NCBI GenBank assembly: GCA_943353165.1
Contig: CALRAM010000001.1
Location: 45,483-109,482 of the forward strand
Reading direction: 5' to 3'
Length of the DNA: 64,000 bases
DNA from: an uncultured Candidatus Saccharimonas sp.
GTDB lineage: Bacteria; Patescibacteriota; Saccharimonadia; Saccharimonadales; OMJO01
Shown: positions 1 to 64,000 of the stretch, one piece after another
How the letters are laid out: each line of letters opens with the position of its first letter
How positions within the stretch are numbered: the stretch's first letter is position 1
Notes under the pieces: model-generated
Told to the model about the DNA's origin: nothing
The model's database searches: none
What the model saw: only the letters and a program-made list of their open reading frames with translations
Made by a program: the position numbers and the translations under genes

Positions 1-381
1 TATGAAAGATACGGTTTTGTAGGAGGAACAGAGATTGAAGAGGGGCTAATTAAAATGAACAAAATTATAGAAAAACCTGGAAAAGATTTTGCACCGTCTG
101 ATTTGGCAAGTGTTAGTGGTTACTTGTTCACGCCTTTGATTTTTAAATATTTGCATCAGACAAGTAGTAGTCTGGAGACCGGAAAAGAATTTACAATGCA
201 ACCTTCTATACAAAAAATGATGGATGATGGGCATGATATATTTGGTTTAGAAATTAAAAATGGTAAATTTTACGACACGGGAAACAAACTTGAGTATATA
301 AAAACAGTAGTTGATTTTGCATTAAAACACGAAGACATAAAAGATGATTTTTCAGATTATCTCAAATCATTGTTTGACTGA
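1..381 (+). CDS. galU: UTP--glucose-1-phosphate uridylyltransferase, C-terminal fragment (5' end outside window)
   Basis: Frame 1 is open from nt 1; the C-terminus YDTGNKLEYIKTVVDFALKHEDI matches the GalU C-terminal region (YDCGxKLGY...). Confidence 0.7.
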   Translation, partial: YERYGFVGGTEIEEGLIKMNKIIEKPGKDFAPSDLASVSGYLFTPLIFKYLHQTSSSLETGKEFTMQPSIQKMMDDGHDIFGLEIKNGKFYDTGNKLEYIKTVVDFALKHEDIKDDFSDYLKSLFD

Positions 382-404
382 TTATTGGTGTATAATATCA
401 AATA

Positions 405-692
405 ATGAATCAGCCAGAAAAAATATTGGTTATAATGCTATCGATAACATTATTCCTTCTGCTCATACTGTGCATTTTGGTTGCAATTAAAACGCTACAA
501 ATCCTAAAACGGGTTAAAGCTATAACCGAAAAAACTGAAGATTTAGCGAACAAAGCTGAATCTATAGGCAATATAATGCAGAAATCTGCTGCGACAATGG
601 CATTTACAAGAGTAATAACCAATATCACAGAAAATGCTCTTAAGGCTATGTCAATTAAAAATAATTCAAAGAATAGAAGAAATGAAAAATAA
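405..692 (+). CDS. small membrane protein, DUF948-like (N-terminal TM helix plus coiled region)
   Basis: 95-aa ORF with an N-terminal hydrophobic helix (LVIMLSITLFLLLILCILVAI). It lies next to a YtxH-like gene, as in the Firmicutes ytxG/ytxH pair. Confidence 0.45.
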   Translation: MNQPEKILVIMLSITLFLLLILCILVAIKTLQILKRVKAITEKTEDLANKAESIGNIMQKSAATMAFTRVITNITENALKAMSIKNNSKNRRNEK

Positions 693-1086
693 CACAAAAA
701 AATGGGCACTAGGAGGAATATTATTGGCAAGTACTAGTTATCTTGCAGGTGTATTGACTGCACCGAAAAGCGGAAAATCAACTAGAAGCATAATCAAGAT
801 AAAAACATACAACACTAAAATGACTACAGAAAAACAACTAAAAATTTACTACAGCCAATTAAACGAATTAATCGAAAGTGGTTCTGCTCAAATTAATACA
901 ATAAAACTTGCTTCAGATAAAGATTTGAATGATTTACTTTCAAAAGCCGTAATTACAAAAAATTTGGTCAGAAAAGTTCTAAATGATATACACGATAGAG
1001 GCGCAGATAATGAAAACCTACAAAATGCAGGTGCAGAGGCCAAAAAGTCTATACAATATTTGAAAAAGTATATTTCTAGTAAATAG
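682..1086 (+). CDS. YtxH-domain protein
   Basis: Motif WALGGILLASTSYLAGVLTAPKSGKSTR matches the GxxxGxxxG...APKSGKETR YtxH signature. Start moved to the internal ATG at 682. Confidence 0.55.
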   Translation: MKNNTKKWALGGILLASTSYLAGVLTAPKSGKSTRSIIKIKTYNTKMTTEKQLKIYYSQLNELIESGSAQINTIKLASDKDLNDLLSKAVITKNLVRKVLNDIHDRGADNENLQNAGAEAKKSIQYLKKYISSK

Positions 1087-1167
1087 TTTTTGTTGTAATT
1101 ATTAGCGTCGCGATATGCAGGTAACTACTCTACAATAAGAGTTGTTAATATTTGAGGATAATAAGAG

Positions 1168-4100
1168 TTGAAAACAAATAGTTTAAACCCAAGTGACTAT
1201 GTGCATTTGCATAATCATACCCAGTACAGTTTGTTAGATGGCCTAACAAAAGTTCCTGCCTTAATGGATTTTATAAAAGAAAAAGGCATGAAAGCTGTCG
1301 CAATAACTGATCATGGGACTTTATCAGGTCTTATTGAATTTTATAAAGAAGCAAAATCTTCAAGACTAAAGCCTATTTTAGGAATAGAGACATACGTCGC
1401 ACCAAGATTACATACAGATAAAGACCCAGCAAAGGATAAATTAAATAATCACTTGATTATTTTAGCCATGAACCAGCAGGGTTACCGTAATCTCATGAGG
1501 CTAAGCACCATAGCTAACCTAGATGGGTTTTATTACAAACCCAGAATAGACCATAATTTATTAGAAAAATATAATGAGGGTTTAATAGTCCTTAGTGGTT
1601 GTATTGGTGGTGAAGTAGGAGACGCGCTTCGACAAGATCAATATGATGCAGCAAAAAAAACTGCCCAATGGTACAAAAAAGTTTTTGGCGACAGATATTA
1701 TCTAGAGATTCAAGACCATGGGCATAAGCTTCACCCAAAGAGCTGGAAAGAACAAGTTAAAGTTACAGAAAGTACCTTCAGGCTTGCCAAAGAACTTGAA
1801 ATACAAGCAGTTTTAACATGTGACGCTCATTATTTGAAACATGAAGACCAGCAAGCTCATGAGATATTATTGTGTGTTCAGACTGGTTCTTTTTTAACTG
1901 ACGAGAAAAGAATGTCTTTGAAAGATTTTGATTTAAATGTAGTAGATCCAGTCGATCTAATTAAACGATGGGGTAGTTCCAATCCAGAAATAATTACTAA
2001 TTCTTTAGTAATAGCAGAAAGATGTAACGTAAGTTTAGACTTTGGAAAGATATTAATCCCAAAATTTGACTTGCCTAAAAATGAAACAGAAAAAACGTTT
2101 ATGGACAGATTGGTGTATCAAGGATTAACTAACAGATATGCAAATATATCCGAAAAAAAATCTGAAAAGATGTCAATAGAAGAAGCAAAAAAATTATTGC
2201 CAAAAAAAGTTTTGTCTAGAGCATCGTACGAAATGTCAGTTATAGATAAAATGGGATTTAACGGCTATTTTTTGATTATTGCTGACTTTATAAAATGGGG
2301 AAAATCGCAACGCATAGTATTTGGACCTGGACGGGGCTCGGCCGCTGGATCAATAATCGCATATGCGCTAAAGATTACAGAGTTAGACCCTTTAGAATAC
2401 GATTTATTGTTCGAGCGTTTCCTAAATCCTGACCGTATATCTATGCCAGATATTGATATTGATATCCAAGACAACAGAAGAGATGAAGTTATAAAGTATT
2501 GTATACAAAAGTATGGAGAAAATAGGGTCGCCAATATAGTCACATTCGGTCGTATGGCAGCTAGAAATGCCGTCAGAGACGTCGCTAGAGTCTTGCAAGT
2601 ACCTTATGCAGATGCTGATAGGTGGTCAAAAATGATTCCCGCACCAATCCAAGGCAGGCATATACCTTTGAGCAAATCTTTAACTGCCGACAAAGACCTA
2701 AAACAAGTATACGAAAATGACGATCAAGCTAAAATTGTTTTTGATTTGGCAATTCAGATGGAGGGGACTATCAGAAGTCATGGTGTTCACGCAGCTGGAG
2801 TGGTGATTGCGCCAGACGATATAGTTTTGTTCGTACCACTAGAAAAAGCTCAAAAAGGCGTTGTTGCCACTCAGTACCCGATGGGTCCAATAGAGGATTT
2901 AGGTTTGCTAAAGATGGATTTTTTGGGATTATCAAACTTGACTACTATAAACAACGCGCTAAGAATTATCAAAAAAGTCTACAATAAGAGCATAGACATA
3001 AATACAATACCTCTTGACGATTTGAAAACTTACCAATTATTGCAGAGGGGCGACACTACAGGTATATTCCAATTTGAATCTCAAGGTATGAAAAGGTACC
3101 TAAAGGACCTAAAGCCAACTGTTTTTGATGACATTATAGCCATGGGCGCCCTATACAGGCCTGGTCCACTAGGCGCAGGCCTAACGCAGCGTTTTATAGA
3201 CAGAAAAAACGGAAAAGAAAAAATAGAATATGCCCACAAAAGCATGCGTTCGGCTCTCGGTTCTACCTACGGAGTTTTGGTATATCAAGAACAAGTTATG
3301 CGTATAGCCAAAGATATGTGTGGTTTTAGCGGAGGTGATGCTGATACCCTGAGAAAAGCCATAGGAAAGAAAAAAAGAGATGTTATGGCTAAAATGAAAG
3401 AGCAATTCATAACCGGTGCAATAGAAAAATCAAATGTTGATCGTGATTTTGTGGAAAAATTCTGGAAGGACCTTGAGGGGTTCGCCGATTATGCTTTCAA
3501 TAAATCTCACTCTGCTTGCTACGGACTTATTTCTTACCAGACAGCTTATTTAAAAGCGCATTACCCAGCTGCATATATGGCTTCTTTAATGACTAGCGAT
3601 TATGACGATACAGATAGGTTGGCTATAGAAATAACAGAATGCAAAAAAATTGGCATAGACGTTCTAGCGCCAGACATAAATGAGTCTTTTTTAGAATTTG
3701 CCGTTGTTCCAAAAGAAAAACAAATAAGGTTTGGCTTAGCCGCCATAAAAAATGTAGGTGCTGGCGCAGTTGATGAAATACTAAATGTCAGACCAACTGA
3801 AGGTTTCAAGAATTTACAAGACTTTTTTTCTAAAGTTAATAACAGGATTATTAATCGAAAAGTACTGGAGAGTTTAATTAAATCTGGTGCATTTGACAGA
3901 TTTGGCGAACGTAGCTTTCACCTAGCAAATTTAGATATATATATTTCGTATGCCTCTAGAAAACAAAAACAATTTTCTAGTGGTCAAACTGACTTATTTG
4001 GAAATTTGCTAGAGGAAACAACAGATTCATTACCTCAGCTAAAACTAGACTATACTGCGCAACCTATACCACTACGGGAACAATTAATGTGGGAACGTGA

Positions 4101-4800
4101 ACTACTAGGACTGTATCTAAGCCAGCATCCATTAAAGGCATTTGAAGGCGTTTTATCAGAATACACAGTTCCATTGAACACTCTAAGTTCTGAACATGAC
4201 AACAAATCTGTGAGCGTAGGAGGAAGCATTGTAGAAATAAGAGAAATTACTACAAAAAATGGGCAAAAGATGGCTTTTGTAAAAATTGCAGATCAGTTCA
4301 AAGATATTGAATTGGTTTTATTTCCTGGCATATACCAACAAACTACTGGAATATGGGAACGCGATAGAGTAGTTATAGCGAAAGGAAAGATTAACGCAAA
4401 AGATAGGAATGGTCAAAAGGGTGACGAACTAAAAATATTAGTTGAAGATGTCAGAGAGGTTACACACGAGCAAGCCGCTGCATACGAAACTACAGGTAAA
4501 AAAATAAAAACTCCAAAACCTTCTAAACTATCAAAAAAAGTTATTACAGAAAAATCACATTCAGAATCAGAAAAAACTAAGAGACTGTATCTAAAACTTG
4601 AGAACAGTAACGATCAAAAAAAACTTTTAGACCTAAAGATTCTACTAGATAAAAATGTTGGTCAAACGGAAGTTGTTTTGGTTTTAGGAGATAGTGCCAA
4701 TAAGCAAATTATTAGATTACCAGTCCGTGTTGATTCTACGAGGGATACTTTGAATCTATTTGGTGCGACAATCGGAAAAGAAAATGTAATCTTGCAGTAA
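1168..4800 (+). CDS. dnaE: DNA polymerase III alpha subunit
   Basis: 1210 aa. PHP domain HLHNHTQYSLLDG, polymerase core motifs and an OB-fold C-terminus. TTG start with GAGGA about 9 nt upstream. Confidence 0.95.
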   Translation: MKTNSLNPSDYVHLHNHTQYSLLDGLTKVPALMDFIKEKGMKAVAITDHGTLSGLIEFYKEAKSSRLKPILGIETYVAPRLHTDKDPAKDKLNNHLIILAMNQQGYRNLMRLSTIANLDGFYYKPRIDHNLLEKYNEGLIVLSGCIGGEVGDALRQDQYDAAKKTAQWYKKVFGDRYYLEIQDHGHKLHPKSWKEQVKVTESTFRLAKELEIQAVLTCDAHYLKHEDQQAHEILLCVQTGSFLTDEKRMSLKDFDLNVVDPVDLIKRWGSSNPEIITNSLVIAERCNVSLDFGKILIPKFDLPKNETEKTFMDRLVYQGLTNRYANISEKKSEKMSIEEAKKLLPKKVLSRASYEMSVIDKMGFNGYFLIIADFIKWGKSQRIVFGPGRGSAAGSIIAYALKITELDPLEYDLLFERFLNPDRISMPDIDIDIQDNRRDEVIKYCIQKYGENRVANIVTFGRMAARNAVRDVARVLQVPYADADRWSKMIPAPIQGRHIPLSKSLTADKDLKQVYENDDQAKIVFDLAIQMEGTIRSHGVHAAGVVIAPDDIVLFVPLEKAQKGVVATQYPMGPIEDLGLLKMDFLGLSNLTTINNALRIIKKVYNKSIDINTIPLDDLKTYQLLQRGDTTGIFQFESQGMKRYLKDLKPTVFDDIIAMGALYRPGPLGAGLTQRFIDRKNGKEKIEYAHKSMRSALGSTYGVLVYQEQVMRIAKDMCGFSGGDADTLRKAIGKKKRDVMAKMKEQFITGAIEKSNVDRDFVEKFWKDLEGFADYAFNKSHSACYGLISYQTAYLKAHYPAAYMASLMTSDYDDTDRLAIEITECKKIGIDVLAPDINESFLEFAVVPKEKQIRFGLAAIKNVGAGAVDEILNVRPTEGFKNLQDFFSKVNNRIINRKVLESLIKSGAFDRFGERSFHLANLDIYISYASRKQKQFSSGQTDLFGNLLEETTDSLPQLKLDYTAQPIPLREQLMWERELLGLYLSQHPLKAFEGVLSEYTVPLNTLSSEHDNKSVSVGGSIVEIREITTKNGQKMAFVKIADQFKDIELVLFPGIYQQTTGIWERDRVVIAKGKINAKDRNGQKGDELKILVEDVREVTHEQAAAYETTGKKIKTPKPSKLSKKVITEKSHSESEKTKRLYLKLENSNDQKKLLDLKILLDKNVGQTEVVLVLGDSANKQIIRLPVRVDSTRDTLNLFGATIGKENVILQ

Positions 4801-4802
4801 GG

Positions 4803-5687
4803 TTATTTAATTACTCCAGTTGTTGTGCTAAGAATAAAGCCAGCCAGTATTATTAGTAGTAATAATAGGTCAAATAGGGGATGTTTCATTAGAAATTTAC
4901 GACTACTTTTTATACTTAATTTTATGTTCCATGAATGTTTTAGTAATAATAGTAATAACCCTAGCGCTGTTATTATCCCAACAAGAAATGATATCCAAGG
5001 AGTTTTTCCTTTCGTAAGCTCTTGGGCTTTTGTTATATTTTGTTGAGTCGTAGCGATGTAAATGCTATTTTTTGTGCTTGATGATAGCGTAGGTTTAATA
5101 GTTTCTACAGAAGGCTGACCAAAGAAGGCAACTATTATAGTTTGGGGGCCTTTATCCCCAAAATTTGCACTTTTAGCAAATCCAAAACCTACTTCTGTGA
5201 ATACGCTACTTAGTAAAACATCTTTGTGGGTCTGGCTGTTCATCCAGCCGTATATGACGTTTTTACTAGTAGAAAAACCATAAGCTAGGTTTTCGCCAGC
5301 AGTATTATAAAGATATCCGGTTTCTTTTATGAATAACCATGGTTGTTGGCCATCTGGTGTTTCGTGGGACCAGTAATTTCTGGCGACCATATCATTGGCT
5401 TTGTTTTGGGCTGCTGTATTAAGTTTTGCGTTTAGTGTCAGATCTTTTTGACCAACTAGATTGCGTTGCGCATTTGTGGCTTGTAGGAGAGTCGTGTCTT
5501 TAGCATCTATAGTATAAGAAAGAACACTATGTCTTGGAAGTTTGTTGGTGTGTATTCCTCCAAAATATAATCCAAAAACTGATATGAGCAAAATTGGTAT
5601 GTACGGCCAGTAAGCTTTTAGGTATGGCTTTGTATGTTTATGTTTTGGAGATTTTACGTGATGTTTACGTATTATTTTTACAGGCAT
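4803..5687 (-). CDS. CAP/SCP (PR-1-like) domain protein with N- and C-terminal TM segments
   Basis: CAP-family signatures NYWSHETPDG...GENLAYGF...WMNSQTHKDVLLS...EVGFG. Hydrophobic stretches at both ends. Confidence 0.7.
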   Translation of the reverse strand: MPVKIIRKHHVKSPKHKHTKPYLKAYWPYIPILLISVFGLYFGGIHTNKLPRHSVLSYTIDAKDTTLLQATNAQRNLVGQKDLTLNAKLNTAAQNKANDMVARNYWSHETPDGQQPWLFIKETGYLYNTAGENLAYGFSTSKNVIYGWMNSQTHKDVLLSSVFTEVGFGFAKSANFGDKGPQTIIVAFFGQPSVETIKPTLSSSTKNSIYIATTQQNITKAQELTKGKTPWISFLVGIITALGLLLLLLKHSWNIKLSIKSSRKFLMKHPLFDLLLLLIILAGFILSTTTGVIK

Positions 5688-5710
5688 AAGCTTATTTTAT
5701 CACGCTTCTG

Positions 5711-6226
5711 TTAGAAAATTTGTAGATCTTCTTTATAGAACCTGGTGTGATACAGAGCCATAGCTGCCGCCTGGACGACATTGAACGATTCTTTTTTGCC
5801 TAACATTGGTATTTGTATAAAGTATTCTGCTTGATCGAGAATGTCGCTTTGTAGGCCTTCTACTTCGCTACCTAAAATAATAGCTAATTTTTTTGGCGGA
5901 ATAAAATTATTTAAACTGATAGATTTTTTTGTTTGCTCTAGTGCGCAAATTTTGTATTTTTCTAATACTAGCTTTTTTAGGAGGCTATTAATATCTTTGT
6001 GTTCCCATTTAATTGAGTATTCAGCACCCAACGAAGTTTTGTTGATTTGTTTTGATATTTTGCTTATTATATGCGGCAATCGTGTATCCGCAGAGGCTTT
6101 TGGGTAAGGAGTGTAGCCAGTTAAATATACAGTGTCTATTCCCAGACCTTCAGCTGTCCGCAACAAAGAACCTACATTGTGGCAGCTCCTAAGGTTATGA
6201 GCAATTACTACTATATTTCTTTCCAT
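5711..6226 (-). CDS. SpoU/TrmH-family RNA 2'-O-methyltransferase
   Basis: 171 aa. VVIAHNLRSCHNVGSLLRTAEGLG and C-terminal SPOUT motifs (LGSEVEGL...ESFNVVQAAAMALY). Confidence 0.8.
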   Translation of the reverse strand: MERNIVVIAHNLRSCHNVGSLLRTAEGLGIDTVYLTGYTPYPKASADTRLPHIISKISKQINKTSLGAEYSIKWEHKDINSLLKKLVLEKYKICALEQTKKSISLNNFIPPKKLAIILGSEVEGLQSDILDQAEYFIQIPMLGKKESFNVVQAAAMALYHTRFYKEDLQIF

Positions 6227-6270
6227 TTATTATATCGTAGCAGAAATTATAAATTTTCCTTGCTTATGGT

Positions 6271-6276
6271 TATAAT
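6271..6276 (+). promoter_or_regulatory. -10 box TATAAT about 9 nt upstream of the pilB-like ATG (leaderless-type promoter)
   Basis: TGGTTATAAT directly precedes the ATG at 6286 with no SD. Confidence 0.35.
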
Positions 6277-6285
6277 AGATACTAT

Positions 6286-7893
6286 ATGTCACAAGATGCA
6301 CGTCAAGATGAAGAAATAGCAACTTTCAGGCGCTCCCGTATACTGGGGCTCCCCTATATAAATACTAGTCAGATAGCTAACAAGACATTGTACAAGGAAG
6401 TCCTAAGCTTAAAAGAGCTCTATGACTTCAAGGTTATACCAATTGTTTACGACCAACACCATATCAGCTTTGGGATTGTAAACACAACTTCACAACAATC
6501 TATAAATAGTTTTCGACAAAGGTTTGAAGACCAACAAATTATATTTAGTTTGATATCAGATACTGGATACCGCGAATACATGAAACTTTATGATCCTCCT
6601 AAGGCTGTTGTATACGAAGATATTTCGCTAAATAGAGCAGGCAACCAAGATCTTCAAAAATCGGTTTCAGCCACCCTAGAACAAGTTAGGGCAGATGACG
6701 TTTTGGCCTATTTGGTACAGCAAGCTCACCAACTTAACTCTTCAGATATTCATCTAGAAAACCAAAAAGAATTTATCCGTATTCGGTTTCGAATTGACGG
6801 AGTTCTTCATCCAATAGCTCAGCTAAGCCGTGATAAATATAGGGTTTTGATTGCTGCAATTGCCAGCGCAGGTAATGTGTCTACATCTTCTGATGATGCG
6901 CAACAAGGGCACATAGCTACTACCGCTAAAATGGCTGACGGCAAAACAGTTGACGTAAATGTAAGGCTAGAGACGGTTCCAACCATCAACGGCATGGACG
7001 TTGTTATGAGATTGTTTAATATGAATCAATCAATGTACACACTAGACCGACTGGGCTTGTCCGTAACAGAAAGAAAAACGATAGACGAGATAATTTCGCG
7101 TCCATCTGGTTTAGTTTTAGTTGTAGGCCCAACTGGTTCAGGCAAAACAACTACCTTGTACTCAATGTTAAATACACTAAACACTGAAGAGAGAAAAATA
7201 ATAACCATTGAAGACCCTGTAGAATATCAATTTGCTGGCATTACTCAGATTTCTGTTACTACTCAGACAAACACCCAAAATAATTTTGCCGATAAGCTTC
7301 GAGCAGTATTAAGGCTAGACCCCGACATTGTCATGATAGGAGAGATTCGTGATAATGATACTGCTAAAACAGCATTACAAGCATCATTGACTGGTCATTT
7401 GGTACTATCAACTTTTCACGCTTCTTCTGCTGCTGCTGCCTTGACTAGAATGATGGATGTAATAGGAGCTAATCCGCTCTTTGTCTCTGCTATACGGCTA
7501 GTAATGGCACAGCGCCTTGTACGTAGGCTCGACGACAAGACAAAACAGCCTTATGATCCCGATGAAGCTACAAAAGCAAAGATAAAAGCTATTATAGATA
7601 CTTTTCCAGAAGGCATAGAAAGACCAGATCTATCGGTACTAAAATTATATAAAGCAGGCAAATCAAACGAAAATCCTTATGGTTTTGCTGGTCAGATAGC
7701 TATAAGAGAACAGTTCCGAATGACAGGCGAGATAAGGCAAATAATGGAACATTCCGACCACGTGCTTTCTTCACAAGATATAGAAGCGGCAGCTGTCAAA
7801 AGTGGAATGATGACGATGATTCAGGACGGGGTTTTAAAGGTGTGTCAAGGTTTGACAACTGTCGAAGAAGTATTCAAAGTCGTTGGCTTGTGA
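6286..7893 (+). CDS. type IV pilus / type II secretion assembly ATPase (PilB/GspE family)
   Basis: Walker A LVLVVGPTGSGKTTTLYS, Asp box IITIEDPVEY, His box DIVMIGEIRD, and a C-terminal region typical of GspE. Confidence 0.85.
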   Translation: MSQDARQDEEIATFRRSRILGLPYINTSQIANKTLYKEVLSLKELYDFKVIPIVYDQHHISFGIVNTTSQQSINSFRQRFEDQQIIFSLISDTGYREYMKLYDPPKAVVYEDISLNRAGNQDLQKSVSATLEQVRADDVLAYLVQQAHQLNSSDIHLENQKEFIRIRFRIDGVLHPIAQLSRDKYRVLIAAIASAGNVSTSSDDAQQGHIATTAKMADGKTVDVNVRLETVPTINGMDVVMRLFNMNQSMYTLDRLGLSVTERKTIDEIISRPSGLVLVVGPTGSGKTTTLYSMLNTLNTEERKIITIEDPVEYQFAGITQISVTTQTNTQNNFADKLRAVLRLDPDIVMIGEIRDNDTAKTALQASLTGHLVLSTFHASSAAAALTRMMDVIGANPLFVSAIRLVMAQRLVRRLDDKTKQPYDPDEATKAKIKAIIDTFPEGIERPDLSVLKLYKAGKSNENPYGFAGQIAIREQFRMTGEIRQIMEHSDHVLSSQDIEAAAVKSGMMTMIQDGVLKVCQGLTTVEEVFKVVGL

Positions 7894-7895
7894 AA

Positions 7896-9029
7896 CTAAC
7901 GAATAACGTCTGAAATAACATCAACAAGTCTGCTGTCCATCACAGATGGAATTATTTCGTCTGTAGTTGGGTTTTCTATTAGAGAGGCTATTGCTTCGGC
8001 TGCTGCAATTTTGTGAGCATCATTTATCTCGTTAACTTTGTTATCCAATGCTCCACGAAATATTCCAGGAAACGCTAGGGCGTTGTTTATCTGATTAGGA
8101 AAATCACTTCGTCCCGTTGCCATGACCGCTACACCTGCCTTGTTGGCTTCCTCCGGCATGATTTCAGGTATTGGGTTTGCCATGGCAAAAACAATGGGGT
8201 CTTTGGCCATTAATTTTATCAGCCTAGGAGTCAATAATCCGGGCTGAGAAACTCCTATAAAAATATCTGCATTTACCAGCGCATCTTCTAGTGCTCCTGA
8301 TAGGTTGGTTTTGTTTGTGTATTTGTGTAGTTTTTTCTTTTCTGGATGCAGGTTGTCCCTAGATCTACTTATAATTCCGACACTGTCTACAGCAACTATG
8401 TTTGGGTTTGCGTACAGGTGTAGCAGCTTTATTATTGCCGTACCAGCCGCTCCAGCACCAACTACAACTACATGGCAATCCTGTAACTTTCTGCCAGTCA
8501 CCTTCGCTGCATTTATTAATCCAGCCAAAACAACTATTGCCGTGCCGTGTTGATCATCGTGCATCACGGGTATGTCTAGGTCTGCAATTAATCTTTCTTC
8601 AACTTCAAAACAAATGGGTGCAGCTATATCTTCTAGGTTTATACCGCCAAAGCTAGGTGCAATTGCTTTGACTGCCGAAACAATTTCGTCAGCAGTATGA
8701 ACGTTTAGAACAATCGGAACGGCATCTATGCCTGCGAAATGCTTGAATAGCATAGATTTGCCTTCCATTACTGGCAGTGCACCATATGGTCCAATGTTTC
8801 CTAGTCCCAGCACTGCGGAACCGTCGCTGATAACTGCTACATTGTTATTTAGCCATGTGTAATCTCTGGTTTCATCAGGATGCTCGGCCACATAAGTAGA
8901 TACAGCTGCTACTCCAGGAGTGTAATAGATGCTGAGTTTTTCTTTTGTGTCAGGTGTATCTCTTAACGATACAGAAATCTTTCCTTTTAGAAGTTTGTGT
9001 TTTGCTAATGATTTTTCGGCATAATCCAT
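7896..9029 (-). CDS. NAD(P)-dependent malic enzyme (short form)
   Basis: YTPGVAAV...AVISDGSAVLGLGNIGP...DIAAP...HDDQHGTAIV...VVVGAGAAGTA. Start trimmed to the internal ATG (MDYAEK) to avoid overlap with rplS. Confidence 0.85.
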   Translation of the reverse strand: MDYAEKSLAKHKLLKGKISVSLRDTPDTKEKLSIYYTPGVAAVSTYVAEHPDETRDYTWLNNNVAVISDGSAVLGLGNIGPYGALPVMEGKSMLFKHFAGIDAVPIVLNVHTADEIVSAVKAIAPSFGGINLEDIAAPICFEVEERLIADLDIPVMHDDQHGTAIVVLAGLINAAKVTGRKLQDCHVVVVGAGAAGTAIIKLLHLYANPNIVAVDSVGIISRSRDNLHPEKKKLHKYTNKTNLSGALEDALVNADIFIGVSQPGLLTPRLIKLMAKDPIVFAMANPIPEIMPEEANKAGVAVMATGRSDFPNQINNALAFPGIFRGALDNKVNEINDAHKIAAAEAIASLIENPTTDEIIPSVMDSRLVDVISDVIR

Positions 9030-9084
9030 GTATATATTGTAAACCATTGACCAAATACGCGAAACAGTGTAATATTTACAGGTT

Positions 9085-9600
9085 ATGCAATCTGTTATAC
9101 AAGAAATAGAATCCAGATACAAAAAAACACAAGTCGTAGACGTAAGGTCTGGCGACACTGTAAAAGTACACCAGAAAATTAGAGAAGGAAATAAAGAGCG
9201 TGTTCAGATATTCCAAGGACTAGTTATTCGTACTGACAACAAAGGTAGTCATACTAGTCGTATCACCGTCAGGCGAGTTGCTAACGGTGTAGGTGTAGAA
9301 AAAAGTTTTCTGATGCACAGCCCTTTAGTTTTAAAAGTAGAAGTTACCAAAAGAAGCAAAGTTCGTCGTAATTATCTAAGTTATATGCGTAAGCTTACTG
9401 GCAAATCTGCTCGACTTAGCGGAGTTAGCTTTGATAACGAAGCGGTAAACTCTATTGTTGACGAAAAAGCTGAAAAAGAAGAGCATGATTTGCATGAAAA
9501 AGTTGCAATTCAAGCAGAAGCCAAACTAGCAGCTGAGGCTGACGAAAAAGCCAAAAATGATGCTGCGAATGACGCTGTATTAGCTTCTCGCGAAAAATAA
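9085..9600 (+). CDS. rplS: 50S ribosomal protein L19 with Lys/Ala/Glu-rich C-terminal extension
   Basis: QVVDVRSGDTVKVHQKIREGNKERVQIFQGLVI...RRVANGVGVEK. A -10-like TAATAT sits about 9 nt before the ATG. Confidence 0.9.
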   Translation: MQSVIQEIESRYKKTQVVDVRSGDTVKVHQKIREGNKERVQIFQGLVIRTDNKGSHTSRITVRRVANGVGVEKSFLMHSPLVLKVEVTKRSKVRRNYLSYMRKLTGKSARLSGVSFDNEAVNSIVDEKAEKEEHDLHEKVAIQAEAKLAAEADEKAKNDAANDAVLASREK

Positions 9601-9601
9601 A

Positions 9602-9958
9602 ATGAACACGGGTATGAACACAACTTCTGCTGGTAATAGAGCAGAAGATAAAGCATGCCAATTTTTATCTAGCAAAGGCTACAAGGTTTTGCAAAGAAAC
9701 TGGAGAACCAAGCTATGCGAGATAGATATTATCGCAACAAAAGACAAAGAAGTTTTTTTTGTCGAGGTTAAATACAGAAATCAATCTGCTCAGGGCAGGG
9801 GTCTGGATTACATTACAACAAAAAAACAAAAACAGATGAAATTTGCTGCACAGTTATGGGTTCACGAATTTAAATGGTTAGAAGATTATAGCCTAGCAGC
9901 TATTGAAATTAGTGGAGAGGAATTAAATGTTACTGCGTTTGAAGAAGTAATACTCTAA
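9602..9958 (+). CDS. YraN-family (UPF0102) endonuclease
   Basis: GNRAEDKACQFLSSKGYKVLQRNWRTKLCEIDIIA matches the YraN signature. Confidence 0.75.
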   Translation: MNTGMNTTSAGNRAEDKACQFLSSKGYKVLQRNWRTKLCEIDIIATKDKEVFFVEVKYRNQSAQGRGLDYITTKKQKQMKFAAQLWVHEFKWLEDYSLAAIEISGEELNVTAFEEVIL

Positions 9959-12558
9959 TTAGAAAAGTATTTTTTTATTTGGGTTAAATCACGGCGTTTC
10001 CAGGCAGACTGCCATTGTATGGTTTCAATCCCTTGCTTTATGGCTCTGCCCAAACTTGGATTGTCAATTTTATTAAAAAAAGATTTGAAGGTAGTTAAAA
10101 ACTTTTCGTCACTGTATGCTCTGGCGCAATACATCGGTATTCGATAAAACGATGAATCAGTTCCTAGATTTGTTTCCAACCAATCCCAGTTTTTTGTCAT
10201 CCATTCCCATGTTTGTTTTTTTGCGTGTCGGTTCATGAAACTATATGCCATCCAATACATAGCATCCTGCAACCTAACATTGTCGGAAATTATTTGGGAT
10301 AATGCTTTTTCAATGATTTCGGGCTGTTCAAAAGATGTCAAGGCTGCGGTCAAATTTAAACGTTCTTCGCTGGAATTTGTGGTGTTATGCATTTTCAGTA
10401 ATTTTTCAAAATCTATCATACTACCTTTGCGGGCAACGGTAGAGTATATTATTGCTCTGATATCTGGGTTTATACTATTTATCTCTTTCTTTTTATCTGG
10501 GTCAGATTTTTCTATTTTTATCTCCGCAAATAGTTCCAATGATTTCTTTATAACAGCTGGCTCGTCAGAAATAGCAGCCAAAGCAATAATTATAGGACGA
10601 AGCATGCGATCAAAATGTGTATCTTTTGGATTAATTTCCCACCCAAGTCTTTTTAATTCTTTTGCTATAAGCTTGCAAGTAAATGGTTTCATGAGTTCCC
10701 GTAACTCTTCGTTGTCCATTACCTGACGAATTGAACTCAAATTGGTGGCTATAATCTCCCAAACAGTATAGTCAATTTCCCCGTCGTAATTTTCTAGTAG
10801 TGTTAATGCATCGACCGTTTCATAATAGCCAGCTTTGGAAGCTTCAAAGCTGTCTGCAATAAGGCCCATGCGTTCTACAGAGCTAAGTTTTTTGGCTTTT
10901 ATCAAAGCCCCCAACTTTTTTAAATGTTCTGGATTGTAGACGACCCTGTAAAAGCCTGTACTGTTGCAGTTCAATAACGCAGGGGCTGTATTTCCTAGTG
11001 TAATATTCAAAGTTTTGGATTTCAAGACTGTAGGTGCATCTGTTAGGTTGGACAAGAGCGGTATCTCCCATAAGTTATGTTTTGTGCTTTTTGTATGTTT
11101 AGGATTACTAAAAAATCTTTGCTGGTTTAGCTTTATGGTATCTTTACCTACTTTTGCATTAATAATCGGGTATCCGTTTTCGTTTATCCAGACTGAAATA
11201 AATTCTGACACTGGTTTTTTTGATACTTCTTCTAGGGCGTCCCATAAATCTGTTGTTTCAGTGTTACTATATTCATTTTTCGTAAGATAAAGGTTTAATC
11301 CGTTTTGAAAATCTTTTTTGCCCAGATATTCGTGTAGCATATTTATAATGCTGGCGCCTTTGCTGTAACTTATGATGTCAAAAATAGTTCTGATATCGTT
11401 TGGGTCATCGACTGGAACAATTACTGGGTGTGTATGTTCCAAAGCGTCCGACTTCAAAGCAGCCATTTTTTCATTTGTAACGAACTGAGACCATATATTC
11501 CATTCTGGATGCAAAAAATCAACAGCCAAATATTCTATCCAACTAGCAAATCCTTCGTTAAGCCATAGGTCTGTCCACCATTTCATTGTAACCAGATTTC
11601 CGAACCATTGGTGTGCCAATTCATGACCTATAACCATAGCGATGTATTGTTTTCCATGAATTGATGTATTCAACGAATCAAGTAGTAATCCATGTTCGCG
11701 AAATGTAATTAGCCCCCAGTTTTCCATAGCTCCTGCTGCAAAATCTGGTAGAGCCACTAAGTCGCATTTTGGAAGGGGATAGTTTATTCCAAAATAATCA
11801 TTATAAAATTCTAACAAACTGACTGCGGTTTCTAGAGCGTAGGCACAAAGTTTTGTTTTTTCTGGGACTGAATAGGCTCGCACCACGACACCATTTTTAG
11901 TTTTTGATTCTATAAAATCTAGATCTCCGGTTACAAAAGCAAGTAAATAAGTTGACATATTAGGTGTAGTTTCAAAAACAGAAACCATATCACCATTTAT
12001 TTGCTTAAAAGACTTGGCTGGCATATTTGAAATGGCAATTTCTCCAATCAGGGAATGTAACGTAAGATCAAATGTTGCTTTAGCTTCTGGCTCGTCTATG
12101 CACGGGAACATTTCACGGGCGTGATGACTTTCTAGCTGAGTTGCGAGTATCTTTTTATCTTTTCCGTTACTGATAAAAGAGCTTTGATAAATGCCGTGCA
12201 TTGGCCTGGTTATTTTGCCCTTGAATTCTAGATATATAGTATATCTTCCTGGATATAAAGTGTTGTCTGCATGCAAGCGTACTTCGTCGTATAAATTATG
12301 ATTATTTATACGGACTATGTTTATTTCAGTGTCACCTTTTTTGGTATGTGCAGTTATTTTTGCACTTGTGATTATTAGACCCTTTTGGTGAAATACAATT
12401 TTTTTGGAAGGTTTATTTACCAAACTACCAGCAATAGTTACGTTACCCTTAAAACTTAGTTTTTGTTGGTCAGGGTTAATAGTAAGATTGTAGTTTTTAG
12501 GAATAAAATTGTTATATAAACGTTTTACACCTTTTGACATATAGATATATTTTAGCAC
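9955..12558 (-). CDS. pepN: aminopeptidase N (M1 family zinc metallopeptidase)
   Basis: GAMENWG exopeptidase motif and HELAHQWFGNLVT(x18)E zinc-binding motif. 867 aa. Confidence 0.9.
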   Translation of the reverse strand: MLKYIYMSKGVKRLYNNFIPKNYNLTINPDQQKLSFKGNVTIAGSLVNKPSKKIVFHQKGLIITSAKITAHTKKGDTEINIVRINNHNLYDEVRLHADNTLYPGRYTIYLEFKGKITRPMHGIYQSSFISNGKDKKILATQLESHHAREMFPCIDEPEAKATFDLTLHSLIGEIAISNMPAKSFKQINGDMVSVFETTPNMSTYLLAFVTGDLDFIESKTKNGVVVRAYSVPEKTKLCAYALETAVSLLEFYNDYFGINYPLPKCDLVALPDFAAGAMENWGLITFREHGLLLDSLNTSIHGKQYIAMVIGHELAHQWFGNLVTMKWWTDLWLNEGFASWIEYLAVDFLHPEWNIWSQFVTNEKMAALKSDALEHTHPVIVPVDDPNDIRTIFDIISYSKGASIINMLHEYLGKKDFQNGLNLYLTKNEYSNTETTDLWDALEEVSKKPVSEFISVWINENGYPIINAKVGKDTIKLNQQRFFSNPKHTKSTKHNLWEIPLLSNLTDAPTVLKSKTLNITLGNTAPALLNCNSTGFYRVVYNPEHLKKLGALIKAKKLSSVERMGLIADSFEASKAGYYETVDALTLLENYDGEIDYTVWEIIATNLSSIRQVMDNEELRELMKPFTCKLIAKELKRLGWEINPKDTHFDRMLRPIIIALAAISDEPAVIKKSLELFAEIKIEKSDPDKKKEINSINPDIRAIIYSTVARKGSMIDFEKLLKMHNTTNSSEERLNLTAALTSFEQPEIIEKALSQIISDNVRLQDAMYWMAYSFMNRHAKKQTWEWMTKNWDWLETNLGTDSSFYRIPMYCARAYSDEKFLTTFKSFFNKIDNPSLGRAIKQGIETIQWQSAWKRRDLTQIKKYFSN

Positions 12559-12582
12559 GGCGTAGGTAGAGCATACTAAATA

Positions 12583-12611
12583 TTGACAATATTAAATTAT
12601 CCAGGTATTAT
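12583..12611 (+). promoter_or_regulatory. sigma70-like promoter for nusA (TTGACA-17 nt-TATTAT)
   Basis: Consensus -35 TTGACA, a 17-nt spacer, then -10 TATTAT, about 60 nt upstream of the nusA ATG. Confidence 0.45.
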
Positions 12612-12623
12612 GTTGATAGTTCA

Positions 12624-12647
12624 TCCGGCCAAAAGGTCGGATTTTTT
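12624..12647 (+). promoter_or_regulatory. leader hairpin plus U-tract (putative attenuator) in the nusA 5' UTR
   Basis: TCCGGCC-AAAAG-GTCGGA followed by TTTTTT, between the promoter and the nusA start. Confidence 0.35.
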
Positions 12648-12670
12648 ACTAATAACGAAAGGATAAAAAA

Positions 12671-13840
12671 ATGGACCTAGATATTAAACAATTAGCTATA
12701 GCCGTTAAAACTATAGCTGAAGAAAAAAACCTACCTGAAGCGACTGTTCAACAAATTGTTGAACAAGCATTAGCTGCAGCTTATCGCAGAGATTATGGCG
12801 ACAGAGAACAGGACGTGCGCGTTAATATGAACATAAATAACGGCGATGTTGATGTTTATATCAACAAAGAAGTCGTTGAGAAAATTGGAGATGGTAATTT
12901 TGAGATTAGCCTAGTAGATGCCAGCGTAATGAAAAAGAACGCCAAAATTGGCGACATCATAGAAGTTAAAGAGAAAATAGAAAATTTAGGTAGAGTAGCC
13001 GCTCAGACAGCAAAGCAGGTTATGCTGCAACAACTCAGAGAAGCAGAGCGGGATATAATAATGCTGGAATACGAAGACAAGATTGGAACTGTAGTAAATG
13101 CTATTGTGTCTCGTGTTGAAGGTCGTTTGGTTCGACTAGACCTAGGCAAAGCACAAGGCATAATGCCAATGAGTGAACAGATTAGCAACGAAAGGTATTA
13201 CCCAGGACAAAGACTCAGAGTATTTCTAAAAGATGTAGAACGTGGTTTTAGAGGTCCACAATTGGTTGTGTCACGGGGTAATAAAGAATTTATTGAATGG
13301 CTATTCCGTGGCGAAGTGCCAGAAATGGAAAGCGGAGCAGTAGAAATAAAAGACATAGCCCGCGAAGCAGGAGTTCGTAGCAAAATAGCTGTACATAGTA
13401 CTATACCCGGAGTAGATCCTGTTGGTACTTTTGTGGGCGGTAGAGGAATGCGTGTAAATGCAGTCATGAGTGAAGTTGGCGAACAAGAAAAAATAGATAT
13501 AGTAGTGTGGGCAGAGGATACAGAGCAATACATCATAAATGCGCTCAGCCCGACTAAGGTTACAAAGGTTATATTAGACAAGACAAATCTAAAAGCAAAA
13601 GTAGTAGTTCCAGAAGATCAGCTAAGTATTGCCATAGGAAAAAGCGGACAAAATGTCAGACTTGCTAGTAAACTGGCTGGTTACGATATCGATATTGAGT
13701 CTGATAAACCATCAGAAGAAATCGTCGAAAAATTAATCGATTCCAAGCCAGTGCCAGTACAACCATTGAAGAAAAAAGAACAACTAGAAACTAGTCTATT
13801 AGACGCAATCGAAGAACACGGAACAGAAACAAATAAATAA
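12671..13840 (+). CDS. nusA: transcription termination/antitermination factor NusA
   Basis: N-terminal NusA domain, S1 and two KH domains (IAIGKSGQNVRLASKLAGY). Confidence 0.95.
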   Translation: MDLDIKQLAIAVKTIAEEKNLPEATVQQIVEQALAAAYRRDYGDREQDVRVNMNINNGDVDVYINKEVVEKIGDGNFEISLVDASVMKKNAKIGDIIEVKEKIENLGRVAAQTAKQVMLQQLREAERDIIMLEYEDKIGTVVNAIVSRVEGRLVRLDLGKAQGIMPMSEQISNERYYPGQRLRVFLKDVERGFRGPQLVVSRGNKEFIEWLFRGEVPEMESGAVEIKDIAREAGVRSKIAVHSTIPGVDPVGTFVGGRGMRVNAVMSEVGEQEKIDIVVWAEDTEQYIINALSPTKVTKVILDKTNLKAKVVVPEDQLSIAIGKSGQNVRLASKLAGYDIDIESDKPSEEIVEKLIDSKPVPVQPLKKKEQLETSLLDAIEEHGTETNK

Positions 13841-13881
13841 AAAAGCTAGCAGCAGCTGGCGAACCAGAAAAAATAATCAAA

Positions 13882-13923
13882 CTAGCACTCTTGACCAACG
13901 AGTGCTAGTCTTGTTATTATTTA
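13882..13923 (+). terminator. intrinsic terminator after nusA
   Basis: CTAGCACTC-loop-GAGTGCTAG stem followed by a T-rich tract. Confidence 0.45.
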
Positions 13924-13966
13924 ACTACAATTGAATAACTATATAGGGGATAAAAAATAATAATTT

Positions 13967-16462
13967 ATGTTGCCGAATAACGAAGAATATCAAGAGTTCA
14001 TAAATCATCTTACTGACAATGCACTGTCTAGTTTAAAGCATGCAGGAGCTATCGCTCAAAGTTTCGGCAGTGCTTATGTTGGAACGGAGCATCTATTGCT
14101 AGGTGTTCTGGCTCAGGATTCCAGTATAGGTGCCAAAATTCTAGAGTCCGCAGGAGTAACGCTGGATCGAGCCAGGTTAGCTTTAAACATGACATCTAAA
14201 ACTTTGGTAATAAATCTAGGCACAAAAGGCCTGAGCGAAACTGCAAAGCTTACTCTGCGCATGGCATATGACGTAGCTCAGGATTTTACCCAGGAATACT
14301 GTGGTACAGAGCATATTTTGTACAGTATATTAAATCAAAAAAATGCCAGAGCTACTACTTTGCTGAGAGACATGAATGTTGACATAGACTCGTTGCTATC
14401 GGAACTAGAATCTTTTTTGAACAGACAGCAATACGACGATAATGCAACTTCAGACGAAGTAAAGAAAAGAAATAGAAATAAAATCAGGTCAACCGCACTA
14501 GATTACTTTGGCACAGATTTAACGATGATGGCTAAACAAGGCGAACTAGACCCCGTAGTCGGTCGTGAAGTTCAGATACGAAGACTCATAACTATATTGA
14601 ACCGCAGAACAAAAAATAATCCTGTGTTATTAGGGGAACCTGGCGTAGGAAAAACTGCGATTGTGGAAGGCTTAGCACAAAGAATTGTAGCTGAAGATGT
14701 TCCGGACAGTCTCATCGATAAAAAAATAATAATGTTAGATTTAGCCGGAATGATAGCAGGAACCAAGTACCGTGGTGAATTTGAAGAACGAATGAAGAAA
14801 GTTATGTCTGAGGTAGAGAATAATAACCAAATTATCTTGTTTATCGACGAGCTACATTTGATAGTTGGCGCTGGCGCTGCAGAAGGTGCTATGGATGCGG
14901 GCAGTATTCTGAAACCTGCATTAGCTAGATCCAGAATTCAATTGATAGGCGCCACTACCACAACCGATTATACTAAACACGTTGAAAAAGATTCAGCATT
15001 GGAACGACGTTTTCAACCCATTCAAGTTCCTGAAGCATCAACAGCTGAAACCGTTTCTATACTAAAAGGGCTAAGAAAACATTATGAAAACTTTCATAAT
15101 GTGGTCATAAGTGACGAGGTTATATTAGACACGGTTACTATGGCAGCCAGATATATAAATGACAGATTTATGCCAGACAAGGCCATAGATTTAATGGATG
15201 AGACCGCAGCGCACCTACGAGTAGATAAAGGCAAAACACTTCCAGAAGTTCGCAAGCTCCAAAAAGACCTAAAGCTAATAAATATGAAAATAGAAGCTGC
15301 AGTAGATAACGAAGACTACGAAAAAGCAGCTCTAAAAAAACAAAAAGCTAGCCAGATATCAGAAAAATTGAAACAGTTGAAATCAGATGGAAAAACAGCA
15401 AACAGCATAACAGTTCGTAGCGAGGATGTCGCAGAGGTAGTGGCTAGAATGACAGGTGTCCCAGTTACTAAAGTTATTAGAGCAGAAGCAAAGTACTTGT
15501 TACACCTAGAAAAAACACTGGGCAAATATATTATTGGTCAGCACGAAGCAGTCAGCGCAGTATCAAAAGCTATTAGACGCAATAGAGTTGGCATAAGTAA
15601 TGGAAAGAGACCGATAGGCTCATTTATATTTTTGGGTCCAACTGGAGTAGGGAAGACTGAGTTAGCCAGAGTTTTGGCCAGAGAATTTTTTGGTAACGAA
15701 GATTCACTTGTCAAAATAGATATGAGCGAGTTTGGGGAGCATCATAATATTTCCCGTTTAATTGGTGCACCTGCAGGTTATGTCGGCTATGATGATGGCG
15801 GTCAACTAACAGACAAAATACGGCGACAACCATATAGTCTGGTTCTCTTTGATGAAATTGAAAAGGCCCACCCAGAAGTTTTTAACATACTACTACAAAT
15901 ACTTGAAGACGGGTATCTGACTGATTCAAAAGCTCGAAAAATAGATTTTACAAATACAGTAGTAATTATGACCAGCAATCTTGGAGCCGATAAACTTCAA
16001 AAAGAGGCTTCTCTGGGCTTTAGAGTATCGCTTCCAAGCGAACAAAAGGATTTGAACAATTTGCATCAAAGAAATACTGATAAGGTCCTAGAAGAGTTAA
16101 AGGAAAGTATGCGGCCAGAACTACTAAATCGTATTGATAAAACCATAGTTTTTAGAGCTCTTACCAAAAAAGAAGTATTAAAAATATTGGACTTACAGAT
16201 AGGAGATTTGCGCGGTCGTCTATTAAAACGCGGCATAGGTCTACATTTGAATAGTAACGCCAAAACACATTTACTAAATGAAGGTTACGATGCCCAGAAT
16301 GGCGTTAGGCCAATGAGAAGATTGTTGCAAGAAACAATAGAAGATCAAATAGCCTTCGGATTGCTAGAAGAAACCTACACGACAGGAGATATAATCAGTG
16401 TAAGCGTAAGTGGCAAGACTTTATTATATGAGCGCAAAAATGAATCCAAAGTGCTAAAATAG
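13967..16462 (+). CDS. clpC: ATP-dependent Clp protease ATP-binding subunit (ClpC-type class I AAA+ chaperone)
   Basis: Double Clp_N repeats; AAA-1 [15 protein letters not shown]; AAA-2 [15 protein letters not shown]; a coiled middle region. Confidence 0.9.
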
Positions 16463-16466
16463 CAGC

Positions 16467-17435
16467 ATGTACACCTATAAAAGAAAGCTAAGTTTTGGGT
16501 TAGCTATGACATTTGTAGCGGTGCTCCCGCTCTTGTTGCTTGTAAAAAAACAGCAAATTATTGACTGGACTCAACTAAGGAATTATAAACCTGATTCAAT
16601 AATCTCTAAGCTAGCAGTAGATACTACTATGAGTAACCTTGGAAGACATTTGTTTTATGTAAATCATCCTACACTTCATGAAAAATCAACATTTGCTGGA
16701 CATTGCAAAATTAGTGAGCTAACAAACATTTTGGGATGTTACGTAAGTGGAGACGGTATCTACCTTTACGATGTCAAGGATCCTCGTTTGTCTGGCATAA
16801 AAGAAGCCACTTCAGCTCACGAAATGTTGCACGTAGCATACGAAAGATTAAGTGCTACAGAAAAAGTTAAAGTCAACAAAATGTTACTAGACGTTTATTC
16901 TAAAGTTACAGATACACGCATAAAAAATACTATTGCAAGCTACAAAAAAGCAGGTGCAGATACTACAAATGAACTGCATTCTATTTTAGGTACTGAAATA
17001 TTGGCTTTGACTCCTGACCTAGAGAACTATTACAAGAAATATTTTACAAATCGCACAGCAGTAGTCAAATATTTTAATCAGTATCAAAATGCCTTTGAAG
17101 AAAGAAAAAACAAAGTCGAGCAATATGATATTTCTCTTGCCAGCATAAAATCCAGAATAGAAAATCTAGAATATGACCTTAAAAATGAAGCTTCTAGCCT
17201 AGAAAACGAACGTTCCAGGATGAATAATTTGATAGCGAACAATCAAGTTTCGGAGTACAACCAAGCAGTACCCATATTTAATCGTAGAATAGAAGCCTAT
17301 AATAATAAAACCAAAGTCGTAAAACAACTAGTAGATGACTATAACGGTATAGTTATTGAACGCAACAACATTGCGACAGAAGAAAATGAACTTATCAAAG
17401 CCATAGATAGCAGTCCTGTAAATATTAAAGTTTAG
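16467..17435 (+). CDS. hypothetical membrane-anchored protein with HExxH motif and C-terminal coiled coil
   Basis: N-terminal TM (FGLAMTFVAVLPLLLLV), HEMLH at about aa 118-122, and a heptad-like C-terminal half. Lies between clpC and radA. Confidence 0.5.
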   Translation: MYTYKRKLSFGLAMTFVAVLPLLLLVKKQQIIDWTQLRNYKPDSIISKLAVDTTMSNLGRHLFYVNHPTLHEKSTFAGHCKISELTNILGCYVSGDGIYLYDVKDPRLSGIKEATSAHEMLHVAYERLSATEKVKVNKMLLDVYSKVTDTRIKNTIASYKKAGADTTNELHSILGTEILALTPDLENYYKKYFTNRTAVVKYFNQYQNAFEERKNKVEQYDISLASIKSRIENLEYDLKNEASSLENERSRMNNLIANNQVSEYNQAVPIFNRRIEAYNNKTKVVKQLVDDYNGIVIERNNIATEENELIKAIDSSPVNIKV

Positions 17436-17472
17436 CATATTCGCAACACATTCGTTGATGTAATGTAGTATA

Positions 17473-18828
17473 TTGTTAAATATGGCCAAGAAATCTAGTG
17501 TAGTTTATTTATGTAGTAATTGTGGATCTCAGAGCCCAACATTTAGCGGTAAGTGCTACCATTGCAACGAATGGAACACTATTTCGGAGCATTTAAATAG
17601 TGTGTCTGTGCAATCTAATAAAAAAGGTAGGGTGTTACAGTCACAATCCGTTAAGGCATCGCTAGCAAAAGATCAACCACGTTACATTTCCGGTATTTCT
17701 GAAGTAGATATGGTTCTAGGCGGTGGATTGGTAGCCGGTAGTGTTATTTTGATTGCTGGTCAGCCCGGTATAGGAAAAAGTACTCTTTTGCTACAAACAG
17801 CCTACGATTTATCAAAAAAGTATCCAGTTTTGTATATAAGTGGAGAAGAGTCTGCCCATCAAATTGGCCTGCGTGCAGAAAGGTTGGGTACTTTTAGCAA
17901 AAGTTTGCAGTTAGCTACTAGCACAATAGCAGACGATATAGCAGCTACAATCGCATCAGCTGATTTTAAAATAGTAATAGTTGATTCAATACAAACAATA
18001 GCTTGCAATGATATTTCCAGTGCCGCTGGGAATGTTAGTCAGATAACTAATAGCACCCAATTGTTGTCTGCTGCAGCTAAACAGTCAGGTACAGCCCTTT
18101 TATTGGTTGGTCATGTAACTAAAGAAGGTTCTATTGCTGGCCCAAAGGTTCTAGAGCATGTAGTGGATGTTGTATTGCAATTGGAAGGCGATAGGTACGG
18201 TGGTTTCAAGGTGCTCAGAGCTATAAAAAATAGATATGGTTCAACCAACGAAGCCGGTATTTTTGAAATGACAGACAAAGGTATGCAACCTGTCGATAAT
18301 CCCTCTAAGGCACTATTGTCTGAACGTCAGGTTAGCGATGGTTCTATAGTACTAGCCACATTGGAAGGCACGAGACCATTATTGGTAGAAGTTCAGGCAT
18401 TGGTAAACAAAACCAGCTACGGATACCCAAAAAGAGCTTCTAGTGGTGTCGATTTAAACAGGGTAAACTTATTGGTAGCTATGCTAGAAAGACGAACTAA
18501 ACTGAATCTGTCCGACAAAGACATATACATAAATATTGTCGGTGGCATCAAACTGACTGAACCAGCAGCTGATTTGGCTATCTGTATGGCTATAGCATCT
18601 GCAGCAAAAGGTATGCAACTAAATAGCAACTGCGTTGTTTTTGGAGAAATTGGATTATCAGGAGAAATCCGACATGTATCTCATGTTGACAAGCGTATTG
18701 CCGAGGCTAAAAAATTAGGTTTTGACGGTGCGATAGGCCCCGTTATTAAAGGTGGCAAAACAACAACAAATTATCATTCAGTCAAAGACATTCGTACCGC
18801 TTTAAACTTATTTCTAGAAAAGGACTAG
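17473..18828 (+). CDS. radA: DNA repair protein RadA/Sms
   Basis: N-terminal C4 zinc finger (CSNCGSQ...CYHCNEW), Walker A GQPGIGKST, KNRYG motif and a Lon-like C-terminal domain. Confidence 0.9.
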   Translation: MLNMAKKSSVVYLCSNCGSQSPTFSGKCYHCNEWNTISEHLNSVSVQSNKKGRVLQSQSVKASLAKDQPRYISGISEVDMVLGGGLVAGSVILIAGQPGIGKSTLLLQTAYDLSKKYPVLYISGEESAHQIGLRAERLGTFSKSLQLATSTIADDIAATIASADFKIVIVDSIQTIACNDISSAAGNVSQITNSTQLLSAAAKQSGTALLLVGHVTKEGSIAGPKVLEHVVDVVLQLEGDRYGGFKVLRAIKNRYGSTNEAGIFEMTDKGMQPVDNPSKALLSERQVSDGSIVLATLEGTRPLLVEVQALVNKTSYGYPKRASSGVDLNRVNLLVAMLERRTKLNLSDKDIYINIVGGIKLTEPAADLAICMAIASAAKGMQLNSNCVVFGEIGLSGEIRHVSHVDKRIAEAKKLGFDGAIGPVIKGGKTTTNYHSVKDIRTALNLFLEKD

Positions 18829-18832
18829 TTTG

Positions 18833-21800
18833 TTAGAAGCTGACTATAGGTGACTGGACGCCATTGTCAGCTTTGATATAGGCTTTTTTATTTGATCCAC
18901 TTAAGGCAGATATTGCCCCAGTAGTACCGGTTGAGCAGGTTAGAGGAGTGCTATTCGAAGACTTACATATTTGGTAGGGACTGCCAGAAGTAATGTAATT
19001 CCAGGTAAATTTATAGTTGTTTGGCCCAGGACTAACTGGCGTAACGTCCAGAGTGATAGTATCGTTCGTGAAATTTATGGTAACTGCACTGCTGGAGCTG
19101 TCATACAGAACACTGTCTATTATTTGTGCAGTAACAGACTTGTTACCCGTGCCATTATAGGTAAATGCAATCGGAATGCTTCCAGAGATGTCTGTGTTTG
19201 ACGACTGAACAATTTGTCCATCTATCAAGATGTTGATGGTACCCTTTATGGTTGCGCTAGACAAAGGGTGCGTACCTTGGGTGACTGAAACAGTAATGTT
19301 GCATGTGCTAGAGCAAGTCGGATCATTAGCAGCTATGTTAATTGCTGGTTTTATATCATCACAATGATGTACATCGTCACTAGAACTAGAATCAGTAATG
19401 GCATTGCTGCCTGTGACAAATTGGTCTATAGAAAATATCAGAGCAGATCCGCCGGTTACGGTTTTCTTCGCAAGTTCTGGAGTACAGCTACTCGCTAGTT
19501 TGTTTGAAATTGAATCGATTGACTGATTTGTGCTTATTGCAGTTTTTGGTACATACCATGAAGGGTACAGGTCATTTTCTGGACTAGGTTCAACGCTACC
19601 ATGGTTGATATGGTTCCTGACAACAAAAGCTGGTAGAGTTTTGACACCCACCGGTTTTGTCCAGTTAACCGGTTTTAGGTTTGCATGAGCGTATTCCATC
19701 CAGCCTTTTGCCAGGGGAGTTGTCAAAATTTCCATAGAAGTTCCCAATGTTACAGTTCTGGTATGATTTCCTACCCAGGTAACTACAGCGTATTTAGTAG
19801 ACCAGCTAGCCATCAGCCCATCGTAGCCATCATTTGTTGTCCCAGTTTTTACTGCAAAATTCCATCCGTTTTTTTGGCGGTGAAATTTATAGAAAGAGCC
19901 GGGCAGGTAACTGGCGTTAGGATCACTAGCCATATCGTTAACAATATAGGCTGTATCAGGTCGTAATGGTTGTGTAGCTTTTGGTTTTTTCCATTGAAAA
20001 ATAGTCTTATTACCAGCATCTGTTATTTTTAGAATATAAGTTCTAGGAATCGCTGACCCAAGCCTTGCTAAGGTAGAAAAACCATTGACGTGGTCATCTA
20101 AATGTAAAAATGCACCGTCCCCTATCGCAGAAGCGCCGTAGCATTGCGATTCATCCTCGGCTGTAGAATTATTTATATCAGTACCAGGCTTGTAGCATTT
20201 GTAAGTGTGGGGATTGTTGGGATTGTACATCATCGCGTCTATCGTACTAATTGTTTTATTAATAGAGTCGATTTTGCCGTTGCTTTTGTCATTTGGAAGC
20301 GCTAATAGCATAGCTTTGACTGCAGGGATATTTCTAGAGCCTCCCAAGGCGTATCTAAGCGTGATTGGTCCTGGCTGCAATTTGTCGTAATCAGTCAGAC
20401 ATTTACCGGGGCAAGGATATCCAGGCAGGTTAGTCGCAGAATCGTATAATACCGATCCTGCACCAACGTTTGTGCCATTTTCTATCAATGTAGCGTAGTC
20501 GTATGGTTTTATGCTAGACCCTGGAGGAATAAAAGCACTATGTGCGTAGTTAATATTGCCATAGACTGGATTGTTAAAATCGCTTCCTCCGACTAAGGAT
20601 ACTATTTGACCAGTTTCGACATCTTCTGCTACTAATGCCTGTGAATCTCCTTTATACCTGCTACTGTTTTTCAGGTTTGAAGAAACCAGCTCTTCGGCTT
20701 TTGTTTGAAGAGCCATATCCAGTGTTGTGGTTACTTTCCAGCCACCCTGTCTGACCATTTTAGCTCCAAACTGTATCTCTAGTTCACTTTTGGCTGCAAG
20801 TACAAAGTAGGGCGCCTTAATGCCTGCGTAGTGCGTAGGACGTAACTGAATTTTAGCTACAGTATCAACTTTTTTGGCTTCCTCTGCTTGTTTTTTGGTT
20901 ATCATGTTTTCACCAACCATTTGGTCTAAAATATAGGATTGCCTTCCAACTAGTGAGTCTTTGCGAAAATTATCGCTATATTTAGAGTAAACACCAGGAG
21001 ATTTTGGTATAGCAGCAAGCATTGCAGCCTCGTCTAGTGTCAGGTCTTTCGCTGACTTATTAAAGTAGTTGTTTGCGGCTGCTTGCACACCGTATTCTAT
21101 TCCTCCGTATGGAGCTGCGTTTAAGTAACCTGTCAAAATTTCGTCTTTGTTATAAGATCTTTCGTATTCCACTGACAACACTAGTTCTTTTAGTTTTCTG
21201 GTAATAGTCTGCTCGTTTCCAACGCCTTCAGCCGTTAACCTTACTAATTGTTGTGTTATCGTTGAGCCCCCTTGTTTAGTGCCTCCAATATGCAATACGT
21301 CATTGATACCGGCTCGTAAAATCCCACGAACATCAAATCCGCCGTGGTTAAAAAAGTCTTTATCTTCCACTGCTACAGTAGCCTGCTTCATGTAGTTTGA
21401 TATTTCGCTACCTTTTACAGGGATGCGTTTTACTCCATCAACGTCTTCCCAGAGCAGAGTTTGTCCGGTTTTGTCGTAATATAGTACGCTTCCTCCAATA
21501 TTCGTTCCTGAAATGTCTGTGATATTAGAAAGATCTTTTCGAAAATAAGCGAACAATCCTATAAGTAGAACAAATCCAAAAATTATTCCATACCCAGTGA
21601 TTTTGAGGGTCATTACACCCCCTTCTTTACTGAACCAGTAGTGGTACATTCTCTTTGGGTTCATATGATAAAACAATCGTTTTATTCTGGACTTGGGAAG
21701 TCCAGATAATCTCTTTGCTTTTTGAACGGAAATGACTTCTTTGGTTGCCTTATATTTACTAAACATTGTCTGTTTAAACTTTATAGTTTGGCCTTTTTTT

Positions 21801-21856
21801 GTGACAAAAGAGTTCTTAGACCGCCGTAAGCCTTTTCTTTGAGGTGCTCTCTTCAT
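18833..21856 (-). CDS. class A penicillin-binding protein (PBP1A-type transglycosylase/transpeptidase) with long Ser/Thr/Cys-rich C-terminal extension
   Basis: GT51 motifs GGSTITQQLV and RKLKE; transpeptidase SSIKP and KTGTTND; N-terminal cytoplasmic tail plus TM; about 350 extra C-terminal residues. Confidence 0.85.
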   Translation of the reverse strand: MKRAPQRKGLRRSKNSFVTKKGQTIKFKQTMFSKYKATKEVISVQKAKRLSGLPKSRIKRLFYHMNPKRMYHYWFSKEGGVMTLKITGYGIIFGFVLLIGLFAYFRKDLSNITDISGTNIGGSVLYYDKTGQTLLWEDVDGVKRIPVKGSEISNYMKQATVAVEDKDFFNHGGFDVRGILRAGINDVLHIGGTKQGGSTITQQLVRLTAEGVGNEQTITRKLKELVLSVEYERSYNKDEILTGYLNAAPYGGIEYGVQAAANNYFNKSAKDLTLDEAAMLAAIPKSPGVYSKYSDNFRKDSLVGRQSYILDQMVGENMITKKQAEEAKKVDTVAKIQLRPTHYAGIKAPYFVLAAKSELEIQFGAKMVRQGGWKVTTTLDMALQTKAEELVSSNLKNSSRYKGDSQALVAEDVETGQIVSLVGGSDFNNPVYGNINYAHSAFIPPGSSIKPYDYATLIENGTNVGAGSVLYDSATNLPGYPCPGKCLTDYDKLQPGPITLRYALGGSRNIPAVKAMLLALPNDKSNGKIDSINKTISTIDAMMYNPNNPHTYKCYKPGTDINNSTAEDESQCYGASAIGDGAFLHLDDHVNGFSTLARLGSAIPRTYILKITDAGNKTIFQWKKPKATQPLRPDTAYIVNDMASDPNASYLPGSFYKFHRQKNGWNFAVKTGTTNDGYDGLMASWSTKYAVVTWVGNHTRTVTLGTSMEILTTPLAKGWMEYAHANLKPVNWTKPVGVKTLPAFVVRNHINHGSVEPSPENDLYPSWYVPKTAISTNQSIDSISNKLASSCTPELAKKTVTGGSALIFSIDQFVTGSNAITDSSSSDDVHHCDDIKPAINIAANDPTCSSTCNITVSVTQGTHPLSSATIKGTINILIDGQIVQSSNTDISGSIPIAFTYNGTGNKSVTAQIIDSVLYDSSSSAVTINFTNDTITLDVTPVSPGPNNYKFTWNYITSGSPYQICKSSNSTPLTCSTGTTGAISALSGSNKKAYIKADNGVQSPIVSF

Positions 21857-21972
21857 TTTGCTCGTAATCTCCTTGTGCGATAATCCGCACGCTGTTATCT
21901 ATATTATGCTTATTTATTATAGCAAGAAAAACAATGAAAACTCATAATTTTCCGTAGTACTGCATAATGGTC

Positions 21973-21978
21973 TATAAT
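21973..21978 (+). promoter_or_regulatory. -10 box TATAAT about 8 nt upstream of the tyrS ATG (leaderless-type)
   Basis: GGTCTATAATTATACATT then ATG at 21987; no SD. Confidence 0.35.
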
Positions 21979-21986
21979 TATACATT

Positions 21987-23228
21987 ATGGCTAATATGAA
22001 ATTATCAGACGAACTAGTGTGGCGTGGTTTTAATAACCAAACAACTTTTAGCGACATAACAGAGCTAGACAAGAAAAAATACAAACTATATTTTGGAGTT
22101 GATCCCAGTGCAGATTCTATGCAAGCAGGCAACCTAGCTAGCGCAATGATGGTACGCGTATTTATCGCACACGGTCATGAAGCGACTTTGCTAATCGGTG
22201 GCGCTACGGGCTTGATTGGTGATCCTACCGACAAAGCTAAAGAACGAGACCTGCAGGACCCCCAAGTCGTTGCCAGTAACGTCCAAAAAATTGTCAAACA
22301 ATACCACAATTTATACGGTCAAAAAATCAGGATAGTTAACAACCAGGACTGGTTTAAAGGTATTGGATACATAGACTTTTTGCGTGAAGTAGGCGTACAT
22401 TTTAGCCTGACCCCGTTGCTACAAAGAGATTACGTTACATCTCGAATAGGAGCAGACGGCTCTGGTATGAGCTATGCAGAGTTTAGCTACAGTCTTATCC
22501 AGGGTTACGATTTCTATCATTTAAACAAAGTTTACGACATAGATTTACAGGTTTGTGGCTCTGACCAATGGGGCAATAGTATTTCTGGAGTTGATTTGAT
22601 ACGTCGCAAAGCCGGCAAAACAGCCCACATTTACTCTGCTCCCCTGATTATAAACAAAACTAGCGGTGTTAAATTTGGAAAGAGCGAATCGGGTGCTATT
22701 TGGCTAGATGAGCAAAAAACTAGTGTATTCAAATTTTATCAGTTTTGGTTAAATACCGACGATGAATCTGTTGCAGATTATCTAAAAATATTTACAGACA
22801 TATCAATAGATAAATTTACAGAAGTAATGAAAGATTTTGAATCAAACAAATCATCCAGATCGGCGCAAAAGATGTTAGCGATTGAAGTCACTAATATTGT
22901 TCACGGCAAAGACAGGACAAAAACTGTTCAGAAAGTTTGCGATACTCTTTTTGGAGACTCAGATTTCCTGAGTTTAGGCAAAAAAGAGATTGAAATTTTA
23001 AAAGAAGAAATAAACTTTTGCAAAATAAACAACGTAGAATCGTTGCCTGCAGTAATCAATCACTGCGGATTGTCTGTATCAAACTCTGAAGCAGCCCGTT
23101 TCATAGAAGCAGGGTCTATTTCTGTTAATGGCAAAAAAATCTTTCCTTCAGATGAAAACCCTTTTGCCAAAGGGTACAATCTAATCAAAAGAGGCAAAAA
23201 TAATTTTGCAATCATGGAATACAAATAA
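21987..23228 (+). CDS. tyrS: tyrosyl-tRNA synthetase
   Basis: Class I aaRS with KFGKSESG (KMSKS-type) motif, Tyr-binding region and a C-terminal S4-like domain. Confidence 0.9.
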   Translation: MANMKLSDELVWRGFNNQTTFSDITELDKKKYKLYFGVDPSADSMQAGNLASAMMVRVFIAHGHEATLLIGGATGLIGDPTDKAKERDLQDPQVVASNVQKIVKQYHNLYGQKIRIVNNQDWFKGIGYIDFLREVGVHFSLTPLLQRDYVTSRIGADGSGMSYAEFSYSLIQGYDFYHLNKVYDIDLQVCGSDQWGNSISGVDLIRRKAGKTAHIYSAPLIINKTSGVKFGKSESGAIWLDEQKTSVFKFYQFWLNTDDESVADYLKIFTDISIDKFTEVMKDFESNKSSRSAQKMLAIEVTNIVHGKDRTKTVQKVCDTLFGDSDFLSLGKKEIEILKEEINFCKINNVESLPAVINHCGLSVSNSEAARFIEAGSISVNGKKIFPSDENPFAKGYNLIKRGKNNFAIMEYK

Positions 23229-23249
23229 CTGGTATAATCTATTTTAGTA

Positions 23250-24026
23250 ATGACAAAACAAACAGAAACAATTCGTAGAAAAGCAGATTATTATAACGAC
23301 GAGAGTTGGAATTATCTACATTATTGGGATGGACGTGACTACGAACACGCTGCCGAAGAAATAGCCATTACAAAATTAATCAAGGGCAAACATTTCAAAA
23401 ATGCGGTTGATGTTGGTGGAGGCTATGGTAGGCTTTGTATTTTATTAGAACATTTTGCCGATAATGTAACTCTAGCCGAACCTTCACAGCAACAAATAGA
23501 TATAGCCAAAGATTTTTTAAAAGACCACCCCAAAATCAACAGAACACTGATGCAAGCCGGAGATCTCAAGTTTGATGATGGCTCAGTAGATTTATTGACA
23601 ATGGTTCGAGTAATGCACCATTTGCCAGATCCTGCCCCAGAATTCAAAGAAATAAGTAGGGTTTTAGCTGATGACGGCTATCTAGTTCTGGAAGTTGCTA
23701 ATTATTCGCATGCCAGAAATAGAATAAAACATCTGTTAAAACTTCAGAAAATGCCAAAAACACCTGTAGACATCAGATCAAAAGAAACAATCGAAAAGGG
23801 TGAAATAGCGTTCGTAAACCACAATCCTAGTACAGTCATAAAACAACTGGCGCACGCTGGGCTAAAAGTTGAAAAAACTTTGTCTGTATCAAACTTGCGT
23901 AGTCCAGGATTAAAGAAATATGTATCCAAAAAAACTATGTTGGTCATAGAAAAGGCCCTCCAACAACCATTAGCAAAGAGTTATTTTGGTCCAAGTGTTT
24001 TTTTCTTGGTCAAGAAAGCCAAATAG
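23250..24026 (+). CDS. class I SAM-dependent methyltransferase
   Basis: Motif I VDVGGGYGRLCILL, motif post-I and an acidic loop (LLTMVRVMHHL). Confidence 0.75.
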   Translation: MTKQTETIRRKADYYNDESWNYLHYWDGRDYEHAAEEIAITKLIKGKHFKNAVDVGGGYGRLCILLEHFADNVTLAEPSQQQIDIAKDFLKDHPKINRTLMQAGDLKFDDGSVDLLTMVRVMHHLPDPAPEFKEISRVLADDGYLVLEVANYSHARNRIKHLLKLQKMPKTPVDIRSKETIEKGEIAFVNHNPSTVIKQLAHAGLKVEKTLSVSNLRSPGLKKYVSKKTMLVIEKALQQPLAKSYFGPSVFFLVKKAK

Positions 24027-24263
24027 TTATATATCTTTTTTGAAGGACGGAGATTCTGCAGTACTAGGTTCATCGTCAACTTTGTGCAAAAAAGTTTCAT
24101 ATTCTGTATCAGGCTCAAGTGTTATATCCCCGAATAGATATATGTTTGTATTACGAAGAGTTTTAGACATAAAATCTACAATCCTGTGGTACCTTGATTT
24201 TTCGGCTGGGTTTTCGGGTAAGTTTGGCACTAATTCCATGTTGTCATCATTCCATACTTGCAT
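24027..24263 (-). CDS. small acidic hypothetical protein
   Basis: 78-aa ORF with a non-repetitive, acidic composition. The fully overlapping + strand ORF is Ser-rich and looks spurious. Weak call. Confidence 0.3.
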   Translation of the reverse strand: MQVWNDDNMELVPNLPENPAEKSRYHRIVDFMSKTLRNTNIYLFGDITLEPDTEYETFLHKVDDEPSTAESPSFKKDI

Positions 24264-24323
24264 ATTTATGTAAATGGCCTTGAATTTTTACTATAAAACA
24301 AAAGCTAATCTATAATAAGCCGT

Positions 24324-26360
24324 ATGAATGCTGATAAAACGATTTCTAGTTTAAAAGGTGTTGGTCCAGAAACCAACAAAAAACTACAAATATTAGGTAT
24401 AGAAAATGTTAGCGATTTGCTACACAACTACCCACGGCGATACGATGATTACTCAGAAATTTCTAGTATAGAAAATATAACTCCCGGCTTAGTAACCCTT
24501 AGAGCTTTAATTAAAAATACTACAGGCAGATACGTAGGCAGGGGTATGCATATAACTGAATCAATAGCAGTCGACAAGACTAGCTCTGTCAGATTGGTGT
24601 GGTTTAACCAGCCATACCGAGAGAAGTCGATACTCCCTGGTGTTGAATACTTTATTTCTGGAGAATTTGCCTTGCGCAACCAACGATTATGCGTACAGAA
24701 CCCAACCATAGAGCGTGCCGATAGCTTCAATCTAAACACAGCTAGGATAGTCCCAATATACAAAGAAACAAAAGGCTTAAAATCTAGCCAGATCAGGAAA
24801 CTAGTTAAACAAAATATTCCAAACATAAAAATACTCCCAGAAACTCTACCAGCCTGGTTGATAAAAAAAGAAAAACTTTTTTCCAGGTCACAAGCTATAT
24901 TGGCCATGCATTTTCCGGAATCGCCAGAACTACTCGAAAAAGCGAAAAAAAGAATAGGTTTCGAAGAAGTTTTCGAGCTTACTCTGGCAGCCCTGATGAA
25001 CAAAAAAGATTTGGCTGGAGAACACGCACTAAATATTTTGTTTGACAAAGATTTGGCCAAAAACTTCGTGGACCACCTACCTTTTAAACTTACAGATTCA
25101 CAAAAGAAAACAGTTTGGCAAGTATATAAGGATATGGAGCGCGAACAGCCCATGAATAGATTGATTGAAGGTGATGTTGGTAGTGGCAAAACTATCGTGG
25201 CAGTCATGGCGGCAGTCATGGCCATAAAACAAGGATTTCAAGTAGCTTTTATGGCACCAACAGAACTACTAGCTCGACAGCACGCTGACACTATTTGTGA
25301 ACTTTTGAAGCCCTTAGGTATGGAGGATAAACTAGGTTTGTTGTTGGGTAGCCTAAAACCTGCGCAGAAAACACAGTTACATGCAGCGATAGGGTCTGGT
25401 AAAATCCAGTTCATTGTTGGTACGCATGCTCTAATTTCTGAAAAAGTTATTATGCACAGTTTAGGCCTGATAATTATTGATGAACAACATCGTTTTGGAG
25501 TTCAGCAAAGAAAAAAATTACAATCAAAAGCGGGATATATGCCGCACGTTATGAGCATGACAGCAACACCAATCCCGCGGAGTTTGGCATTGACACTTTA
25601 CGGAGAAATGGATATTTCCGTCATAGACGCAAAGCCACCCGGAAGGCTACCAATTAAAACTACTATTTGCTCTCCAAATTCTAGGCCTCAGTTGTACGAA
25701 CAAATAGATAAACAGCTAGCAAGTGGTAGGCAAATGTTTGTGGTGTGCCCTCTGATTGTTCAGAGCGATATGTTGTCCGCAGAATCCGTTGAAAATGTAT
25801 TTAGTAATTTAAAGAGTACAGTATTTAAACACCGTCAAATTGGTATTTTGCATGGCAAGATGAAAGCAGAAGAAAAGGAAAATACAATGAAGCTGTTTGT
25901 AAACGGTAAATTAGATATTTTGGTTTCTACGACTGTTGTAGAGGTTGGAGTAAATGTCCCCAACGCTACAGTCATGTTGATAGAAAATGCCGAGAGATTT
26001 GGCTTGGCTCAGATACACCAACTGCGCGGTAGAGTTGGTCGAAGCTCGCACCAAGGCCACTGCTACCTTATGATGGGCGATAGTTCTAGGCCTAGCAGGC
26101 GAATTCGCGCATTAGAAAAAAACAGTGACGGTTTTGCCTTAGCAGAATTAGATTTAGAAATTCGTGGTCCAGGAGCTATCTATGGAACGATGCAACATGG
26201 AGCTTTAGACCTAAGGGTTGCCAAGTTGACAGATATCAAAATGATAGCTTCTGCGCGTAACGCAGCGCAAGAATTCATAGATAGTGGAGAAAGTTTGCTA
26301 CAATACAATCATCTAAGTGGGCGCATATCAATCTTAAGGTCTGTAACAAATTTGAACTAA
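24324..26360 (+). CDS. recG: ATP-dependent DNA helicase RecG
   Basis: Wedge/OB N-terminus, helicase motif I GDVGSGKT, DEQH, and motif VI QLRGRVGR. Confidence 0.9.
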   Translation: MNADKTISSLKGVGPETNKKLQILGIENVSDLLHNYPRRYDDYSEISSIENITPGLVTLRALIKNTTGRYVGRGMHITESIAVDKTSSVRLVWFNQPYREKSILPGVEYFISGEFALRNQRLCVQNPTIERADSFNLNTARIVPIYKETKGLKSSQIRKLVKQNIPNIKILPETLPAWLIKKEKLFSRSQAILAMHFPESPELLEKAKKRIGFEEVFELTLAALMNKKDLAGEHALNILFDKDLAKNFVDHLPFKLTDSQKKTVWQVYKDMEREQPMNRLIEGDVGSGKTIVAVMAAVMAIKQGFQVAFMAPTELLARQHADTICELLKPLGMEDKLGLLLGSLKPAQKTQLHAAIGSGKIQFIVGTHALISEKVIMHSLGLIIIDEQHRFGVQQRKKLQSKAGYMPHVMSMTATPIPRSLALTLYGEMDISVIDAKPPGRLPIKTTICSPNSRPQLYEQIDKQLASGRQMFVVCPLIVQSDMLSAESVENVFSNLKSTVFKHRQIGILHGKMKAEEKENTMKLFVNGKLDILVSTTVVEVGVNVPNATVMLIENAERFGLAQIHQLRGRVGRSSHQGHCYLMMGDSSRPSRRIRALEKNSDGFALAELDLEIRGPGAIYGTMQHGALDLRVAKLTDIKMIASARNAAQEFIDSGESLLQYNHLSGRISILRSVTNLN

Positions 26361-26363
26361 AAT

Positions 26364-27182
26364 ATGTATAGCGGTACAACATTAAATAAAACATCTGGTC
26401 GTATTCTAGGTACACACCAAAAAATAGACAGAGTAGCTCGAAAGCATTTGTCTGTTATTTTAGAAGATAACAACGTTTTTCCTAAAGCAAACGCCATACT
26501 GCATTTTGAAGGCAAAAATGGCCCCGATGGCATCAAACGCAAGAGTCCCGCAAAGGACGAGCTGTGGCACTATTATAGTCCTTTTGACGACGATGATTCG
26601 GCCTTGCTAGATCTGATAAGAAACCATTACGACAAATTAGTCACAGAACTGCGTGCAAATAACGTTGAGCGAGTAGCATTCGAAGCTGCCTGGCTGTCCC
26701 ACGCTTTGGTTGACGGCCTAACGCCTGCGCATCATTACCCATATGAAGAAAAACTTTCCGAACTAAGGGGAGGCGAAGGTATGGAAAGCCGTGATTCTGT
26801 AAAAGATAAACTAATAATGCCAGGCAATACGCGTAGACAAAAGGTCAAAAACAATTGGAAAATGTGGGGACCAAAAGGATTGTTTACTACTCATGGTTTA
26901 TTCGAGATGGGTGTGGCCACAATTATGGCACCACTGGCCATGAAGGATGCAATGCCAACCGAATCTGATATAAATGAGCTTCTAGATATAGGCCTGTTAG
27001 AACGTTTTAAGAGAACAGCCAGAGAAATCGCAGTTTTAGATATGTACCATAATTATTATAAAAAAGGTTGGACACCCAAGTTTGCACACCAGGTTCGTCA
27101 TCAACTGGGCCCTGTAATAGTTAAAACAGTAACATTAGCATGGTATAGCGCCTTGATTGACGCCGGCAAAGTTAACAAATGA
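26364..27182 (+). CDS. hypothetical protein (His-rich putative metal-binding motifs)
   Basis: 272 aa. No confidently recognisable family; AWLSHALVDGLTPAHHYPYEE segment. Confidence 0.45.
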   Translation: MYSGTTLNKTSGRILGTHQKIDRVARKHLSVILEDNNVFPKANAILHFEGKNGPDGIKRKSPAKDELWHYYSPFDDDDSALLDLIRNHYDKLVTELRANNVERVAFEAAWLSHALVDGLTPAHHYPYEEKLSELRGGEGMESRDSVKDKLIMPGNTRRQKVKNNWKMWGPKGLFTTHGLFEMGVATIMAPLAMKDAMPTESDINELLDIGLLERFKRTAREIAVLDMYHNYYKKGWTPKFAHQVRHQLGPVIVKTVTLAWYSALIDAGKVNK

Positions 27183-27709
27183 GAGTAATTTCAGGATCTT
27201 TGGGTGGCCAAAATTTTGAATCTCCTCATGGCCATAGAACTCATCCCATGAGCGACAAAATACGCGGTGCCATTTTTGGTGTATTAGGAGATATTAGCGG
27301 CTGTAGCGTGTTGGACGCTTTTTCTGGTAGCGGAGCTTTAGCCATAGAAGCCATCAGTAGAGGATCGTCTAGCGCTGTAGCCGTAGAAGTTGATGCTGGC
27401 GCACACGCTATAATAGTCAAAAACATCCAAAAGCTTGGAATAGAAAAAAAAGTTAAAGTTGTTCGGGCATTTGTAAATGCCTGGTCCACTAGGCATCAGG
27501 ACCAGTTATTTGACATTATCTTTGCAGATCCACCATACGACAATATCCCATATCGCGATCTTAAATTTTTAGCCAGACACCTAAAGCCAACCGGCACACT
27601 GGTATTGTCTTGGCCTGGCAAAGCAGATGTATACTATATTCCCGAACTAATTGAAGTTCAGATCAAAAAATACGGCGATGCCCAGCTAATATTTTATAAA
27701 TATGCATAA
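27179..27709 (+). CDS. rsmD: 16S rRNA (guanine966-N2)-methyltransferase RsmD
   Basis: VLDAFSGSGALAIEAISRG and the DPPY motif (FADPPYD). Confidence 0.85.
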   Translation: MRVISGSLGGQNFESPHGHRTHPMSDKIRGAIFGVLGDISGCSVLDAFSGSGALAIEAISRGSSSAVAVEVDAGAHAIIVKNIQKLGIEKKVKVVRAFVNAWSTRHQDQLFDIIFADPPYDNIPYRDLKFLARHLKPTGTLVLSWPGKADVYYIPELIEVQIKKYGDAQLIFYKYA

Positions 27710-27789
27710 TCATATTTTACTAATTACGCAAAATTTAGTACAATAACAGAGTGGTATAAGGAAAAAACATATGGATCTGTCGTATGTTA

Positions 27790-27830
27790 TGCGGACGACC
27801 GTGGCTGAAGGTTCATCCTATACGCCAAGT
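27790..27830 (+). pseudogene. degenerate tRNA-Leu relic (acceptor/D 5' 14 nt fused to a T-arm-like segment)
   Basis: GCGGACGACCGTGG matches the tRNA 5' end. The following CTGAAGGTTCATCC resembles the T-arm GTGAAGGTTCAAGTCC. Confidence 0.3.
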
Positions 27831-27850
27831 ACGATACAATTTATAATTAC

Positions 27851-27890
27851 GCGGACGATCGTGGAATTGGTAGACACGCTAGCCTTAGGA
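27851..27890 (+). pseudogene. tRNA-Leu 5' half (acceptor through anticodon loop) lacking a matching 3' half
   Basis: GCGGACGATCGTGGAATTGGTAGACACGCTAGCCTTAGGAG is 38/40 identical to the 5' 40 nt of the intact tRNA-Leu, then diverges into repeat copy 1. Confidence 0.5.
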
Positions 27891-27998
27891 GTGAAACCCG
27901 CCTGTGGCGGGTTGCAAGGTCGGAAGCCTGGATTGCGCAAGCAACCAAGCTGAGACGGGGTCGCAACCGATTGGACTATGTCCAATAGGATTGTGACA
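27891..27998 (+). repeat. structured GC-rich repeat, copy 1 (core CCCGCCTGTGGCGGGTTGCAAGG plus nested hairpins)
   Basis: Shares the 23-nt core hairpin with copies 2-5. Has a GGTCGCAA...TTGTGACA stem with an extra inserted hairpin ATTGGAC-TAT-GTCCAAT. Confidence 0.6.
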
Positions 27999-28131
27999 GT
28001 GCCGCAAGGCGTGAAGGAGAGACCCGCCTGTGGCGGGTCGCAAGGTAGACAACTCTTGCGAACTGGTTTGCAAAGATGTTGCTACGGGGTCGCTGAAAGT
28101 GACCAAGTCCTTTTCAAAAGCCTCTTGAACC
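27999..28131 (+). repeat. structured repeat, copy 2 (tRNA-Leu variable-arm-like 5' box GTGCCGCAAGGCGTGAAGG plus three hairpins)
   Basis: GCGTGAAGG-AGAGACCCGCCTGTGGCGGGTCGCAAGG; hairpin 2 CAACTCTTGCGAAC-TGG-TTTGCAAAGATGTTG; hairpin 3 GGTCGCT-GAAA-GTGACC. Confidence 0.6.
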
Positions 28132-28151
28132 TTCATAATATTATACAGTGC

Positions 28152-28236
28152 GCGGATGTGGTGGAATTGGTAGACACGCTAGCCTTAGGAGCTAGTGCCG
28201 CAAGGCGTGAAGGTTCAAGTCCTTTCATCCGCACCA
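28152..28236 (+). tRNA. tRNA-Leu(TAG), class II with long variable arm and encoded CCA
   Basis: Acceptor GCGGATG/CATCCGC; anticodon stem CTAGC/GCTAG with loop CTTAGGA; variable arm GCCGCAAGGCG; T-arm GAAGG-TTCAAGT-CCTTT; 3' ACCA. Confidence 0.85.
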
Positions 28237-28245
28237 ATCAAAAAA

Positions 28246-28268
28246 TGCTCTCTTTTGAGAGCTTTTTT
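28246..28268 (+). terminator. intrinsic terminator after tRNA-Leu
   Basis: GCTCTC-TTTT-GAGAGC followed by TTTTTTT. Confidence 0.6.
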
Positions 28269-28286
28269 TGATTTGTTCTGGAAGGT

Positions 28287-28422
28287 CTTGAACCAAACCC
28301 TAAGGCGTGAAGGCGAGAGCCGCCTGTGGCGGGTTGCAGGGAAACCTTTCAGATTATCTACTTGTTGATAGTATGAAAGTTTTGGGGTCGCGGAACGTGA
28401 CCAAGTCCTTTCATCCGCACCA
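28287..28422 (+). repeat. structured repeat, copy 3, ending in an exact tRNA-Leu 3' end (AAGTCCTTTCATCCGCACCA)
   Basis: CTTGAACC...CCTAAGGCGTGAAGG-CGAGAGCCGCCTGTGGCGGGTTGCAGGG; hairpin 2; GGTCGCG-GAA-CGTGACC; then a 20-nt exact match to the tRNA 3' terminus. Confidence 0.65.
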
Positions 28423-28428
28423 AAACAA

Positions 28429-28455
28429 GTGACCCCGAAAGGGGTCTTTTGTTTT
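28429..28455 (+). terminator. intrinsic terminator after repeat copy 3
   Basis: GACCCC-GAAA-GGGGTC followed by TTTTGTTTT. Confidence 0.5.
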
Positions 28456-28467
28456 GGTGGTCGAAAT

Positions 28468-28650
28468 GCCCAGAACCTTCACCCTAAAAAGGCGTGAAGG
28501 GGAGAGCCGCCTGTGGCGGGTTGCAAGGCAACTTTACAGATTTCAAACTTGTTTGAAGTATGTAAATTGAGGGGTCGTGGAACGTGACCGAGCCCCCTGT
28601 CTTTCTGACAAGAAGGCCAGGCAGGACGGACAGGTTTCATTCACACCAAC
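28468..28650 (+). repeat. structured repeat, copy 4 (degenerate 3' end with extra insertion)
   Basis: GCCCAGAACC...AGGCGTGAAGG-GGAGAGCCGCCTGTGGCGGGTTGCAAGG; hairpin 2; GGTCGTG-GAA-CGTGACC; a diverged tRNA-like tail GGTTTCATTCACACCAA. Confidence 0.55.
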
Positions 28651-28750
28651 CATATATTGTATGAACTGACACAAAATAACACCTATAGAGGAACGTCCTC
28701 TTTCTCTTGTTTCTGTTCTACACCCAATAGACTTGTAATTGATTTTTTAC

Positions 28751-29329
28751 TCATACAAATTTGTCCGCTAGTTCTTTTGTCTGATAATTCTTAAAATAAT
28801 TTAAGATATCATTCAAATCACTGCCAATAAACACAAAATCACTAAAAGGCACTTTTGAGAAATCTTTCTGTTGCATTTCATCTAGGAATTTTATGAGCGT
28901 ATCGTAAAAACCATCATAGTTAAAAATAGCAATCGGTTTGTCGTATAGTTTATTTACTTTACCACCAACAATTTCTCCAATTTCTTCAAATGTTCCGTAG
29001 CCGCCGGGCAAAATAATAAATGCGTCTGATTCAAAAACTATACGATGTTTGCGGTCGTCCATAGTTTCTTCTAAGTATGTTTTATCAAGTCCATCAAATG
29101 CTACATAGCCTTTGGTAACTGCCATCAAATCTTTTGCCATCACGCCAGTCAAATCATTGCCGCCAGCGTCTTTATAGGCTTTAGCAAGTTCAGACATCAT
29201 CCCATAGTCTGTTCCACCATAAACAATACCCATTTTTTCATTAGCAAGTCGTTCGGCAACTTCTATAGTCAAATCAATATATTCCTGCCCAACTGACAAA
29301 GAAGATGTAAGAGTTATACCCACTTTCAT
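28751..29329 (-). CDS. LOG-family protein (TIGR00730, cytokinin riboside 5'-monophosphate phosphoribohydrolase-like)
   Basis: PGGYGTFEE signature, GxGxxG-like MGIVYGGTDYGMM, Rossmann-like fold pattern. Start trimmed to MKVGIT. Confidence 0.8.
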   Translation of the reverse strand: MKVGITLTSSLSVGQEYIDLTIEVAERLANEKMGIVYGGTDYGMMSELAKAYKDAGGNDLTGVMAKDLMAVTKGYVAFDGLDKTYLEETMDDRKHRIVFESDAFIILPGGYGTFEEIGEIVGGKVNKLYDKPIAIFNYDGFYDTLIKFLDEMQQKDFSKVPFSDFVFIGSDLNDILNYFKNYQTKELADKFV

Positions 29330-29406
29330 AAATCTAATTATACAACAATTACCCAAAAATCTTTTCAGCCAAAAACTAAAAACCCTACAGAGCAGTTCAG
29401 CGAGTC

Positions 29407-29532
29407 GCCCAGAACCCTAAGGCGTGAAGGGGGGACCCGCCTGTGGCGGGCCGGACGTAAACAAACTCTTGAAAACTGGTTTTCAAAGATGTTTTTCTGG
29501 GTGAGATGAGAAGGGGGCTCATTGTATAGGGA
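29407..29532 (+). repeat. structured repeat, copy 5 (in the divergent LOG/hisS intergenic region)
   Basis: GCCCAGAACCCTAAGGCGTGAAGG-GGGGACCCGCCTGTGGCGGG plus hairpin 2 of the copy-2 subtype (AAACTCTTGAAAAC-TGG-TTTTCAAAGATGTTT). Confidence 0.55.
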
Positions 29533-29602
29533 CACAGACAAGATTATTCTACATCATCGATTACTAAAACCTATTTATGATGTATTATAAATAGGAATAA
29601 CT

Positions 29603-30910
29603 ATGGCACTATCTACACAACCATACAAAGGATCTAGGGATTTTTACCCAGAAGACAAGCGTCTCCAAAAACATATATTTGGAGTCATGCGTTCTATCTC
29701 TGAAAAATACGGCTACCAGGAATATGATTCGCCTATTTTAGAACCTACAGAAATATATTCAAACAAAACAAACGAAGAGATTGTAAACGAACAAACATAC
29801 ACATTCGAGGATCGGGGTAATAGAAAAGTTACTATTCGCCCAGAAATGACTCCATCAGTCAGTCGAATGGTTGCAGCCAAAAGGCAAGAGCTTCCATATC
29901 CGTTGCGTTGGTACTCGTTGCCCGTCAACTGGCGATATGAACGCCCTCAACGTGGCAGACTACGTGAATTTTGGCAACTAAACGTTGATTTGTTTGGTAT
30001 CGCAGGCTTAGAGGCAGAAGCAGAAGTCATCCAAGTCGCAGACGATATCATGAAGGCTTTTGGCGCTAAACCAAACATGTACAAAATAAAGATTAACAGC
30101 CGCAATTTGATGGATTACTTTATCAGCGATAGTTTGGGCATGGATAGCGTACAGTCGTCTGTACTAGTTCCGTTAATTGACCGGATGCATAAAATGGATT
30201 TTGCAGAATTTTCTGGGCAAGTAGAAGCGATATTTACACCTTCACAACGCGAAAATTCCGGACCTGATCAGTTATTTGAATTTTTAAAGATAACTAGTAT
30301 CGACGACCTACCCATTTCAATAAAAAACCATCCCTCTGTGATTACGCTAGTCAATTTGATAAAAAGGCTGACAAACGCGGGAATTACAAATGCTGTGTTC
30401 GAACCAACACTAATGCGAGGTTTTAACTACTACACAGATGTAGTATTCGAGGTTTTTGATACCCATCCAGACAATAATCGTTCTATGTTTGGTGGAGGGC
30501 GCTACGATGGCTTGGTAGGCGCCTACGGAGTAGAATCAGTCCCGACAGTCGGATTTGGCATGGGAGATGTGACAATATACAATTTTTTGGAATCACACGG
30601 CCTTACACCAACAGTCAAAACAGAAACGGATGTATGCGCGATTATTATAGGCGATACGCTAGAGCCCGCCCTAAAAATTATTTCTGAGCTAAGAGAAATG
30701 GGACTAAATGTTGCAGTGGCCAGTACCGAACAAAAGATAGACAAACAGATCAAAATAGCTGTCAAAAACGGCATAAAATTTGCAGTATTTTTAGGAGAAA
30801 AAGAGATAAAAAATCAACAAGTACTACTCAAAAATTTAGAAAATAGTACAGAAGAAATCGTCAGTTCACAGAGAGCAGTCAGCATCATCAAAGACTTTCG
30901 TATAAAATGA
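29603..30910 (+). CDS. hisS: histidyl-tRNA synthetase
   Basis: Class II aaRS motifs: RPEMTPSVSRMV, WRYERPQRGRLREFWQ (motif 2), GGGRYDGL (motif 3), and an anticodon-binding C-terminus. Confidence 0.9.
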   Translation: MALSTQPYKGSRDFYPEDKRLQKHIFGVMRSISEKYGYQEYDSPILEPTEIYSNKTNEEIVNEQTYTFEDRGNRKVTIRPEMTPSVSRMVAAKRQELPYPLRWYSLPVNWRYERPQRGRLREFWQLNVDLFGIAGLEAEAEVIQVADDIMKAFGAKPNMYKIKINSRNLMDYFISDSLGMDSVQSSVLVPLIDRMHKMDFAEFSGQVEAIFTPSQRENSGPDQLFEFLKITSIDDLPISIKNHPSVITLVNLIKRLTNAGITNAVFEPTLMRGFNYYTDVVFEVFDTHPDNNRSMFGGGRYDGLVGAYGVESVPTVGFGMGDVTIYNFLESHGLTPTVKTETDVCAIIIGDTLEPALKIISELREMGLNVAVASTEQKIDKQIKIAVKNGIKFAVFLGEKEIKNQQVLLKNLENSTEEIVSSQRAVSIIKDFRIK

Positions 30911-31356
30911 CGGCTAGTAATCATGTCGTAACTGGAGCATTGATTGGAGCTATAGTTCCCGTTCCTGTTGTTGCTATCCCTCTTGCGCTTGCCTCCCATC
31001 TGGTTCTGGACGCATCTCCGCATTTTGGCTCAAAAAATATGACCTTAACTGATACGAAGTTCATGGCCATCTTGGGGACTGATATATTTGTTTCACTTAT
31101 GATTTTATCGGCAGTGTATATAGCTAGACCGACAAATTGGATATTGATGCTAGTGTGTGCGGTGGTATCTGCCAGCCCAGATTTGGTGTGGCTACCTTAT
31201 TGGATAAAAGAACTAAGAGGAAAAAATTTCAAACGCAGTCGTCTAGCGCATTTTCTGGGGTGGATACAATGGGGCGAGAGACCATGGGGCTGGCTAGTAG
31301 AGATAGGCTATTTTGTAGCCATTATATATTTTCTCAGATCTTATCTGATGGTTTAG
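30907..31356 (+). CDS. hypothetical polytopic membrane protein (translationally coupled to hisS, ATGA overlap)
   Basis: 149 aa with four hydrophobic helices and an HLVLDASPHF motif; possibly a membrane-bound metal-dependent hydrolase-like protein. Confidence 0.45.
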   Translation: MTASNHVVTGALIGAIVPVPVVAIPLALASHLVLDASPHFGSKNMTLTDTKFMAILGTDIFVSLMILSAVYIARPTNWILMLVCAVVSASPDLVWLPYWIKELRGKNFKRSRLAHFLGWIQWGERPWGWLVEIGYFVAIIYFLRSYLMV

Positions 31357-31394
31357 CTAGCTAATTACTGATTTATTTGATAGAATTCAAAACT

Positions 31395-32675
31395 ATGCAA
31401 GTTTCTAAAAAGTCATTAAATTCAAATCAGGTAATTATCTCCATAGCCGCAGACGAATCAGAACTGTCTAAAATAAAAGGCAAGGTCCTGACTAATTTGT
31501 CCAAAAGTATCAAGATTCCTGGTTTCAGAAGCGGTAAAGCTCCATCAAAATTAGTAGAAAAGACGGTAAATCCCGCAACGCTACAGTCAGAATTTTTAGA
31601 CGATGCTATAAATAGTTTGCTCCGGCAGGCTATATCAAAAGAAACTTATAAGGTTATTGGTGACCCAGAAATTTCATTAAAAAAGTTTGTTCCCTTCACC
31701 ACATTAGAATTTGAAGCAATTTTTCCCATTATTGGAGAGATTATTTTACCCAATTATAAATCAATGAAATTTAGCAAGAAAAAGGTAGCTGTTACAGAAA
31801 CAGAAGTCACCGGCGTAATAGACATGCTTCGCAAACGTTTGGCTGAAAAATCAGATGTAACCAGAATAGCCAAAAAAGATGATGAAGTTACTATTGATTT
31901 TAAAGGGACTGACGACAAGGGTAAACTAGTAGCAGGAGCTGAGGCTAAAAACTATCCTCTTATACTAGGTTCAAATGCATTTATTCCAGGCTTTGAAGAT
32001 AATATCTTGGGCATGAAAACTGGAGACGAAAAAAACTTTGATATCAAATTTCCAAAAGATTACAATGTAGCGGCTTTGGCATCAAAATCAGTAAATTTCC
32101 ACATAAAAGTAAATAATGTACAGGAATTATCTTTGCCAATTATAAACGATGATTTTGCTGCAAAAGCTGGCCCATTCAAAACTTTAACCGCGTTAAAAGC
32201 AGACATATTATCTCAATTACAAAACGAAAGGTCGCAGGAAGTTGAACGTAATTATGAATCAGAAATAATACAAACTATTACAAAAAAAGCTAAACTTTCA
32301 GTTCCAGTGTTACTTACAAATAGTACTGTCGAACAGATGATACGAGAACAAAAACAAAATCTAACGTATAAAGGTCAAACTTATAAAGAATTTTTGGAAC
32401 TAGAAGGTATTACAGATGAACAAAACAAAGCTCAGATGATACCAGATGCCGAAATGCGCGTAAAAGCCAGTTTGGTCCTAGCAGAAATTGCAGATATAGA
32501 AGGTATAAAAATCACAGAAAAAGAACTTAACCAACGAATTGATTTGCTAAAAAATCAATACAAAGATGAGTCCATGCAGTCCGAGCTAGACAAGCCAGAA
32601 AGTCGTAGTAACATTGCTAGCCGGATATTGACCGAAAAAACAATCGATTTTATAAAGGAGACTGTGTCGAAATGA
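31395..32675 (+). CDS. tig: trigger factor
   Basis: N-terminal ribosome-binding motif IKIPGFRSGKAPSKLVEK (GFRxGxxP), an FKBP-like middle and a C-terminal arm. Start trimmed to MQVSKK. Confidence 0.85.
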   Translation: MQVSKKSLNSNQVIISIAADESELSKIKGKVLTNLSKSIKIPGFRSGKAPSKLVEKTVNPATLQSEFLDDAINSLLRQAISKETYKVIGDPEISLKKFVPFTTLEFEAIFPIIGEIILPNYKSMKFSKKKVAVTETEVTGVIDMLRKRLAEKSDVTRIAKKDDEVTIDFKGTDDKGKLVAGAEAKNYPLILGSNAFIPGFEDNILGMKTGDEKNFDIKFPKDYNVAALASKSVNFHIKVNNVQELSLPIINDDFAAKAGPFKTLTALKADILSQLQNERSQEVERNYESEIIQTITKKAKLSVPVLLTNSTVEQMIREQKQNLTYKGQTYKEFLELEGITDEQNKAQMIPDAEMRVKASLVLAEIADIEGIKITEKELNQRIDLLKNQYKDESMQSELDKPESRSNIASRILTEKTIDFIKETVSK

Positions 32676-32893
32676 CAGAAAAAGAGGCAATAGCAGAAAA
32701 AGCTAAGGAACAAGGCAGGTTGATGTTGGGTGGCATAGCATTGGCAGGCACAGTCATGATAGGCTTTGGAGTAGCAGAGCTAGCATTGAACGGCATAGCT
32801 GCAGCCGAGACGGTGTTAGGTTTTAGCTTTGTTCTTCTAGGGTCTACTGCCTTAGCAGCAAATAAGATAAATAGTCGTTCCCTAGAAAAATAA
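32672..32893 (+). CDS. small hypothetical membrane protein (73 aa) between tig and clpP
   Basis: Two Gly/Ala-rich hydrophobic helices; ATGA overlap with the tig stop. Confidence 0.35.
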   Translation: MTEKEAIAEKAKEQGRLMLGGIALAGTVMIGFGVAELALNGIAAAETVLGFSFVLLGSTALAANKINSRSLEK

Positions 32894-32963
32894 CTGAAAA
32901 TAATTAGCACTCTTGACTAGAGAGCGCCAGATTATGTATCATGTAGGTTCAAAGGATATAAAT

Positions 32964-33566
32964 ATGCCAAACAGCTCGATGTTGATACCAACAGTCATAG
33001 AAAACGAAGGCCGAAGCGAAAGAGCCTATGATATTTATTCTAGACTTTTAAAAGATCGAATTATTTTTTTGGGAACAGAAGTAAACGAGCACACAGCAAA
33101 TCTAGTTGTGGCTCAACTACTGTTTTTGGATAACCAGAATTCTACAAAAGATATATATTTGTACATAAATAGTCCCGGCGGAAGTGTTTACGATGGTATG
33201 GCTATTTATGACACTATGAATTTCGTTAAATCAGATGTGCAAACGGTTGGCATCGGGCTGCAAGCCAGCATGGGAGCTTTTTTGTTAAGCTCTGGCGCCA
33301 AAGGAAAACGGTCTTTGTTGCCACATAGCAAGGTAATGATTCACCAGCCTTCTAGTGGAACGAGAGGCAAAGTTACTGATATGGAGATAGATCTAAAAGA
33401 ATCTCTAAATGTAAAAAAACTACTAAACGACATTTTAGCAAAAAACACTGGACAAAAATTATCCAAAATAGAGGTAGATGTAGACCGCGATTATTGGATG
33501 ACAGCCCAAGAAGCCAAAAACTACGGTTTGGTTGACACGGTTATATCCAAAGTACCTAAATCATAA
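32964..33566 (+). CDS. clpP: ATP-dependent Clp protease proteolytic subunit
   Basis: YINSPGGSV (Ser nucleophile region), MIHQPS (His), catalytic triad context. Start trimmed to MPNSSM. Confidence 0.9.
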
Positions 33567-33794
33567 AATGCTTGACATTATACGGTTTTTCTATCAGACT
33601 GGTGTATAAGAAGTAGTTTACAAAGGGCAGTGCTTTTATTTGTCAGCAAATAGCACCAAAATCACCTCTAGTAGTAACCTTCGCGCGCAAAATTACAACA
33701 ACTACAAAATCATTTTATAAAATTTAGTTTGGGCACTATGTGAAGTGTTTATGTATGAACATTCACTAACTAACAAACAGATAAGGGGATCCCG

Positions 33795-36700
33795 TTGCTT
33801 ATGGCGAAGACCGCTAAAACTTCAACACCCGTGCAATCAAAACGCACGTATTTTACTGACAATGATGAAATTTTGGATTTACCAGATTTGGTGGATCATC
33901 AGAATCGTTCATTTAAATGGTTCGTAGAAGAAGGCCTAGGAGAACTGCTAGCAGAGATTAGCCCCATAGAAGATTATACGGGCACTAAATTATCACTAAG
34001 TTTTAAAGATTATCATTTCGAACTACCTAAAATATCAGAAACAAAAGCCAGAGATGACAACATCTCCTACGATGCTCCACTAAAAGCTGTAGTTGAACTA
34101 ACAAACAAAGTTACCGGCGAAGTTAAAGAGCAAGAAATTTATTTAGGTGATTATCCTTGGATGACAGACGAAAAGGGTACATTTATCATAAACGGGGCTG
34201 AACGAGTAGTTGTATCGCAACTAATACGTTCTGCAGGAGTCTTTTTTACTGCCGATAGTCACGGTACAAAAAATTTATATGGCGCCAAAGTTATACCCGG
34301 ACGTGGGGCTTGGCTAGAGTTTGAAACTTCAGCTGCCGGTGCACTGTTCGTAAAGATAGACCGAAAAAGAAAACTTGCCGTAACTACATTGCTTCGTGCC
34401 CTGGGTGTTACCGATGCGCAAATGAAAGATGCTTTCAAGCATGTTGACTTGGGCAAGCTAAATTATATAGACGCAACACTTGGAAAAGATACATCTAGAG
34501 GTGTCAATGAATCCTTGATTGAAGTTTATCGACGCCTAAGGCCAGGTGACCAAGCTACCGTTGAAAACGCTCGTGAGTTACTAGTCAATATGTTTTATGA
34601 CTTTAAAAGGTTTGATTTTAGCCGAGTTGGTCGTTACAAAATAAACAAGAGACTAGATATGGACATACCAAACACTGTAGAAAACCGCATAATGCGACTG
34701 GAAGATCTAGTTGCCATAATCGCAGAAGTAATTCGATTAAATAATACTCAGGAACCAGCTGACGATATAGATAGCTTGGCAAACCGTAGAGTCAAATTGG
34801 TTGGAGAATTAATACAGCGACAATTTAGAATTGGTCTGTTGCGTATGGAAAGAAACACAAAAGACCGCATGAGTATGTGCGAAATAGAAACAGTTACTCC
34901 TGCACAATTAATAAATGCGCGACCTATCGTAGCTGCAGTCCGCGAGTTTTTTGCAAGCTCCCAGTTGTCTCAGTTCATGGACCAGATCAACCCACTCAGC
35001 GAGCTAGCTCACAAAAGACGATTAAGTTCTATGGGACCAGGCGGCTTGTCCAGAGAACGAGCAGGCTTTGAAGTGCGTGATGCTCATGCTACACACTACG
35101 GACGCATATGTGCTGTAGAAACCCCAGAAGGAGCAAACATTGGTTTGGTTCTAAACTTGGCTAGTTATGCCCGCATAAATGACTACGGCTTTATAGAAAC
35201 ACCTTACCGCAAAGTCATCAATGCTGTTACAGCCAAAAATAGCGTTGGCCACATAGCCAGTGTTAATCTTGAAAACGAAAAAGGCAAAACAATAGTAAAA
35301 GCAGGCCAAAAAATTACAGCCGACCAAGCTAAAAAATTAGCAGAAACAAAAACCAGAATAACCTGGCCCGTAAAAGCTGTAGTTACCAGAGATATAGTCT
35401 ATCTAAACGCAGCTGATGAGGTTTCTGCGATTATTGCAAATGCTAGCGAAGAATTTGACACTAACGGACACTTCATAAACCAGCGTATATCAGCCCGAAT
35501 AAACCTAAAGGCCGGAGAAGTCGACGCAAACGATATTACTCATATGGACTCCAGCAGAAAACAAATTATTGGCTCTAGTGCTGCACTTATTCCTTTTATT
35601 GAAAAGAATTATGTTTACCGTTCACTCATGGGTAGCAACCAGCAAAGACAGGCAGTGCCGTTGATACAGCCTAGCTCGCCAATTGTAGGTACTGGCATGG
35701 AAGCTAACGCTGCCAGAAACACAGGCCAGCTAATAGTCGCTGCTCAAAATGGCGAAGTCGTCAAAGCTTCTGCCGACGAAGTATCAGTAAAATACAAAGA
35801 CGGTATAGTCAAATATAGCCCATTGCACTACAAACGCAGCAACGAAGGAACCAGCATAAACCAAAAAGTTGTAGTCAGTAGCGGAGACATGGTTAAAGCA
35901 GGCGACTCTCTGATTGAGGGTATGTCAATATCTGACGGCGAATTAGCCCTAGGCAAAGACCTGACAGTCGCATTTATGCCTTGGAACGGATACAACTTTG
36001 AAGATGCCATAATCATATCTAGGAAACTTGTAGAAGATGACAGATTGACTAGCGTTCATATCGTAGATTTTATGGTAGAAGTTAGAGAGACAAAATTAGG
36101 ACCTGAAATCATCACACAGGATATACCAAATGTTTCAGAAGAAGCCCTTCGTCATCTTGACGAAAACGGTATCGTTCGAGTTGGAGCAGAAGTTCATCCA
36201 GGCGATATATTGGTAGGCAAAATTACACCAAAGGGAGAACAAGAACTAAGTTCAGAAGAACGACTGCTACGGGCAATATTTGGCGAAAAAGCCAAAGAAG
36301 TTCGTGATACTTCCCAGAGAATGAGTAACGGCAAGCACGGAAAAGTTGTAGGGGTGAAACTATTTACCAGAGCCAACGGAAACGAGTTAAAAGCCGGCGT
36401 ACTAATGCAAATTCAAGTTTTTGTAGCTCAAATGCGCAAAATTTCTGTTGGTGACAAACTGGGTGGTCGGCATGGCAACAAGGGTGTTATAGCTCGAGTT
36501 CTGCCAGTTGAAGACATGCCTTTTATGGCTGACGGAACACCGGTAGAAATTGTATTGAACCCACTTGGGGTTCCTAGCAGAATGAACATTGGACAATTAT
36601 TTGAAACTCACCTGGGTATGGCTGCCAAAGCCCTTGGCATAAAGGTTGCTAGCCCGGCATTCAACGGTGTAGGTATAGATAAAATTAAATCACTACTAAA

Positions 36701-37352
36701 AGAGGCTGGGCTACCAGAGGATGGTAAACAACAACTTTACGATGGACGAACTGGTGAAGCTTTTACAGAAAGAACAACTGTCGGCAGTATGTATATGATC
36801 AAGTTGAACCATATGATAGCGGACAAAATACACGCTCGTTCTACAGGTCCTTACACAATGGTTACACAACAACCTTTGGGTGGCAAGGCACACAATGGCG
36901 GTCAACGATTTGGAGAGATGGAAGTTTGGGCGCTAGAAGCTTACGGAGCCAGTAATACATTACAGGAAATGCTGACAATAAAATCAGATGATGTATATGG
37001 TCGTAGCAAAGCTTACGAATCTATCATAAAACAAACAGAAATTGTTGGTCCAAAAATACCTGAAAGCTTTAATGTTCTAGTAAAAGAATTGCAAGGATTA
37101 GGATTAAAAGTTGATCTGATAAAATCTGACTCTGTAATAGATGCAGAAGCAATTTTAGCCCAAAACATAAAGAACGAAGCAGCCGGCCAGTCAGAAATAG
37201 ATGTTCCTGCACCGTTAAGTTCAGATGTTGATGTAACGGAAGACGCCGTAGCAGATGAATTTGTAATATTAGGTTTAGACGATGATATAACTTCTAGCGC
37301 AGTTAAGGACGAAGTATTAACTGTCACAGAAACAGAAAGCAAGGAGATTTAA
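33795..37352 (+). CDS. rpoB: DNA-directed RNA polymerase subunit beta
   Basis: 1185 aa. Rif-region and catalytic motifs (GEMEVWALEAYGA; NMQRQAVPL-like SNQQRQAVPL). RBS AAGGGGA upstream; TTG/ATG start. Confidence 0.97.
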   Translation: MLMAKTAKTSTPVQSKRTYFTDNDEILDLPDLVDHQNRSFKWFVEEGLGELLAEISPIEDYTGTKLSLSFKDYHFELPKISETKARDDNISYDAPLKAVVELTNKVTGEVKEQEIYLGDYPWMTDEKGTFIINGAERVVVSQLIRSAGVFFTADSHGTKNLYGAKVIPGRGAWLEFETSAAGALFVKIDRKRKLAVTTLLRALGVTDAQMKDAFKHVDLGKLNYIDATLGKDTSRGVNESLIEVYRRLRPGDQATVENARELLVNMFYDFKRFDFSRVGRYKINKRLDMDIPNTVENRIMRLEDLVAIIAEVIRLNNTQEPADDIDSLANRRVKLVGELIQRQFRIGLLRMERNTKDRMSMCEIETVTPAQLINARPIVAAVREFFASSQLSQFMDQINPLSELAHKRRLSSMGPGGLSRERAGFEVRDAHATHYGRICAVETPEGANIGLVLNLASYARINDYGFIETPYRKVINAVTAKNSVGHIASVNLENEKGKTIVKAGQKITADQAKKLAETKTRITWPVKAVVTRDIVYLNAADEVSAIIANASEEFDTNGHFINQRISARINLKAGEVDANDITHMDSSRKQIIGSSAALIPFIEKNYVYRSLMGSNQQRQAVPLIQPSSPIVGTGMEANAARNTGQLIVAAQNGEVVKASADEVSVKYKDGIVKYSPLHYKRSNEGTSINQKVVVSSGDMVKAGDSLIEGMSISDGELALGKDLTVAFMPWNGYNFEDAIIISRKLVEDDRLTSVHIVDFMVEVRETKLGPEIITQDIPNVSEEALRHLDENGIVRVGAEVHPGDILVGKITPKGEQELSSEERLLRAIFGEKAKEVRDTSQRMSNGKHGKVVGVKLFTRANGNELKAGVLMQIQVFVAQMRKISVGDKLGGRHGNKGVIARVLPVEDMPFMADGTPVEIVLNPLGVPSRMNIGQLFETHLGMAAKALGIKVASPAFNGVGIDKIKSLLKEAGLPEDGKQQLYDGRTGEAFTERTTVGSMYMIKLNHMIADKIHARSTGPYTMVTQQPLGGKAHNGGQRFGEMEVWALEAYGASNTLQEMLTIKSDDVYGRSKAYESIIKQTEIVGPKIPESFNVLVKELQGLGLKVDLIKSDSVIDAEAILAQNIKNEAAGQSEIDVPAPLSSDVDVTEDAVADEFVILGLDDDITSSAVKDEVLTVTETESKEI

Positions 37353-37353
37353 T

Positions 37354-40300
37354 ATGAAAAGGTTTACACCCAGTAGTGCAGATATTGCTAATTTTGATGC
37401 CGTTAGACTGGCCGTCGCTAGCCCAGAAGATATACTAGACTGGAGCTATGGAGAAGTAACAAAGCCAGAAACTATAAACTACCGAACCCAAAAACCTGAA
37501 AGAGATGGACTCTTTTGTGAGCGTATTTTTGGACCAGTAAAAGACATTAACCCACACGATACAAAGTTTAAAGGCGTACGTTCCAGAGAGGCAGCCGTAG
37601 ACAAAAACGGAGAAGTCGTTACGAAGAGTATCGTCAGGAGAGAACGAATGGGGCATATTAGTTTGGCCGCACCCGTTGCACATATCTGGTTTTTGCATGG
37701 TACACCATCAGCGGTTGGCCTTTTACTAGGTATGACTGTCAAAAACTTGGAACACGTTGCCTATTTTGCTAGCTATATTATCAAATCAGTAAATTCAGAA
37801 AAGCGTGATGCTTTGTTTTCTGACAAAGAAGCAGAATTTGCTGCTGCCAAAGAAGCGATAAAACTACGATTTGAAAAAGAAGCAGCTACAGAAGGTGCTA
37901 ACATAAAAGCTTTGGCAGAAATGCAAACCAAAGAAATAGATTCAGTAACAAAAGAATTCGAAGCAATAAAGCTACAATTTGACGGTTTAGTAAAGCTAAG
38001 TTTAATAAGCGAATTAGACTATCGTTCTCTACCCGATAAAATTCGGTCCTTGATTACTGTTGGAATGGGCGGTTCTGCAATCAAAGAACTTCTAGATGAA
38101 ATAGATTTACATAAAATCATCGATCAGCTGAGTAAAGAATCAGAAGAATCCAAAGGTCAGAAAAAAAAGAAGCTGATGAAAAGACTCAGATTGTTAGAAA
38201 GTATGGACAGAGCCAACATAAAGCCAAACAGCATGTGTTTGACAGTGCTTCCTGTAATACCTCCAGACCTTCGACCTATGGTTCAGCTGACTGGTGGACG
38301 TTTTGCCACTAGCGATCTAAACGATTTGTATAGACGAGTCATAAACAGAAACAACAGACTGAAAAAACTAATGGCTCTAAATGCTCCAGAAGTTATCAAG
38401 CGCAACGAGCAGCGTATGCTCCAAGAAGCAGTAGATGCTTTGATAGATAATAATAGCGCTCGTTCGGGTCGAGCTGTTGCCGCTACAGGCCAACGCCGTC
38501 GACTAAAAAGTTTGAGTGATATGTTAAAGGGTAAACAAGGTCGTTTCCGACAGAACTTGCTGGGTAAAAGAGTTGATTATTCTGGACGGTCAGTTATAGT
38601 TGCAGGACCCGAACTAAAAATTTCACAATGTGGTCTACCCAAGATGATGGCTCTAGAACTATTTAAACCATTTGTTATAGGCCATTTGATAGTAAACGAA
38701 TTGGCCCATAATATTCGTAGTGCAACTAGAATGATAGAAACCAGTGAAACAGAAGTTTGGGATGCTTTGGATGAAGTCATTAAAGGTAAATATGTTTTGC
38801 TTAACCGTGCACCATCTCTACACAGGTTGAGTATCCAGGCATTTCAACCAGTTTTGATTGAAGGCAAGGCTATTCAGTTACATCCGTTGGTGTGCAAAGG
38901 ATTCAATGCCGATTTTGATGGTGACCAGATGGCAGTACATTTACCCCTTTCAGATGCAGCCCAGACAGAAGCAAGAGAAATCATGGCAAGCAACCGCAAC
39001 ATTCTAAAACCTGCCGATGGATCTCCGATACTCCACATCGAACAAGATATTGTATTGGGCTGTTACTTTTTGACTTACGACAGACCTGGAGTCAGTCAGA
39101 CTGTAAAACCTTTCATTAGCTTACAGGAAGCTTTGATGGCTTATGAAGAAGGCACATTACAACTTCAGAGCAAGATTCGAGCACCATTTCGTGGAGAAAT
39201 ACATACAACTACATTGGGAAGACTTCTTTTCAACGAAATTTTTCCAGAAGATTTTCCTTTTCTAGATTTTGCTATGACAAAAAAACGACTTGGCGAGGCG
39301 ATGGCACTGGCATACTCATTGTACGGCCAGGACAAAACAGCAGAAATAGCCGATGATCTAAAAGACATTGGGTTTGAGTATGCAACTCGTTCTGGATTGT
39401 CTATGGGTATGACAGACTTTAACGAACTAAAAGGTTTGGATGTACTGCTAGAAGCTGGCGAAAAACGAGCAGCGGATATTAGCGTCCAATACGATCAAGG
39501 TTTTATTACTGACGAAGAGAGATATCGTTTGACAGTCGAAACTTGGAAAGATATAGATGCTACCGTGCAGGCTCAACTTGTAGAACAGTTTGATTCTGAA
39601 GATACTGCTATGTCAACTGCTGTTAATTCTGGTGCTCGTGGAAACATTGGTCAGGTAAAAACAGCTGTAGGTATGTTTGGTATTACTACTGACGCTTCTG
39701 GCAAAGCTATTGAGCTTCCTATTCGTTCAAACTATATGAAAGGGTTTACCCCACTTGAATATTTTACCGCCACACGTGGAGCTCGAAAAGGTATGATTGA
39801 CACAGCCCTAAAAACAGCTGATTCAGGCTACCTTACTCGTCGTTTGGTAGATGTGAGCCAAGACGTGTTTACCCTAGCAGAAGACTGCGAAGATCCTGGT
39901 TTTGCAATCTACCGCAGTGACTCAGCAGAAATTGGTGTTTCATATGCAGCTAGATTAGCGGGACGATATATCGCAGAAGCTATAAAAGGTGTAGTAAAAA
40001 AAGGCGAGCTAATAACAAAGAATATAGCAGAAACTATAGATGCCGATCCAACCAAGGACGGCGTAAAGATCATGAGCGTACTTAGTTGTAGTAGCGTAAA
40101 AGGTGTTGGCAGGAAATCATATGGATTAGATCCAGCAACTGGAAATCTTGTAGCAGCTCATCATCCAGCAGGTGTTATAGCTGCTCAAAGTATCGGCGAA
40201 CCTGGTACACAATTGACTCTACGAACTTTCCACTCTGGTGGTGTATCTGGCGAAGATATTACCACAGGTCTTCCTCGTGTAGAAGAACTGTTTGAAGTTC

Positions 40301-41166
40301 GTACACCAAAAGGTCAGGCTTTCATGTCAGAAATAGCTGGAACTATTTCAACATGGGAAGAAGGCGAAACAACTATAGTTCAAATAGCTGCAGACGAAAA
40401 TGAAAAAGTATTGTTTGTTCTAGGTGGTCGTAAGGCTCATATAGCAAATGGCAGTGATGTTGCTATAGGAGATGTTCTAGCTTCTAACGAAGAAGGAGCA
40501 GATCCTCAAATCGCACCGATTGCTGGCAAAGCTCATGTAACCAAAAAACAAATCAGTATTAGCCCAACCAGCAAGAGCGCCGCAAGGTACGAAATTCCTA
40601 GCTTTAAACAAGTTGTCGTAAAAGACGGAGACAAAGTTGTACCTGGTCAGAGATTGACTAACGGTTCTATGAACTTGCATGAACTCATGAGGCACCAAGG
40701 AGTTGAAGCAACGCAAAGGTACATAATGAACGATATCTTGCGTATATTTGCATCTCAAGGTCAAAATATCGCAGACAAACATTTGGAAATTATCGTCAGA
40801 CAAATGTTTAGTCGTGTTCAGGTAGAAGAAGCAGGTGACAGTGATTTCGTAACTGGCGACATTGTCAGCAAGATGGCTGTCGTTGAAGTAAACGAGAAAC
40901 TTTCATCTAAGAAAAAACAACCGGCAAAAGTTACACAACTTTTGCTTGGTATTACAAAAGCCAGCCTATCTACGGATTCATTCCTTAGTGCAGCCAGCTT
41001 CCAGGACACTACCCGAGTTTTGATTGCTGCTGCCACTAGTGGAAAAGTAGATCACCTCTTTGGCCTAAAAGAAAACGTTATTTTAGGACGACGTATTCCT
41101 GTGGGAACCGGCTATCGAAGCACTGAAGAGTTAGATGCAGAATTATCAGTTGCTGCTGAGCAATAA
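37354..41166 (+). CDS. rpoC: DNA-directed RNA polymerase subunit beta'
   Basis: NADFDGDQMAVH catalytic loop, bridge helix and trigger loop regions. 1270 aa. Confidence 0.97.
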   Translation: MKRFTPSSADIANFDAVRLAVASPEDILDWSYGEVTKPETINYRTQKPERDGLFCERIFGPVKDINPHDTKFKGVRSREAAVDKNGEVVTKSIVRRERMGHISLAAPVAHIWFLHGTPSAVGLLLGMTVKNLEHVAYFASYIIKSVNSEKRDALFSDKEAEFAAAKEAIKLRFEKEAATEGANIKALAEMQTKEIDSVTKEFEAIKLQFDGLVKLSLISELDYRSLPDKIRSLITVGMGGSAIKELLDEIDLHKIIDQLSKESEESKGQKKKKLMKRLRLLESMDRANIKPNSMCLTVLPVIPPDLRPMVQLTGGRFATSDLNDLYRRVINRNNRLKKLMALNAPEVIKRNEQRMLQEAVDALIDNNSARSGRAVAATGQRRRLKSLSDMLKGKQGRFRQNLLGKRVDYSGRSVIVAGPELKISQCGLPKMMALELFKPFVIGHLIVNELAHNIRSATRMIETSETEVWDALDEVIKGKYVLLNRAPSLHRLSIQAFQPVLIEGKAIQLHPLVCKGFNADFDGDQMAVHLPLSDAAQTEAREIMASNRNILKPADGSPILHIEQDIVLGCYFLTYDRPGVSQTVKPFISLQEALMAYEEGTLQLQSKIRAPFRGEIHTTTLGRLLFNEIFPEDFPFLDFAMTKKRLGEAMALAYSLYGQDKTAEIADDLKDIGFEYATRSGLSMGMTDFNELKGLDVLLEAGEKRAADISVQYDQGFITDEERYRLTVETWKDIDATVQAQLVEQFDSEDTAMSTAVNSGARGNIGQVKTAVGMFGITTDASGKAIELPIRSNYMKGFTPLEYFTATRGARKGMIDTALKTADSGYLTRRLVDVSQDVFTLAEDCEDPGFAIYRSDSAEIGVSYAARLAGRYIAEAIKGVVKKGELITKNIAETIDADPTKDGVKIMSVLSCSSVKGVGRKSYGLDPATGNLVAAHHPAGVIAAQSIGEPGTQLTLRTFHSGGVSGEDITTGLPRVEELFEVRTPKGQAFMSEIAGTISTWEEGETTIVQIAADENEKVLFVLGGRKAHIANGSDVAIGDVLASNEEGADPQIAPIAGKAHVTKKQISISPTSKSAARYEIPSFKQVVVKDGDKVVPGQRLTNGSMNLHELMRHQGVEATQRYIMNDILRIFASQGQNIADKHLEIIVRQMFSRVQVEEAGDSDFVTGDIVSKMAVVEVNEKLSSKKKQPAKVTQLLLGITKASLSTDSFLSAASFQDTTRVLIAAATSGKVDHLFGLKENVILGRRIPVGTGYRSTEELDAELSVAAEQ

Positions 41167-41256
41167 TTCTGTTAGAATAGGTATATCAATCATAAGTAAT
41201 CTGAGCCGCATGTAGGCATTCATGTGCAGCAGTAGGTTACAAATCAAGGAGAATAA

Positions 41257-41670
41257 ATGCCAACAATCAATCAGTTAGTGCGTAAACCGAGAGTCAAGGT
41301 GACTGTAAAGAGCAAATCACCAGCTCTACAACGCGTCGTAAACAACCTAAAGACAAAACATTACGAAAAAGCTTCGCCATTCAAACGTGGTGTTTGTGTA
41401 AAAGTAACTACCAAAACACCAAAAAAACCTAACTCTGCCTTGCGTAAAGTAGCCAGGGTCCGACTAACTAACGGATACGAAGTCTGGGCCTACATAGGCG
41501 GCGAAGGACACAACCTACAGGAACATGCTGTAGTAACTATTCGTGGCGGTAGAGTAAAAGACCTTCCAGGTGTAAGATATCATGTTGTTCGTGGTAGTTT
41601 GGATCTTCAAGGTGTTGCAAACCGAAAACGTGGTCGTAGCAAATACGGCTCAAAGAAAGAGAGCAAATAA
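41257..41670 (+). CDS. rpsL: 30S ribosomal protein S12
   Basis: [12 protein letters not shown]...[28 protein letters not shown]. Confidence 0.95.
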
Positions 41671-41671
41671 A

Positions 41672-42151
41672 ATGCCCCGCAAAAAGACAGCATCACTTAT
41701 CCGAGTTATTCCGCCGGACCGTATTTACGACAGTGTCATGGTCCAACGACTCATAAATAGAGTTATGTTAAACGGCAAAAAACAAATCGCCGAACGATTA
41801 GTTTATGGTGGCATGCAAAAAGCTGCAACAAAACTCAAAGTAGACAATCCTTTGGATGTATTTGACCAAGCAATAAAAAACATCCAGCCTCACGTTGAAA
41901 CTAGGTCACGAAGAGTCGGTGGCGCAAACTACCAAATACCTTTTGAAGTAAAAGGGCAGAGGCAAACACATTTAACTATGATGTGGCTAGTCGCAGCGGC
42001 ACGTTCCAAAAAAGGCATGAGCATGGAAGACCGTATTGCTCTAGAACTTACAGATGCCTATAACCAAACAGGTACTGCTGTTAAAAAACGTGAAGACACT
42101 CATAAAATGGCAGACGCTAACCGAGCTTTTGCGCATTTTGCTAGATTCTAA
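41672..42151 (+). CDS. rpsG: 30S ribosomal protein S7
   Basis: MPRKK...DSVMVQRLINRVMLNGKK... Start set at the internal ATG 1 nt after the rpsL stop. Confidence 0.95.
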   Translation: MPRKKTASLIRVIPPDRIYDSVMVQRLINRVMLNGKKQIAERLVYGGMQKAATKLKVDNPLDVFDQAIKNIQPHVETRSRRVGGANYQIPFEVKGQRQTHLTMMWLVAAARSKKGMSMEDRIALELTDAYNQTGTAVKKREDTHKMADANRAFAHFARF

Positions 42152-42187
42152 AATAACACATTCTAATCACTCAAACCAAAGGAAAAT

Positions 42188-44275
42188 ATGGCCACAAAAA
42201 AATATACAATCGAACAAATACGTAATATAGGCATTATTGCTCATATTGACGCCGGTAAAACTACTACTACGGAAGCTATACTTTATAGAACAGGCCTAAA
42301 GCATAAAATTGGAGCTGTTCACGAGGGAGAAACAACAACTGACTGGATGGCACAAGAAAGAGAACGTGGGATCACCATTGTGTCAGCTGCGGTTACTTGC
42401 TACTGGAGAGATCACCAGATAAATATCATTGATACGCCAGGTCACATTGATTTTACAGTAGAAGTTGAACGATCGTTGCGTGTTTTGGACGGCGCAGTAG
42501 TTGTTTTTGACGGCAAGATGGGCGTAGAGAGCCAGTCAGAGACTGTATGGCGTCAAGCAGACAAATACGCAGTTCCTAGGATCTGTTTTATTAACAAGAT
42601 AAACCAAACAGGTGGAGATTTTTACAAGTCTCTAGACAGTATTCATGCTCGCCTAACAAAGCGTGCTTTTCCTATTCATTTACCGATAGGTTTTGAGCAG
42701 GAAATTAACGGTATCGTTGATTTAGTAGAAATGAAAGCCTATACATATAAAGATTTTACAGATAAGGTTCTGGTAGAGTCAGAGATTCCTGCCGATATGA
42801 TGGATCAAGTCAACAAGGCTCGTAGCTTGTTAGTAGAAAATGCCGTCGCAGAAGACGAAAAGATGCTAGAAAAGTATTTTGAAGTTGGAGAGGAAGGTTT
42901 GAGTAGCGAAGAGATTAAACAAGCTATTCGCTCCGCTATTTTGTCTGGTAACTTTTTTGCAGTAACAGGCGGGGACGGTAGAGGCGTAATAGTAGAAAAA
43001 ATACTAGATTTGGTTGTAGACCTATTACCTAGTCCAGTAAACAGAGGCAATACTTGGGGTACTCAACCCAAAACAGGCGACAAAATAGAAAGAAAACCAG
43101 ATACAGCAGAGCCTCTTTCTGCCTTAGCTTTCAAGATTGCTACTGATCCTTTCGTCGGTAAACTGGCATATTTCCGTGTATATTCTGGAAAGATATCTGC
43201 CGGCAGCTATATTCTAAATAGCTCAACAGGTACAAAAGAACGCGTTGGTCGGATTGTTCGTATGCAAGCCGACAAAAGAGAAGATGTAGAAGTAGTTGAA
43301 GCAGGAGATATTGCAGCTATAGTAGGCCTAAAAGGCACAACAACTGGACACACGCTTTGCGATTCTAGTCACCCTATTGTTTTAGAGAGTATCACTTTCC
43401 CTGAACCACCAGTATCTATTGCTATAGAACCAAAAACCAAAGCCGATCAAGAAAAAATGAGTTTGGCACTGCAACGTCTAGCCGAAGAAGATCCAACATT
43501 TAGAATTAGAGTAGACGAAGAAACTGGGCAAACTATTATTTCTGGAATGGGCGAACTTCATTTAGAAATCATTGTAGATCGTATGAAAAGAGAGTTCACC
43601 GTAGAGGCTAACATTGGTCAACCTCAAGTTGCTTATCGGGAAACAATCCGCAAAAATGATGTTGAAGTTCAGGGCAAGTTTATTCGTCAGAGTGGTGGTC
43701 GTGGTCAGTATGGCGACGTTTGGCTACGACTTAGTCAGAACGAAGCTGGAAAAGGTTTTGAGTTCATAAACTCTATAAAAGGTGGAGTAATTCCAGGAGA
43801 ATACATCAAACCAGTTCAGGAAGGAATCAAAGAAGCGATGTCCAACGGGGTTTTAGCAGGCTATCCAGTTGTTGACATTAAAGCCGAGCTATACTTTGGT
43901 AGCTACCACGATGTAGACTCTAGTGAAATGGCATTTAAAATAGCCGGCTCTATGGCCCTCCAGGAAGGTGTCAAAAAAGCTAGCCCTGTATTACTCGAAC
44001 CTGTTATGAAAGTTGTTGTTGTTACTCCAGAAGCGTTTATGGGTGATGTCATAGGTGACCTAAATAGCAAGCGTGGTCGCATTGAAAGCATGGACGATTT
44101 GGCAAACGGTATAAAGCAGATAACATCATTCGTTCCACTGGGAGAAATGTTTGGCTACACTACAAACTTGCGTAGTTCTACCCAAGGTAGAGCCAGCAGT
44201 AGTATGGAACTTGACCATTACGCAGACGTACCAAATCACGTCGCCGAAGCTATCATTGCTAAAAATGCCAAATAG
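42188..44275 (+). CDS. fusA: elongation factor G
   Basis: G-domain motifs AHIDAGKTT, DTPGHIDF, NKID and domains II-V. Confidence 0.95.
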   Translation: MATKKYTIEQIRNIGIIAHIDAGKTTTTEAILYRTGLKHKIGAVHEGETTTDWMAQERERGITIVSAAVTCYWRDHQINIIDTPGHIDFTVEVERSLRVLDGAVVVFDGKMGVESQSETVWRQADKYAVPRICFINKINQTGGDFYKSLDSIHARLTKRAFPIHLPIGFEQEINGIVDLVEMKAYTYKDFTDKVLVESEIPADMMDQVNKARSLLVENAVAEDEKMLEKYFEVGEEGLSSEEIKQAIRSAILSGNFFAVTGGDGRGVIVEKILDLVVDLLPSPVNRGNTWGTQPKTGDKIERKPDTAEPLSALAFKIATDPFVGKLAYFRVYSGKISAGSYILNSSTGTKERVGRIVRMQADKREDVEVVEAGDIAAIVGLKGTTTGHTLCDSSHPIVLESITFPEPPVSIAIEPKTKADQEKMSLALQRLAEEDPTFRIRVDEETGQTIISGMGELHLEIIVDRMKREFTVEANIGQPQVAYRETIRKNDVEVQGKFIRQSGGRGQYGDVWLRLSQNEAGKGFEFINSIKGGVIPGEYIKPVQEGIKEAMSNGVLAGYPVVDIKAELYFGSYHDVDSSEMAFKIAGSMALQEGVKKASPVLLEPVMKVVVVTPEAFMGDVIGDLNSKRGRIESMDDLANGIKQITSFVPLGEMFGYTTNLRSSTQGRASSSMELDHYADVPNHVAEAIIAKNAK

Positions 44276-44409
44276 GTCTTTACAAAACGCTAATAATTAG
44301 TTAAACTACCCTAGTAACTCGCAAGAGAACTATGTTTTTTGTTAATTTAAAAAACTGACCTGCGATAACAATAACAAAACAAGTTAAATAACACGAGGAG
44401 AAATAATTT

Positions 44410-45591
44410 ATGGCAAACTTTGACCGTACAAAACCACACATTAACGTAGGCACAATGGGTCACGTCGACCACGGAAAAACTACTCTAACAGCTGCTATCA
44501 CTGCAGTACTAGCAAAAAAACTTCCTAGCGATGTAAACAAAGCCGTCAAATATGACGAAATTGACAACGCACCAGAAGAAAAAGCTCGTGGTATAACCAT
44601 TGCAACTTCTCACCAGGAATACGAAAGCGAAAAAAGGCACTATGCTCACGTTGATATGCCAGGACACGCTGACTACGTAAAGAACATGATTACGGGTGCC
44701 GCCCAAATTGACGGCGCTATTTTAGTTGTTGCAGCCAACGATGGTCCGTTGCCACAAACTAGAGAACACGTTTTGCTAGCAAAACAAGTAGGTGTTCCAA
44801 GTATTTTGGTTTTCATGAACAAAATGGATCTAGCCGACCCAGAACTAATAGAATTAGTAGAGATGGATATCCGTGAACTTCTAGCCAAAAATGGTTACGA
44901 CGAAAACGCACCTATCATCAAAGGATCAGCTACAAAAGCACTCGAAGGCTCTGCAGCTGACGAAGATGCAATTATGGAATTAGTAAAAGCTCTAGATGAC
45001 TTTATTCCTGAACCAAAAAGAGAACTAGACAAGCCTTTTTTGATGCCAATAGAAGACGTTTTTTCTATCAAAGGTCGTGGCACAGTAGCTACAGGCCGTA
45101 TTGAACAAGGTATCGTAAAAGTTGGCGAAGAAATAGAAATTATCGGTATCCGAGATACACGAAAATCTGTTGTAACTGGTGTAGAAATGTTTAAAAAGAA
45201 CCTAGATCAAGGACAAGCTGGCGATAACGTCGGTATCTTGCTCCGAGGAATAGAACGCGATGACATAGAACGCGGACAGGTTCTTTGCAAGCCAGGAACT
45301 ATTACTCCACACACAGAATTTGACGCAGAAGTCTATATCCTAAACAAAGAAGAAGGGGGCCGACACACACCTTTCTTCAAGGGTTACAAGCCTCAATTTT
45401 ACTTTCGTACAACAGATGTTACCGGAGAAGTTGAACTTCCTGCTGACAAAGAAATGGTTATGCCTGGGGACACTATAACTTTCAAAGTTAAGTTATTGGC
45501 TCCTATTGCTATGGAGCAAGGTCTTCGTTTTGCTATCCGTGAAGGTGGTAGAACTGTCGGCGCTGGTGTAGTAACCAAAATAAACAAATAA
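44410..45591 (+). CDS. tuf: elongation factor Tu
   Basis: [22 protein letters not shown]; 393 aa. Confidence 0.97.
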
Positions 45592-45611
45592 AACCTAAAC
45601 GATAGGTTAAG

Positions 45612-45638
45612 AAAAAGGGGTCTTTAGGCCCCTTTTTT
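45612..45638 (+). terminator. intrinsic terminator after tuf
   Basis: AAAAAGGGGTC-TTTA-GGCCCC followed by TTTTTT. Confidence 0.5.
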
Positions 45639-45866
45639 AGTCCCAAAAGCTGAAATATATTTTGGTGCTTTTAAAATACTATAAAATGTTGTAGAATTAG
45701 TTAGTAAATTAATCGTAATGACTAAAAGTCGCTGATTCTAGTTAAAGCAAAACTGCTCAGAGATGTTACATTACACCTACAGATAAGTTTATTAAAATAG
45801 TGTTATTTGCTACAGCTAACAACACTTTTAATAAACTTGGAATATGATTCTTGAAAGGAGTCAACC

Positions 45867-46286
45867 ATGGCAGAAGCCAAAAAAACCACGAAACAAAAAG
45901 TAGAAAGTAAGGATACTTCTTCTGATATTGATATAAAAAAACCAAAAACAGAATCAACTATAAAAAAATCAGAACCAATAACCAAACAACGTATTCGTAT
46001 TAGGTTAAAAGCCTATGATCATAAAGTCATAGATCAAGCTGCAAAACAGATACTAGATACAGCTCTTCGTACAGGAGCAACTATCTCTGGGCCTATACCA
46101 CTACCCACCAAAAAGACAGTATTTACAGTAGTCAAAAGTCCACATGTGTACAAAAAAAGCCGTGAACAGTTCGAGATGCGAATCCACAAAAGGCTGATAG
46201 ATATTAGCGATCCTACTCCAAAAACTATTGATTCACTTATGAATCTTAGCCTGCCTGCCGGTTGCGACGCCGAAATCAAGATGTAA
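45867..46286 (+). CDS. rpsJ: 30S ribosomal protein S10 with about 40-aa Lys-rich N-terminal extension
   Basis: Core [41 protein letters not shown]...; RBS AAAGGAG; no alternative later start. Confidence 0.9.
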
Positions 46287-46287
46287 A

Positions 46288-46340
46288 TTTGATTTCAAGG
46301 AGCAGTCTATCCGCCAACTGGCGGAACGCTAAAATCAAAA
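46288..46340 (+). promoter_or_regulatory. extended imperfect hairpin immediately downstream of rpsJ
   Basis: TTTGATTTcaaGGAGC...CCGCCAACTGGCGG...GCTaaAATCAAA, a nested palindrome with no following U-tract. Confidence 0.3.
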
Positions 46341-46405
46341 TGTATCACTACAGTTTTCTACTCATCAGATAATTATCATAAATGTAGGTTTTTTAGTGTA
46401 CAATT

Positions 46406-46693
46406 GTGCTTATGACAAAGTCCAATAAAACAAAGAGAAAAACTAATGAACCCGATAGCGCCTATTTACTGAAGTTAGTTATATTTTTAATTATTGGTGC
46501 TCAGTGGGTAAGGTTTGTTAATCCTTCCGTTACCGTAGAAATACCTATTCCGATAGGACTGATTGTTGGACTATTTATTGCAATGCATGATCATTTTAGA
46601 ATAGACAGAAAAATTGAGTACGCTGTACTATTGGTCGCCATGTTGTTAGGTTTTTGGAGCCAGTCTGGTATTTACTTGACGGTTCTTAAATGA
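46406..46693 (+). CDS. small hypothetical membrane protein inserted between rpsJ and rplC
   Basis: 95 aa with three hydrophobic segments and no recognisable family. Confidence 0.4.
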   Translation: MLMTKSNKTKRKTNEPDSAYLLKLVIFLIIGAQWVRFVNPSVTVEIPIPIGLIVGLFIAMHDHFRIDRKIEYAVLLVAMLLGFWSQSGIYLTVLK

Positions 46694-46872
46694 AGTAGAA
46701 TACACAACATATTGACAAGTGTTACTCTAAAATGGTACTCTGTTATAGATATAAATAGTTTACGTACTTGGTGTTTTGTCAAGTCTCCTGTTTAACAGGT
46801 TAGAAACTGACAAACATCAAGAATTTTTTATGTATGTTTCGATGCATATAACGTCAATAATTTAAAAAGGAT

Positions 46873-47490
46873 TTGATGAAAACACTTATCACCAGAAAGC
46901 TAGGCATGACTAGCACCATCTCTAAAGACGGTGTTGTTCAGGCTGTAACATTACTTTCTGCTGATCCAAACACCATCACCTACCTAAAGACAACCGATAC
47001 TGATGGCTATACTGCAGTACAGATAGGCACAGAGATTGCTAAAAATATGGGCAAAGCACTAGCTGGACACTTTAAAAAATCAAAAGTTCAACCAAAAATT
47101 ACCCGAGAGATTCGCGTCAACCAAATCACAGAGGAAATGATCGTCGGCCAGAAAATTTCGGCCGACGTTTTCGTTGTCGGGGATATTGTGCACGTAACAT
47201 CCACAAGCAAGGGCAAAGGATTTGCCGGCACTATAAAGAGACATAATTTTCATAGACAACGAAAAACGCATGGTGGCAAAGGTAACACCCGAAAACCAGG
47301 TTCTATTGGTTCTATGTATCCTCAGCATATTTTCAAGGGAAAGAAAATGTCAGGTCATATGGGCGCGGAACGCGTTACCGTCAGAAACCTTTCAATTGCA
47401 CTTGTAGATATGGAACTAGGCGTTATAGGCGTAACAGGTGCAGTGCCTGGCCCACGAAAAGGCATAGTTCTAGTTGCGGGAGCTAAATAA
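46873..47490 (+). CDS. rplC: 50S ribosomal protein L3
   Basis: LITRKLGMT...FVVGDIVHVTSTSKGKGFAG... Confidence 0.95.
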   Translation: MMKTLITRKLGMTSTISKDGVVQAVTLLSADPNTITYLKTTDTDGYTAVQIGTEIAKNMGKALAGHFKKSKVQPKITREIRVNQITEEMIVGQKISADVFVVGDIVHVTSTSKGKGFAGTIKRHNFHRQRKTHGGKGNTRKPGSIGSMYPQHIFKGKKMSGHMGAERVTVRNLSIALVDMELGVIGVTGAVPGPRKGIVLVAGAK

Positions 47491-47491
47491 C

Positions 47492-48172
47492 ATGGCTTCA
47501 ACTGCTACTTTTACCAAAACAGGCACAAAGGCTACAGTTGCTGTCAAATTAGACGCTTCAGTTTTTGGCGTTTCTCCGGAAAATCACGAATTAGTAAAGT
47601 CAGCTTACGTTGCATATCTGGCAAACGGCAGAGGCAACCTGGCTGTTACCAAAACTAGGGGTTTAATTAGAGGCGGAGGCAAAAAACCGTGGAAACAAAA
47701 AGGCACAGGTCGTGCTCGTTTTGGTTCTAGCCGTAACCCTATTTGGCGCGGCGGAGGAATAGTTTTTGGCCCAACAGGAAACGAGAACTATACTCACAAG
47801 CTAAACGTAACAGCAAAGCGTCGTGCGATATGTCAAGCTCTCTCATTAGCTGCCGATTCTTCTAAAATTATCATCATAGAATCCTTGTCCTTTAAAGACG
47901 GCAAAACATCAGGCGCAGCTAGCTTACTCAAAAAAATCGGAGCATTTAAAAACATCCTCATAATTACAGATGACAAATCAGATGAAATCGTACGAGCTAC
48001 CAATAACCTGCAAAAGGTAAAGCTAGTTCAAGCCAAATATGTAAATGTTTACGATGTAATGAACGCGGACAGTATCGTTATTACACCTCCAGCTTTGAGC
48101 GCCATAAGCGATTGGCTGATATCACCTTCAGTCCCTAAACCGGCAAAATTAGCCAAAAAAGGCAATAAATAA
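47492..48172 (+). CDS. rplD: 50S ribosomal protein L4
   Basis: KPWKQKGTGRARFGSSRNPIWRGGGIVFGP. Start at MASTATF after the rplC stop. Confidence 0.9.
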   Translation: MASTATFTKTGTKATVAVKLDASVFGVSPENHELVKSAYVAYLANGRGNLAVTKTRGLIRGGGKKPWKQKGTGRARFGSSRNPIWRGGGIVFGPTGNENYTHKLNVTAKRRAICQALSLAADSSKIIIIESLSFKDGKTSGAASLLKKIGAFKNILIITDDKSDEIVRATNNLQKVKLVQAKYVNVYDVMNADSIVITPPALSAISDWLISPSVPKPAKLAKKGNK

Positions 48173-48624
48173 TGAGTCCCGTCAAAGATTTAACTAAAAA
48201 ACCTGTTACAAAAACAGACATACACAGTATTGTTGCTTTTTCAGCTATTGCACCATCAAACAAATCTATGACCCTACGACCACGCGTTAGCGAAAAAGCC
48301 TATGGAATCAGCCAAAAGCTAAATACATACGTTTTCAATGTTCCAGTAGGAGCAAACAAAATTTCTGTTTCCAAGGCCGTCGCCGAACAATTCGGTGTTA
48401 CTGTTGAAGCCGTAAATATATTGAACTCAAAAGGCAAATCCGTTCGTAGCGTACGACGTGGTGGAAAAGCTTCAAATGGGCGCAGAGCCAACACCAAAAA
48501 AGCCTATGTAACAATCGCAACTGGCGATATCATACCTATTTTTGCTGCAGAAGAAGCCGCCGAAGCAAAAGAAGCCAAAAAAGCTGAAAAAGCTGCTAAA
48601 AAATCAGCAAAGGAAAATAAATAA
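48172..48624 (+). CDS. rplW: 50S ribosomal protein L23 with Lys/Ala-rich C-terminal tail
   Basis: L23 core KAYGISQKLNTYVFNV...NKISVSKAVAEQFGV plus a KEAKKAEKAAKKSAKENK tail. Confidence 0.9.
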   Translation: MSPVKDLTKKPVTKTDIHSIVAFSAIAPSNKSMTLRPRVSEKAYGISQKLNTYVFNVPVGANKISVSKAVAEQFGVTVEAVNILNSKGKSVRSVRRGGKASNGRRANTKKAYVTIATGDIIPIFAAEEAAEAKEAKKAEKAAKKSAKENK

Positions 48625-49460
48625 TGGCTATTAGAGCATTAAACCCTACCACACCTGGTCAGCGTGGAATGACTACTCAGGACTTTGATGGCATAACAGC
48701 AAAGCGACCACTAAAATCTTTGATAGTAATCAAAAAGAAAAATAGCGGTCGCAACAACCAAGGTCGTATTACTACTAGGCATCGTGGCGGTGGCGTACGT
48801 AAGTTTTATCGTATAATAAATTTTAATCTAATGTCAGGTTTGACTGCAACGGTGGAAGCCATAGAGTACGACCCAAACCGCAGCGCCAGAATCGCTCGTA
48901 TTTTGGACAATACTGGTAAGTATCACTATATCTTAGCAGCTAACGGTATGGGCGTCGGTACAGTTGTCAGTTCCGGCGACGAAGTCAGTATAGAAACTGG
49001 CAATCGTTTGGCCCTAAAAGATATTCCAGTTGGTAGTGTAATCCACGCCATAGAATTACAGCCTGGCCGTGGCGCTCAAATGGTACGCTCTGCAGGAGCT
49101 AGCGCTCAATTAATGGCAAAGGAAAATGAATACGCCCAAGTCCGATTACCTAGCGGCGAAGTTCGACTAGTTCATGTTCAGTGCACTGCTAGCATTGGTG
49201 TTATCGGAAACGAGCAGCACCAAAATATAAAGATCGGCAAAGCTGGTCGCAATCGCCACCGCGGTATTCGACCCGGAGTACGAGGTGTTGTCATGAACGC
49301 TACTGATCACCCACATGGTGGTGGTGATGGTGGTCGACATGGTATGGGTAAAGACCCACGAACACCTTGGGGCCAGAAGACTCTAGGATTCAAGACTCGT
49401 CGTCGCAAAATAAGTAATAAGTTTATCGTAAAGGGCCGACATGCGGCAAAAAGGAAATAA
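48624..49460 (+). CDS. rplB: 50S ribosomal protein L2
   Basis: GRNNQGRITTRHRGGG...MNATDHPHGGGDGG. Confidence 0.97.
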   Translation: MAIRALNPTTPGQRGMTTQDFDGITAKRPLKSLIVIKKKNSGRNNQGRITTRHRGGGVRKFYRIINFNLMSGLTATVEAIEYDPNRSARIARILDNTGKYHYILAANGMGVGTVVSSGDEVSIETGNRLALKDIPVGSVIHAIELQPGRGAQMVRSAGASAQLMAKENEYAQVRLPSGEVRLVHVQCTASIGVIGNEQHQNIKIGKAGRNRHRGIRPGVRGVVMNATDHPHGGGDGGRHGMGKDPRTPWGQKTLGFKTRRRKISNKFIVKGRHAAKRK

Positions 49461-49463
49461 AGT

Positions 49464-49739
49464 ATGAGTAGATCGCTTAAAAAAGGACCTTTTATAGACC
49501 CCAAATTAGCCAAAAAAATAGCGGCTCTAGGGTCTGACGATCGCACCATCATAAAAACTTGGGCTCGTAGCTGTACTATTACTCCTGATTTTGTAGGACG
49601 CACAATTGCCGTTCATAATGGCAAGGTTCATGTTCCAGTATTTGTTTCCGAAAATATGGTTGGCCACAAGCTTGGCGAGTTTTCTCCTACACGCAAATTC
49701 CGTAGCCATGGTGGCAAATTAGCGAAAGGCGGCAAATAA
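49464..49739 (+). CDS. rpsS: 30S ribosomal protein S19
   Basis: [15 protein letters not shown]...[24 protein letters not shown]. Confidence 0.95.
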
Positions 49740-50134
49740 TGCCTGTTCAGTCAATATCTAAAGGCGTACGTATGAGCTCTCGGAAAGTCGGCGTTGTTGC
49801 TTCTCTGGTTCGCGGCCATAGCGTTGCTGATGCTCTAGTTATTTTGTCGCATACACCTAGACGGTCTGCCGAACCTGTCAAAAAAGCTATTGAAAGTGCC
49901 CGCGCAAATGCAGAGCACAATCATAACTACAAGCCTGACACTTTGCAGATTACCCTCATCAGCGTCACCAATGGACCCAGCCTGAAAAGGTCTCGTCCAG
50001 CTTCTCATGGGCGGGCATTACCTTTCCAGAGACGTAGTTCACATATACGCGTTATTGTCGACGGAGAACAGAGAGTCGCCAAAAAACCAGCCCCAAAAAC
50101 TGAAACTAATTCTGTGTCAAAGGAGACAAAATAA
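49739..50134 (+). CDS. rplV: 50S ribosomal protein L22
   Basis: SSRKVGVVASLVRGHSVADALVIL... Confidence 0.95.
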   Translation: MPVQSISKGVRMSSRKVGVVASLVRGHSVADALVILSHTPRRSAEPVKKAIESARANAEHNHNYKPDTLQITLISVTNGPSLKRSRPASHGRALPFQRRSSHIRVIVDGEQRVAKKPAPKTETNSVSKETK

Positions 50135-50766
50135 TGGGACAAAAAGTTAACCCAATTAGCATGCGTCTTCAGCTGAACAAGCAATGGAGTAGTAAATGGT
50201 TCGCTAACAAGAGAGACTACACCAAATTTTTAACCCAAGATTTGGCAGTCAGACGACTCATAGACGTAAAGCTAGGATCCAGAGCAGCTATTAATCGCGT
50301 TGAAATAGAAAGAGCCCCAAACTTGGTCTCAGTAACTATTAGCACAGCAAAAGCTGGTGTTGTTATTGGACGAGGAGGCACTGGTGTTCAGGAACTAAAG
50401 ACAGCTATAGAAAAAATATACGGTACACAGACTCGACTAAACATTGAAGAAATCAAAAAACCAGAACTATATGCCAAACTTGTAGCGGAAAATATAGCAC
50501 ACCAAATAGAGCGGCGTATTGCTTTTCGTAGAGCCGTCAAACACTCAGCAGCTGCCACGATGAGATTGGGAGCAAAAGGCATCAGAATCGAGCTTTCTGG
50601 GCGACTTGGTGGAGCAGATATGTCACGCATAGAAAAAGAAGTTCAAGGCAGTGTCCCACTACATACCATCAGAGCTGATATTGATTTCCACAAAACTACT
50701 GCACAGTATCCTGGCAGCGGTTTGATTGGTGTAAAAGTATGGATATATAAGGGAGAGACGGTCTAA
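50134..50766 (+). CDS. rpsC: 30S ribosomal protein S3
   Basis: [18 protein letters not shown]... and a KH domain. Confidence 0.95.
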
Positions 50767-50767
50767 A

Positions 50768-51181
50768 ATGTTAATGCCAAAGCGCTCAAAGTACCGAAAG
50801 GTACGTAAAGGAAAGATTCGTGGAGTTGCCAGCTCTGGTAATTTTATTGCTTTCGGTCAATACGCCCTACAGTCGTTGGAAGGTGAACGTATTACTGGTC
50901 GCCAAATCGAATCAGCCCGTCAGGCAATGACACGCTATATAAAGCGTGGCGGAAAAATCTGGATTCGTATATTTCCACACATTCCTGTAACCCGAAAACC
51001 TCAAGATGTCAAAATGGGTAGCGGCAAAGGTAACCCCGAGTTCTTCGTGGCAAAGGTAAAACCTGGCACTATCTTGTTTGAAATGCAAGGCGTTACAGAA
51101 GAAATTGCCCGCGAGGCAATGCGGCTTGCTAGTCACAAACTACCAGTAAAAACCAAGTTTTTGGTAAAGGACGAGGTATAG
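50768..51181 (+). CDS. rplP: 50S ribosomal protein L16
   Basis: [19 protein letters not shown]... Confidence 0.95.
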
Positions 51182-51183
51182 TC

Positions 51184-51384
51184 ATGAAAGTTGTAGAAAT
51201 ACGCAAGCTAACTACCAGAGATTTGGCCCAGGAAAGCACAAAGCTAAGAGATGAAATAGCAGATTTACGACGCAGATTGCATATGGGAGAAACCCAAAAT
51301 GTCCGATCATTACGAAGCAAACGAAAAGATTTAGCACGGATGCTAACTGTACTAAGCGAACAACTCACAAAGGAGAACATCTAA
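51184..51384 (+). CDS. rpmC: 50S ribosomal protein L29
   Basis: EIRKLTTRDLAQESTKLRDEIADLRRRL. Confidence 0.9.
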   Translation: MKVVEIRKLTTRDLAQESTKLRDEIADLRRRLHMGETQNVRSLRSKRKDLARMLTVLSEQLTKENI

Positions 51385-51713
51385 TGGCTAAAACTATTAC
51401 CGGTATTGTTTCATCAGACAAAGCCAACAAAACTATCGTAGTTACTGTTCAGGCTCACAAAACACATCCCATTTACAAAAAGAAATATACTTTTTCTAGA
51501 AAATTTATGGCGCATGACGAGAACAATGATGCCAAAGAAGGCGACAAAGTTGTTATATCAGAATGCAAACCTATTAGCGCTCGTAAACGATACACATTAG
51601 ACTCTGTTATCGAAAAGGCTACCATAAAGCATGTTGAACCAGAAATCGTACCAGACACAACAACCAAGACAGAATCTGTACCAAAAGATTCATCTACAGA
51701 AGGAAAAAAATAA
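51384..51713 (+). CDS. rpsQ: 30S ribosomal protein S17 with C-terminal extension
   Basis: [31 protein letters not shown]. Confidence 0.9.
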
Positions 51714-52081
51714 TGATACAACAAGAAACCAGACTAGGCGTTTGCGATAACAGCGGTGCAAAAGAAATTCTATGCATTCGTGTATTAGGTGGTACCCGAC
51801 GTCGATACGCCAGAGTAGGTGATACCATAACTGCTACCGTCAAACAAGCCAGTCCTACTGGTGGCGTAAAGAGAAAATCAGTAGTACGTGCCGTTATAGT
51901 TCGAACCAAAGATACTATTCGCCGAAAAGATGGTTCAACTATCAAGTTTGACGATAATGCAGCAGTTATAATTGGCGATGATAAATTACCAAAGGCTACC
52001 AGAATTTTTGGACCTGTTCCGCGTGAACTTCGCGAACAAGGTTATGCAAAGATTATCAGCCTTGCACCGGAGGTTCTATAA
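51713..52081 (+). CDS. rplN: 50S ribosomal protein L14
   Basis: [27 protein letters not shown]. Confidence 0.95.
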
Positions 52082-52413
52082 TGGAAAAACAAGTTTACAA
52101 GATTCGTATCAAAAAAGACGATACCGTAGTCGTGCGTGCTGGAAAGTACAAAGGCAAAACGGGCAAAGTTATTGCTGTTCACCCTACCCTAAACAAAGTT
52201 ACTGTTGAAGGCATAAATATTGTCAAAAAACACACGAAACCTAACAAAAAATACCCCCAAGGAGCCATAGTAGAATTGACCAAACCTATCTGGGTATCAA
52301 AAGTTGGCATTTACGATTCAGCCAACAAAAAACCCTCACGTATTAGCTATATGATCAACAAAGATGGATCAAAATCACGCGTGCTAAAAACCACCGGCAA
52401 GGAAATAAAATAA
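52081..52413 (+). CDS. rplX: 50S ribosomal protein L24
   Basis: KIRIKKDDTVVVRAGKYKGKTGKVIAV (KOW motif). Confidence 0.9.
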   Translation: MEKQVYKIRIKKDDTVVVRAGKYKGKTGKVIAVHPTLNKVTVEGINIVKKHTKPNKKYPQGAIVELTKPIWVSKVGIYDSANKKPSRISYMINKDGSKSRVLKTTGKEIK

Positions 52414-53030
52414 TGGCTACAAAGACTATGACTACACCAAATTTAAACGCTAGATTAAAAGTTTTGTATGTTAAGCAGTACGCCCCTGAACTCCAAAAAG
52501 AATTGGGTTTAACTAATGCGCACCAGGTTCCTCGACTAGAAAAAATAGTCATAAACATTGGGCTAGGGCGCGCAAAAGACGACAAAAAAGTATTAGAAGT
52601 TGCCGCTAACACACTGAGAAAAATTACAGGCCAGCAACCAATTGACACATTTGCTAAAAAATCTATAGCAGGTTTCAAGCTTAGAGAAGGTAACAAAATT
52701 GGCCTAAAGGTTACTCTCCGTGGCAATAAAATGTACGAATTTATGGATCGTTTCATCAACGTTGTTGTTCCTAGACTTCGTGATTTTCATGGAGTTAGTA
52801 ACAAATCTTTTGATAAAATGGGAAATTTTAGCATCGGCATAAACGACCAAAGTGTATTTCCAGAACTTACGTTCGAAGAAACAACAACTGTGCACGGGAT
52901 GCAAGCTATTTTTGTTATCAATTGTTCGCAAATGGAACACGGCAAATCTTTGCTCCAGAAATTTGGCATGCCCTTCGAGAAAATTCCTGAAATCAAAGAT
53001 CAAGTTACAGTCACAAAGGAGACTAAATAA
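52413..53030 (+). CDS. rplE: 50S ribosomal protein L5
   Basis: [12 protein letters not shown]...[18 protein letters not shown]. Confidence 0.95.
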
Positions 53031-53299
53031 TGGCCAAAAAATCCAGTATCGCTAGAGACCTAAAAAGGAAAAGAATGATCCTAAAATATGCAGCTAAACG
53101 CAAAGAGCTCAAATCTGTTGGGGATTTGGAAGGTTTGCATAGATTACCCAGAAACTCTTCTCCGACTAGATTAAAGAACAGGTGCACCGAAACAGGCCGC
53201 CCACGTGGTTATATGCGTCAGTTTGGCCTAAGTCGTATTTCGTTTAGAGAACACGCAAGCAAGGGCGAAATACCTGGCATAACAAAGTCCAGCTGGTAA
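53030..53299 (+). CDS. rpsN: 30S ribosomal protein S14 (long, non-zinc type)
   Basis: 89 aa with [24 protein letters not shown] and a single Cys. Confidence 0.9.
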
Positions 53300-53316
53300 A
53301 GAAAGGAATTATTTAT

Positions 53317-53718
53317 ATGTCTACACTATCAACAGACCCAATAGCAGATATGCTAACTAGAATTCGTAACGCAATAGCAGTGCGAAAGTATGAAGTAGTA
53401 TTGCCGCATTCAAATGTAAAAGAATCTGTCGCAAAACTTCTAAAAGAGACCCGTTTTATTGACGACGTTAAAGTTGGAAAAGCAACCATCGGAAAAGAAT
53501 TAACAATAGTCATAAATAGAGAAAACACCAACGCCAGGATTACTGAAATCGTTCGTATTAGCAAGCCAGGACGACGTAGTTACGTCAGCTCAGATACCAT
53601 TCCTACCATAAAGCGTGGCAGAGGCATTGTTATTGTCTCTACTAGCAAAGGCATGATGACTGGGTCGCAGGCGAAAAAGAGCGGTATCGGTGGTGAATTA
53701 ATTTGTAAGGTATATTAA
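53317..53718 (+). CDS. rpsH: 30S ribosomal protein S8
   Basis: DPIADMLTRIRNA. Confidence 0.95.
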   Translation: MSTLSTDPIADMLTRIRNAIAVRKYEVVLPHSNVKESVAKLLKETRFIDDVKVGKATIGKELTIVINRENTNARITEIVRISKPGRRSYVSSDTIPTIKRGRGIVIVSTSKGMMTGSQAKKSGIGGELICKVY

Positions 53719-53727
53719 GGAGAAATT

Positions 53728-54267
53728 ATGAGTCGTATAGGAAAACTGCCGATTGCTATCCCCAGCGGCGTGACAATCACTGTCGATTCTGACAACATTA
53801 CTGTTGTAGGATCCAAAGGAACACTTAGCCAGTTTACTATGGAAGGTATTAACTTGTCCGTAGATAACGAGCAGGCAACTGTAACCAGAGTAAATGACGA
53901 ACCAAAAATTCGTGGGAAACACGGTCTAATGAGATCATTAGTTAACAATATGGTCATCGGTGTCAGCCAAGGCTTCACCAAACAACTAGAAGTAAACGGA
54001 GTTGGATATCGCGTTGCTGTAGTTGGTAACAGTCTAAAAATGAGCTTGGGCTTTTCCCATGAAGTAAATTTTGCACTACCTGAAGGTATAACAGCCAAAG
54101 TTGAACAGAATGTCATAACCATTTCTGGCATCAATAAGCAACAGGTAGGCCAAGTGGCTGCAGAAATACGTGCACTGAAAAAACCAGAACCCTACAAAGG
54201 CAAAGGTATCAAATACGTAGGTGAACGAATCATACGCAAAAGCGGTAAATCAGGTAAGGACAAATAA
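53728..54267 (+). CDS. rplF: 50S ribosomal protein L6
   Basis: MSRIGKLPIAIPSGVTI... and a duplicated alpha/beta domain. Confidence 0.95.
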   Translation: MSRIGKLPIAIPSGVTITVDSDNITVVGSKGTLSQFTMEGINLSVDNEQATVTRVNDEPKIRGKHGLMRSLVNNMVIGVSQGFTKQLEVNGVGYRVAVVGNSLKMSLGFSHEVNFALPEGITAKVEQNVITISGINKQQVGQVAAEIRALKKPEPYKGKGIKYVGERIIRKSGKSGKDK

Positions 54268-54269
54268 TT

Positions 54270-54626
54270 ATGAATAGACTATTTTTAAAAACTCAGAATT
54301 TGGCTCGCAGAAAAAACCGCGTTCGCTCAAAAGTTATAGGCACAACATTGCGTCCTAGACTGAGTGTCCGTATCAGCAATCTACATGTTGTAGCACAGAT
54401 AATTGATGATTCCGTAGGTAAAACTTTAGTCCACATTACTACAGTCGGTAACAAAACCATCAAAGGCAATATGACAGAAAAAGCTGCATGGGTCGGTACA
54501 GAAATTGGCAAAAAAGCAAAAGCCAAGAAATTAACAAAAGTTGTATTTGACCGTAATGGCAAACTATTTCACGGACGTGTAAAAGCTTTAGCCGACGCAG
54601 CGCGTCAGGAAGGATTGGAGTTCTAA
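54270..54626 (+). CDS. rplR: 50S ribosomal protein L18
   Basis: RPRLSVRISNLHVVAQIIDD...FDRNGKLFHGRVKALADAARQEGLEF. Confidence 0.9.
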   Translation: MNRLFLKTQNLARRKNRVRSKVIGTTLRPRLSVRISNLHVVAQIIDDSVGKTLVHITTVGNKTIKGNMTEKAAWVGTEIGKKAKAKKLTKVVFDRNGKLFHGRVKALADAARQEGLEF

Positions 54627-54627
54627 T

Positions 54628-55179
54628 ATGGCAATGGATAACAGACAATCACGCCCACCACGTGAACAAGAAGTAAAAGAATTTGATGAGCGCGTAGTTC
54701 ATATTGACCGAGTTGCCAGAGTAGTAAAAGGCGGACGAAGATTTCGTTTTCGTGCTCTAGTTGTCGTTGGTGACCACAAAGGCAAAGTTGGTATAGGTAT
54801 AGCTAAAGGTGCTGACGTAACAGCAGCCATAAACAAAGCTGTTGATGTAGCAAAAAAGAACTTTGTAAAAGTTAGTATTTATAAAGGTACTATTCCGCAC
54901 GAAGCAGAAGTTAAAATCAGTGGAGCCAGAATATTACTAAAACCTGCTAGTCCAGGAACAGGACTGATTGCAGGCGGTACAGTTCGCATTGTTCTGGAAG
55001 TTGCTGGCATCAGCAATATACTTTCTAAATCTCTGGGATCTAGCAACAAGATAAATGTAGCATATGCTACTGTGGCTGCACTTCAGACCATTGAACCTTC
55101 TAGCAAATGGGTAACACGACAGTCAGAAAATAACGAAAAGAAAAAAGAATCTATAAAGATCAAGGCAGAGGCGAAATAA
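54628..55179 (+). CDS. rpsE: 30S ribosomal protein S5 with Lys/Glu-rich C-terminal extension
   Basis: RVARVVKGGRRFRFRALVVVGD...; directly followed by rplO with no rpmD. Confidence 0.95.
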   Translation: MAMDNRQSRPPREQEVKEFDERVVHIDRVARVVKGGRRFRFRALVVVGDHKGKVGIGIAKGADVTAAINKAVDVAKKNFVKVSIYKGTIPHEAEVKISGARILLKPASPGTGLIAGGTVRIVLEVAGISNILSKSLGSSNKINVAYATVAALQTIEPSSKWVTRQSENNEKKKESIKIKAEAK

Positions 55180-55180
55180 T

Positions 55181-55636
55181 ATGAAATTTAACGAACTCAA
55201 AGTAACACCGACTCGTCGAACACATCGTGTTGGTCGTGGTATTGCAGCAGGACAAGGCAAAACAGCTGGACGTGGAACAAAAGGCCAAAAATCTCGTACC
55301 GGCTCATCAGCTCGTCCTGGATTTGAAGGTGGACAAAATCCGCTCATGCAGAGATTGCCAAAGCTACCCGGTTTCAAATCCATACGTCCAAAAGCAGAAG
55401 TAGTCTACACGGGCAACCTAGACAAAATTGCGCCAACAATTACCAACGCAACTCTGTTCGCCGCCGGACTAGTAACTTCACCATACACCAGAGCAAAACT
55501 TGTAGTTAAAGGCGAAGTGTCCAAAAAAGTAAATATTCAATTGCAAGCAGCCAGCGTATCAGCAACCGAAATGGTAAAAAAAGCTGGTGGATCCGTAGAA
55601 ATAGTTCCTCAAATCAAGCGAACACCAAAAGCATAA
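55181..55636 (+). CDS. rplO: 50S ribosomal protein L15
   Basis: RVGRGIAAGQGKTAGRGTKGQKSR. Confidence 0.9.
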   Translation: MKFNELKVTPTRRTHRVGRGIAAGQGKTAGRGTKGQKSRTGSSARPGFEGGQNPLMQRLPKLPGFKSIRPKAEVVYTGNLDKIAPTITNATLFAAGLVTSPYTRAKLVVKGEVSKKVNIQLQAASVSATEMVKKAGGSVEIVPQIKRTPKA

Positions 55637-55721
55637 TCACCAAAGACCAAATTTAATAGTAATATTAACACCAAAAGCTACCTTACTAGCCACTATTCAA
55701 GTATAATTAAGTCTATACATT

Positions 55722-57221
55722 ATGAGTTGGAAAGTAATATGGCAAGCCCTAAAAAACAAAGACATGCGAAAGCGTATTTTGGCTGTATTGGGCATGCTTT
55801 TAATATTTCGTTTACTTGCCCATATACCTATACCTGTCGGCGATCCGGCTACCCTCAAACAGATTTTACAAAATCTTTTTGAGGCCACAAAGGGCACGCA
55901 ATTACTTAGTTTTATAGATGTTTTATCTGGTGGAGCATTAGCAAATTTTTCTATTATGCTGGTTGGACTTGGGCCATATATAAATGCATCTATTATCATG
56001 CAGCTCATGACCAAAGCCATCCCAAAGCTTGAGGTTTTGAGCAACGAAGGCGAATTTGGACGCAAAAAAATAAACCAGTACACTCGTATGCTAACTCTGC
56101 CACTTGCCATCATACAGTCCATAGGCGCTATCTATTTAGTCAGACAAACCGCATCTAGAGTTAGCGGTATTGGCGATATTACAGCCAACGCTAGTTTGAT
56201 GCAGTGGGTTCTAATGGTTGCAGCCCTGACGGGTGGATCCATGCTATTGATGTGGTTGGGAGAATTGATAACAGAAGAAAGCGTAGGAAACGGAATCTCG
56301 CTGATTATAACTGTAGGCATTGTCAGTAGATTGCCACAAACTATTGCTCAAACTGCCATTTCTATTTCTTCTAACACCCAGAAAATGTCTTTATTTGGCA
56401 AAACTATGCCAATTAGCTTTCGTGCGCTGTGGTTAGGTACTCTTTTGATATTCATAACAGCATTGATTACGGTTTTGGTAGTAAAACTTAACGAAGCCTC
56501 CCGAAAGATAACCATACACTACGCTAAAAGAGTACAAGGCAACAGGACCTATGGCGGCGTCACGACTGTGTTACCAGTCAAACTAATAACGGCTGGCGTT
56601 GTGCCTATAATTTTTGCAGTTGCCTTTTTGAGTGTTCCTAGTTTTGCTGGGCAACTAATGAGCAGTTCACAGAGTCTGCGTTTACAGCATATTGGTACAA
56701 ATTTGGTTAGCTGGTTTCAAAACCCCAGCGCACAAACTTTTTCACAAGGCGGATTTACGCCCTACATTTACCCATTAATCTATTTTTTGCTAGTTTTTGT
56801 GTTTACGTTCTTTTATACCAGTATTACCTTCAATTCAAAGGAAATTGCAGAAAATCTTCAAAAGCAGGGTGGATTTATAGAAAATATTCGTTCAGGTTTG
56901 CAGACAGAAAAATACTTGTCAAAAGTGGTAAACAGATTGACTTTGTTCGGGGCTATTAGTTTGGGAGTACTAGCCCTACTGCCAATAATTGGACAGATAT
57001 TTCTAAAGTCAAATATAGCCATAGGAGGCACCAGTATCTTGATTTTGGTATCAGTTTCTCTAGAAACTCTTAGATCAATTGAATCTAGAGCCCTGATGGT
57101 TACCTATGACCAATATGCAGAGTCAGACTTTTTTTATGATAGCTCAGAACCCGCCCAAGCAGCTACTGGTGGTCGCCGTTTGCGCATAGTTTCACGGTTA
57201 CGTAAAACAAAGAAGAAATAG
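55722..57221 (+). CDS. secY: preprotein translocase subunit SecY
   Basis: 499 aa, 10 TM segments, SecY signatures (GLGPYINASIIMQL). Confidence 0.95.
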   Translation: MSWKVIWQALKNKDMRKRILAVLGMLLIFRLLAHIPIPVGDPATLKQILQNLFEATKGTQLLSFIDVLSGGALANFSIMLVGLGPYINASIIMQLMTKAIPKLEVLSNEGEFGRKKINQYTRMLTLPLAIIQSIGAIYLVRQTASRVSGIGDITANASLMQWVLMVAALTGGSMLLMWLGELITEESVGNGISLIITVGIVSRLPQTIAQTAISISSNTQKMSLFGKTMPISFRALWLGTLLIFITALITVLVVKLNEASRKITIHYAKRVQGNRTYGGVTTVLPVKLITAGVVPIIFAVAFLSVPSFAGQLMSSSQSLRLQHIGTNLVSWFQNPSAQTFSQGGFTPYIYPLIYFLLVFVFTFFYTSITFNSKEIAENLQKQGGFIENIRSGLQTEKYLSKVVNRLTLFGAISLGVLALLPIIGQIFLKSNIAIGGTSILILVSVSLETLRSIESRALMVTYDQYAESDFFYDSSEPAQAATGGRRLRIVSRLRKTKKK

Positions 57222-57280
57222 TACAGAAAACACTTTACAAAACAGATGTATAGGTGTTATACTGCATTGACGTTATATTT

Positions 57281-57499
57281 ATGACAAAGAACAAGGAAGT
57301 AATCGAACTAACTGGAACTATAGTCGAGGCATTGCCTGGAACACAGTTCAGAGTAGAGCTCGAAAACGGTCATAAAATTATAGCTCATGTCGCCGGAAAG
57401 ATGCGGAAACACTACATCCGCCTAGTTCCTGGAGACGGCGTTACGGTCGAGTTGACCCCTTACGATCTTACGAAGGGCAGAATCACCTATCGCCAGTAA
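57281..57499 (+). CDS. infA: translation initiation factor IF-1
   Basis: [57 protein letters not shown]. Start trimmed to MTKNKE. Confidence 0.9.
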
Positions 57500-57587
57500 T
57501 TAACATTAATGTAGCAGTGTGTCGTATTGTTCGGGGTAACCCTTACGACGATCCGCCTGAATACCGCCTGAAAGGACTTCAAACGGG

Positions 57588-57704
57588 ATGAAAGTGCGTG
57601 CAAGTGTAAAAAAGATTAGCCCAGACGACAAGATTGTTCGTCGTAAAGGCCGTATTTATGTTATCAACAAGCTAAAACCAAAGCACAAGCAGAGGCAAGG
57701 TTAA
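57588..57704 (+). CDS. rpmJ: 50S ribosomal protein L36
   Basis: Hand-translated 38-aa [41 protein letters not shown]. It is below the ORF-track length cutoff and sits between infA and rpsM as expected. Confidence 0.85.
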
Positions 57705-57705
57705 G

Positions 57706-58092
57706 ATGGCTCGTATTTCTGGTGTCACAATTCCTGACGGCAAGCAAGTTCATGTTGCCCTGACTTATGTTTATGGTATTGGTCCAAAATCTAGCGTGGA
57801 TATTATTACCGCCGCAAAGATTGATCCTACTATACGAGTTAAAAACCTTACAGATGACGAAATCTCTCGTATTCAGGACGCCATAAACAAAGATTTTGTA
57901 GTAGAAGGCGAACTCCAACGAACTGTTGCCGGCAACATAAAACGCCTAAAAGACATAAACAGCTATCGTGGTTCTAGACACAAAGCCAGTTTGCCAACAC
58001 GCGGTCAGCGTACACGTACAAACGCTCGTACAAAGCGCGGCAAAAAACTTACTGTTGGTGGCACTGCAAAGAAAGCAGCTAGCAAAACTTAA
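57706..58092 (+). CDS. rpsM: 30S ribosomal protein S13
   Basis: MARISGVTIPDGKQVHVALTYVYGIG. Confidence 0.95.
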   Translation: MARISGVTIPDGKQVHVALTYVYGIGPKSSVDIITAAKIDPTIRVKNLTDDEISRIQDAINKDFVVEGELQRTVAGNIKRLKDINSYRGSRHKASLPTRGQRTRTNARTKRGKKLTVGGTAKKAASKT

Positions 58093-58103
58093 TTAGGACT
58101 ATT

Positions 58104-58568
58104 ATGACTGATACAATAACCCCAACTACTACAGAAATCCCAACAGAAGAAAAAGTCACAACGACTCCTACGGCTGAAGTTAAAACTGCTGCTCCTAAAA
58201 AACGAAAAGTAAAACGATCAGTACCGTCGGCACAAGTTCACATCTTTGCTACCTTCAACAACACCATAGTTACCTTTTCAGACCTATCTGGAGGCGCATT
58301 GACAGCTTCTAGCGCCGGAGCCTGTGGTTTTCATGGATCAAAAAAAGGCACTGCCTACGCTGCACAGGTGGCTATGGAAAAAGCAGGACAGCTAGCAAAA
58401 CAACAGTATGGAGTTTCCAAAGTTGTTGTGTATGTCAAAGGCGTCGGGCTTGGCAGAGAATCAGCAATCCGCGGACTACAAGGTTTAGACATTAGTGTAG
58501 ATTCTATAAAAGACGTAACAGGCGTTCCACACGGTGGCGTCAGACCACCAAAGGCACGGAGGATTTAA
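58104..58568 (+). CDS. rpsK: 30S ribosomal protein S11 with Thr/Pro-rich N-terminal extension
   Basis: AQVHIFATFNNTIVTFSDLSGGALTASSAGACGFHGSKKGT. Confidence 0.9.
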   Translation: MTDTITPTTTEIPTEEKVTTTPTAEVKTAAPKKRKVKRSVPSAQVHIFATFNNTIVTFSDLSGGALTASSAGACGFHGSKKGTAYAAQVAMEKAGQLAKQQYGVSKVVVYVKGVGLGRESAIRGLQGLDISVDSIKDVTGVPHGGVRPPKARRI

Positions 58569-58572
58569 TAAT

Positions 58573-59190
58573 ATGGCACGCGATACACAATCAATTGTAA
58601 AAATGAGCCGAAGAGAAGGCTATGCATTGCACCCTAAAGCTCACAAAGCTATGGCTCGTCGTTCGACTATACCTGGCAATCATGGAGGTCGAAACCAACG
58701 CAACAAGGCCAGCCAATATTCCCTCCAACTACGCGAAAAGCAAAAGGTTAAGAGGTTATACGGACTTTTAGAGCGACAGTTTGCCAATCTGATGACAGAA
58801 GCTTCCCGCAAAAAAGGCCAATCTGGGGAACTATTGCTTCAATTCTTAGAACAGAGAGCCGACAACGCAGTATACAGAGCGGGTCTGGCCTCCAGTCGTC
58901 GAGCATCACGTCAGCTAGTTACTCATGGACATTTCAACCTAAACGGCCGTCGCGTCGACATACCTTCTATTCGGCTAGTTGCCGGCGATGTTCTGGTTCT
59001 TAGGGACCGTAGTAAAACAAATCAGTATTTCAAAAGCATTGACGATGTTAGCCCAGCTCCGGCAGAAGTGCCTAGTTGGATAAAAGTTAACCGCAAGAAA
59101 TTTGAAATAACTATCACCGGTTTACCAACTCGAACAGAGGCGGAACCAGATATTAACGAACAACTAATCGTGGAATATTATTCACGTTAA
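58573..59190 (+). CDS. rpsD: 30S ribosomal protein S4
   Basis: MARDTQSIVKMSRREG... and an S4 RNA-binding domain. Start at the internal ATG. Confidence 0.9.
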   Translation: MARDTQSIVKMSRREGYALHPKAHKAMARRSTIPGNHGGRNQRNKASQYSLQLREKQKVKRLYGLLERQFANLMTEASRKKGQSGELLLQFLEQRADNAVYRAGLASSRRASRQLVTHGHFNLNGRRVDIPSIRLVAGDVLVLRDRSKTNQYFKSIDDVSPAPAEVPSWIKVNRKKFEITITGLPTRTEAEPDINEQLIVEYYSR

Positions 59191-59210
59191 AAAGAGAGGT
59201 TACAATTATT

Positions 59211-60149
59211 ATGTCAAAAACTATTAACACACCAGGACTCGTCAGCACAGACGATCACAGCCCTACAAGCGCTACGTTTGTCATCGAACCATTGCACACC
59301 GGTTACGGTATGACTTTGGGAAACAGTTTGCGCCGTGTTCTGTTATCTAGTATTTCAGGAGCCGCTGTTACTGCATTTAAAATAGAAGGCGCTACTCATG
59401 AGTTTACCACTGTAAACGGCATCAAAGAAGACGTCGTAGAAATAATGCTTAACCTAAAAAGTATTTGTTTTCGTATATTTGGAGAAGCAGATTCTCATAC
59501 CCTCAGGATTGTAAAAAAGGGCAAAGGAAAAGTTACTGCCAAAGACATCCAAACTACAGCCGATGTAGAAATCGTTAACCCAGATTTTGTCATAGCAAAC
59601 ATAGAAGACGACAAAGTTTCATTTATTATAGACATTGTAGTAGAGACAGGTCGTGGATACAGAACTATAGAAGAAGTTACCGCCAACAAAGCTAGCGATA
59701 TGATAGCAGTTGACGCAATATTTACTCCAGTACTAAGAGTTCGCTACAAAGTAGAAAACACTCGTGTTGGACGAGTAACTGATCTAGACAAGTTGATGCT
59801 GACTGTCGACACTGACGGCTCTATAACACCCAGAGATGCCTTTGAGGAAGCCGCAGCAATACTAGTAAACCAATACACTGCCCTGGCAGGACAGACTCGA
59901 GTAGAAGTTGCACTACCGTTGACAGCGTCATCCGTTGCTAACGATATAGAAGACGAAAATTCAGAGCTACTGACTAGCATAGAAGACCTAAACCTGACTG
60001 CCCGAACATCTAACGCACTAGTAAACAACGATATCCATACCCTAAAAGATTTATTTGGCCTGAGCGAATCCGAGCTAAAAGAACTAAAAGGTTTTGGTAG
60101 CAAAGCGCTAGATGAAGTTAAAGAGAAGATGGCAGAGCTGGAGCTATAA
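59211..60149 (+). CDS. rpoA: DNA-directed RNA polymerase subunit alpha
   Basis: GYGMTLGNSLRRVLLSSISGAAVTAFKIEGATHEF, with NTD and CTD. Confidence 0.95.
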   Translation: MSKTINTPGLVSTDDHSPTSATFVIEPLHTGYGMTLGNSLRRVLLSSISGAAVTAFKIEGATHEFTTVNGIKEDVVEIMLNLKSICFRIFGEADSHTLRIVKKGKGKVTAKDIQTTADVEIVNPDFVIANIEDDKVSFIIDIVVETGRGYRTIEEVTANKASDMIAVDAIFTPVLRVRYKVENTRVGRVTDLDKLMLTVDTDGSITPRDAFEEAAAILVNQYTALAGQTRVEVALPLTASSVANDIEDENSELLTSIEDLNLTARTSNALVNNDIHTLKDLFGLSESELKELKGFGSKALDEVKEKMAELEL

Positions 60150-60152
60150 AAT

Positions 60153-60626
60153 ATGCATCGTCACGGATACAAAGGTAGAAAATTTCACAGAGAACGCGAC
60201 CAACGCGAAGCGTTGATGGCAGGTCTGGCTGACTCGCTCGTAAAATACGAGTCTATAGAAACTACCCTCATGAAAGCCAAGGAAATAGTACCCTTTTTTG
60301 AAAAGCTAATTACCAAGGCCAAAAAAGGCGATTTGCACAGCAGACGTCAAGTAATCAGCAGCTTACAAACAATCGAAAGTGCACACAAACTTGTTGATGA
60401 AATAGCTCCTAAATTAGCCGGTAGAAATAGTGGACATTTGCGGATAGTTCGTACATCGTTGCGTCGAGGAGACAATACCCAGCTGGCTCGCGTCAGTTTT
60501 GTTGATGATATTTCAGAAAATGCAGAGAAAACTACGCCTAAAATTCCTAAAACCGTAACACCAAAAACAATTTCACCAAAGAAACCCAAGACCACAGCCA
60601 AAGTAGCAAAGAAAGAGACTAAATAA
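60153..60626 (+). CDS. rplQ: 50S ribosomal protein L17 with Lys/Pro/Thr-rich C-terminal extension
   Basis: MHRHGYKGRKFHRERDQREALMAGLA. Confidence 0.9.
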   Translation: MHRHGYKGRKFHRERDQREALMAGLADSLVKYESIETTLMKAKEIVPFFEKLITKAKKGDLHSRRQVISSLQTIESAHKLVDEIAPKLAGRNSGHLRIVRTSLRRGDNTQLARVSFVDDISENAEKTTPKIPKTVTPKTISPKKPKTTAKVAKKETK

Positions 60627-61066
60627 TGAAAACTTATAGCGCAAAAGCTACTGATGTAATCCGTAAATGGTACGTTGTAGACGCCAGCGAAGTTCCACTA
60701 GGACGCTTGGCAACTCAGGTAGCAACCCTTTTGACAGGCAAAGGAAAACCTATGTTTACGCACCACACCGATTGTGGAGATTTTGTCGTAGTCATAAATG
60801 CAGAAAACCTAGTAGTCACAGGCGACAAAATAAACAAAAAAATGTACTACCACCACAGCCATTATCCAGGTGGGCTAAAAGAAGCAAAACTAAGTGAAGT
60901 CATGGCAAAAGACCCCACAAAGCCTATTATCAAGGCTATTCGTGGGATGCTACCAGTAAACAAACTCAGAGACGGCAGACTTCTGCGATTAAAAGTTTAC
61001 GCAGGTATGGATCACAAACATTCAGCACAGACTCCAACAAAATATGATTTAAAGGCAGGGAAATAA
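60626..61066 (+). CDS. rplM: 50S ribosomal protein L13
   Basis: WYVVDASEVPLGRLATQVATLLTGKGKP. Confidence 0.95.
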   Translation: MKTYSAKATDVIRKWYVVDASEVPLGRLATQVATLLTGKGKPMFTHHTDCGDFVVVINAENLVVTGDKINKKMYYHHSHYPGGLKEAKLSEVMAKDPTKPIIKAIRGMLPVNKLRDGRLLRLKVYAGMDHKHSAQTPTKYDLKAGK

Positions 61067-61067
61067 C

Positions 61068-61469
61068 ATGGCAAATCTAAAACACTACTTTTATGCATTG
61101 GGTCGACGCAAAAGCGCGACAGCACGAGTTCGTGTTCTGCCAGGCAAAGGCACTATAACTATCAACGGTATGATTGCCGGTGACTATTTTGCAAACAGCA
61201 AAGCCATGCTACACGAAATAAACAAACCTTTTGTACTGCTAGATATGCAGGGCAAATACGATGTTACTGTGGTTGTCAGCGGTGGTGGACACGCCGGTCA
61301 AGTAGATGCCATCCGACTAGGTATAGCAAAAGCTCTGACAGTTATGGACGAAGACCTAAAGAGCACTCTTCGACGAGCAGATTTATTGGGCAGAGATCCC
61401 CGCGAAAAAGAAAGAAAGAAATTTGGACTCAAAGGAGCCCGAAAACAACGTCAGTTTACAAAACGTTAA
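61068..61469 (+). CDS. rpsI: 30S ribosomal protein S9
   Basis: GRRKSATARVRVLPGKG...GGGHAGQVDAIRLGIAKAL...KFGLKGARKQRQFTKR. Confidence 0.95.
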   Translation: MANLKHYFYALGRRKSATARVRVLPGKGTITINGMIAGDYFANSKAMLHEINKPFVLLDMQGKYDVTVVVSGGGHAGQVDAIRLGIAKALTVMDEDLKSTLRRADLLGRDPREKERKKFGLKGARKQRQFTKR

Positions 61470-61482
61470 TTTCTATTACTTT

Positions 61483-61520
61483 TATACAAAAATCCTGTCA
61501 TATTTTGTCAGGATTTTTGT
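61483..61520 (+). terminator. intrinsic terminator after rpsI
   Basis: AATCCTGTCA-TATTT-TGTCAGGATT followed by TTTGTTT. Confidence 0.5.
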
Positions 61521-61534
61521 TTATCAGTTATAAT
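61505..61534 (+). promoter_or_regulatory. trpS promoter (TTGTCA-18 nt-TATAAT), leaderless-type, -35 embedded in the rpsI terminator
   Basis: The -10 TATAAT ends about 8 nt before the trpS ATG. The -35 TTGTCA lies in the descending arm of the terminator hairpin. Confidence 0.4.
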
Positions 61535-61542
61535 ATAAGTAT

Positions 61543-62574
61543 ATGAACAAAGAAACAATACTGACAGGAATACGTTCCAACGATACGCCACATTTGGGTA
61601 ATTATTTGGGTGCTATACAGCCAATGATCCAATCTGCTATCAAATATTCAAAAACTCACTGCATAAATATGTTTGTTCCAGATTTACACTCGTTTACTAC
61701 ACCTACGGAGTACGACTCTTTGTTTGACAGAACCCTGCAAAACATAAAGTTATATGTTGCGTGTGGGCTACCCATTGAACACGAAAATGTAAATATTTAC
61801 AGACAAAGCTACGTTCCTGCGCATAGCGAAATGGCCTGGATACTTGGCTGTTTTACTGGATTTGGTGAAGCCAATCGAATGGTAGAATTTAAAGACAAGA
61901 GTTCCCAATTGGGCGATGACAGAGTCAGTGTCGGACTATTCAATTATCCCATTTTGATGGCATCAGACATACTGCTCTACGATGCAAAGTGGATTCCTGT
62001 CGGCGAAGATCAGCGCCAGCATTTAGAGCTAACTAGAACACTTGCTCAACGTCTAAATAACCAATTTGGCGAAATATTTACTGTTCCAAATGACACCAAA
62101 TCTCAACAAAAGTTCATAGACAGAGATTCCAGCCTTCGAATCATGTCATTAAAACACCCAGACAAAAAAATGAGCAAATCCATAAATGATCCTGCGGGCA
62201 CTATACTGCTAAACGACATTCCCAGCGATGCAGCCAAAAAAGTTATGGCAGCCACAACTGATTCTGTGGGAGTTATAAACCTAGACTGGGAAAATCAACC
62301 CGGCATCTCAAATCTACTCTGTATATCTGCACTTTTATCAGAAAAACCTATAGAAGAAGTAGCCAAAGCTATGACCGGCAAAACAAATTACGGCGAACTA
62401 AAATCTATTGTCGCCGGGCAAGTCGAAGAATTTCTAACAAATTTACAGACAAAAATGAAAAATTTGGATGATTCTAAAATACTAGGTCATTTGGAAGCAG
62501 GAGAAAAATCTATGAATATAATTGCTAACAAAAAACTTCTACAAATCCAAAAAGCTATTGGCTTGCGAAAATAA
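61543..62574 (+). CDS. trpS: tryptophanyl-tRNA synthetase
   Basis: Class I aaRS: TPHLGNYLG (HIGH-type) and KMSKS present. Confidence 0.9.
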   Translation: MNKETILTGIRSNDTPHLGNYLGAIQPMIQSAIKYSKTHCINMFVPDLHSFTTPTEYDSLFDRTLQNIKLYVACGLPIEHENVNIYRQSYVPAHSEMAWILGCFTGFGEANRMVEFKDKSSQLGDDRVSVGLFNYPILMASDILLYDAKWIPVGEDQRQHLELTRTLAQRLNNQFGEIFTVPNDTKSQQKFIDRDSSLRIMSLKHPDKKMSKSINDPAGTILLNDIPSDAAKKVMAATTDSVGVINLDWENQPGISNLLCISALLSEKPIEEVAKAMTGKTNYGELKSIVAGQVEEFLTNLQTKMKNLDDSKILGHLEAGEKSMNIIANKKLLQIQKAIGLRK

Positions 62575-63464
62575 TGATTGAATTTTTAGCGCTAGAGACA
62601 GATTCTGGCACCAGACTAGATGTCTTTCTGGCAAATAAACTATCTGACTACAGTCGTTCTGTCATAAAAAAACTATGCGATAGTGGCGATGTGTTGGTAA
62701 ACAAAGAACTCCAAAAAACTAAATACAAAGTTCGCAATGGGGACCACATAACAGTCATGATAGACCTAAAATCTTTGCAGGAAATACCAGATATTTCGCT
62801 AGATATTATTTTTGAGGACGCAGACTGTCTAGTCATTAACAAACCAGCGGGTGTTTTGACTCATAGCAAAGGCGCATTTAACCCAGAAGGTACTGTAGCC
62901 ACATTCATCCACTCCAAAACAGAGCGTATGGGAGGCGACAGGAGCGGTATTGTTCACAGATTGGATAGGGCAACCTCAGGCGTCATCATATGTGCCAAAA
63001 ACCCAGAAACACTTGCCTGGTTCCAAAAACAGTTCAGCCAGAGAAAAGTCAAAAAAACTTATTACGCAGTCGTCCTAGGACACATGAATCCACAGGAAGC
63101 TGTCATAGATATTCCCATAGAACGTCATCCCAGAAATCCCAAAACATTCCGAGCCAGTCCTTCGGGCAAAACAGCTCAAACGCACTACAAGGTAGTGGGT
63201 ACATCGGCTGATTATCAGCTTTTGGAACTAAAGCCAACCACAGGTCGAACTCACCAGTTACGTGTCCACCTAAAGTACCTAAAACACCCTATATTGGGCG
63301 ACACAATTTATGGCGGACAAAGTGCAGACAGAATGTACTTGCACGCTAGCGAACTAGAGCTAACATTGCCAAACAAACAGAGGAAAACTTTTCATGTTGA
63401 CGTTCCAGAAAGTTTTCAGGCTATAATTGACAACAATGGAACTCCTACTTCACCCGCAAACTAG
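62574..63464 (+). CDS. rluD: RluA-family 23S rRNA pseudouridine synthase (RluD-like, N-terminal S4 domain)
   Basis: HRLDRATSGVIICAKN catalytic Asp motif; N-terminal S4-like domain. Confidence 0.85.
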   Translation: MIEFLALETDSGTRLDVFLANKLSDYSRSVIKKLCDSGDVLVNKELQKTKYKVRNGDHITVMIDLKSLQEIPDISLDIIFEDADCLVINKPAGVLTHSKGAFNPEGTVATFIHSKTERMGGDRSGIVHRLDRATSGVIICAKNPETLAWFQKQFSQRKVKKTYYAVVLGHMNPQEAVIDIPIERHPRNPKTFRASPSGKTAQTHYKVVGTSADYQLLELKPTTGRTHQLRVHLKYLKHPILGDTIYGGQSADRMYLHASELELTLPNKQRKTFHVDVPESFQAIIDNNGTPTSPAN

Positions 63465-64000
63465 ATCGTCATACACCAGAGCTCTAGGTGGTAATGGGCA
63501 GGCATGGTTAGTTCTAGGACCACTAAATAGCGGAAAGAGAACCGTCGGGCTATCATTTATATCTGATTTGCTGGGTAGTGACGTCGACCAAATCCAAGAT
63601 AACCCATATTTTATGCATATAGTAGATGTTAAGGATACCATCGGCATAGAAGAGATCAGAAACATACATACTTTCTTGCAGCTCAAAACAGTCGGATTAT
63701 CAAAAACCTTTAACAGAGCTATATTGATAGAAAACATACATTTTATGACCATACCAGCCCAAAACGCACTACTGAAAACGCTAGAAGAGCCACCATTTGG
63801 CACAGCTATTGTGCTGACAGGCATCCGATCAAACAACATATTGGCTACTATCTATTCCAGGACCAAACATATAAATATTTTCAACCCAAACCACAAAGAT
63901 TCTGCAGAATATTTTGACAAAACTTTCGACGAGGATTTTGATAAAACCTACAATATTTCCGGTGGTTCAGTAGGTTTGATGGCGGATTTAATAAATCAAG
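63436..64000 (+). CDS. holB: DNA polymerase III delta' subunit, N-terminal part (3' end outside window)
   Basis: Hand-translated frame: MELLLHPQTRSSYTRALGGNGQAWLVLGPLNSGKRTVGLS...IPAQNALLKTLEEPPFGTAIVLT. P-loop-like GPLNSGK and the LKTLEEPP motif. Overlaps the rluD end by about 29 nt. Confidence 0.75.
   Translation, partial: MELLLHPQTRSSYTRALGGNGQAWLVLGPLNSGKRTVGLSFISDLLGSDVDQIQDNPYFMHIVDVKDTIGIEEIRNIHTFLQLKTVGLSKTFNRAILIENIHFMTIPAQNALLKTLEEPPFGTAIVLTGIRSNNILATIYSRTKHINIFNPNHKDSAEYFDKTFDEDFDKTYNISGGSVGLMADLINQ

Follow-up and report, generated by a model that had tools for sequence, protein, structure and literature searches.

What has gathered around the tRNA-Leu(TAG) gene of this uncultured Saccharimonas bacterium, and by what route did it arrive? 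A preliminary description, made from the letters, had pointed out a GC-rich region without credible ORFs in which tRNA-Leu fragments and a repeated core are nested around one intact gene. Here the window is the whole stretch of 64,000 nucleotides that was analysed, and M is the module that carries the core. GC content was 0.50-0.575 over 27800-28600 versus 0.30-0.45 in the flanks, and only short overlapping ORFs of 53-97 aa were present in that interval, in agreement with the description.

Organization of the tRNA-Leu(TAG) Locus

ARAGORN and Rfam both detected a single intact tRNA in the 64-kb window, as had been expected. It was the only stretch that belonged to RF00005 (Leu TAG), and no tRNA was called by either program on any fragment or M copy. 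The gene, probably an insertion hotspot, is flanked on both sides by dead partial copies of itself (Table 1).

Upstream, the 5′ half previously described as identical at 38 of 40 positions matched the tRNA in about 38 of 41 aligned columns, with a perfect 31-nt block (27861-27891 = 28161-28191) preceded by 10 nt that contain 2 mismatches and a 1-nt indel. As had been stated, the match stops directly behind the anticodon loop: its last base, position 39, is the first of the anticodon stem's 3′ strand. The shorter relic before it is also real, and a spacer with a TATAAT box comes after it. In the strain variant L003 (4149-4358) the undeleted form of this relic is preserved as a pseudo-tRNA that carries a module where variable arm and T-stem join, and behind it comes the spacer just mentioned (CGCCAAGTAC..TTTATAATTAC). 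By this comparison, the relic is a deletion derivative of a once module-bearing pseudo-tRNA. Upstream units consist of tRNA 5′ parts and are separated from the intact gene by a new promoter; the promoter used by the intact tRNA in L003 precedes, in the window, the M-bearing dead copy. Across loci, duplications of the upstream type mostly exclude the promoter; their repeats start only ~5-10 nt ahead of the mature 5′ end, and different promoters precede them.

Downstream, the units are arranged in tandem, the least decayed one adjoining the tRNA, in the order extended terminator hairpin, inverted T-arm, short loop, direct T-stem 5′ strand, and tRNA 3′ end. The unit that had been described beside the tRNA was recovered, with AAGGCGTGAAGG followed by an 88-nt insert and then by the repeat of the tRNA 3′ end, whose match proved exact over 22 nt (28402-28423 = 28216-28237). 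The claim that the interruption falls exactly at the T-loop was correct as to the site, but the insert takes only the place of TT, and C56 onward is kept. Palindromes centre on terminators, both in the window and at further loci. In the one that starts inside the intact gene, the left arm is formed by the tRNA T-arm, the acceptor 3′ strand, CCA, and an A-tract, and the right arm by a U-tract and an inverted T-arm copy; the first terminator stem occupies 28247-28262. Another inverted T-arm copy, CTTGAACCTTCA (28124-28135), is complementary to 28208-28219 at 12 of 12 positions, and for the one at 28463-28500 (z=4.6) the score was reached by none of 100 shuffles. Of 29 T-loop-type units, 18 had a significant inverted T-arm copy (z≥3.2) when local alignments were compared with shuffled controls, while an earlier ungapped 12-mer match did not exceed its controls; loci were collected by searching for M, so the apparent association of M with inverted-arm units is biased. 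Elsewhere, the repeat of L033 stops at the terminator U-tract and L019 has three direct repeats of the tRNA 3′ part.

Table 1: Features of the tRNA-Leu(TAG) locus in the window.
Feature	Position	Strand	Evidence
Relic: tRNA-Leu 5′ end GCGGACGACCGTGG fused to T-arm remnant CTGAAGGTTCA	27787..27850	+	Repeat D11
Dead tRNA-Leu copy, 5′ part (positions 1-39)	27851..27891	+	Repeat D6; without ARAGORN call
U1, 106 nt, long-third-hairpin variant of M, in anticodon-stem 3′ strand	27892..27997	+	cmsearch 46.4 bits, E=2.5e-10
Dead copy's variable arm and T-stem 5′ strand, AGTGCCGCAAGGCGTGAAGG	27998..28017	+	D4, 100% = 28194-28213
U2, 86 nt, in dead copy's T-loop	28018..28103	+	cmsearch 98 bits, E=1.7e-24
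T-loop/T-stem 3′ strand remnant CAAGTCCTTTT..., then inverted T-arm	28104..28135	+	I8
Promoter-like candidate, TTTTCA-17-CATAAT, 5′ of intact tRNA	28111..28139	+	Consensus match only
Intact class II tRNA-Leu(TAG), encoded CCA end	28152..28236	+	ARAGORN, Rfam; 60.5 bits
Long palindrome around terminator loop	28212..28294	+	Arms I1 28233-28252/28257-28276; I7 28212-28227/28279-28294
Direct partial copy, variable arm and T-stem 5′ strand (CAAACCCTAAGGCGTGAAGG region)	28295..28313	+	D4
U3, 88 nt	28314..28401	+	cmsearch 79 bits
Exact 22-nt direct repeat of tRNA 3′ end, CAAGTCCTTTCATCCGCACCAA	28402..28423	+	D7
Second extended terminator hairpin, CACCA end included	28418..28459	+	Inverted repeat I2; stem 28431-28446
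Inverted T-arm copy GAAATGCCCAGAACCTTCAC, loop, direct T-stem 5′ strand	28463..28500	+	I3
U4, 88 nt	28501..28588	+	cmsearch 76.7 bits
Decayed tRNA 3′ end with additional inserted hairpin (…GGTTTCATTCACACCAACC)	28589..28650	+	Sequence
LOG/SLOG-family gene, strain-variable cargo between U4 and U5	28751..29356	-	PF03641, 7e-23
Inverted-arm remnant CCCAGAACC and direct T-stem 5′ strand CTAAGGCGTGAAGG	29405..29430	+	D3, D4
U5, hairpins 1 and 2 kept, third lost	29431..29512	+	cmsearch 38.9 bits, E=2.9e-8

Structure and Family Identity of M

Four units of this region and a fifth one were said to share the core, and the covariance model of M finds exactly five copies in the window. The 14-mer CCGCCTGTGGCGGG occurs 5 times in it, always on the + strand, 0.08 occurrences being expected by chance. 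An insertion homologous to U1 was located at the same position of tRNA-Leu(GAG) in L041. U5 is degenerate at its 3′ end, and decaying copies exist elsewhere (truncated in L035 and L041).

M is a module of 86-112 nt with three predicted hairpins, laid out as UG-AGA, H1 (8 bp), GCAAGG, a long H2, GGG(G), and H3 (6 bp), whose invariant G·U pair is held in 32 of 32 copies. Over 38 copies, 96.5% of cells were paired versus 70.1% in shuffles, and none of 500 shuffles was as high. Double (compensatory) changes were observed in 25 of the 28 pairs, with a covariation score of 0.638 compared with ≤0.111 when the partners were slid by 1-3 columns. Strand specificity of the fold is evident from 66 G·U/U·G pairs against 4 A·C/C·A, and some of its unpaired nucleotides are invariant.

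When the window and 13 loci were compared with Rfam 15, no match to M was found at the gathering score and only noise at E≤10. The impression that no described element family is recognisable is thus borne out by Rfam 15, and the proposal of a new family of structured RNA-like elements gains support in its structural part (strong covariation) as well as in its novelty (no Rfam family). Rfam otherwise returned tRNA only, plus RNase P at other loci; weak CRISPR-DR/miRNA matches were noise.

The suggestion of a tRNA-derived SINE or MITE was right about mobility, considering the empty/filled pair and the nested copies presented below, but not about origin and structure. A SINE was rejected given that the core of M has no similarity to tRNA and that its tRNA-like flanks change with the neighbouring tRNA; a MITE, given that there is no inverted repeat between the ends of M and that the empty/filled pair shows a loss of 2 nt without duplication. 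Group I introns have a P3-P9 core, a length of at least about 200 nt, a 5′ exon ending in U, and a terminal G; M is shorter, gave no RF00028 match at E≤10, follows a flank that ends in G, and itself ends in C. Group II introns have six domains with domain V, GUGYG...AY ends, and usually a reverse-transcriptase ORF, and they are excluded by the size of M, its three-hairpin fold, and the lack of an Rfam match. Group II-like GUGAG...AC ends were also considered by inspection and discarded, because the removal of M on such a reading would not restore the tRNA. Patescibacteria have been reported to be without group II introns (PMC13011429). By inspection, the motif of a hammerhead or hairpin ribozyme core is absent from M.

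Distribution and Insertion Sites

A core unique to this locus and without detectable transcripts would, according to the preliminary description, have made local duplication the default; homologues turned up on 9 contigs of Saccharibacteria genomes and on 28 from metagenomes. A one-genome-per-species search gave 14 loci, 9 of them in Saccharibacteria MAGs, plus one identical mis-binned contig; the 28 further metagenome loci are all in tRNA contexts, and cmsearch with the covariance model produced 70 matches overall, the large collections having been searched with canonical H1 sequences only. In phage and plasmid collections only the tRNA itself was matched by blastn, and two patterns scanned over viral contigs gave no match, so there is no evidence of phage origin in the contigs scanned.

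The neighbours of M are 17 tRNA species (16 plus tRNA-Ser(CGA)), and all copies checked (42/42) are in the tRNA-sense orientation. M sits in T-, anticodon-, D-, or variable loops, where it takes the place of two nucleotides right after G (usually GG); G is always found at -1, and G at -2 and C at +1 are usual. It is also nested inside H3 of other M copies, at GGG/GU/YGC (L013, L024, L027, L028, and L043), and this self-insertion destroys H3 of the recipient. Most host tRNA copies are truncated and lie next to an intact paralogue, and many M copies lie where contigs terminate, a usual sign of multi-copy repeats.

At the loci examined, no transposase, recombinase, or reverse transcriptase consistently adjoins M, and therefore the mobilising activity is purely inferred. 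Pfam analysis of 40 neighbouring ORFs revealed nothing that recurs beside M, and intI was found in none of the loci examined. A large serine recombinase beside tRNA-Gln in L043 is probably coincidental, and so is an Xer-like recombinase that L030/L039 carry at 0.8 kb from the unit.

Mobility of M and Accretion at the Locus

The comparison of two near-identical strains at tRNA-Ser(CGA) gave an empty and a filled site: GAGGG-TT-CGAATCC in L044 and GAGGG-(88 nt)-CGAATCC in L025, with near-identical flanks (3 mismatches) and no target duplication. M can therefore move independently, and it takes the place of two nucleotides. In the MAG CAYGHF01, the modules in tRNA-Ala and tRNA-Ser are ~95% identical.

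The same kind of comparison was possible at the window's locus. With respect to L003, the window has a 186-nt insertion flanked by the 22-nt direct repeat of the tRNA 3′ end, its right border being the repeat at 28402-28423; in L003 the tRNA is directly joined to the terminator seen at window 28424-28459. The inserted piece carries its own terminator, and the DNA between the repeats amounts to 164 nt without any ORF. In L003 a CBU_0592-family gene stands at the place of the LOG gene, while U5 is 98.7% conserved. In 4 of 4 related genomes the locus is a bare RsmD–tRNA-Leu–HisRS arrangement without M, so the 1.9-kb spacer of the window is a lineage-specific accretion of mini-elements, strain-variable LOG cargo, and M insertions. 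The mini-elements carry the tRNA 3′ end, the terminator, and the inverted T-arm; a module-less one in L044 is flanked by 21-nt direct repeats and is absent from L025. Cargo located between or behind units at other loci was SMODS/AGS_C and SLATT_4 in L008 and RelB/YafQ in L019, giving LOG, toxin-antitoxin, and CBASS-like genes across loci. No integrase gene was found in the 164-nt window insert or in the cargo of the other loci examined.

Taking into account these results, we consider it probable that the locus is a tRNA-Leu(TAG) hotspot where dead tRNA copies and insertions of mobile M have accumulated, with an enzyme provided in trans and dispensable targets. M would be non-autonomous, its fold being what is recognised in the single-stranded sense strand (RNA or ssDNA), and the enzyme, which we infer to act in trans, would cut on both sides of the dinucleotide that follows G. 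The copies would survive only in dispensable tRNA sequence, that is, pseudo-copies, redundant isoacceptors, and other M copies. The weak target motif alone cannot explain the restriction to tRNA-like sequences and M, and survivorship in a gene-dense genome is assumed as the filter. The partial tRNA copies, for their part, would be left by small elements that integrate or duplicate, rebuild the tRNA 3′ end, and supply a terminator. To our knowledge, the usual chemistries of bacterial transposition and site-specific recombination do not lose two target nucleotides. Two chemistries were set aside by inspection. A serine-recombinase crossover dinucleotide would be located at both junctions, which is not seen, and a tyrosine-integrase crossover at the T-loop edge was rejected because insertions in anticodon loops occupy the opposite loop edge.

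A bolder reading, which we hold tentatively and regard as doubtful, is that M represents a new class of mobile structured nucleic acid whose own fold directs the two-nucleotide-replacing insertion, the zig-zag tRNA copies being footprints of hairpin-primed copying. Either the fold would itself be catalytic, as RNA, or a host enzyme would recognise nothing else; the targets would be loops exposed in tRNAs and in further M copies, and the sense/antisense/sense tRNA copies would result from hairpin-primed copying of tRNA precursors.

Alternative Explanations

It is unlikely that M is the remnant of an IS200/IS605-type ssDNA transposon (PATE/REP-like) whose H1 and H3 are recognised by an HUH (Y1) transposase encoded elsewhere. 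Strand-specific insertion into single-stranded tDNA would agree with the strand-specific fold and orientation, M lacks inverted terminal repeats and target duplication, and hairpins adjoin both of its ends, H1 starting 1-2 nt from the 5′ end and H3 closing the 3′ end, as the subterminal hairpins of PATEs do. The conserved G·T mismatch of the hairpin would also suit recognition by a structure-specific protein, as in IS608 and ISDra2. However, elements of this type insert 3′ of a fixed tetra- or pentanucleotide with no loss of target bases, whereas two bases are lost here and the 5′ flanks share just G or GG. Cleavage sites would moreover be at the hairpin foot and not 10-19 nt away, the middle hairpin H2, unneeded for transposon ends, covaries too, neither tnpA nor tnpB was seen in ~350 kb of loci, and no Rfam IS605/ωRNA family was matched. 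In a wider comparison with the small non-autonomous repeats of bacteria (MITEs, IS200/IS605-derived PATEs, REP/BIME, Correia elements, and Rickettsia palindromic elements), M resembles them in being ~100 nt long, multi-copy, hairpin-rich, ORF-free, and presumably mobilised in trans, and in breaking assemblies. It differs from them in its 2-nt deletion without terminal inverted repeats or target duplication, its three independently covarying hairpins with invariant junction bases, targets limited to tRNA loops and its own H3, and strict tRNA-sense orientation.

Also improbable is a movement at the RNA level, in which M would be a new ribozyme or a substrate of RNA cleavage and ligation, to be reverse-transcribed and then recombined into the genome. 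Consistent with it, the targets are abundant structured RNAs (tRNAs and M RNAs) hit in exposed loops and in sense orientation, the compact fold has invariant unpaired nucleotides and an invariant G·U, upstream-type repeats start close to the mature 5′ end behind differing promoters, and the repeat of L033 ends at the U-tract where the transcript would stop. Against it, no reverse transcriptase is near M in the loci examined, group II introns are reported absent from Patescibacteria, no known ribozyme family was matched even at E≤10, no self-cleavage motif was recognised in M, and the inverted arms copy the intact T-loop instead of the M-bearing one. The intergenic DNA flanking the tRNA-Ser(CGA) insertion is unchanged, and a DNA event fits equally well. 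R2 retrotransposons, which are eukaryotic, several kb long, encode a reverse transcriptase/endonuclease, and are site-specific in rRNA genes, offer a parallel, the target deletion of R2Bm being 2 bp. M shares with R2 a sense insertion in a conserved structural-RNA gene with a small target deletion and, presumably, co-transcription with the host gene; it differs in having no ORF, and no reverse transcriptase was identified at the loci examined.

That the region consists of att-site scars only, the core being the attP arm of one element and carried passively, is very unlikely, even though integration scars had been the first suggestion. The part of it that stood is the exact 22-nt repeat of the tRNA 3′ end bounding the 186-nt insertion missing in L003, the terminator of each unit, the tRNA-adjacent repeat that is least decayed, the cargo differing from strain to strain, and the 21-nt direct repeat around the module-less mini-element. 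The conserved core is left unexplained by it. M lies in the full-length tRNA-Ser(CGA) without direct repeat, terminator, or arm, and the L025/L044 pair already suggests movement without flanking tRNA homology; M is also found in D-, anticodon-, variable, and T-loops as well as in other M copies, a single genome has near-identical M in more than one tRNA, covariation is strong in each of the three hairpins, and no integrase is adjacent in the loci examined. Integrative elements that target tRNAs leave partial tRNA repeats, and islands of the tycheposon type have been described (PMC9897764; bioRxiv 10.1101/2020.12.28.424599). The locus shares with such elements the restoration of an intact tRNA by the incoming DNA, the displaced 3′ end as a direct repeat, and tandem accretion with small cargo genes and strain variability; it differs in units that go down to ~110-190 nt without integrase, in the inverted T-arm that extends the terminator palindrome, and in M as a separate insertion that is also found without any repeat.

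Folded ssDNA sites are also targeted in integron attC recombination, by IS1111-attC and group IIC-attC introns, and in CTXφ-type IMEX integration. As in these systems, the site is strand-specific and folded, a hairpin resembling the duplex target could be formed by the inverted-plus-direct T-arm units, the cargo is cassette-like (toxin-antitoxin, defence genes), and the newest unit adjoins the anchor site. The units are imperfect palindromes with G/TT at the T-loop, but their core GTTCRAN does not agree with the GTTRRRY consensus; there is no R/L box consensus, and the loci examined yielded no integron integrase gene; a tRNA T-arm serves as the anchor, and M sits at the would-be crossover.

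Very unlikely, too, is a host-beneficial structured small RNA that uses the tRNA as a scaffold (stability or processing) and spreads by tRNA duplication without being selfish. The strong conservation of structure and the position of upstream-type copies behind tRNA promoters would suit it, but M is missing at the locus in 4 of 4 related genomes and is present or absent between near-identical strains, its copies decay (U5 minus H3; truncations in L035 and L041) and often lie at contig ends like other multi-copy repeats, and nesting wrecks H3 of the recipient.

Extremely unlikely, finally, is a tRNA intron, self-splicing or protein-spliced like the transposable tRNA introns of archaea, although the full-length tRNA-Ser(CGA) of L025 is broken by M alone and M is structured, sense-oriented, and located in tRNA loops. 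In Thermoproteales, comparable introns are known that interrupt different tRNAs at many positions (PMC4090602, citing Fujishima 2010). M differs from them in its bacterial host, in its conserved three-hairpin fold, and in its ends (UGAGA..., ...GUGAC), which by inspection are not complementary and cannot form a bulge-helix-bulge; it has no group I or II features and is too small for either. With two nucleotides gone, T54-Ψ55 cannot be regained by removing M, and most hosts are dead, truncated copies with an intact paralogue alongside, so that the idea of fragments spliced into functional tRNAs is not supported.

Significance

To the genomes of the Candidate Phyla Radiation, in which mobile DNA is considered scarce, M adds a well-supported structured element, with 25 of 28 pairs covarying and no match in Rfam 15. 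We know of no described bacterial element that combines entry after G in tRNA loops, replacement of two nucleotides, absence of duplication, and self-targeting, and a new enzyme or ribozyme may therefore be involved. On the practical side, M breaks assemblies and creates pseudo-tRNAs that mislead annotation, its copies are sensitive strain markers, and the system could yield a site-specific insertion tool for genetically intractable organisms. The tRNA genes of Saccharibacteria are landing pads for tiny terminator-bearing elements and single-gene cargo, and the accumulation of cargo at tRNAs (toxin-antitoxin, CBASS-like, LOG) is a route of gene gain for minimal genomes. If the new-class reading were true, M would reveal an RNA-centred mechanism of mobility in ultra-small bacteria.

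Organization of the tRNA-Leu(TAG) Locus

The window encodes RecG, RsmD, HisRS, trigger factor, ClpP, and RNA polymerase, which marks it as bacterial DNA, and its RsmD exactly matches a protein placed by NCBI in a Candidatus Saccharibacteria MAG. A conserved ORF of 272 aa, syntenic in all related loci, had no confident Pfam family, zinc-dependent phospholipase C being its only match and below threshold. The preliminary description had described a series of tRNA-Leu fragments around one intact tRNA-Leu(TAG), and this gene was the sole tRNA call by ARAGORN and by Rfam in the 64 kb. The upstream 5′ part, which has a perfect block of 31 nt in common with the tRNA, and a shorter relic before it were both recovered, and the last 22 nt of the downstream unit repeat the tRNA 3′ end exactly. 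It was also confirmed that the locus is GC-rich (0.50–0.575 versus 0.30–0.45 in the flanks) and that only short overlapping ORFs run across it. The repeated core was found as a 14-mer, CCGCCTGTGGCGGG, five times and always in the + strand, versus 0.08 expected. Its possible origin from the tRNA did not hold: the core is a structured module and no tRNA fragment. Dead copies, terminators, cargo, and five copies of the module (U1–U5) have built up at this tRNA locus.

Positions of features in the window and in numbered loci (L) from genome and metagenome collections
Feature	Locus	Position	Strand
Conserved 272-aa ORF, between RecG and RsmD	Window	26364-27182	+
Shorter tRNA-Leu relic	Window	27787-27850	
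5′ part of tRNA-Leu	Window	27851-27891	
Module U1	Window	27892-27997	+
Module U2	Window	28018-28103	+
Intact tRNA-Leu(TAG)	Window	28152-28236	
Terminators	Window	28233-28276, 28418-28459	
Downstream unit	Window	28295-28423	
Module U3	Window	28314-28401	+
Module U4	Window	28501-28588	+
LOG/SLOG gene	Window	28751-29356	-
Module U5	Window	29431-29512	+
DUF2268 and CBU_0592-family genes	L003	3372-4040, 4820-5152	-, +
Pseudo-tRNA-Leu	L003	4149-4205	
CBASS-like cassette	L008	767-3448	
Modules flanking the cassette	L008	93-178, 3689-3778	
tRNA 5′ partial copy with non-module insert	L013	~60-380	
tRNA 5′ partial copies with non-module inserts	L019	~2350-2455, 3015-3143	
RelB/YafQ toxin-antitoxin pair	L019	3701-4233	
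RNase P RNA	L027	7147-7525	
RNase P RNA	L040	4365-4889	
Large serine recombinase	L043	555-2057	-
tRNA-Leu(TAG)	L051	10557-10641	
tRNA-Leu(TAG)	L053	11351-11435	

Structure of the Module

The five copies share one layout, namely UG-AGA, a first hairpin (H1), GCAAGG, a long variable hairpin (H2), GGG(G), and a third hairpin (H3). H1 in the window copies is GACCCGCC-UGU-GGCGGGUC, and H3 is GUCGCN-NNN-N'GUGAC. The three helices were obtained from an alignment of 25 copies, and the covariance model built from it gave 70 matches in the collected loci and exactly five in the window. Among 38 copies, 96.5% of the cells formed a standard pair (70.1% in shuffles; 0 of 500 shuffles reached the observed value), 25 of 28 pairs had changed on both sides (shuffle mean 16.3), and the covariation score was 0.638, against 0.159 in shuffles and at most 0.111 with slid partners. 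At least 6 different stem sequences were seen for H1, and a G·U pair in H3 was kept in 32 of 32 copies. These figures give the structure very strong support. Since G·U/U·G pairs outnumbered A·C/C·A pairs by 66 to 4, the strand that folds is the tRNA-sense strand, as RNA or as single-stranded DNA.

Insertion Sites and Mobility

All 42 copies checked ran in the same direction as the nearest tRNA gene. The neighbours were 16 tRNA species, plus tRNA-Ser(CGA), and the flanks of the module were always copies of the neighbouring tRNA. The commonest site was the T-loop, with the junction GG/TT/C in many tRNAs. Other sites were the anticodon loop (GG/AG/C in tRNA-Leu(TAG) of L016, L021, and L046; GG/GC/C in tRNA-Pro(GGG) of L027 and L040), the anticodon stem (U1 and L041), the variable arm (L003 and L049), the D-loop (tRNA-Gln in L043), and H3 of another module (GGG/GU/YGC in L013, L024, L027, L028, and L043). 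The base before the module was always G, the one preceding it usually G, and the base after it usually C; two target bases were gone at every site.

Two loci from near-identical strains, L044 and L025, gave an empty and a filled site. The tRNA-Ser(CGA) of L044 is intact (...CGAGGG-TT-CGAATCC...), and in L025 the TT is swapped for a module of 88 nt while the gene is full-length; the flanks differ at 3 positions only, with neither duplication nor inverted arm. The tRNA-Ala and tRNA-Ser modules of the MAG CAYGHF01 are about 95% identical, and contig ends hold many copies, as expected of a multi-copy repeat. Taken together, these three observations indicate that the module is mobile on its own, and its copies make up a family of mobile insertions that is structured and strand-specific.

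Partial tRNA Copies and Strain Comparison

Partial tRNA copies form a second layer. In downstream units across loci, a long palindrome is centred on the terminator after the tRNA; the right arm repeats the U-tract, TGG, acceptor strand, and T-arm in inverted form, with an intact TTC loop, and this inverted copy was significant in 18 of 29 units. Units may stand in tandem, as do three after tRNA-Lys in L019. In upstream-type copies the repeat extends just a few bases upstream of the mature 5′ end, and the promoters are different. Further partial copies occur without the module, and a module-less mini-element of 107 nt with the same design, with a 21-nt repeat at both sides, is present in L044 and not in L025. 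The terminators after tRNAs and units, in the window and in most loci, are extended hairpins; the stems take in an A-tract, a U-tract, and, paired with TGG, the CCA end of the tRNA itself, so that a terminated transcript would carry a fully base-paired 3′ end.

Units can enclose cargo, such as the LOG-family gene in the window, the toxin-antitoxin pair of L019, placed after the second and before the third module-bearing unit downstream of tRNA-Lys(CTT), and, in L008, a CBASS-like cassette flanked by two module-bearing units downstream of tRNA-Gly(GCC). This cassette is formed by DUF3892, SMODS with the AGS_C sensor, and SLATT_4 as effector. In L008, the second module has an insertion of about 45 nt in the H1 loop.

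Four related genomes, with RsmD 68–72% identical, hold RsmD, tRNA-Leu(TAG), and HisRS with no module, and in two of them the protein genes are only 127–174 nt apart. From this bare locus it follows that the 1.9-kb spacer of the window is a lineage-specific accretion. L003, a strain variant of the window locus, has the same RsmD protein in a different arrangement. Its intact tRNA occupies the place of the dead copy with U1 and U2, and U3 is missing; compared with it, the window has an insertion of 186 nt (terminator, inverted T-arm, direct T-stem strand, and U3) bordered by a 22-nt repeat of the tRNA 3′ end. The upstream pseudo-tRNA also differs, with a module at the variable arm, and the window relic is a deletion derivative of this pseudo-tRNA. 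The genes lying between RsmD and HisRS are not the same despite the identical RsmD, with DUF2268 and CBU_0592-family genes in place of LOG, and homology resumes about 80 nt before U5. The L003 pseudo-tRNA has the anticodon arm CTAGTTTTAGGAACTAG, versus CTAGCCTTAGGAGCTAG in the resident tRNA; in other Saccharibacteria lineages (L051, L053) tRNA-Leu(TAG) carries the former, a finding which suggests that tRNA-gene segments have been exchanged between lineages.

Other inserts were also observed. In L019, L013, and L010 (- strand, some 350 nt upstream of tRNA-Gly), non-module inserts follow partial tRNA 5′ copies that break off in the D-loop. The two in L019 are related, both with GTA(A/G)AA(A/G)TATGAAGC, and that of L013 is hairpin-rich, TCCGCCGGCTGGCGGAGGCTAGCACGGTCGCCACGGCGAC; further families of tRNA-invading elements may exist. 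With the full-length Rfam model, the RNase P RNA of L040 was 525 nt long (171 bits) and that of L027 379 nt (254 bits); the former seems to have about 150 nt extra, not detected as the module by the covariance model. In L043, a serine recombinase (Resolvase, Recombinase, Zn_ribbon_recom) lies 130 nt downstream of tRNA-Gln(CTG), whose upstream pseudo-copy has nested modules in the D-loop.

Distribution

Homologues of the core beyond this locus were found when public collections were scanned with strict patterns. The one-genome-per-species collection gave 14 loci: 9 were Saccharibacteria or Saccharimonadales MAG contigs, 4 were chance matches in GC-rich coding DNA, and one was an identical contig that had been assigned to Doudnabacteria. 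From the metagenome collection came 28 contigs, all 28 with tRNA context. In the Candidatus Doudnabacteria contig (L009, JAEUSE010000035), the tRNA-Gly unit, when set against L008 and L010, has exactly the sequence found in Saccharibacteria MAG-260 of the same study; this probably reflects an error in binning and not a spread across phyla. Nothing resembling the module was found in phage, plasmid, and viral collections. The family matches no Rfam 15 family, even at E ≤ 10, and did not turn up in the literature searches.

Comparison with Known Systems and Proposed Mechanism

As a tRNA, a group I or group II intron, a bulge-helix-bulge intron, a MITE, or a tRNA-derived SINE, the module fails the defining test in each case. 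It resembles the PATEs of IS200/IS605 and integron attC sites only in part. The nearest phenomenon is seen in archaeal tRNA genes, among which introns transpose in an unexplained way (PMC4090602). A route with an RNA intermediate fits several features: repeat borders coincide with transcript ends, terminator hairpins are self-priming, and the targets are abundant stable RNAs; but no reverse transcriptase was seen at the loci examined, and Patescibacteria are reported to lack group II introns (PMC13011429). A categorically new, RNA-centred mechanism is held to be rather unlikely.

We rate the module among small non-autonomous mobile elements, and the units around it are similar to miniature, integrase-less versions of tRNA-targeting integrative elements. 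No mobilising gene was linked to it among the neighbouring ORFs of the loci searched. We propose that the module is non-autonomous and would be recognised through its fold in single-stranded form, that it would be inserted via cuts on both sides of a dinucleotide after G, and that it would persist only in dispensable tRNA sequences.

What the first reader, a model, noticed from the sequence alone, without database searches (positions are those of the whole stretch)
27891..28620. Repeat units conserve a three-hairpin fold with compensatory substitutions, implying selection on RNA structure
Hairpin 1 (CCGCC-TGT-GGCGG) is invariant in sequence. Hairpin 2 differs strongly in sequence between copies, but every version is self-complementary. 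There are two subtypes. Copies 2 and 5 have CAACTCTTG(C/A)GAAC-TGG-TTT(G/T)CAAAGATGTT. Copies 3 and 4 have CTTTCAGATTATCTAC-TTGT-TGATAGTATGAAAG and CTTTACAGATTTCAAA-CTTG-TTTGAAGTATGTAAA. Hairpin 3 is GGTCGCG-GAA-CGTGACC in copy 3 and GGTCGCT-GAAA-AGTGACC in copy 2. The closing pair changes G:C to U:A in a compensatory way, with a conserved G.U wobble at the same stem position in all copies. Copy 1 carries an additional perfect hairpin (ATTGGAC-TAT-GTCCAAT) inserted into the loop of hairpin 3. Keeping the pairing while the sequence changes is the classic signature of a functional RNA rather than a neutral DNA repeat.
Basis: seen in the sequence. Interest (0 to 1): 0.75.

Follow-up and report, generated by a model that had tools for sequence, protein, structure and literature searches.

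The report
Structured mobile element inside tRNA fragments
The repeats are copies of an apparently undescribed ~90-base folded element of Saccharibacteria that sits in the loops of broken spare copies of a tRNA gene beside the working gene; compensating mutations preserve its shape across its relatives, and it behaves like a tiny mobile element.

Summary
The five units are real, and the proposed fold holds up far better across relatives than it does inside the window.

- **Scale and covariation.** In an unbiased alignment of 89 units, 29 of 34 predicted pairs show double compensatory changes. 95.7% of cells are paired, against 71% in shuffles. One G·U pair in hairpin 3 is invariant (89/89).
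- **Hairpin 1.** It is constant only in this genome. Elsewhere its stem varies freely but stays complementary.
- **Known families.** No Rfam family matches, and no paper I could search describes the element.
Every unit is embedded in a fragment of tRNA-Leu, next to the only intact tRNA gene of the window. In relatives the same holds for at least 13 tRNA identities.
- **Layouts.** There are two. In one, a promoter-side pseudo-tRNA carrying unit(s) lies upstream of the intact gene. In the other, the order is intact gene, terminator, antisense T-arm, unit, duplicated tRNA 3' end.
- **Mobility.** Units nest inside each other. Near-identical units occur in unrelated host sites. Modules differ between two strains that share an identical RsmD protein.

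Best reading: a non-autonomous mobile element whose single-stranded fold (most likely RNA) is needed for its spread. The mechanism is inferred, not shown.

The parts
27791..27826 (+). Oldest remnant of a pseudo-tRNA-Leu. It holds the 5' start gcggacgaccgtgg fused to a T-arm-like ctgaaggttcatcc...acgcc.
   Evidence: Read. It is homologous to L220 4315-4335, where the same piece follows a unit-bearing pseudo-tRNA-Leu.
27827..27850 (+). Promoter-like AT-rich spacer (tacaat..tataat) that once drove the tRNA and now drives pseudo-tRNA 1.
   Evidence: The same spacer sits directly upstream of the intact tRNA-Leu in strain L220.
27851..27891 (+). Pseudo-tRNA-Leu 5' half, from acceptor 5' strand through D arm and anticodon stem to the anticodon loop.
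   Evidence: A 31-nt stretch is 100% identical to the intact tRNA (repeat D6). Sequence read.
27892..27998 (+). Unit 1, of structural subtype 2 (different hairpin 2; hairpin 3 carries an extra AT-rich helix). It is inserted at the 3' side of the anticodon loop and replaces two host nucleotides.
   Evidence: CM hit of 38.7 bits. Fold z -4.6. Subtype relatives.
27999..28017 (+). Pseudo-tRNA-Leu variable arm plus the 5' strand of the T stem.
   Evidence: Repeat D4: 20 nt, 100% identical to the intact tRNA.
28018..28104 (+). Unit 2, in the T loop of pseudo-tRNA 1. It replaces T54-T55.
   Evidence: CM hit of 100.4 bits. Fold z -3.8.
28105..28151 (+). Truncated T-loop 3' part and T stem (aagtccttttc), then a snap-back antisense T-arm copy (aaaagcctcttgaaccttca), then a promoter-like TTTTCA-17-CATAAT for the intact tRNA.
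   Evidence: Inverted repeat I4. Promoter scan.
28152..28236 (+). Intact tRNA-Leu(TAG). It is the only tRNA gene in the 64-kb window.
   Evidence: ARAGORN. Rfam tRNA at 60.5 bits.
28233..28276 (+). Terminator hairpin 1. Its 5' arm starts inside the tRNA 3' end.
   Evidence: Inverted repeat I1. Terminator scan.
28277..28313 (+). Antisense T-arm copy (ggaaggtcttgaacc), a loop (aaaccctaagg) and a sense copy of tRNA positions about 44-53 (ggcgtgaagg).
   Evidence: antisense score 12, against a maximum of 9 in 200 shuffles.
28314..28402 (+). Unit 3, in the T loop of a 3' partial tRNA-Leu copy.
   Evidence: CM hit of 72.6 bits.
28403..28422 (+). Duplicated tRNA-Leu 3' end (T-loop 3' part, T stem, acceptor 3' strand, CCA). 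It is identical to the intact gene.
   Evidence: Repeat D7: 22 nt, 100% identical. 21/21 identity.
28418..28459 (+). Terminator hairpin 2.
   Evidence: Inverted repeat I2. Terminator scan.
28460..28500 (+). Antisense tRNA 3'-half copy that continues the terminator's 3' arm, then a loop, then sense ggcgtgaagg.
   Evidence: Inverted repeat I3. Identical in strain L220.
28501..28589 (+). Unit 4.
   Evidence: CM hit of 72.7 bits. The orthologous module in L220 carries a different hairpin 2.
28590..28649 (+). Decayed tRNA 3' end. It carries an extra hairpin (cctgtc...gacagg) and ends tttcattcacaccaa.
   Evidence: Read. Compared with L220.
29410..29510 (+). Unit 5 with its left flank (cagaaccctaaggcgtgaagg). 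It is a degenerate copy upstream of hisS.
   Evidence: CM hit of 43.4 bits. Does not fold better than shuffles. Conserved in L220.

Best explanation
The units belong to a large family of ~85-115-nt elements of Candidatus Saccharibacteria that I could not find described anywhere.

**Fold.** On the + strand each unit forms three hairpins that radiate from a junction closed by host sequence.
- The 5' junction is G-UGA-R-A.
- Hairpin 1 has an invariant (N)GU loop.
- A GCAAGG linker follows.
- Hairpin 2 is long and modular.
- Hairpin 3 carries an invariant G.U.

**Behaviour.** The ~90-nt unit itself is the mobile segment. It inserts after a G (usually GG) in exposed loops of tRNA-shaped sequence. 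The main site is between T54 and T55 of the T loop. It also enters D, anticodon and variable loops, and the 5' strand of hairpin 3 of other units. At each site about two host nucleotides are replaced by T[GA...GTGA]Y.

**Why copies survive.** An insertion in the only gene for a tRNA would be lethal. Surviving copies therefore sit in redundant partial copies of the tRNA beside an intact gene. Two module types supply the replacement part:
- Layout A: unit, then promoter, then tRNA 5' part.
- Layout B: tRNA 3' end, then terminator, then antisense arm, then unit.

These are the two products expected if a small DNA segment or circle carrying a unit-interrupted tRNA recombines with the chromosomal gene, either 5' or 3' of the unit.

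**Shown versus inferred.** Shown: family, fold, covariation, strand, tRNA context, nesting, strain polymorphism and movement of the unit between unrelated hosts. Inferred: that the fold acts as RNA, that it is required for insertion (as a recognition scaffold or a catalyst), and the recombination route that builds the modules.
For: **Family size.** A genome scan found 15 units in 14 Saccharibacteria/Patescibacteria loci; ARAGORN found an intact tRNA of the matching identity next to the unit in 11 of them.

**Fold.**
- 29 of 34 pairs have double changes.
- 95.7% of cells are paired against 71.4% in shuffles. Covariation is 0.62 against 0.18 (0/500) and below 0.1 for slid controls. G.U is 89/89 at columns 86-96.
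- Mutual information peaks on the predicted pairs.
- For window units 2-4, the + strand is 6-12 kcal/mol more stable than the - strand.

**tRNA context.**
- The five window units are all in tRNA-Leu fragments around the single tRNA gene.
- 54 of the 89 units have an intact same-strand tRNA at a near-fixed distance: its end within 130 nt upstream of the unit (it typically starts 145-170 nt upstream), or its start within 90 nt (typically 40-65 nt) downstream of the unit end. Thirteen identities are covered.
- 74 units are on the same strand as the tRNA and 1 is opposite.

**Mobility.**
- Units 89-94% identical sit in unrelated hosts: Ser T loop versus nested in another unit, Val T loop versus Leu D loop, Leu anticodon loop versus the antisense strand of a tRNA-Phe fragment. 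Similarity begins at G|TGAGA and ends at GTGAC|.
- Nested units are seen.
- Strain L220 has an identical RsmD protein. It lacks the 186-nt terminator-1/unit-3 module exactly between the 22-nt direct repeats. It lacks the unit-2 layer. It has a different hairpin 2 in the orthologous unit-4 module.
- Decayed copies exist (unit 5).

**Modules supply working parts.** A promoter-like site lies before the intact tRNA, and each module has its own terminator.

**No known family.**
Against: - No enzyme, reverse transcriptase, recombinase or ORF travels with the units, and nothing shows how they move.
- No transcript data exist. Units 3-5 lie behind terminators.
- Covariation and the G.U bias would also fit a fold used as single-stranded DNA.
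- The duplicated tRNA 3' end is 21/21 identical to the intact gene in 20 of 36 layout-B modules, while the antisense arm has decayed. This needs either very recent integration, ongoing gene conversion, or selection on a tRNA-like 3' end. The last of these would favour a host function.
- Hairpin-3 types correlate with tRNA identity across genomes. This suggests long residence at some loci rather than constant hopping.
- The antisense T-arm and its recurrent CYAAAG-like loop (sequences read) are only loosely explained. They may be a replication template-switch scar at the terminator palindrome, as in ODIRA (PMC4689423).
- The metagenome pattern required GGTGA, so the preference for a left-hand GG is partly imposed. 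Only the genome scan and the window (16 of 18 with GG) are unbiased on this point.
Confidence: 0.5

Rival explanations
1. Host-beneficial cis-acting RNA. Each module would be a companion gene of its tRNA: a tRNA-3'-end (or 5'-part) mimic carrying a structured sensor or scaffold domain. It would control folding, processing or decay of the neighbouring tRNA transcript, for example through competition between the antisense T-arm, the decoy T-arm and the real T-arm.
For: - Structure is maintained over long divergence.
- The module 3' end stays 21/21 identical to the tRNA in most layout-B modules while other parts drift.
- Geometry relative to the tRNA is fixed.
- Hairpin-3 types track tRNA identity.
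- 69 of 112 tRNAs in unit-bearing loci have a unit (a biased sample).
- The antisense arm can pair with either the real or the decoy T-arm.
Against: - Modules are present or absent between strains that share an identical RsmD protein.
- Units nest inside and thereby break hairpin 3 of other units.
- Near-identical units occur in unrelated hosts, including an antisense tRNA fragment.
- Degenerate copies exist.
- Antisense arms decay.
- Layout-B modules lie behind good terminators.
Confidence: 0.15
2. A DNA-level recombination site. The fold would be recognised as single-stranded DNA, like integron attC sites or IS200/IS605 ends, by a recombinase encoded elsewhere. The modules would be cassettes integrated at the T-loop region of tRNA genes.
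For: - Arrays of short modules are bounded by direct repeats of the tRNA end.
- Structure is conserved while stem sequence varies, with conserved bases at the foot and in the loops, as in attC.
- The antisense T-arm (..YGAAC) and the sense T loop (GTTC..) form an imperfect inverted pair around the unit.
- One unit lies on the strand opposite to the tRNA fragment.
- The folding strand is the G-rich strand, which would be the lagging-strand template if positive GC skew marks the leading strand.
Against: - No integrase or HUH gene lies next to any module.
- A three-hairpin junction with an invariant G.U and a 2-3-fold excess of G.U over A.C is more typical of RNA.
- Strand agreement with tRNA genes is 74:1.
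- Insertion replaces about 2 nt, rather than being exact or duplicating the target.
Confidence: 0.15
3. True tRNA introns of a new small class, either self-splicing or spliced by cleavage plus ligase. The copies beside intact genes would be fossils left after the host regained an uninterrupted gene.
For: - Units sit in tRNA loops, co-oriented with the tRNA, and nest like twintrons.
- For hairpin-3 types ending ...GGTAGG|TC, removing GA...GG leaves a canonical TTCRA T loop.
- One full-length tRNA-Ser(CGA) carries a unit with no intact copy in view (L120).
- Patescibacteria are known to be rich in tRNA introns (PMC13011429).
Against: - Only 2 of 89 hosts become a complete tRNA when the unit is removed, and only if I supply missing bases.
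- Most hosts lack an acceptor strand.
- At non-T-loop sites two host bases are replaced, so excision cannot restore the tRNA.
- An intact paralogue is almost always adjacent.
- There is no group I or II model match.
Confidence: 0.1
4. A neutral DNA repeat whose apparent compensatory changes come only from gene conversion between two or three subfamilies.
For: Inside the window, hairpin-2 differences are wholesale swaps between types, not independent pair changes. Hairpin 2 is also swapped between strains at one locus.
Against: Across 89 units there are up to five standard pair types per position. 663 cells show double changes against 179 in shuffles, and slid controls collapse. Hairpin-1 arms occur in more than 30 different complementary versions.
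Confidence: 0.01

Closest known systems
[quoted passage not shown]
   Same: Structured RNA elements that interrupt tRNA genes in the same phylum, are sporadically distributed, and mostly lack their own protein genes.
   Different: - They are 85-115 nt with three hairpins, not 200 nt or more with a P3-P9 core.
- There is no match to the group I model even at E<=10.
- They sit mainly at T54/T55 rather than in the anticodon loop.
- Hosts are truncated pseudo-tRNAs beside an intact gene.
- Excision would not restore most hosts.
Archaeal non-canonical (BHB) tRNA introns, and split or permuted tRNA genes
   Same: Short intervening sequences at D-, anticodon-, variable- and T-loop positions, several per tRNA, thought to be mobile. 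tRNA fragments are encoded separately.
   Different: - This is a bacterial lineage.
- Here the fragments are redundant, because an intact gene lies next door.
- The conserved core is the insert's own junction, not an exon-intron bulge-helix-bulge.
- No splicing endonuclease is implied. BHB geometry was not tested.
Integrative elements that target tRNA genes, and their tandem accretion (direct repeats of the tRNA 3' end as att sites)
   Same: Each layout-B module is bounded by a direct repeat of the tRNA 3' end. The element side restores the gene. Modules stack in tandem and differ between strains.
   Different: - Modules are about 190 nt with no integrase or any ORF.
- A mirror-image layout that carries the promoter and the 5' part also exists.
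- The conserved part is a folded 90-nt unit placed exactly in the T loop of the displaced copy.
Small structured bacterial repeats (REP/BIME, BOX, RUP, Correia elements, MITEs); comparison from my own knowledge
   Same: Short, non-coding, multicopy and strain-variable, with predicted stable folds when transcribed.
   Different: - There are no terminal inverted repeats and no target-site duplication.
- The target is extremely specific (tRNA loops and the element's own hairpin 3).
- The fold is a multi-helix junction with invariant junction bases and far stronger covariation than a simple palindrome.
Inverted triplications from replication template switching at short palindromes (ODIRA, PMC4689423; tandem inversion duplications in Salmonella, from my own knowledge)
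   Same: The order is direct copy, inverted copy, direct copy of the tRNA 3' half, with junctions at two short hairpins. The first of these is the terminator.
   Different: This would explain only the antisense arm. It does not explain the unit, the different terminators of successive modules, or layout A.

Membership tests
Group I intron | Match to the conserved P1-P9 core (Rfam Intron_gpI covariance model) | tested here: not met
   No hit at E<=10 over window 27600-28800, nor at E<=0.05 in five other loci.
Group I intron | Precise excision restores a functional host gene | tested here: not met
   2 of 89 hosts become a complete tRNA after removal, and only with bases that I added. Most hosts lack an acceptor strand.
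Group II intron | Six-domain ribozyme of several hundred nt, usually with a reverse-transcriptase ORF | tested here: not met
   Units are 85-115 nt with three hairpins and no ORF. No Rfam group II hit.
Archaeal-type BHB tRNA intron | Bulge-helix-bulge at both exon-intron junctions, cut by a splicing endonuclease | not tested
   I did not model BHB geometry. The host is bacterial.
Archaeal-type BHB tRNA intron | The interrupted gene is the functional copy | tested here: not met
   An intact paralogue is adjacent, and the host fragments are truncated.
MITE / IS-derived repeat | Terminal inverted repeats and a target-site duplication | tested here: not met
   The ends are TGAGA... and ...GTGAC, which are not inverted repeats. 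About 2 host nt are replaced rather than duplicated.
tRNA-targeting integrative element | Direct repeats of the tRNA end flank the inserted DNA, and the gene is restored | tested here: met
   22-nt repeat D7. 21/21 identity in 20 of 36 modules. The module is absent exactly between the repeats in L220.
tRNA-targeting integrative element | Encodes its own integrase | tested here: not met
   The DNA between the repeats is about 165-190 nt: terminator, antisense arm and unit. There is no ORF.
Known self-cleaving ribozymes and all other Rfam 15 families | Match to a family covariance model | tested here: not met
   Only tRNA, RNase P RNA and tmRNA reach threshold in the window and 25 loci. Weak sub-threshold hits (CRISPR-DR, miRNA) have E>0.07.
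tRNA | Complete cloverleaf | tested here: not met
   Only 28152-28236 is a tRNA. The unit-bearing pieces are fragments.
Integron attC-type folded recombination site | R''/R' boxes (RYYYAAC / GTTRRRY), extrahelical bases, and an IntI integrase in the genome | not testable with these tools
   Only a loose resemblance: antisense ..YGAAC and the T-loop GTTC.. flank the unit. The genome-wide integrase content could not be examined.

The most novel reading that the evidence does not exclude
The unit is a new class of very small catalytic RNA. It would be a self-inserting (reverse-splicing-like) or self-cleaving/ligating mini-element. It would recognise a G in exposed loops of folded tRNA-shaped RNA, insert between T54 and U55, and be fixed in DNA through copying and recombination with the tRNA gene. 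That would make it the smallest known mobile ribozyme, and one that targets tRNAs.
Probability: 0.15. Interest if true: 0.95.

Novelty: categorically new. Interest (0 to 1): 0.82.

Why it matters
If confirmed, this adds an abundant, strongly covarying structured element to a phylum (Saccharibacteria/CPR) whose non-coding RNA is almost unexplored.

- **An unprecedented niche.** The element lives in the T loop of redundant tRNA fragments that it, or its carrier module, creates beside the working gene.
- **tRNA gene evolution.** It gives a concrete explanation for how tRNA loci in ~1-Mb genomes grow layers of pseudo-tRNA pieces, spare promoters and spare terminators.
- **Annotation.** It explains spurious 'hypothetical protein' calls over these regions.
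- **Experiments.** It offers a 90-nt candidate for a new ribozyme or a new protein-RNA recognition module with site-specific insertion behaviour. This can be tested directly in vitro.
- **Practice.** tRNA and gene annotation of CPR genomes should mask these units.

Tried and rejected
- **Tandem repeat.** TRF finds no array at the units. They are dispersed at spacings of 126, 296, 187 and 930 nt.
- **Known RNA families.** Rfam at gathering threshold and at E<=10 gave nothing but tRNA.
- **Hammerhead or K-turn by eye.** Rejected. The candidate G.A positions are Watson-Crick pairs that covary, and no model hit exists.
- **Pseudoknot search by mutual information.** No non-nested signal.
- **Phage origin.** The viral scan gave one chance hit with a non-complementary 'stem'.
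- **Coding potential.** Small ORFs overlap the units on both strands, but the covariation follows base pairs, not codons.
- **Intron test.** I removed units and tried 21 linkers in ARAGORN. Only 2 of 89 gave a tRNA.
- **Antisense T-arm as a selected guide.** It is enriched but degenerate, and it tracks the local tRNA, so there is no independent covariation test.
- **Simple inverted-triplication origin of module 3 from an L220-like ancestor.** Rejected, because the terminator next to the tRNA differs.
- **Exact lookup of the LOG protein.** It was not on record.
- **Literature.** Nine searches found only group I introns in Patescibacteria tRNAs.
Full report
**1. The observation**

The region holds four units of 85-107 nt inside the stated coordinates. 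They lie at 27892-27998, 28018-28104, 28314-28402 and 28501-28589. A fifth lies outside them at about 29431-29510.

The hairpin-1 core CCGCCTGTGGCGGGT occurs five times, where 0.05 is expected. TRF finds no tandem array, so the copies are dispersed. There is one slip: hairpin 3 of copy 2 has a GAA loop, not GAAA.

On their own, units 1 and 2 fold better than all 200 shuffles. Units 3 and 4 do so only marginally. Unit 5 does not. For units 2-4, the + strand folds 6-12 kcal/mol better than the - strand.

Within the window the copies fall into a few hairpin-2 types. The window alone therefore cannot separate covariation from subfamily structure.

**2.

The window has a single tRNA gene, tRNA-Leu(TAG), at 28152-28236. 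Every unit interrupts a fragment of that tRNA. Reading 5' to 3':

- A remnant of an old pseudo-tRNA (27791-27826).
- A promoter-like spacer.
- A tRNA-Leu 5' half (27851-27891), with a 31-nt stretch identical to the gene.
- Unit 1.
- The variable arm and the 5' strand of the T stem (20 nt identical).
- Unit 2, in the T loop.
- A truncated T-stem 3' strand that snaps back into an antisense T-arm copy.
- A promoter-like TTTTCA-17-CATAAT.
- The intact gene.
- Terminator 1.
- An antisense T-arm, a loop and a sense copy of positions about 44-53.
- Unit 3.
- A 22-nt exact copy of the tRNA 3' end.
- Terminator 2.
- The same arrangement again with unit 4.

Unit 5 has the same left flank and sits upstream of hisS.

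The organism is a Candidatus Saccharibacteria bacterium. The flanking genes are RecG, RsmD, a LOG-family protein, HisRS and trigger factor.

**3. The family**

I scanned one genome per species with the hairpin-1 core plus three bases on either side. This returned, among chance hits in GC-rich genomes, 15 units in 14 loci from Saccharibacteria or Patescibacteria MAGs. In 11 of them ARAGORN found an intact tRNA of the matching identity next to the unit, and two more are cut by a contig end.

A metagenome scan left the hairpin-1 stem free. The pattern was GGTGARA-N6-TGT-N6-TYGCAAGG. It stopped at its 120-locus limit. In the hits, the two free 6-mers are complementary in more than 30 different versions. 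AATGCC/GGCATT occurs 16 times, ACTGCC/GGCAGT 10 times, ATTGCC/GGCAAT 9 times, and so on. The few non-complementary hits are chance matches.

Hairpin 1 is therefore not invariant. It is the most freely covarying stem. A viral scan gave only a chance hit.

**4. Structure**

I aligned 89 distinct units with MAFFT, using no structural information. RNAalifold predicts 34 pairs in three helices, and 29 of them have double compensatory changes.

With explicit controls:

| Measure | Observed | 500 shuffles | Slid by ±1-3 columns |
|---|---|---|---|
| Cells forming a standard pair | 95.7% | 71.4% | 27-44% |
| Cells with a change on both sides | 663 | 179 | 71-104 |
| Covariation score | 0.62 | 0.18 (0/500 reach it) | 0.05-0.095 |

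The highest mutual-information column pairs are almost all predicted pairs. No pseudoknot signal appears.

Invariant bases cluster at the junction: G-(U)GA-R-A before hairpin 1, the (N)GU loop, and GCA(A)G(G) after hairpin 1. The pair at columns 86-96 in hairpin 3 is G.U in 89 of 89 units. Outside that pair, G.U/U.G cells outnumber A.C/C.A by about 2-3 to 1. The + strand is therefore the folding strand.

Unit 1 belongs to a second structural subtype. That subtype has a different hairpin 2. Its hairpin 3 carries an extra AT-rich helix with compensatory changes of its own, for example AATTTGTC/GACAAAT, AAAATTCG/CGAATTTT and ATTGGAC/GTCCAAT. The 'inserted hairpin' is thus a subtype feature.

A covariance model built from the alignment finds only the five units in the window. 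It finds 118 hits in 100 metagenome loci.

**5. Genomic behaviour**

Fifty-four of the 89 units have an intact tRNA on the same strand in one of two fixed geometries (35 in layout B and 19 in layout A). Most of the others are cut by a contig end or are nested in another unit:

- Layout A: the tRNA starts within 90 nt, typically 40-65 nt, downstream of the unit.
- Layout B: the tRNA ends within 130 nt upstream of the unit, so it typically starts 145-170 nt upstream.

Thirteen tRNA identities are represented among the 54 modules that could be classified. In unit-bearing loci, 69 of 112 tRNAs have a unit nearby. The strand split is 74 same to 1 opposite. This sample is biased, because the loci were chosen for having units.

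Removing the unit gives a complete tRNA in only 2 of 89 cases, and only with bases that I supplied. One of these is a full-length tRNA-Ser(CGA) in L120.

Units also sit in several other places:

- D loops, anticodon loops and variable arms.
- The 5' strand of hairpin 3 of other units, as nesting.
- Once, the antisense strand of a tRNA-Phe fragment.

Where an intact paralogue allows comparison, about two host nucleotides are replaced by T[GA...GTGA]Y. In the T loop this amounts to insertion between T54 and T55, often with T55 changed to C. That change turns the outer G.U of hairpin 3 into G-C.

**6. Evidence for mobility**

Units that are 89-94% identical lie in unrelated hosts:

- Ser T loop versus nested in another unit.
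- Val T loop versus Leu D loop.
- Leu T loop versus Ser T loop.
- Leu anticodon loop versus antisense tRNA-Phe.

In each pair the similarity starts at G|TGAGA and stops at GTGAC|. The ~90-nt unit is therefore itself the mobile segment.

A strain with a 100% identical RsmD protein (L220) differs at this locus:

- It has a subtype-2 unit in the variable arm of the upstream pseudo-tRNA.
- It lacks the unit-2 layer.
- It lacks the 186-nt terminator-1/unit-3 module exactly between the 22-nt direct repeats.
- It carries a different hairpin 2 in the orthologous unit-4 module.

Unit 5 and several other copies are decayed.

**7. The modules**

The antisense T-arm continues the 3' arm of the terminator hairpin. 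The tRNA 3' half, the terminator and the antisense copy thus form one long palindrome, followed by a second small hairpin and the sense copy. This direct-inverted-direct order is what replication template switching at short palindromes produces (ODIRA, PMC4689423).

That does not explain the different terminators of successive modules, and it does not explain layout A.

The antisense arm is enriched but degenerate. Its mean score is 9.6 against 5.5 for shuffles, and 21 of 54 arms beat all 200 shuffles. By contrast, the module's C56-A76 stretch is 21/21 identical to the gene in 20 of 36 layout-B modules.

Both layouts match the two products of a single crossover between a small DNA that carries a unit-interrupted tRNA and the chromosomal gene. 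A crossover 5' of the unit gives layout A. A crossover 3' of the unit gives layout B. This step is inference.

Other ~100-nt inserts, either very divergent or unrelated, occupy the same slot at other tRNAs (L105, L138, L143, L173). The architecture is therefore general in these bacteria.

**8. Comparison with known systems**

- **Rfam.** No family matches in the window or in 25 other loci.
- **Literature.** Searches found only group I introns in Patescibacteria tRNA genes (PMC13011429). Those are larger, sit in the anticodon loop and splice precisely. Nothing described this element. Subscription-only papers were not searched.
- **Group I/II introns, MITEs and integrative elements.** Each fails at least one defining feature that I tested. 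For BHB introns, the interrupted copy is not the functional gene; the BHB motif itself was not modelled. The only feature met is the direct repeat of the tRNA end that is typical of integrative elements.

**9. Verdict**

The most likely identity is a small non-autonomous mobile element specialised on tRNA-shaped loops. Its single-stranded fold, probably RNA, would be required for its propagation. It survives only in redundant tRNA fragments beside an intact gene (confidence about 0.5).

The rivals are a tRNA-linked regulatory RNA, a folded single-stranded-DNA recombination site, and a true small intron. The movement mechanism and the molecule that folds are not established.

Noticed in passing
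window 27771-27953 (+), 27978-28271 (+), 28479-28640 (-); L218 4093-4275, L222 2297-2479, 2504-2797, 3005-3166: Public gene calls place 53-97-aa 'proteins' with no Pfam hit right over the units and tRNA fragments. Given the base-pair covariation, these are almost certainly spurious ORFs.
   Followed up: partly
L004, L009, L022, L024, L037, L041, L053, L066, L082, L084, L089: A different multicopy repeat occurs in Ignavibacteriales, Zixibacteria and Thermodesulfobacteriota MAGs. It contains the identical 20-nt hairpin GACCCGCCTGTGGCGGGTCG, embedded in longer inverted arms (cgtcatcgcga...tcgcaatgacg). It shows no tRNA context or unit junction. The shared hairpin is unexplained.
   Followed up: no
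L105 ~2110-2290, L138 (tRNA-His downstream), L143 ~6640-6790, L173 (tRNA-Asp downstream): Other ~100-nt inserts occupy exactly the same slot: tRNA, terminator, antisense T-arm, insert, duplicated tRNA 3' end. All begin with a hairpin right after GG. L138 has an AGT loop. L143 and L173 look like very divergent relatives of the unit. This may be a superfamily.
   Followed up: partly
L220 3334-5432 versus window 27709-29603: A strain with an identical RsmD protein has DUF2268 and CBU_0592-like genes between rsmD and hisS, where the window has the LOG-family gene. It also has a different set of units. The locus is a hot spot of rearrangement.
   Followed up: partly
L209 4130-4400, L161 (reverse strand) ~170-400, L117 1-120: A unit is inserted in the antisense strand of a partial tRNA-Phe copy. 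That copy lies beside an intact tRNA-Phe on the opposite strand. It is the only orientation exception seen.
   Followed up: partly
L120 1500-1700 (reverse strand): A full-length tRNA-Ser(CGA) with its own promoter-like upstream region carries a unit in its T loop. No intact copy lies within the 2.8-kb contig. This is the best candidate for an interrupted sole gene.
   Followed up: partly
window 28590-28635: The decayed tRNA 3' end after unit 4 carries an extra 46-nt segment with a cctgtc...gacagg hairpin that is absent from the orthologous L220 module. Its origin is unknown.
   Followed up: no
L164 3950-4800 (reverse strand): Three successive promoter-plus-tRNA-Gln 5' starts occur in a row. 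The first two are interrupted by subtype-2 units in the D loop and truncated with snap-back copies. The third is intact and is followed by a layout-B module with nested units. This is a clear example of layered growth.
   Followed up: partly
antisense/sense hairpin loops of layout-B modules (window 28295-28303, 28483-28490, 29416-29420; many loci): The loop between the antisense arm and the sense copy has a recurrent CYAAAG-like sequence (GCCAAAG, CCCTAAGG, GCTAAAG, CCTAAAG) across modules of different tRNA identity. It is not derived from the tRNA and remains unexplained.
   Followed up: no

Follow-up and report, generated by a model that had tools for sequence, protein, structure and literature searches.

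The LOG/TIGR00730-family gene upstream of hisS in this uncultured Saccharimonadales genome is very probably accessory cargo of a small, strain-variable insertion array, which is located within the tRNA-Leu(UAG) gene of the rsmD-hisS interval. Saccharibacteria have tiny genomes, in which gene gain and loss are poorly understood, and we found at least four structural alleles in one species at this one tRNA gene (the empty site, two LOG-bearing array types and a full LOG-CBU_0592 module), which represent gene flux caught in progress, without a visible mobility enzyme. In the scenario that we favor, the ancestral and still circulating allele would be rsmD, tRNA-Leu, hisS. The array is a series of R units, each a T-arm copy with a ~90-nt three-hairpin replacement of the T-loop, followed by a tRNA 3′ end and a terminator, with one R placed in the anticodon loop. 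LOG would have arrived within a two-gene LOG-CBU_0592 module bounded by inverted repeats, which, judging from the L216, L084 and window alleles, probably underwent an inversion in this lineage and lost all but LOG and 40 nt of CBU_0592. Recombination between direct repeats (tRNA 3′ ends or R units), microhomology or a trans-acting recombinase probably account for the gain, loss and reshuffling.

In the window, by which we mean the entire 64,000-nt stretch of DNA analyzed, rsmD ends at 27709 and the hisS ATG is at 29603, with LOG as the sole credible protein gene between them. The repeat core CCGCCTGTGGCGGG is present in this interval in five copies, all on the plus strand, at 27898, 28024, 28320, 28507 and 29437 (R1 to R5 below), and is absent from the rest of the 64 kb, where the chance expectation was 0.08 matches and none of 100 shuffles reached five. 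The interval contains the following features:

27852-27891, plus: pseudo-tRNA-Leu(UAG), the 5′ half of the original gene, with 31 nt identical to the intact tRNA
27891-27996, plus: R1, an R element in the anticodon loop of the pseudo-tRNA, with an extended P3 (covariance-model match of 29.9 bits, 27891-27982)
27997-28122, plus: tRNA variable-arm and T-stem fragment, R2 at the T-loop position, then AAGTCCTTT (covariance-model match of 112.5 bits, 28009-28122)
28124-28131, plus: CTTGAACC, the reverse complement of the T-loop GGTTCAAG (read from the sequence)
28152-28236, plus: intact tRNA-Leu(UAG), within the inserted block (ARAGORN; Rfam tRNA model, 60.5 bits)
28247-28262, plus: terminator-like hairpin after the intact tRNA-Leu
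28305-28422, plus: R3 unit, consisting of T-stem 5′ strand, three hairpins, AAGTCC, T-stem 3′ strand, acceptor 3′ strand and CCA (covariance-model match of 114.7 bits; consensus fold)
28431-28446, plus: terminator-like hairpin after R3
28492-28650, plus: R4 unit, copy 4 (covariance-model match of 90.8 bits, 28492-28609)
28676-29408, minus: LOG segment common with the sister strain L086 (95.5% identity)
28687-28701, plus: terminator-like hairpin at the left edge of the LOG segment
28711-28750, minus: CBU_0592 remnant, the first ~13 codons (MSKKSITSLLGVE...; alignment and translation)
28751-29329, minus: LOG/TIGR00730 gene, intact, ATG start, 192 aa, with the PGGYGTFEE motif
29337-29344, minus: putative extended −10 box TGTATAAT (minus-strand reading), 7 nt upstream of the LOG ATG, kept in L085, L084, L086 and L213
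29355-29408, minus: conserved LOG leader (sequence comparison with L084, L088 and L216)
29410-29500, plus: R5, copy 5, which retains the leader, P1 and P2 but not P3 or the tRNA tail (covariance-model match of 47.4 bits, 29422-29559)
29555-29602, plus: native sequence upstream of hisS, again homologous to the empty allele (allele comparison)

This arrangement agreed with the preliminary description of the locus, which had placed a LOG-family gene on the opposite strand, as the only protein gene of the repeat field, beside a tRNA gene, between repeat copies 4 and 5 and upstream of hisS. Copy 4, said to end about 100 bp from the 3′ end of LOG, has its match end at 28609 and a tail to ~28650, 101-142 nt from the stop codon, and copy 5 indeed lies in the divergent LOG-hisS region, within the 273-nt gap between the ATGs at 29329 and 29603. 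The LOG segment consists of the plus-strand terminator, the CBU_0592 remnant, LOG, its putative promoter and the conserved leader. The R4 tail, which is 93.8% identical to L086 3305-3368, is broken by a ~40-nt insertion with a hairpin and terminates in a degenerate tRNA 3′ end, tttcattcacacca. R5 shares 94.4% identity with the complete unit Ra of L086, and a homologue of R1 was found in L040 (4884-4977), with compensatory changes in hairpin P1.

Across 80 related hisS loci the gene order was conserved as recG, a PLC-like gene, rsmD, tRNA-Leu(UAG), hisS, tig, clpP, with an rsmD-hisS gap of 145 bp to >5 kb; the interval was variable in many species without R. No LOG homologue was present in this gap in any of 80 related Saccharimonadales species, showing that repeat-free relatives have not kept LOG at this site. 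Within the species, four assemblies (L217, L218, L220 and L221) have an empty site, in which rsmD, tRNA-Leu and hisS are present but the repeats and LOG are both missing, and in which the gap is 290 bp long and contains the tRNA only. Filled alleles were found in the window, in L089-L092 and in L219. In the only filled/empty pair compared directly, the hisS sides of L217 (empty) and L219 (filled) were 99.83% identical over 5356 nt, and an identical hisS protein (P0243) was found with both forms; the LOG array is a presence/absence polymorphism among close relatives.

Alignment of the alleles located the insertion within the tRNA gene itself. The 5′ flank of the pseudo-tRNA (27852-27891) is the same as that of the tRNA in L086 and L217, and homology to the empty allele of the sister strains stops at 27891, in the anticodon loop of the pseudo-tRNA; 1663 nt (27892-29554) of the window allele stand in place of 62 nt of the empty allele. 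The array brings its own intact tRNA-Leu inside the insert, and the gene was restored by the incoming DNA. L086 represents the empty site with a 1130-bp insert, bounded by duplicated tttcatccgcacca (the 3′ part of the tRNA) and with the native downstream flank at its far end; the right junction of the window is eroded and has no tRNA 3′ copy beside hisS.

The origin of LOG was indicated by its neighbor in other genomes, where a gene for a CBU_0592-family membrane protein follows LOG with an overlapping ATGA; the intact CBU_0592 gene of L085 matches NF047864. Window positions 28713-29345 share 94% nucleotide identity with L085, in which LOG and then CBU_0592 stand in an unrelated context, and only ~40 nt of CBU_0592 survive in the window. 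In L216, from the same species, the C-terminus of CBU_0592 adjoins R5, and the LOG leader sequence is inverted and located after CBU_0592. The same leader sequence forms the 78-nt inverted repeats around LOG-CBU_0592 in L084 and L088; the repeats in L085 and L213 are direct and 117-132 nt long, and Rfam gave no match for those flanking LOG in L085. The nearest LOG genes outside the species occur in unrelated contexts. LOG has matches at 95, 92, 90, 89 and 88% identity in other contexts, and LOG-CBU_0592 is tRNA-adjacent in two of four lineages. Very similar copies of the block (99.3-100% identity) were found in L085, L213 and L215, the flanks of which are only 83-89% identical. The LOG-CBU_0592 module spreads horizontally among Saccharimonadales, and near-identical copies across such flanks point to a recent horizontal spread of what is predicted to be a nucleotide-processing function, which may bear on salvage in auxotrophic Saccharibacteria. 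In the DNA compared, LOG is the sole gene common to the L085/L213/L215 lineage and the window, which leaves no direct measure of their relatedness. The accessory and horizontally acquired status proposed in the preliminary description was supported by the spread of the module, the four same-species empty sites and the lack of LOG at this position in the 80 related species.

The direction of the change within the species, gain or precise loss, cannot be read from the alleles alone, and LOG might have been an old resident, with the empty alleles arising as secondary deletions via duplicated tRNA 3′ ends. The direct repeats of the tRNA 3′ end that flank the L086 array would make precise deletion mechanically easy, and the window-type allele is the commoner one, since the index of the collection places the identical LOG protein in 47 blocks, and all four places listed show the window arrangement. 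Nevertheless, long residence appears very unlikely given the absence of LOG here in 80 other species and its 94% nucleotide identity to genes elsewhere, against an hisS for which 5.8 billion proteins include no relatives between its own 90%-identity cluster and ~67% identity. The truncated CBU_0592 likewise indicates that the segment came from a larger module, and even if single empty alleles were deletions, the array would still be inserted DNA when compared with the ancestral state of the order.

LOG reads as an intact, expressed-looking type-I LOG. The program-made ORF list gave it a longer start, TTG at 29356. The protein scored above the curated cut-offs of PF03641 (81.8 bits; cut-off 27) and TIGR00730 (99.1 bits; cut-off 96.35), and its PGGYGTFEE, which represents the PGGxGTxxE nucleotide-binding motif, aligned with PGGYGTLEE of 2a33, one of its best solved structural relatives together with 5its and 1t35. 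By these properties it belongs to the LOG/TIGR00730 family, which includes Bacillus subtilis YvdD and Arabidopsis LOG3; however, at 66.6 bits it lies far under the cut-off of 300 for the cytokinin riboside 5′-monophosphate phosphoribohydrolase equivalog NF058542. Judging from family membership, the most likely activity would be that of a nucleoside 5′-monophosphate phosphoribohydrolase releasing free base and ribose 5-phosphate, which would most likely be useful for nucleotide salvage in an auxotrophic epibiont. The conserved −10 box suggests a promoter and a leaderless or near-leaderless LOG transcript. Foreign composition, to which the preliminary description had looked as a possible mark of LOG origin, was not observed: GC (z = −1.4), GC3 (z = −1.0) and codon usage (distance rank 5 of 19) were all ordinary, making composition uninformative.

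The repeats around LOG proved to be members of a large family. R, ~90 nt long and made up of three hairpins, takes the place of the T-loop in a copied tRNA T-arm, and units of this family occur beside many different tRNA genes on >120 metagenome contigs, flanked by the adjacent tRNA's own T-stem and 3′ end and ending in terminators. The CTTGAACC motif is present with every R unit and was also seen in L059, L127, L113, L149 and L125. Tails were decayed in several units, and most units are without cargo. In 10 units, 21 of 32 pairs were compensatory; in 109 units, pairing was retained in 95.8% of cells compared to 29-50% in slid controls, and the covariation score reached 0.534 compared to ≤0.097 in these controls. 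The consensus is a four-way junction, rather than a single bulged hairpin, with P1 and P3 unlike each other. The family is detectable only via tRNA-fragment duplicates combined with the covariance model; the exact repeat core, with ≤2 mismatches allowed, gave four scattered single matches in 80 related loci, none of them among the covariance-model R units. Rfam searches of the repeats returned only tRNA at the gathering score and, at E values up to 10, only low-scoring miRNA, snoRNA and sRNA models far under it, and literature searches found no description of the element. R is a widespread, apparently undescribed structured element tied to tRNA T-loops and, if proved mobile, would represent a new way to target tRNA genes.

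A conserved structured element with tRNA-derived sequence, located on the same strand as hisS and ~100 nt upstream of it, could also be read as a cis-regulatory leader (T-box-like or a riboswitch) of hisS or LOG, in which case the bracketing of LOG by copies 4 and 5 would reflect regulation, not mobility. This role of copy 5 is extremely improbable. Expression of hisS proceeds without any R in most related species and in the strains with the empty allele; because these strains have no copy 5, we rejected a hisS leader or T-box role for it. Moreover, R5 is a truncated copy, members of the family follow many unrelated tRNA genes and have terminators at their ends, and no T-box or riboswitch appeared in the Rfam searches even at the relaxed E value.

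The window locus contains no gene for an integrase, a transposase or a reverse transcriptase, and LOG is the only gene within the island, which carries no integrase or recombinase gene. The 25 Pfam families most often matched by 94 rsmD-hisS gap ORFs of related species included no mobility family, a Pfam scan of 142 proteins beside R units revealed none that recur, and clustering of the proteins neighboring R returned housekeeping families only. The R pattern had no matches in a viral contig collection, leaving a phage attachment-site origin unsupported. Several established element types were considered and were not supported: a composite transposon or IS-borne gene (no transposase family recurs among the gap ORFs or R neighbors), an IS200/IS605-like miniature element (the hairpins of the two ends are dissimilar, unrelated terminators form the left ends, and the search revealed no gene for TnpA), and a guide RNA with a structured scaffold and 20 nt of tRNA 3′ end (several units have decayed tails, and there are no TnpB- or IscB-like genes in the vicinity).

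The cassette-like bracketing of LOG noted in the preliminary description held as far as the position between copies 4 and 5 is concerned, but not for these copies as the termini of a LOG cassette; in L086 the LOG segment interrupts a repeat unit. The flanking repeats are T-arm-embedded structured units of an insertion array in the tRNA gene, not LOG cassette ends. A fuller version of the cassette reading, in which the R copies serve as recombination sites (like integron attC or tandem-accreting att sites) and LOG is moved from R to R by a recombinase encoded elsewhere, could explain why R-gene-R recurs in the window (LOG), L037 (a 162-aa ORF) and L108 (a GNAT-like gene), and why hairpin sequence varies while pairing is kept, as would suit a site that is recognized in folded, single-stranded form. 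The arrangements R4-LOG-R5 (window) and R5-like-LOG-R4-like (L086) would fit excision of a circle and re-entry at another R, and the outer inverted repeats of LOG-CBU_0592 in L084, beside tRNA-Gln, carry R-like motifs (GAACC, GTGAGA and GGCGGGTCGC). We nonetheless regard such a system as rather unlikely: most R units bracket no cargo, the LOG segment neither begins nor ends at an R boundary, and the cargo of both L086 and L037 splits an R unit rather than lying between complete units. Furthermore, no recombinase is associated with the gap ORFs or R neighbors, LOG has its own putative promoter and points against the array, and the covariance model finds no R in other LOG contexts. Because the LOG segment ends differ from R ends and the L086 segment interrupts an R unit, R-mediated mobilization of LOG is not demonstrated; since neither the locus nor the recurrent neighbors of R units include a gene for a recombinase or transposase, it can only be inferred.

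The repeats could instead be irrelevant to LOG, the module having landed by illegitimate or microhomology-mediated recombination after DNA uptake in a fragile, hairpin- and repeat-rich region beside the tRNA. The L086 junction at a common GGCGGGTCG(C) between the LOG leader hairpin and R hairpin P1, the cutting of CBU_0592 at an arbitrary point, the eroded right junction of the window and the variability of the rsmD-hisS interval in many R-less species are all consistent with this explanation, which is a real possibility, if short of an even chance. LOG-CBU_0592 was, however, repeat-flanked in every context seen, besides being tRNA-adjacent in half of its lineages, which is more order than random insertion predicts. 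As for R itself, we tentatively propose that it may be the structured end (RNA or single-stranded DNA) of undescribed, integrase-less miniature mobile elements, which would enter the T-loop or anticodon loop of a tRNA, bring a replacement tRNA part and a terminator, and pile into arrays, occasionally with cargo like the LOG module; Saccharimonadales tRNA genes would then serve as cassette-collecting sites.

The favored reading of LOG as cargo of a tRNA-borne array invited comparison with known systems. Williams reportedly distinguished, in 2002, T-loop and anticodon-loop sublocations for tyrosine-integrase elements. Similarly to tRNA-targeting genomic islands, the present insertions occur at the anticodon loop and T-loop, an intact tRNA is restored by incoming DNA, the displaced native 3′ end lies at the far end as a direct repeat (seen in L086; the window copy is eroded), presence varies among close strains, and the cargo is unrelated to the flanking genes. 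In contrast to these islands, the array has no integrase or other mobility gene, its units are as small as ~175 nt, each junction carries a conserved three-hairpin element at the T-loop position, and its composition is not atypical. Cis-mobilizable elements (CIMEs), described in Streptococcus, represent tandem accretion of integrase-less with integrative elements. They share with the array the direct att-like repeats, the short or empty intervals, the occasional cargo, the single target gene and the reshuffling between copies; here, however, no autonomous partner element was found, and the repeats are structured R units instead of plain att cores.

Integron cassettes resemble the locus in that single small genes are bracketed by sites (attC) with retained pairing and varying sequence. 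Unlike integrons, it revealed no IntI, attI, Pc or GTTRRRY core sites, the neighbors are rsmD and hisS, LOG has its own −10 box and lies antisense to the array, and most R units bracket nothing. Thermoproteales archaea carry transposed non-canonical tRNA introns in T-loops and other positions. The host here is bacterial, most R-bearing copies are missing one half of the tRNA and do not function as genes, and no bulge-helix-bulge motif or splicing enzyme is implied for R, but in both cases short structured inserts occupy anticodon-loop and T-loop positions of different tRNA genes.

The gene order around LOG, the TIGR00730-family gene of the window, was as follows.

24324–26360: recG, at the start of the local gene order, followed by a phospholipase-C-like gene (PLC-like)
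27179–27709: rsmD, after the PLC-like gene, with the repeat field next
28152–28236: tRNA-Leu(UAG), after the repeat field
28751–29329, minus strand: LOG, between tRNA-Leu(UAG) and hisS
29603–30910: hisS, followed by a gene for a 149-aa membrane protein, tig, clpP and rpoB

The preliminary description had placed LOG between the fourth and fifth repeat copies (R4 and R5) near the tRNA and hisS, which was accurate: R4 ends 101–142 nt beyond the LOG stop codon, and R5 lies within the 273-nt divergent LOG/hisS gap. The LOG product scored above the PF03641 and TIGR00730 cut-offs in an HMM search and its translation contains PGGYGTFEE; its closest solved structures were plant and bacterial LOG enzymes and B. 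subtilis YvdD, and it fell far under the cytokinin-LOG equivalog cut-off. Family membership makes a nucleoside 5′-monophosphate phosphoribohydrolase acting in salvage its most likely role. The reading frame is intact, with an extended −10 box kept 7 nt upstream of the ATG. Between the window and its sister strain L086, dN/dS estimated by hand from substitution counts was about 0.24 for LOG and about 0.08 for hisS, suggesting that LOG is under constraint, weaker than that on hisS. The gene for the 149-aa predicted membrane protein (30907–31356) overlaps the hisS stop codon and is conserved directly 3′ of hisS in most related loci; the protein had no match in Pfam.

We compared the locus, which belongs to a Saccharimonadales (Saccharibacteria, TM7) genome, with 80 related hisS loci (≤67% amino-acid identity) from MAGs of Saccharibacteria/Saccharimonadales or unclassified uncultured bacteria. 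The order recG, PLC-like gene, rsmD, tRNA-Leu(UAG), hisS was conserved across the 80 species, with an rsmD–hisS gap ranging from 145 bp (L015, tRNA only) to >5 kb and holding assorted ordinary genes, e.g. SpoU methylase, HisG and OMP decarboxylase; a LOG homologue (E up to 1e-5) occurred in this gap in none of the 80. The site was also empty in four assemblies of the same species (L217, L218, L220 and L221), where rsmD is followed by 140 nt, tRNA-Leu, 65 nt and the hisS ATG. These empty sites show decisively that LOG is accessory here, as its placement had first hinted. On the hisS side, L217 and the window-type assembly L219 are 99.83% identical over 5356 nt (about 29555–34000 in the window) and encode identical hisS proteins. 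Their rsmD side is 97.8% identical over 494 nt (window about 27400–27891), and this lower identity hints that the left flank may have been imported along with the array.

The window and the empty allele are homologous as far as 27891, within the anticodon loop of a tRNA that has become a pseudogene, and again from 29555; between these points 1663 nt of the window stand in place of 62 nt of the empty allele. Therefore, the functional tRNA-Leu of the window lies within the inserted block. In L086, whose hisS is 98.1% identical to that of the window at the nucleotide level, the last unit of the repeat terminates in tttcatccgcacca, and ttatcgtttatcaatagc comes next; these two are the native 3′ end of the tRNA and its native flank. 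L086 can thus be described as the empty allele into which 1130 bp have been inserted, with direct repeats of the tRNA 3′ end at the borders of the insert. Filled and empty alleles alike carry gcggacgaccgtggctgaaggttcatcctatacgcc upstream of the tRNA site (window 27788–27826, L217 3789–3827, and L086). It looks like an acceptor 5′ strand fused to a T-arm-like fragment and is perhaps an older relic of a tRNA.

Five copies of the 14-nt repeat core are present in the window (chance expectation 0.08), all of them within this region and in plus orientation, and every copy sits among tRNA-Leu pieces: the variable arm and the 5′ strand of the T-stem (aaggcgtgaagg) precede it, and AAGTCC, the 3′ strands of the T-stem and then of the acceptor, and CCA follow it. 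The copies fill 27891–28650 and 29410–29500. The insert, R, of about 90 nt, occupies the T-loop position and consists of three hairpins linked by conserved single-stranded motifs in the order TGAGA, P1, TCGCAAGG, P2, P3, where P3 is GGGGTCGC-GNAAN-GTGACC. RNAalifold analysis of ten R units placed the T-stem as the closing helix of a four-way junction; 21 of the 32 pairs show compensatory changes. For 109 units collected with a covariance model, to which their alignment was itself fitted, 95.8% of cells were paired versus 29–50% with slid partners, there were 576 double-sided changes, and the covariation score was 0.534 versus ≤0.097 in controls. The R4-type unit of both the window (28590–28635) and L086 (3320–3395) has its T-stem 3′ strand parted from the acceptor tail by a hairpin-containing insertion of ~40 nt (ccctgtc...gacagg), possibly another inserted element, smaller than R.

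R-homologous units adjoin tRNA-Leu(UAG), without exception on its strand, in 14 of the 80 related loci. A scan of metagenomes by the P3 plus T-arm pattern matched at least 120 contigs, and among those listed R adjoins tRNA-His, Lys, Pro, Ile, Arg, Ala, Val and Gly, and five Leu isoacceptors, cag, caa, gag and taa among them; R is not specific to tRNA-Leu(UAG). Each R in metagenome contigs L093–L172 lies inside a T-arm copy of the adjoining tRNA, bordered by the T-stem and 3′ end of that same tRNA, on the same strand and 45–80 nt downstream of the tRNA or some 25 nt upstream of it; its own terminator usually follows, and an inverted T-loop copy, CTTGAACC, accompanies it. In R units upstream of a tRNA (window 28111–28139 and equivalents in L127, L113, L149 and L125), this copy precedes by about 20 nt an AT-rich stretch right before the intact tRNA, and therefore could double as the tRNA −35 box (TTGAAC). 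R had no match in Rfam, its pattern occurred zero times in a viral contig collection, and we found no description of the element in the literature; the 142 proteins neighbouring R units included no recurring recombinase family, and no enzyme gene was found associated with R among its neighbours. The array resembles tRNA-gene islands in its insertion in a tRNA gene and differs in the window by having no integrase and by junctions marked with a widespread and apparently undescribed three-hairpin element, and it represents a new variant of such islands.

LOG itself was found in unrelated contexts in L085, L213, L215, L084, L088 and L082. Where called (L085, L213, L214, L215 and L088), the downstream gene encodes a 91-aa CBU_0592-family membrane protein and overlaps LOG by ATGA; L084 sequence aligns to CBU_0592 at the same place. 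The window retains only the first ~40 nt of CBU_0592 (MSKKSITSLLGVE...), and L216, from the window's species, carries the exact CBU_0592 C-terminus on the plus strand, then an inverted copy of the LOG leader (the conserved stretch upstream of LOG), then R5. In L084 (5640–7010) and L088 (400–1560) the two genes lie between 78-nt inverted repeats made of LOG leader. The LOG segment of the window is a piece of a two-gene module that is mobile. In the simplest history, a complete LOG–CBU_0592 module bounded by inverted repeats would have inserted, inverted across these repeats and, in the window lineage, lost CBU_0592 by deletion. Counting weaker outer parts with the R-like motifs GAACC, GTGAGA and GGCGGGTCGC, the inverted repeats reach ~110 nt; the genes there directly follow tRNA-Gln(ttg) and a terminator, with a second tRNA-Gln 5′-end copy on the other side of a scaffold gap.

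Three contigs share a common context (rpsP, trmD, ..., a His_Phos_1 phosphatase gene, LOG, CBU_0592, a P-type ATPase gene) around a LOG–CBU_0592 block of about 1.43 kb.

L085, about 5270–6700: LOG–CBU_0592 block
L213, about 10170–11600: LOG–CBU_0592 block
L215, about 9980–11371: LOG–CBU_0592 block

Their flanks are 83–89% identical, in contrast to 99.3–100% for the block. Its left bound is one copy of a 117–132-nt direct repeat that duplicates in part the 5′ end of the divergent gene upstream. Window LOG is 94.1–94.3% identical to the block in nucleotides and 96.4% identical to LOG at the same locus of L086, compared with 98.1% for hisS there. Among 5.8 billion proteins, hisS had its own 90%-identity cluster and then nothing down to about 67% identity, whereas LOG had matches at 95, 92, 90, 89 and 88%. 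This void, together with the close LOG matches, would imply transfer of LOG between lineages differing at genus level or more, the donor-like lineage (L085/L213/L215) being comparable with the window through LOG alone. Composition, suggested earlier as a check, did not flag the gene (GC 35.4%, GC3 28.5%, z about −1), as expected if donor and recipient were both AT-rich Saccharibacteria. We conclude with high confidence that LOG was acquired horizontally and is cargo of an insertion array targeted to a tRNA gene.

The suggestion that LOG is mobilised cargo holds for the spreading module; mobilisation by the repeats is a possibility. The LOG segment common to the window and L086 (28676–29408) has the same ends and different neighbours, the order being tRNA, R3, R4, LOG, R5 in the window and tRNA, R5-like unit, R leader, LOG, 3′ part of an R4-like unit in L086. 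This permutation could reflect a circle that was excised and re-entered through R homology, or microhomology-mediated rearrangements. The L086 junction falls at GGCGGGTCG, common to the LOG leader hairpin and R hairpin P1. An R–gene–R arrangement recurs in L037 and L108, but the majority of R units bracket nothing. We favor, with moderate confidence, reshuffling of LOG by homologous or microhomology recombination among repeats; a dedicated cassette mechanism is possible. The gene between the two R units of L108 (10675–12186) is GNAT-like (172 aa), and beside it lies a gene for a 165-aa protein that has two helix-turn-helix repeats and a weak match to the model of Cbp1, which binds CRISPR repeats (62 bits against a cut-off of 140).
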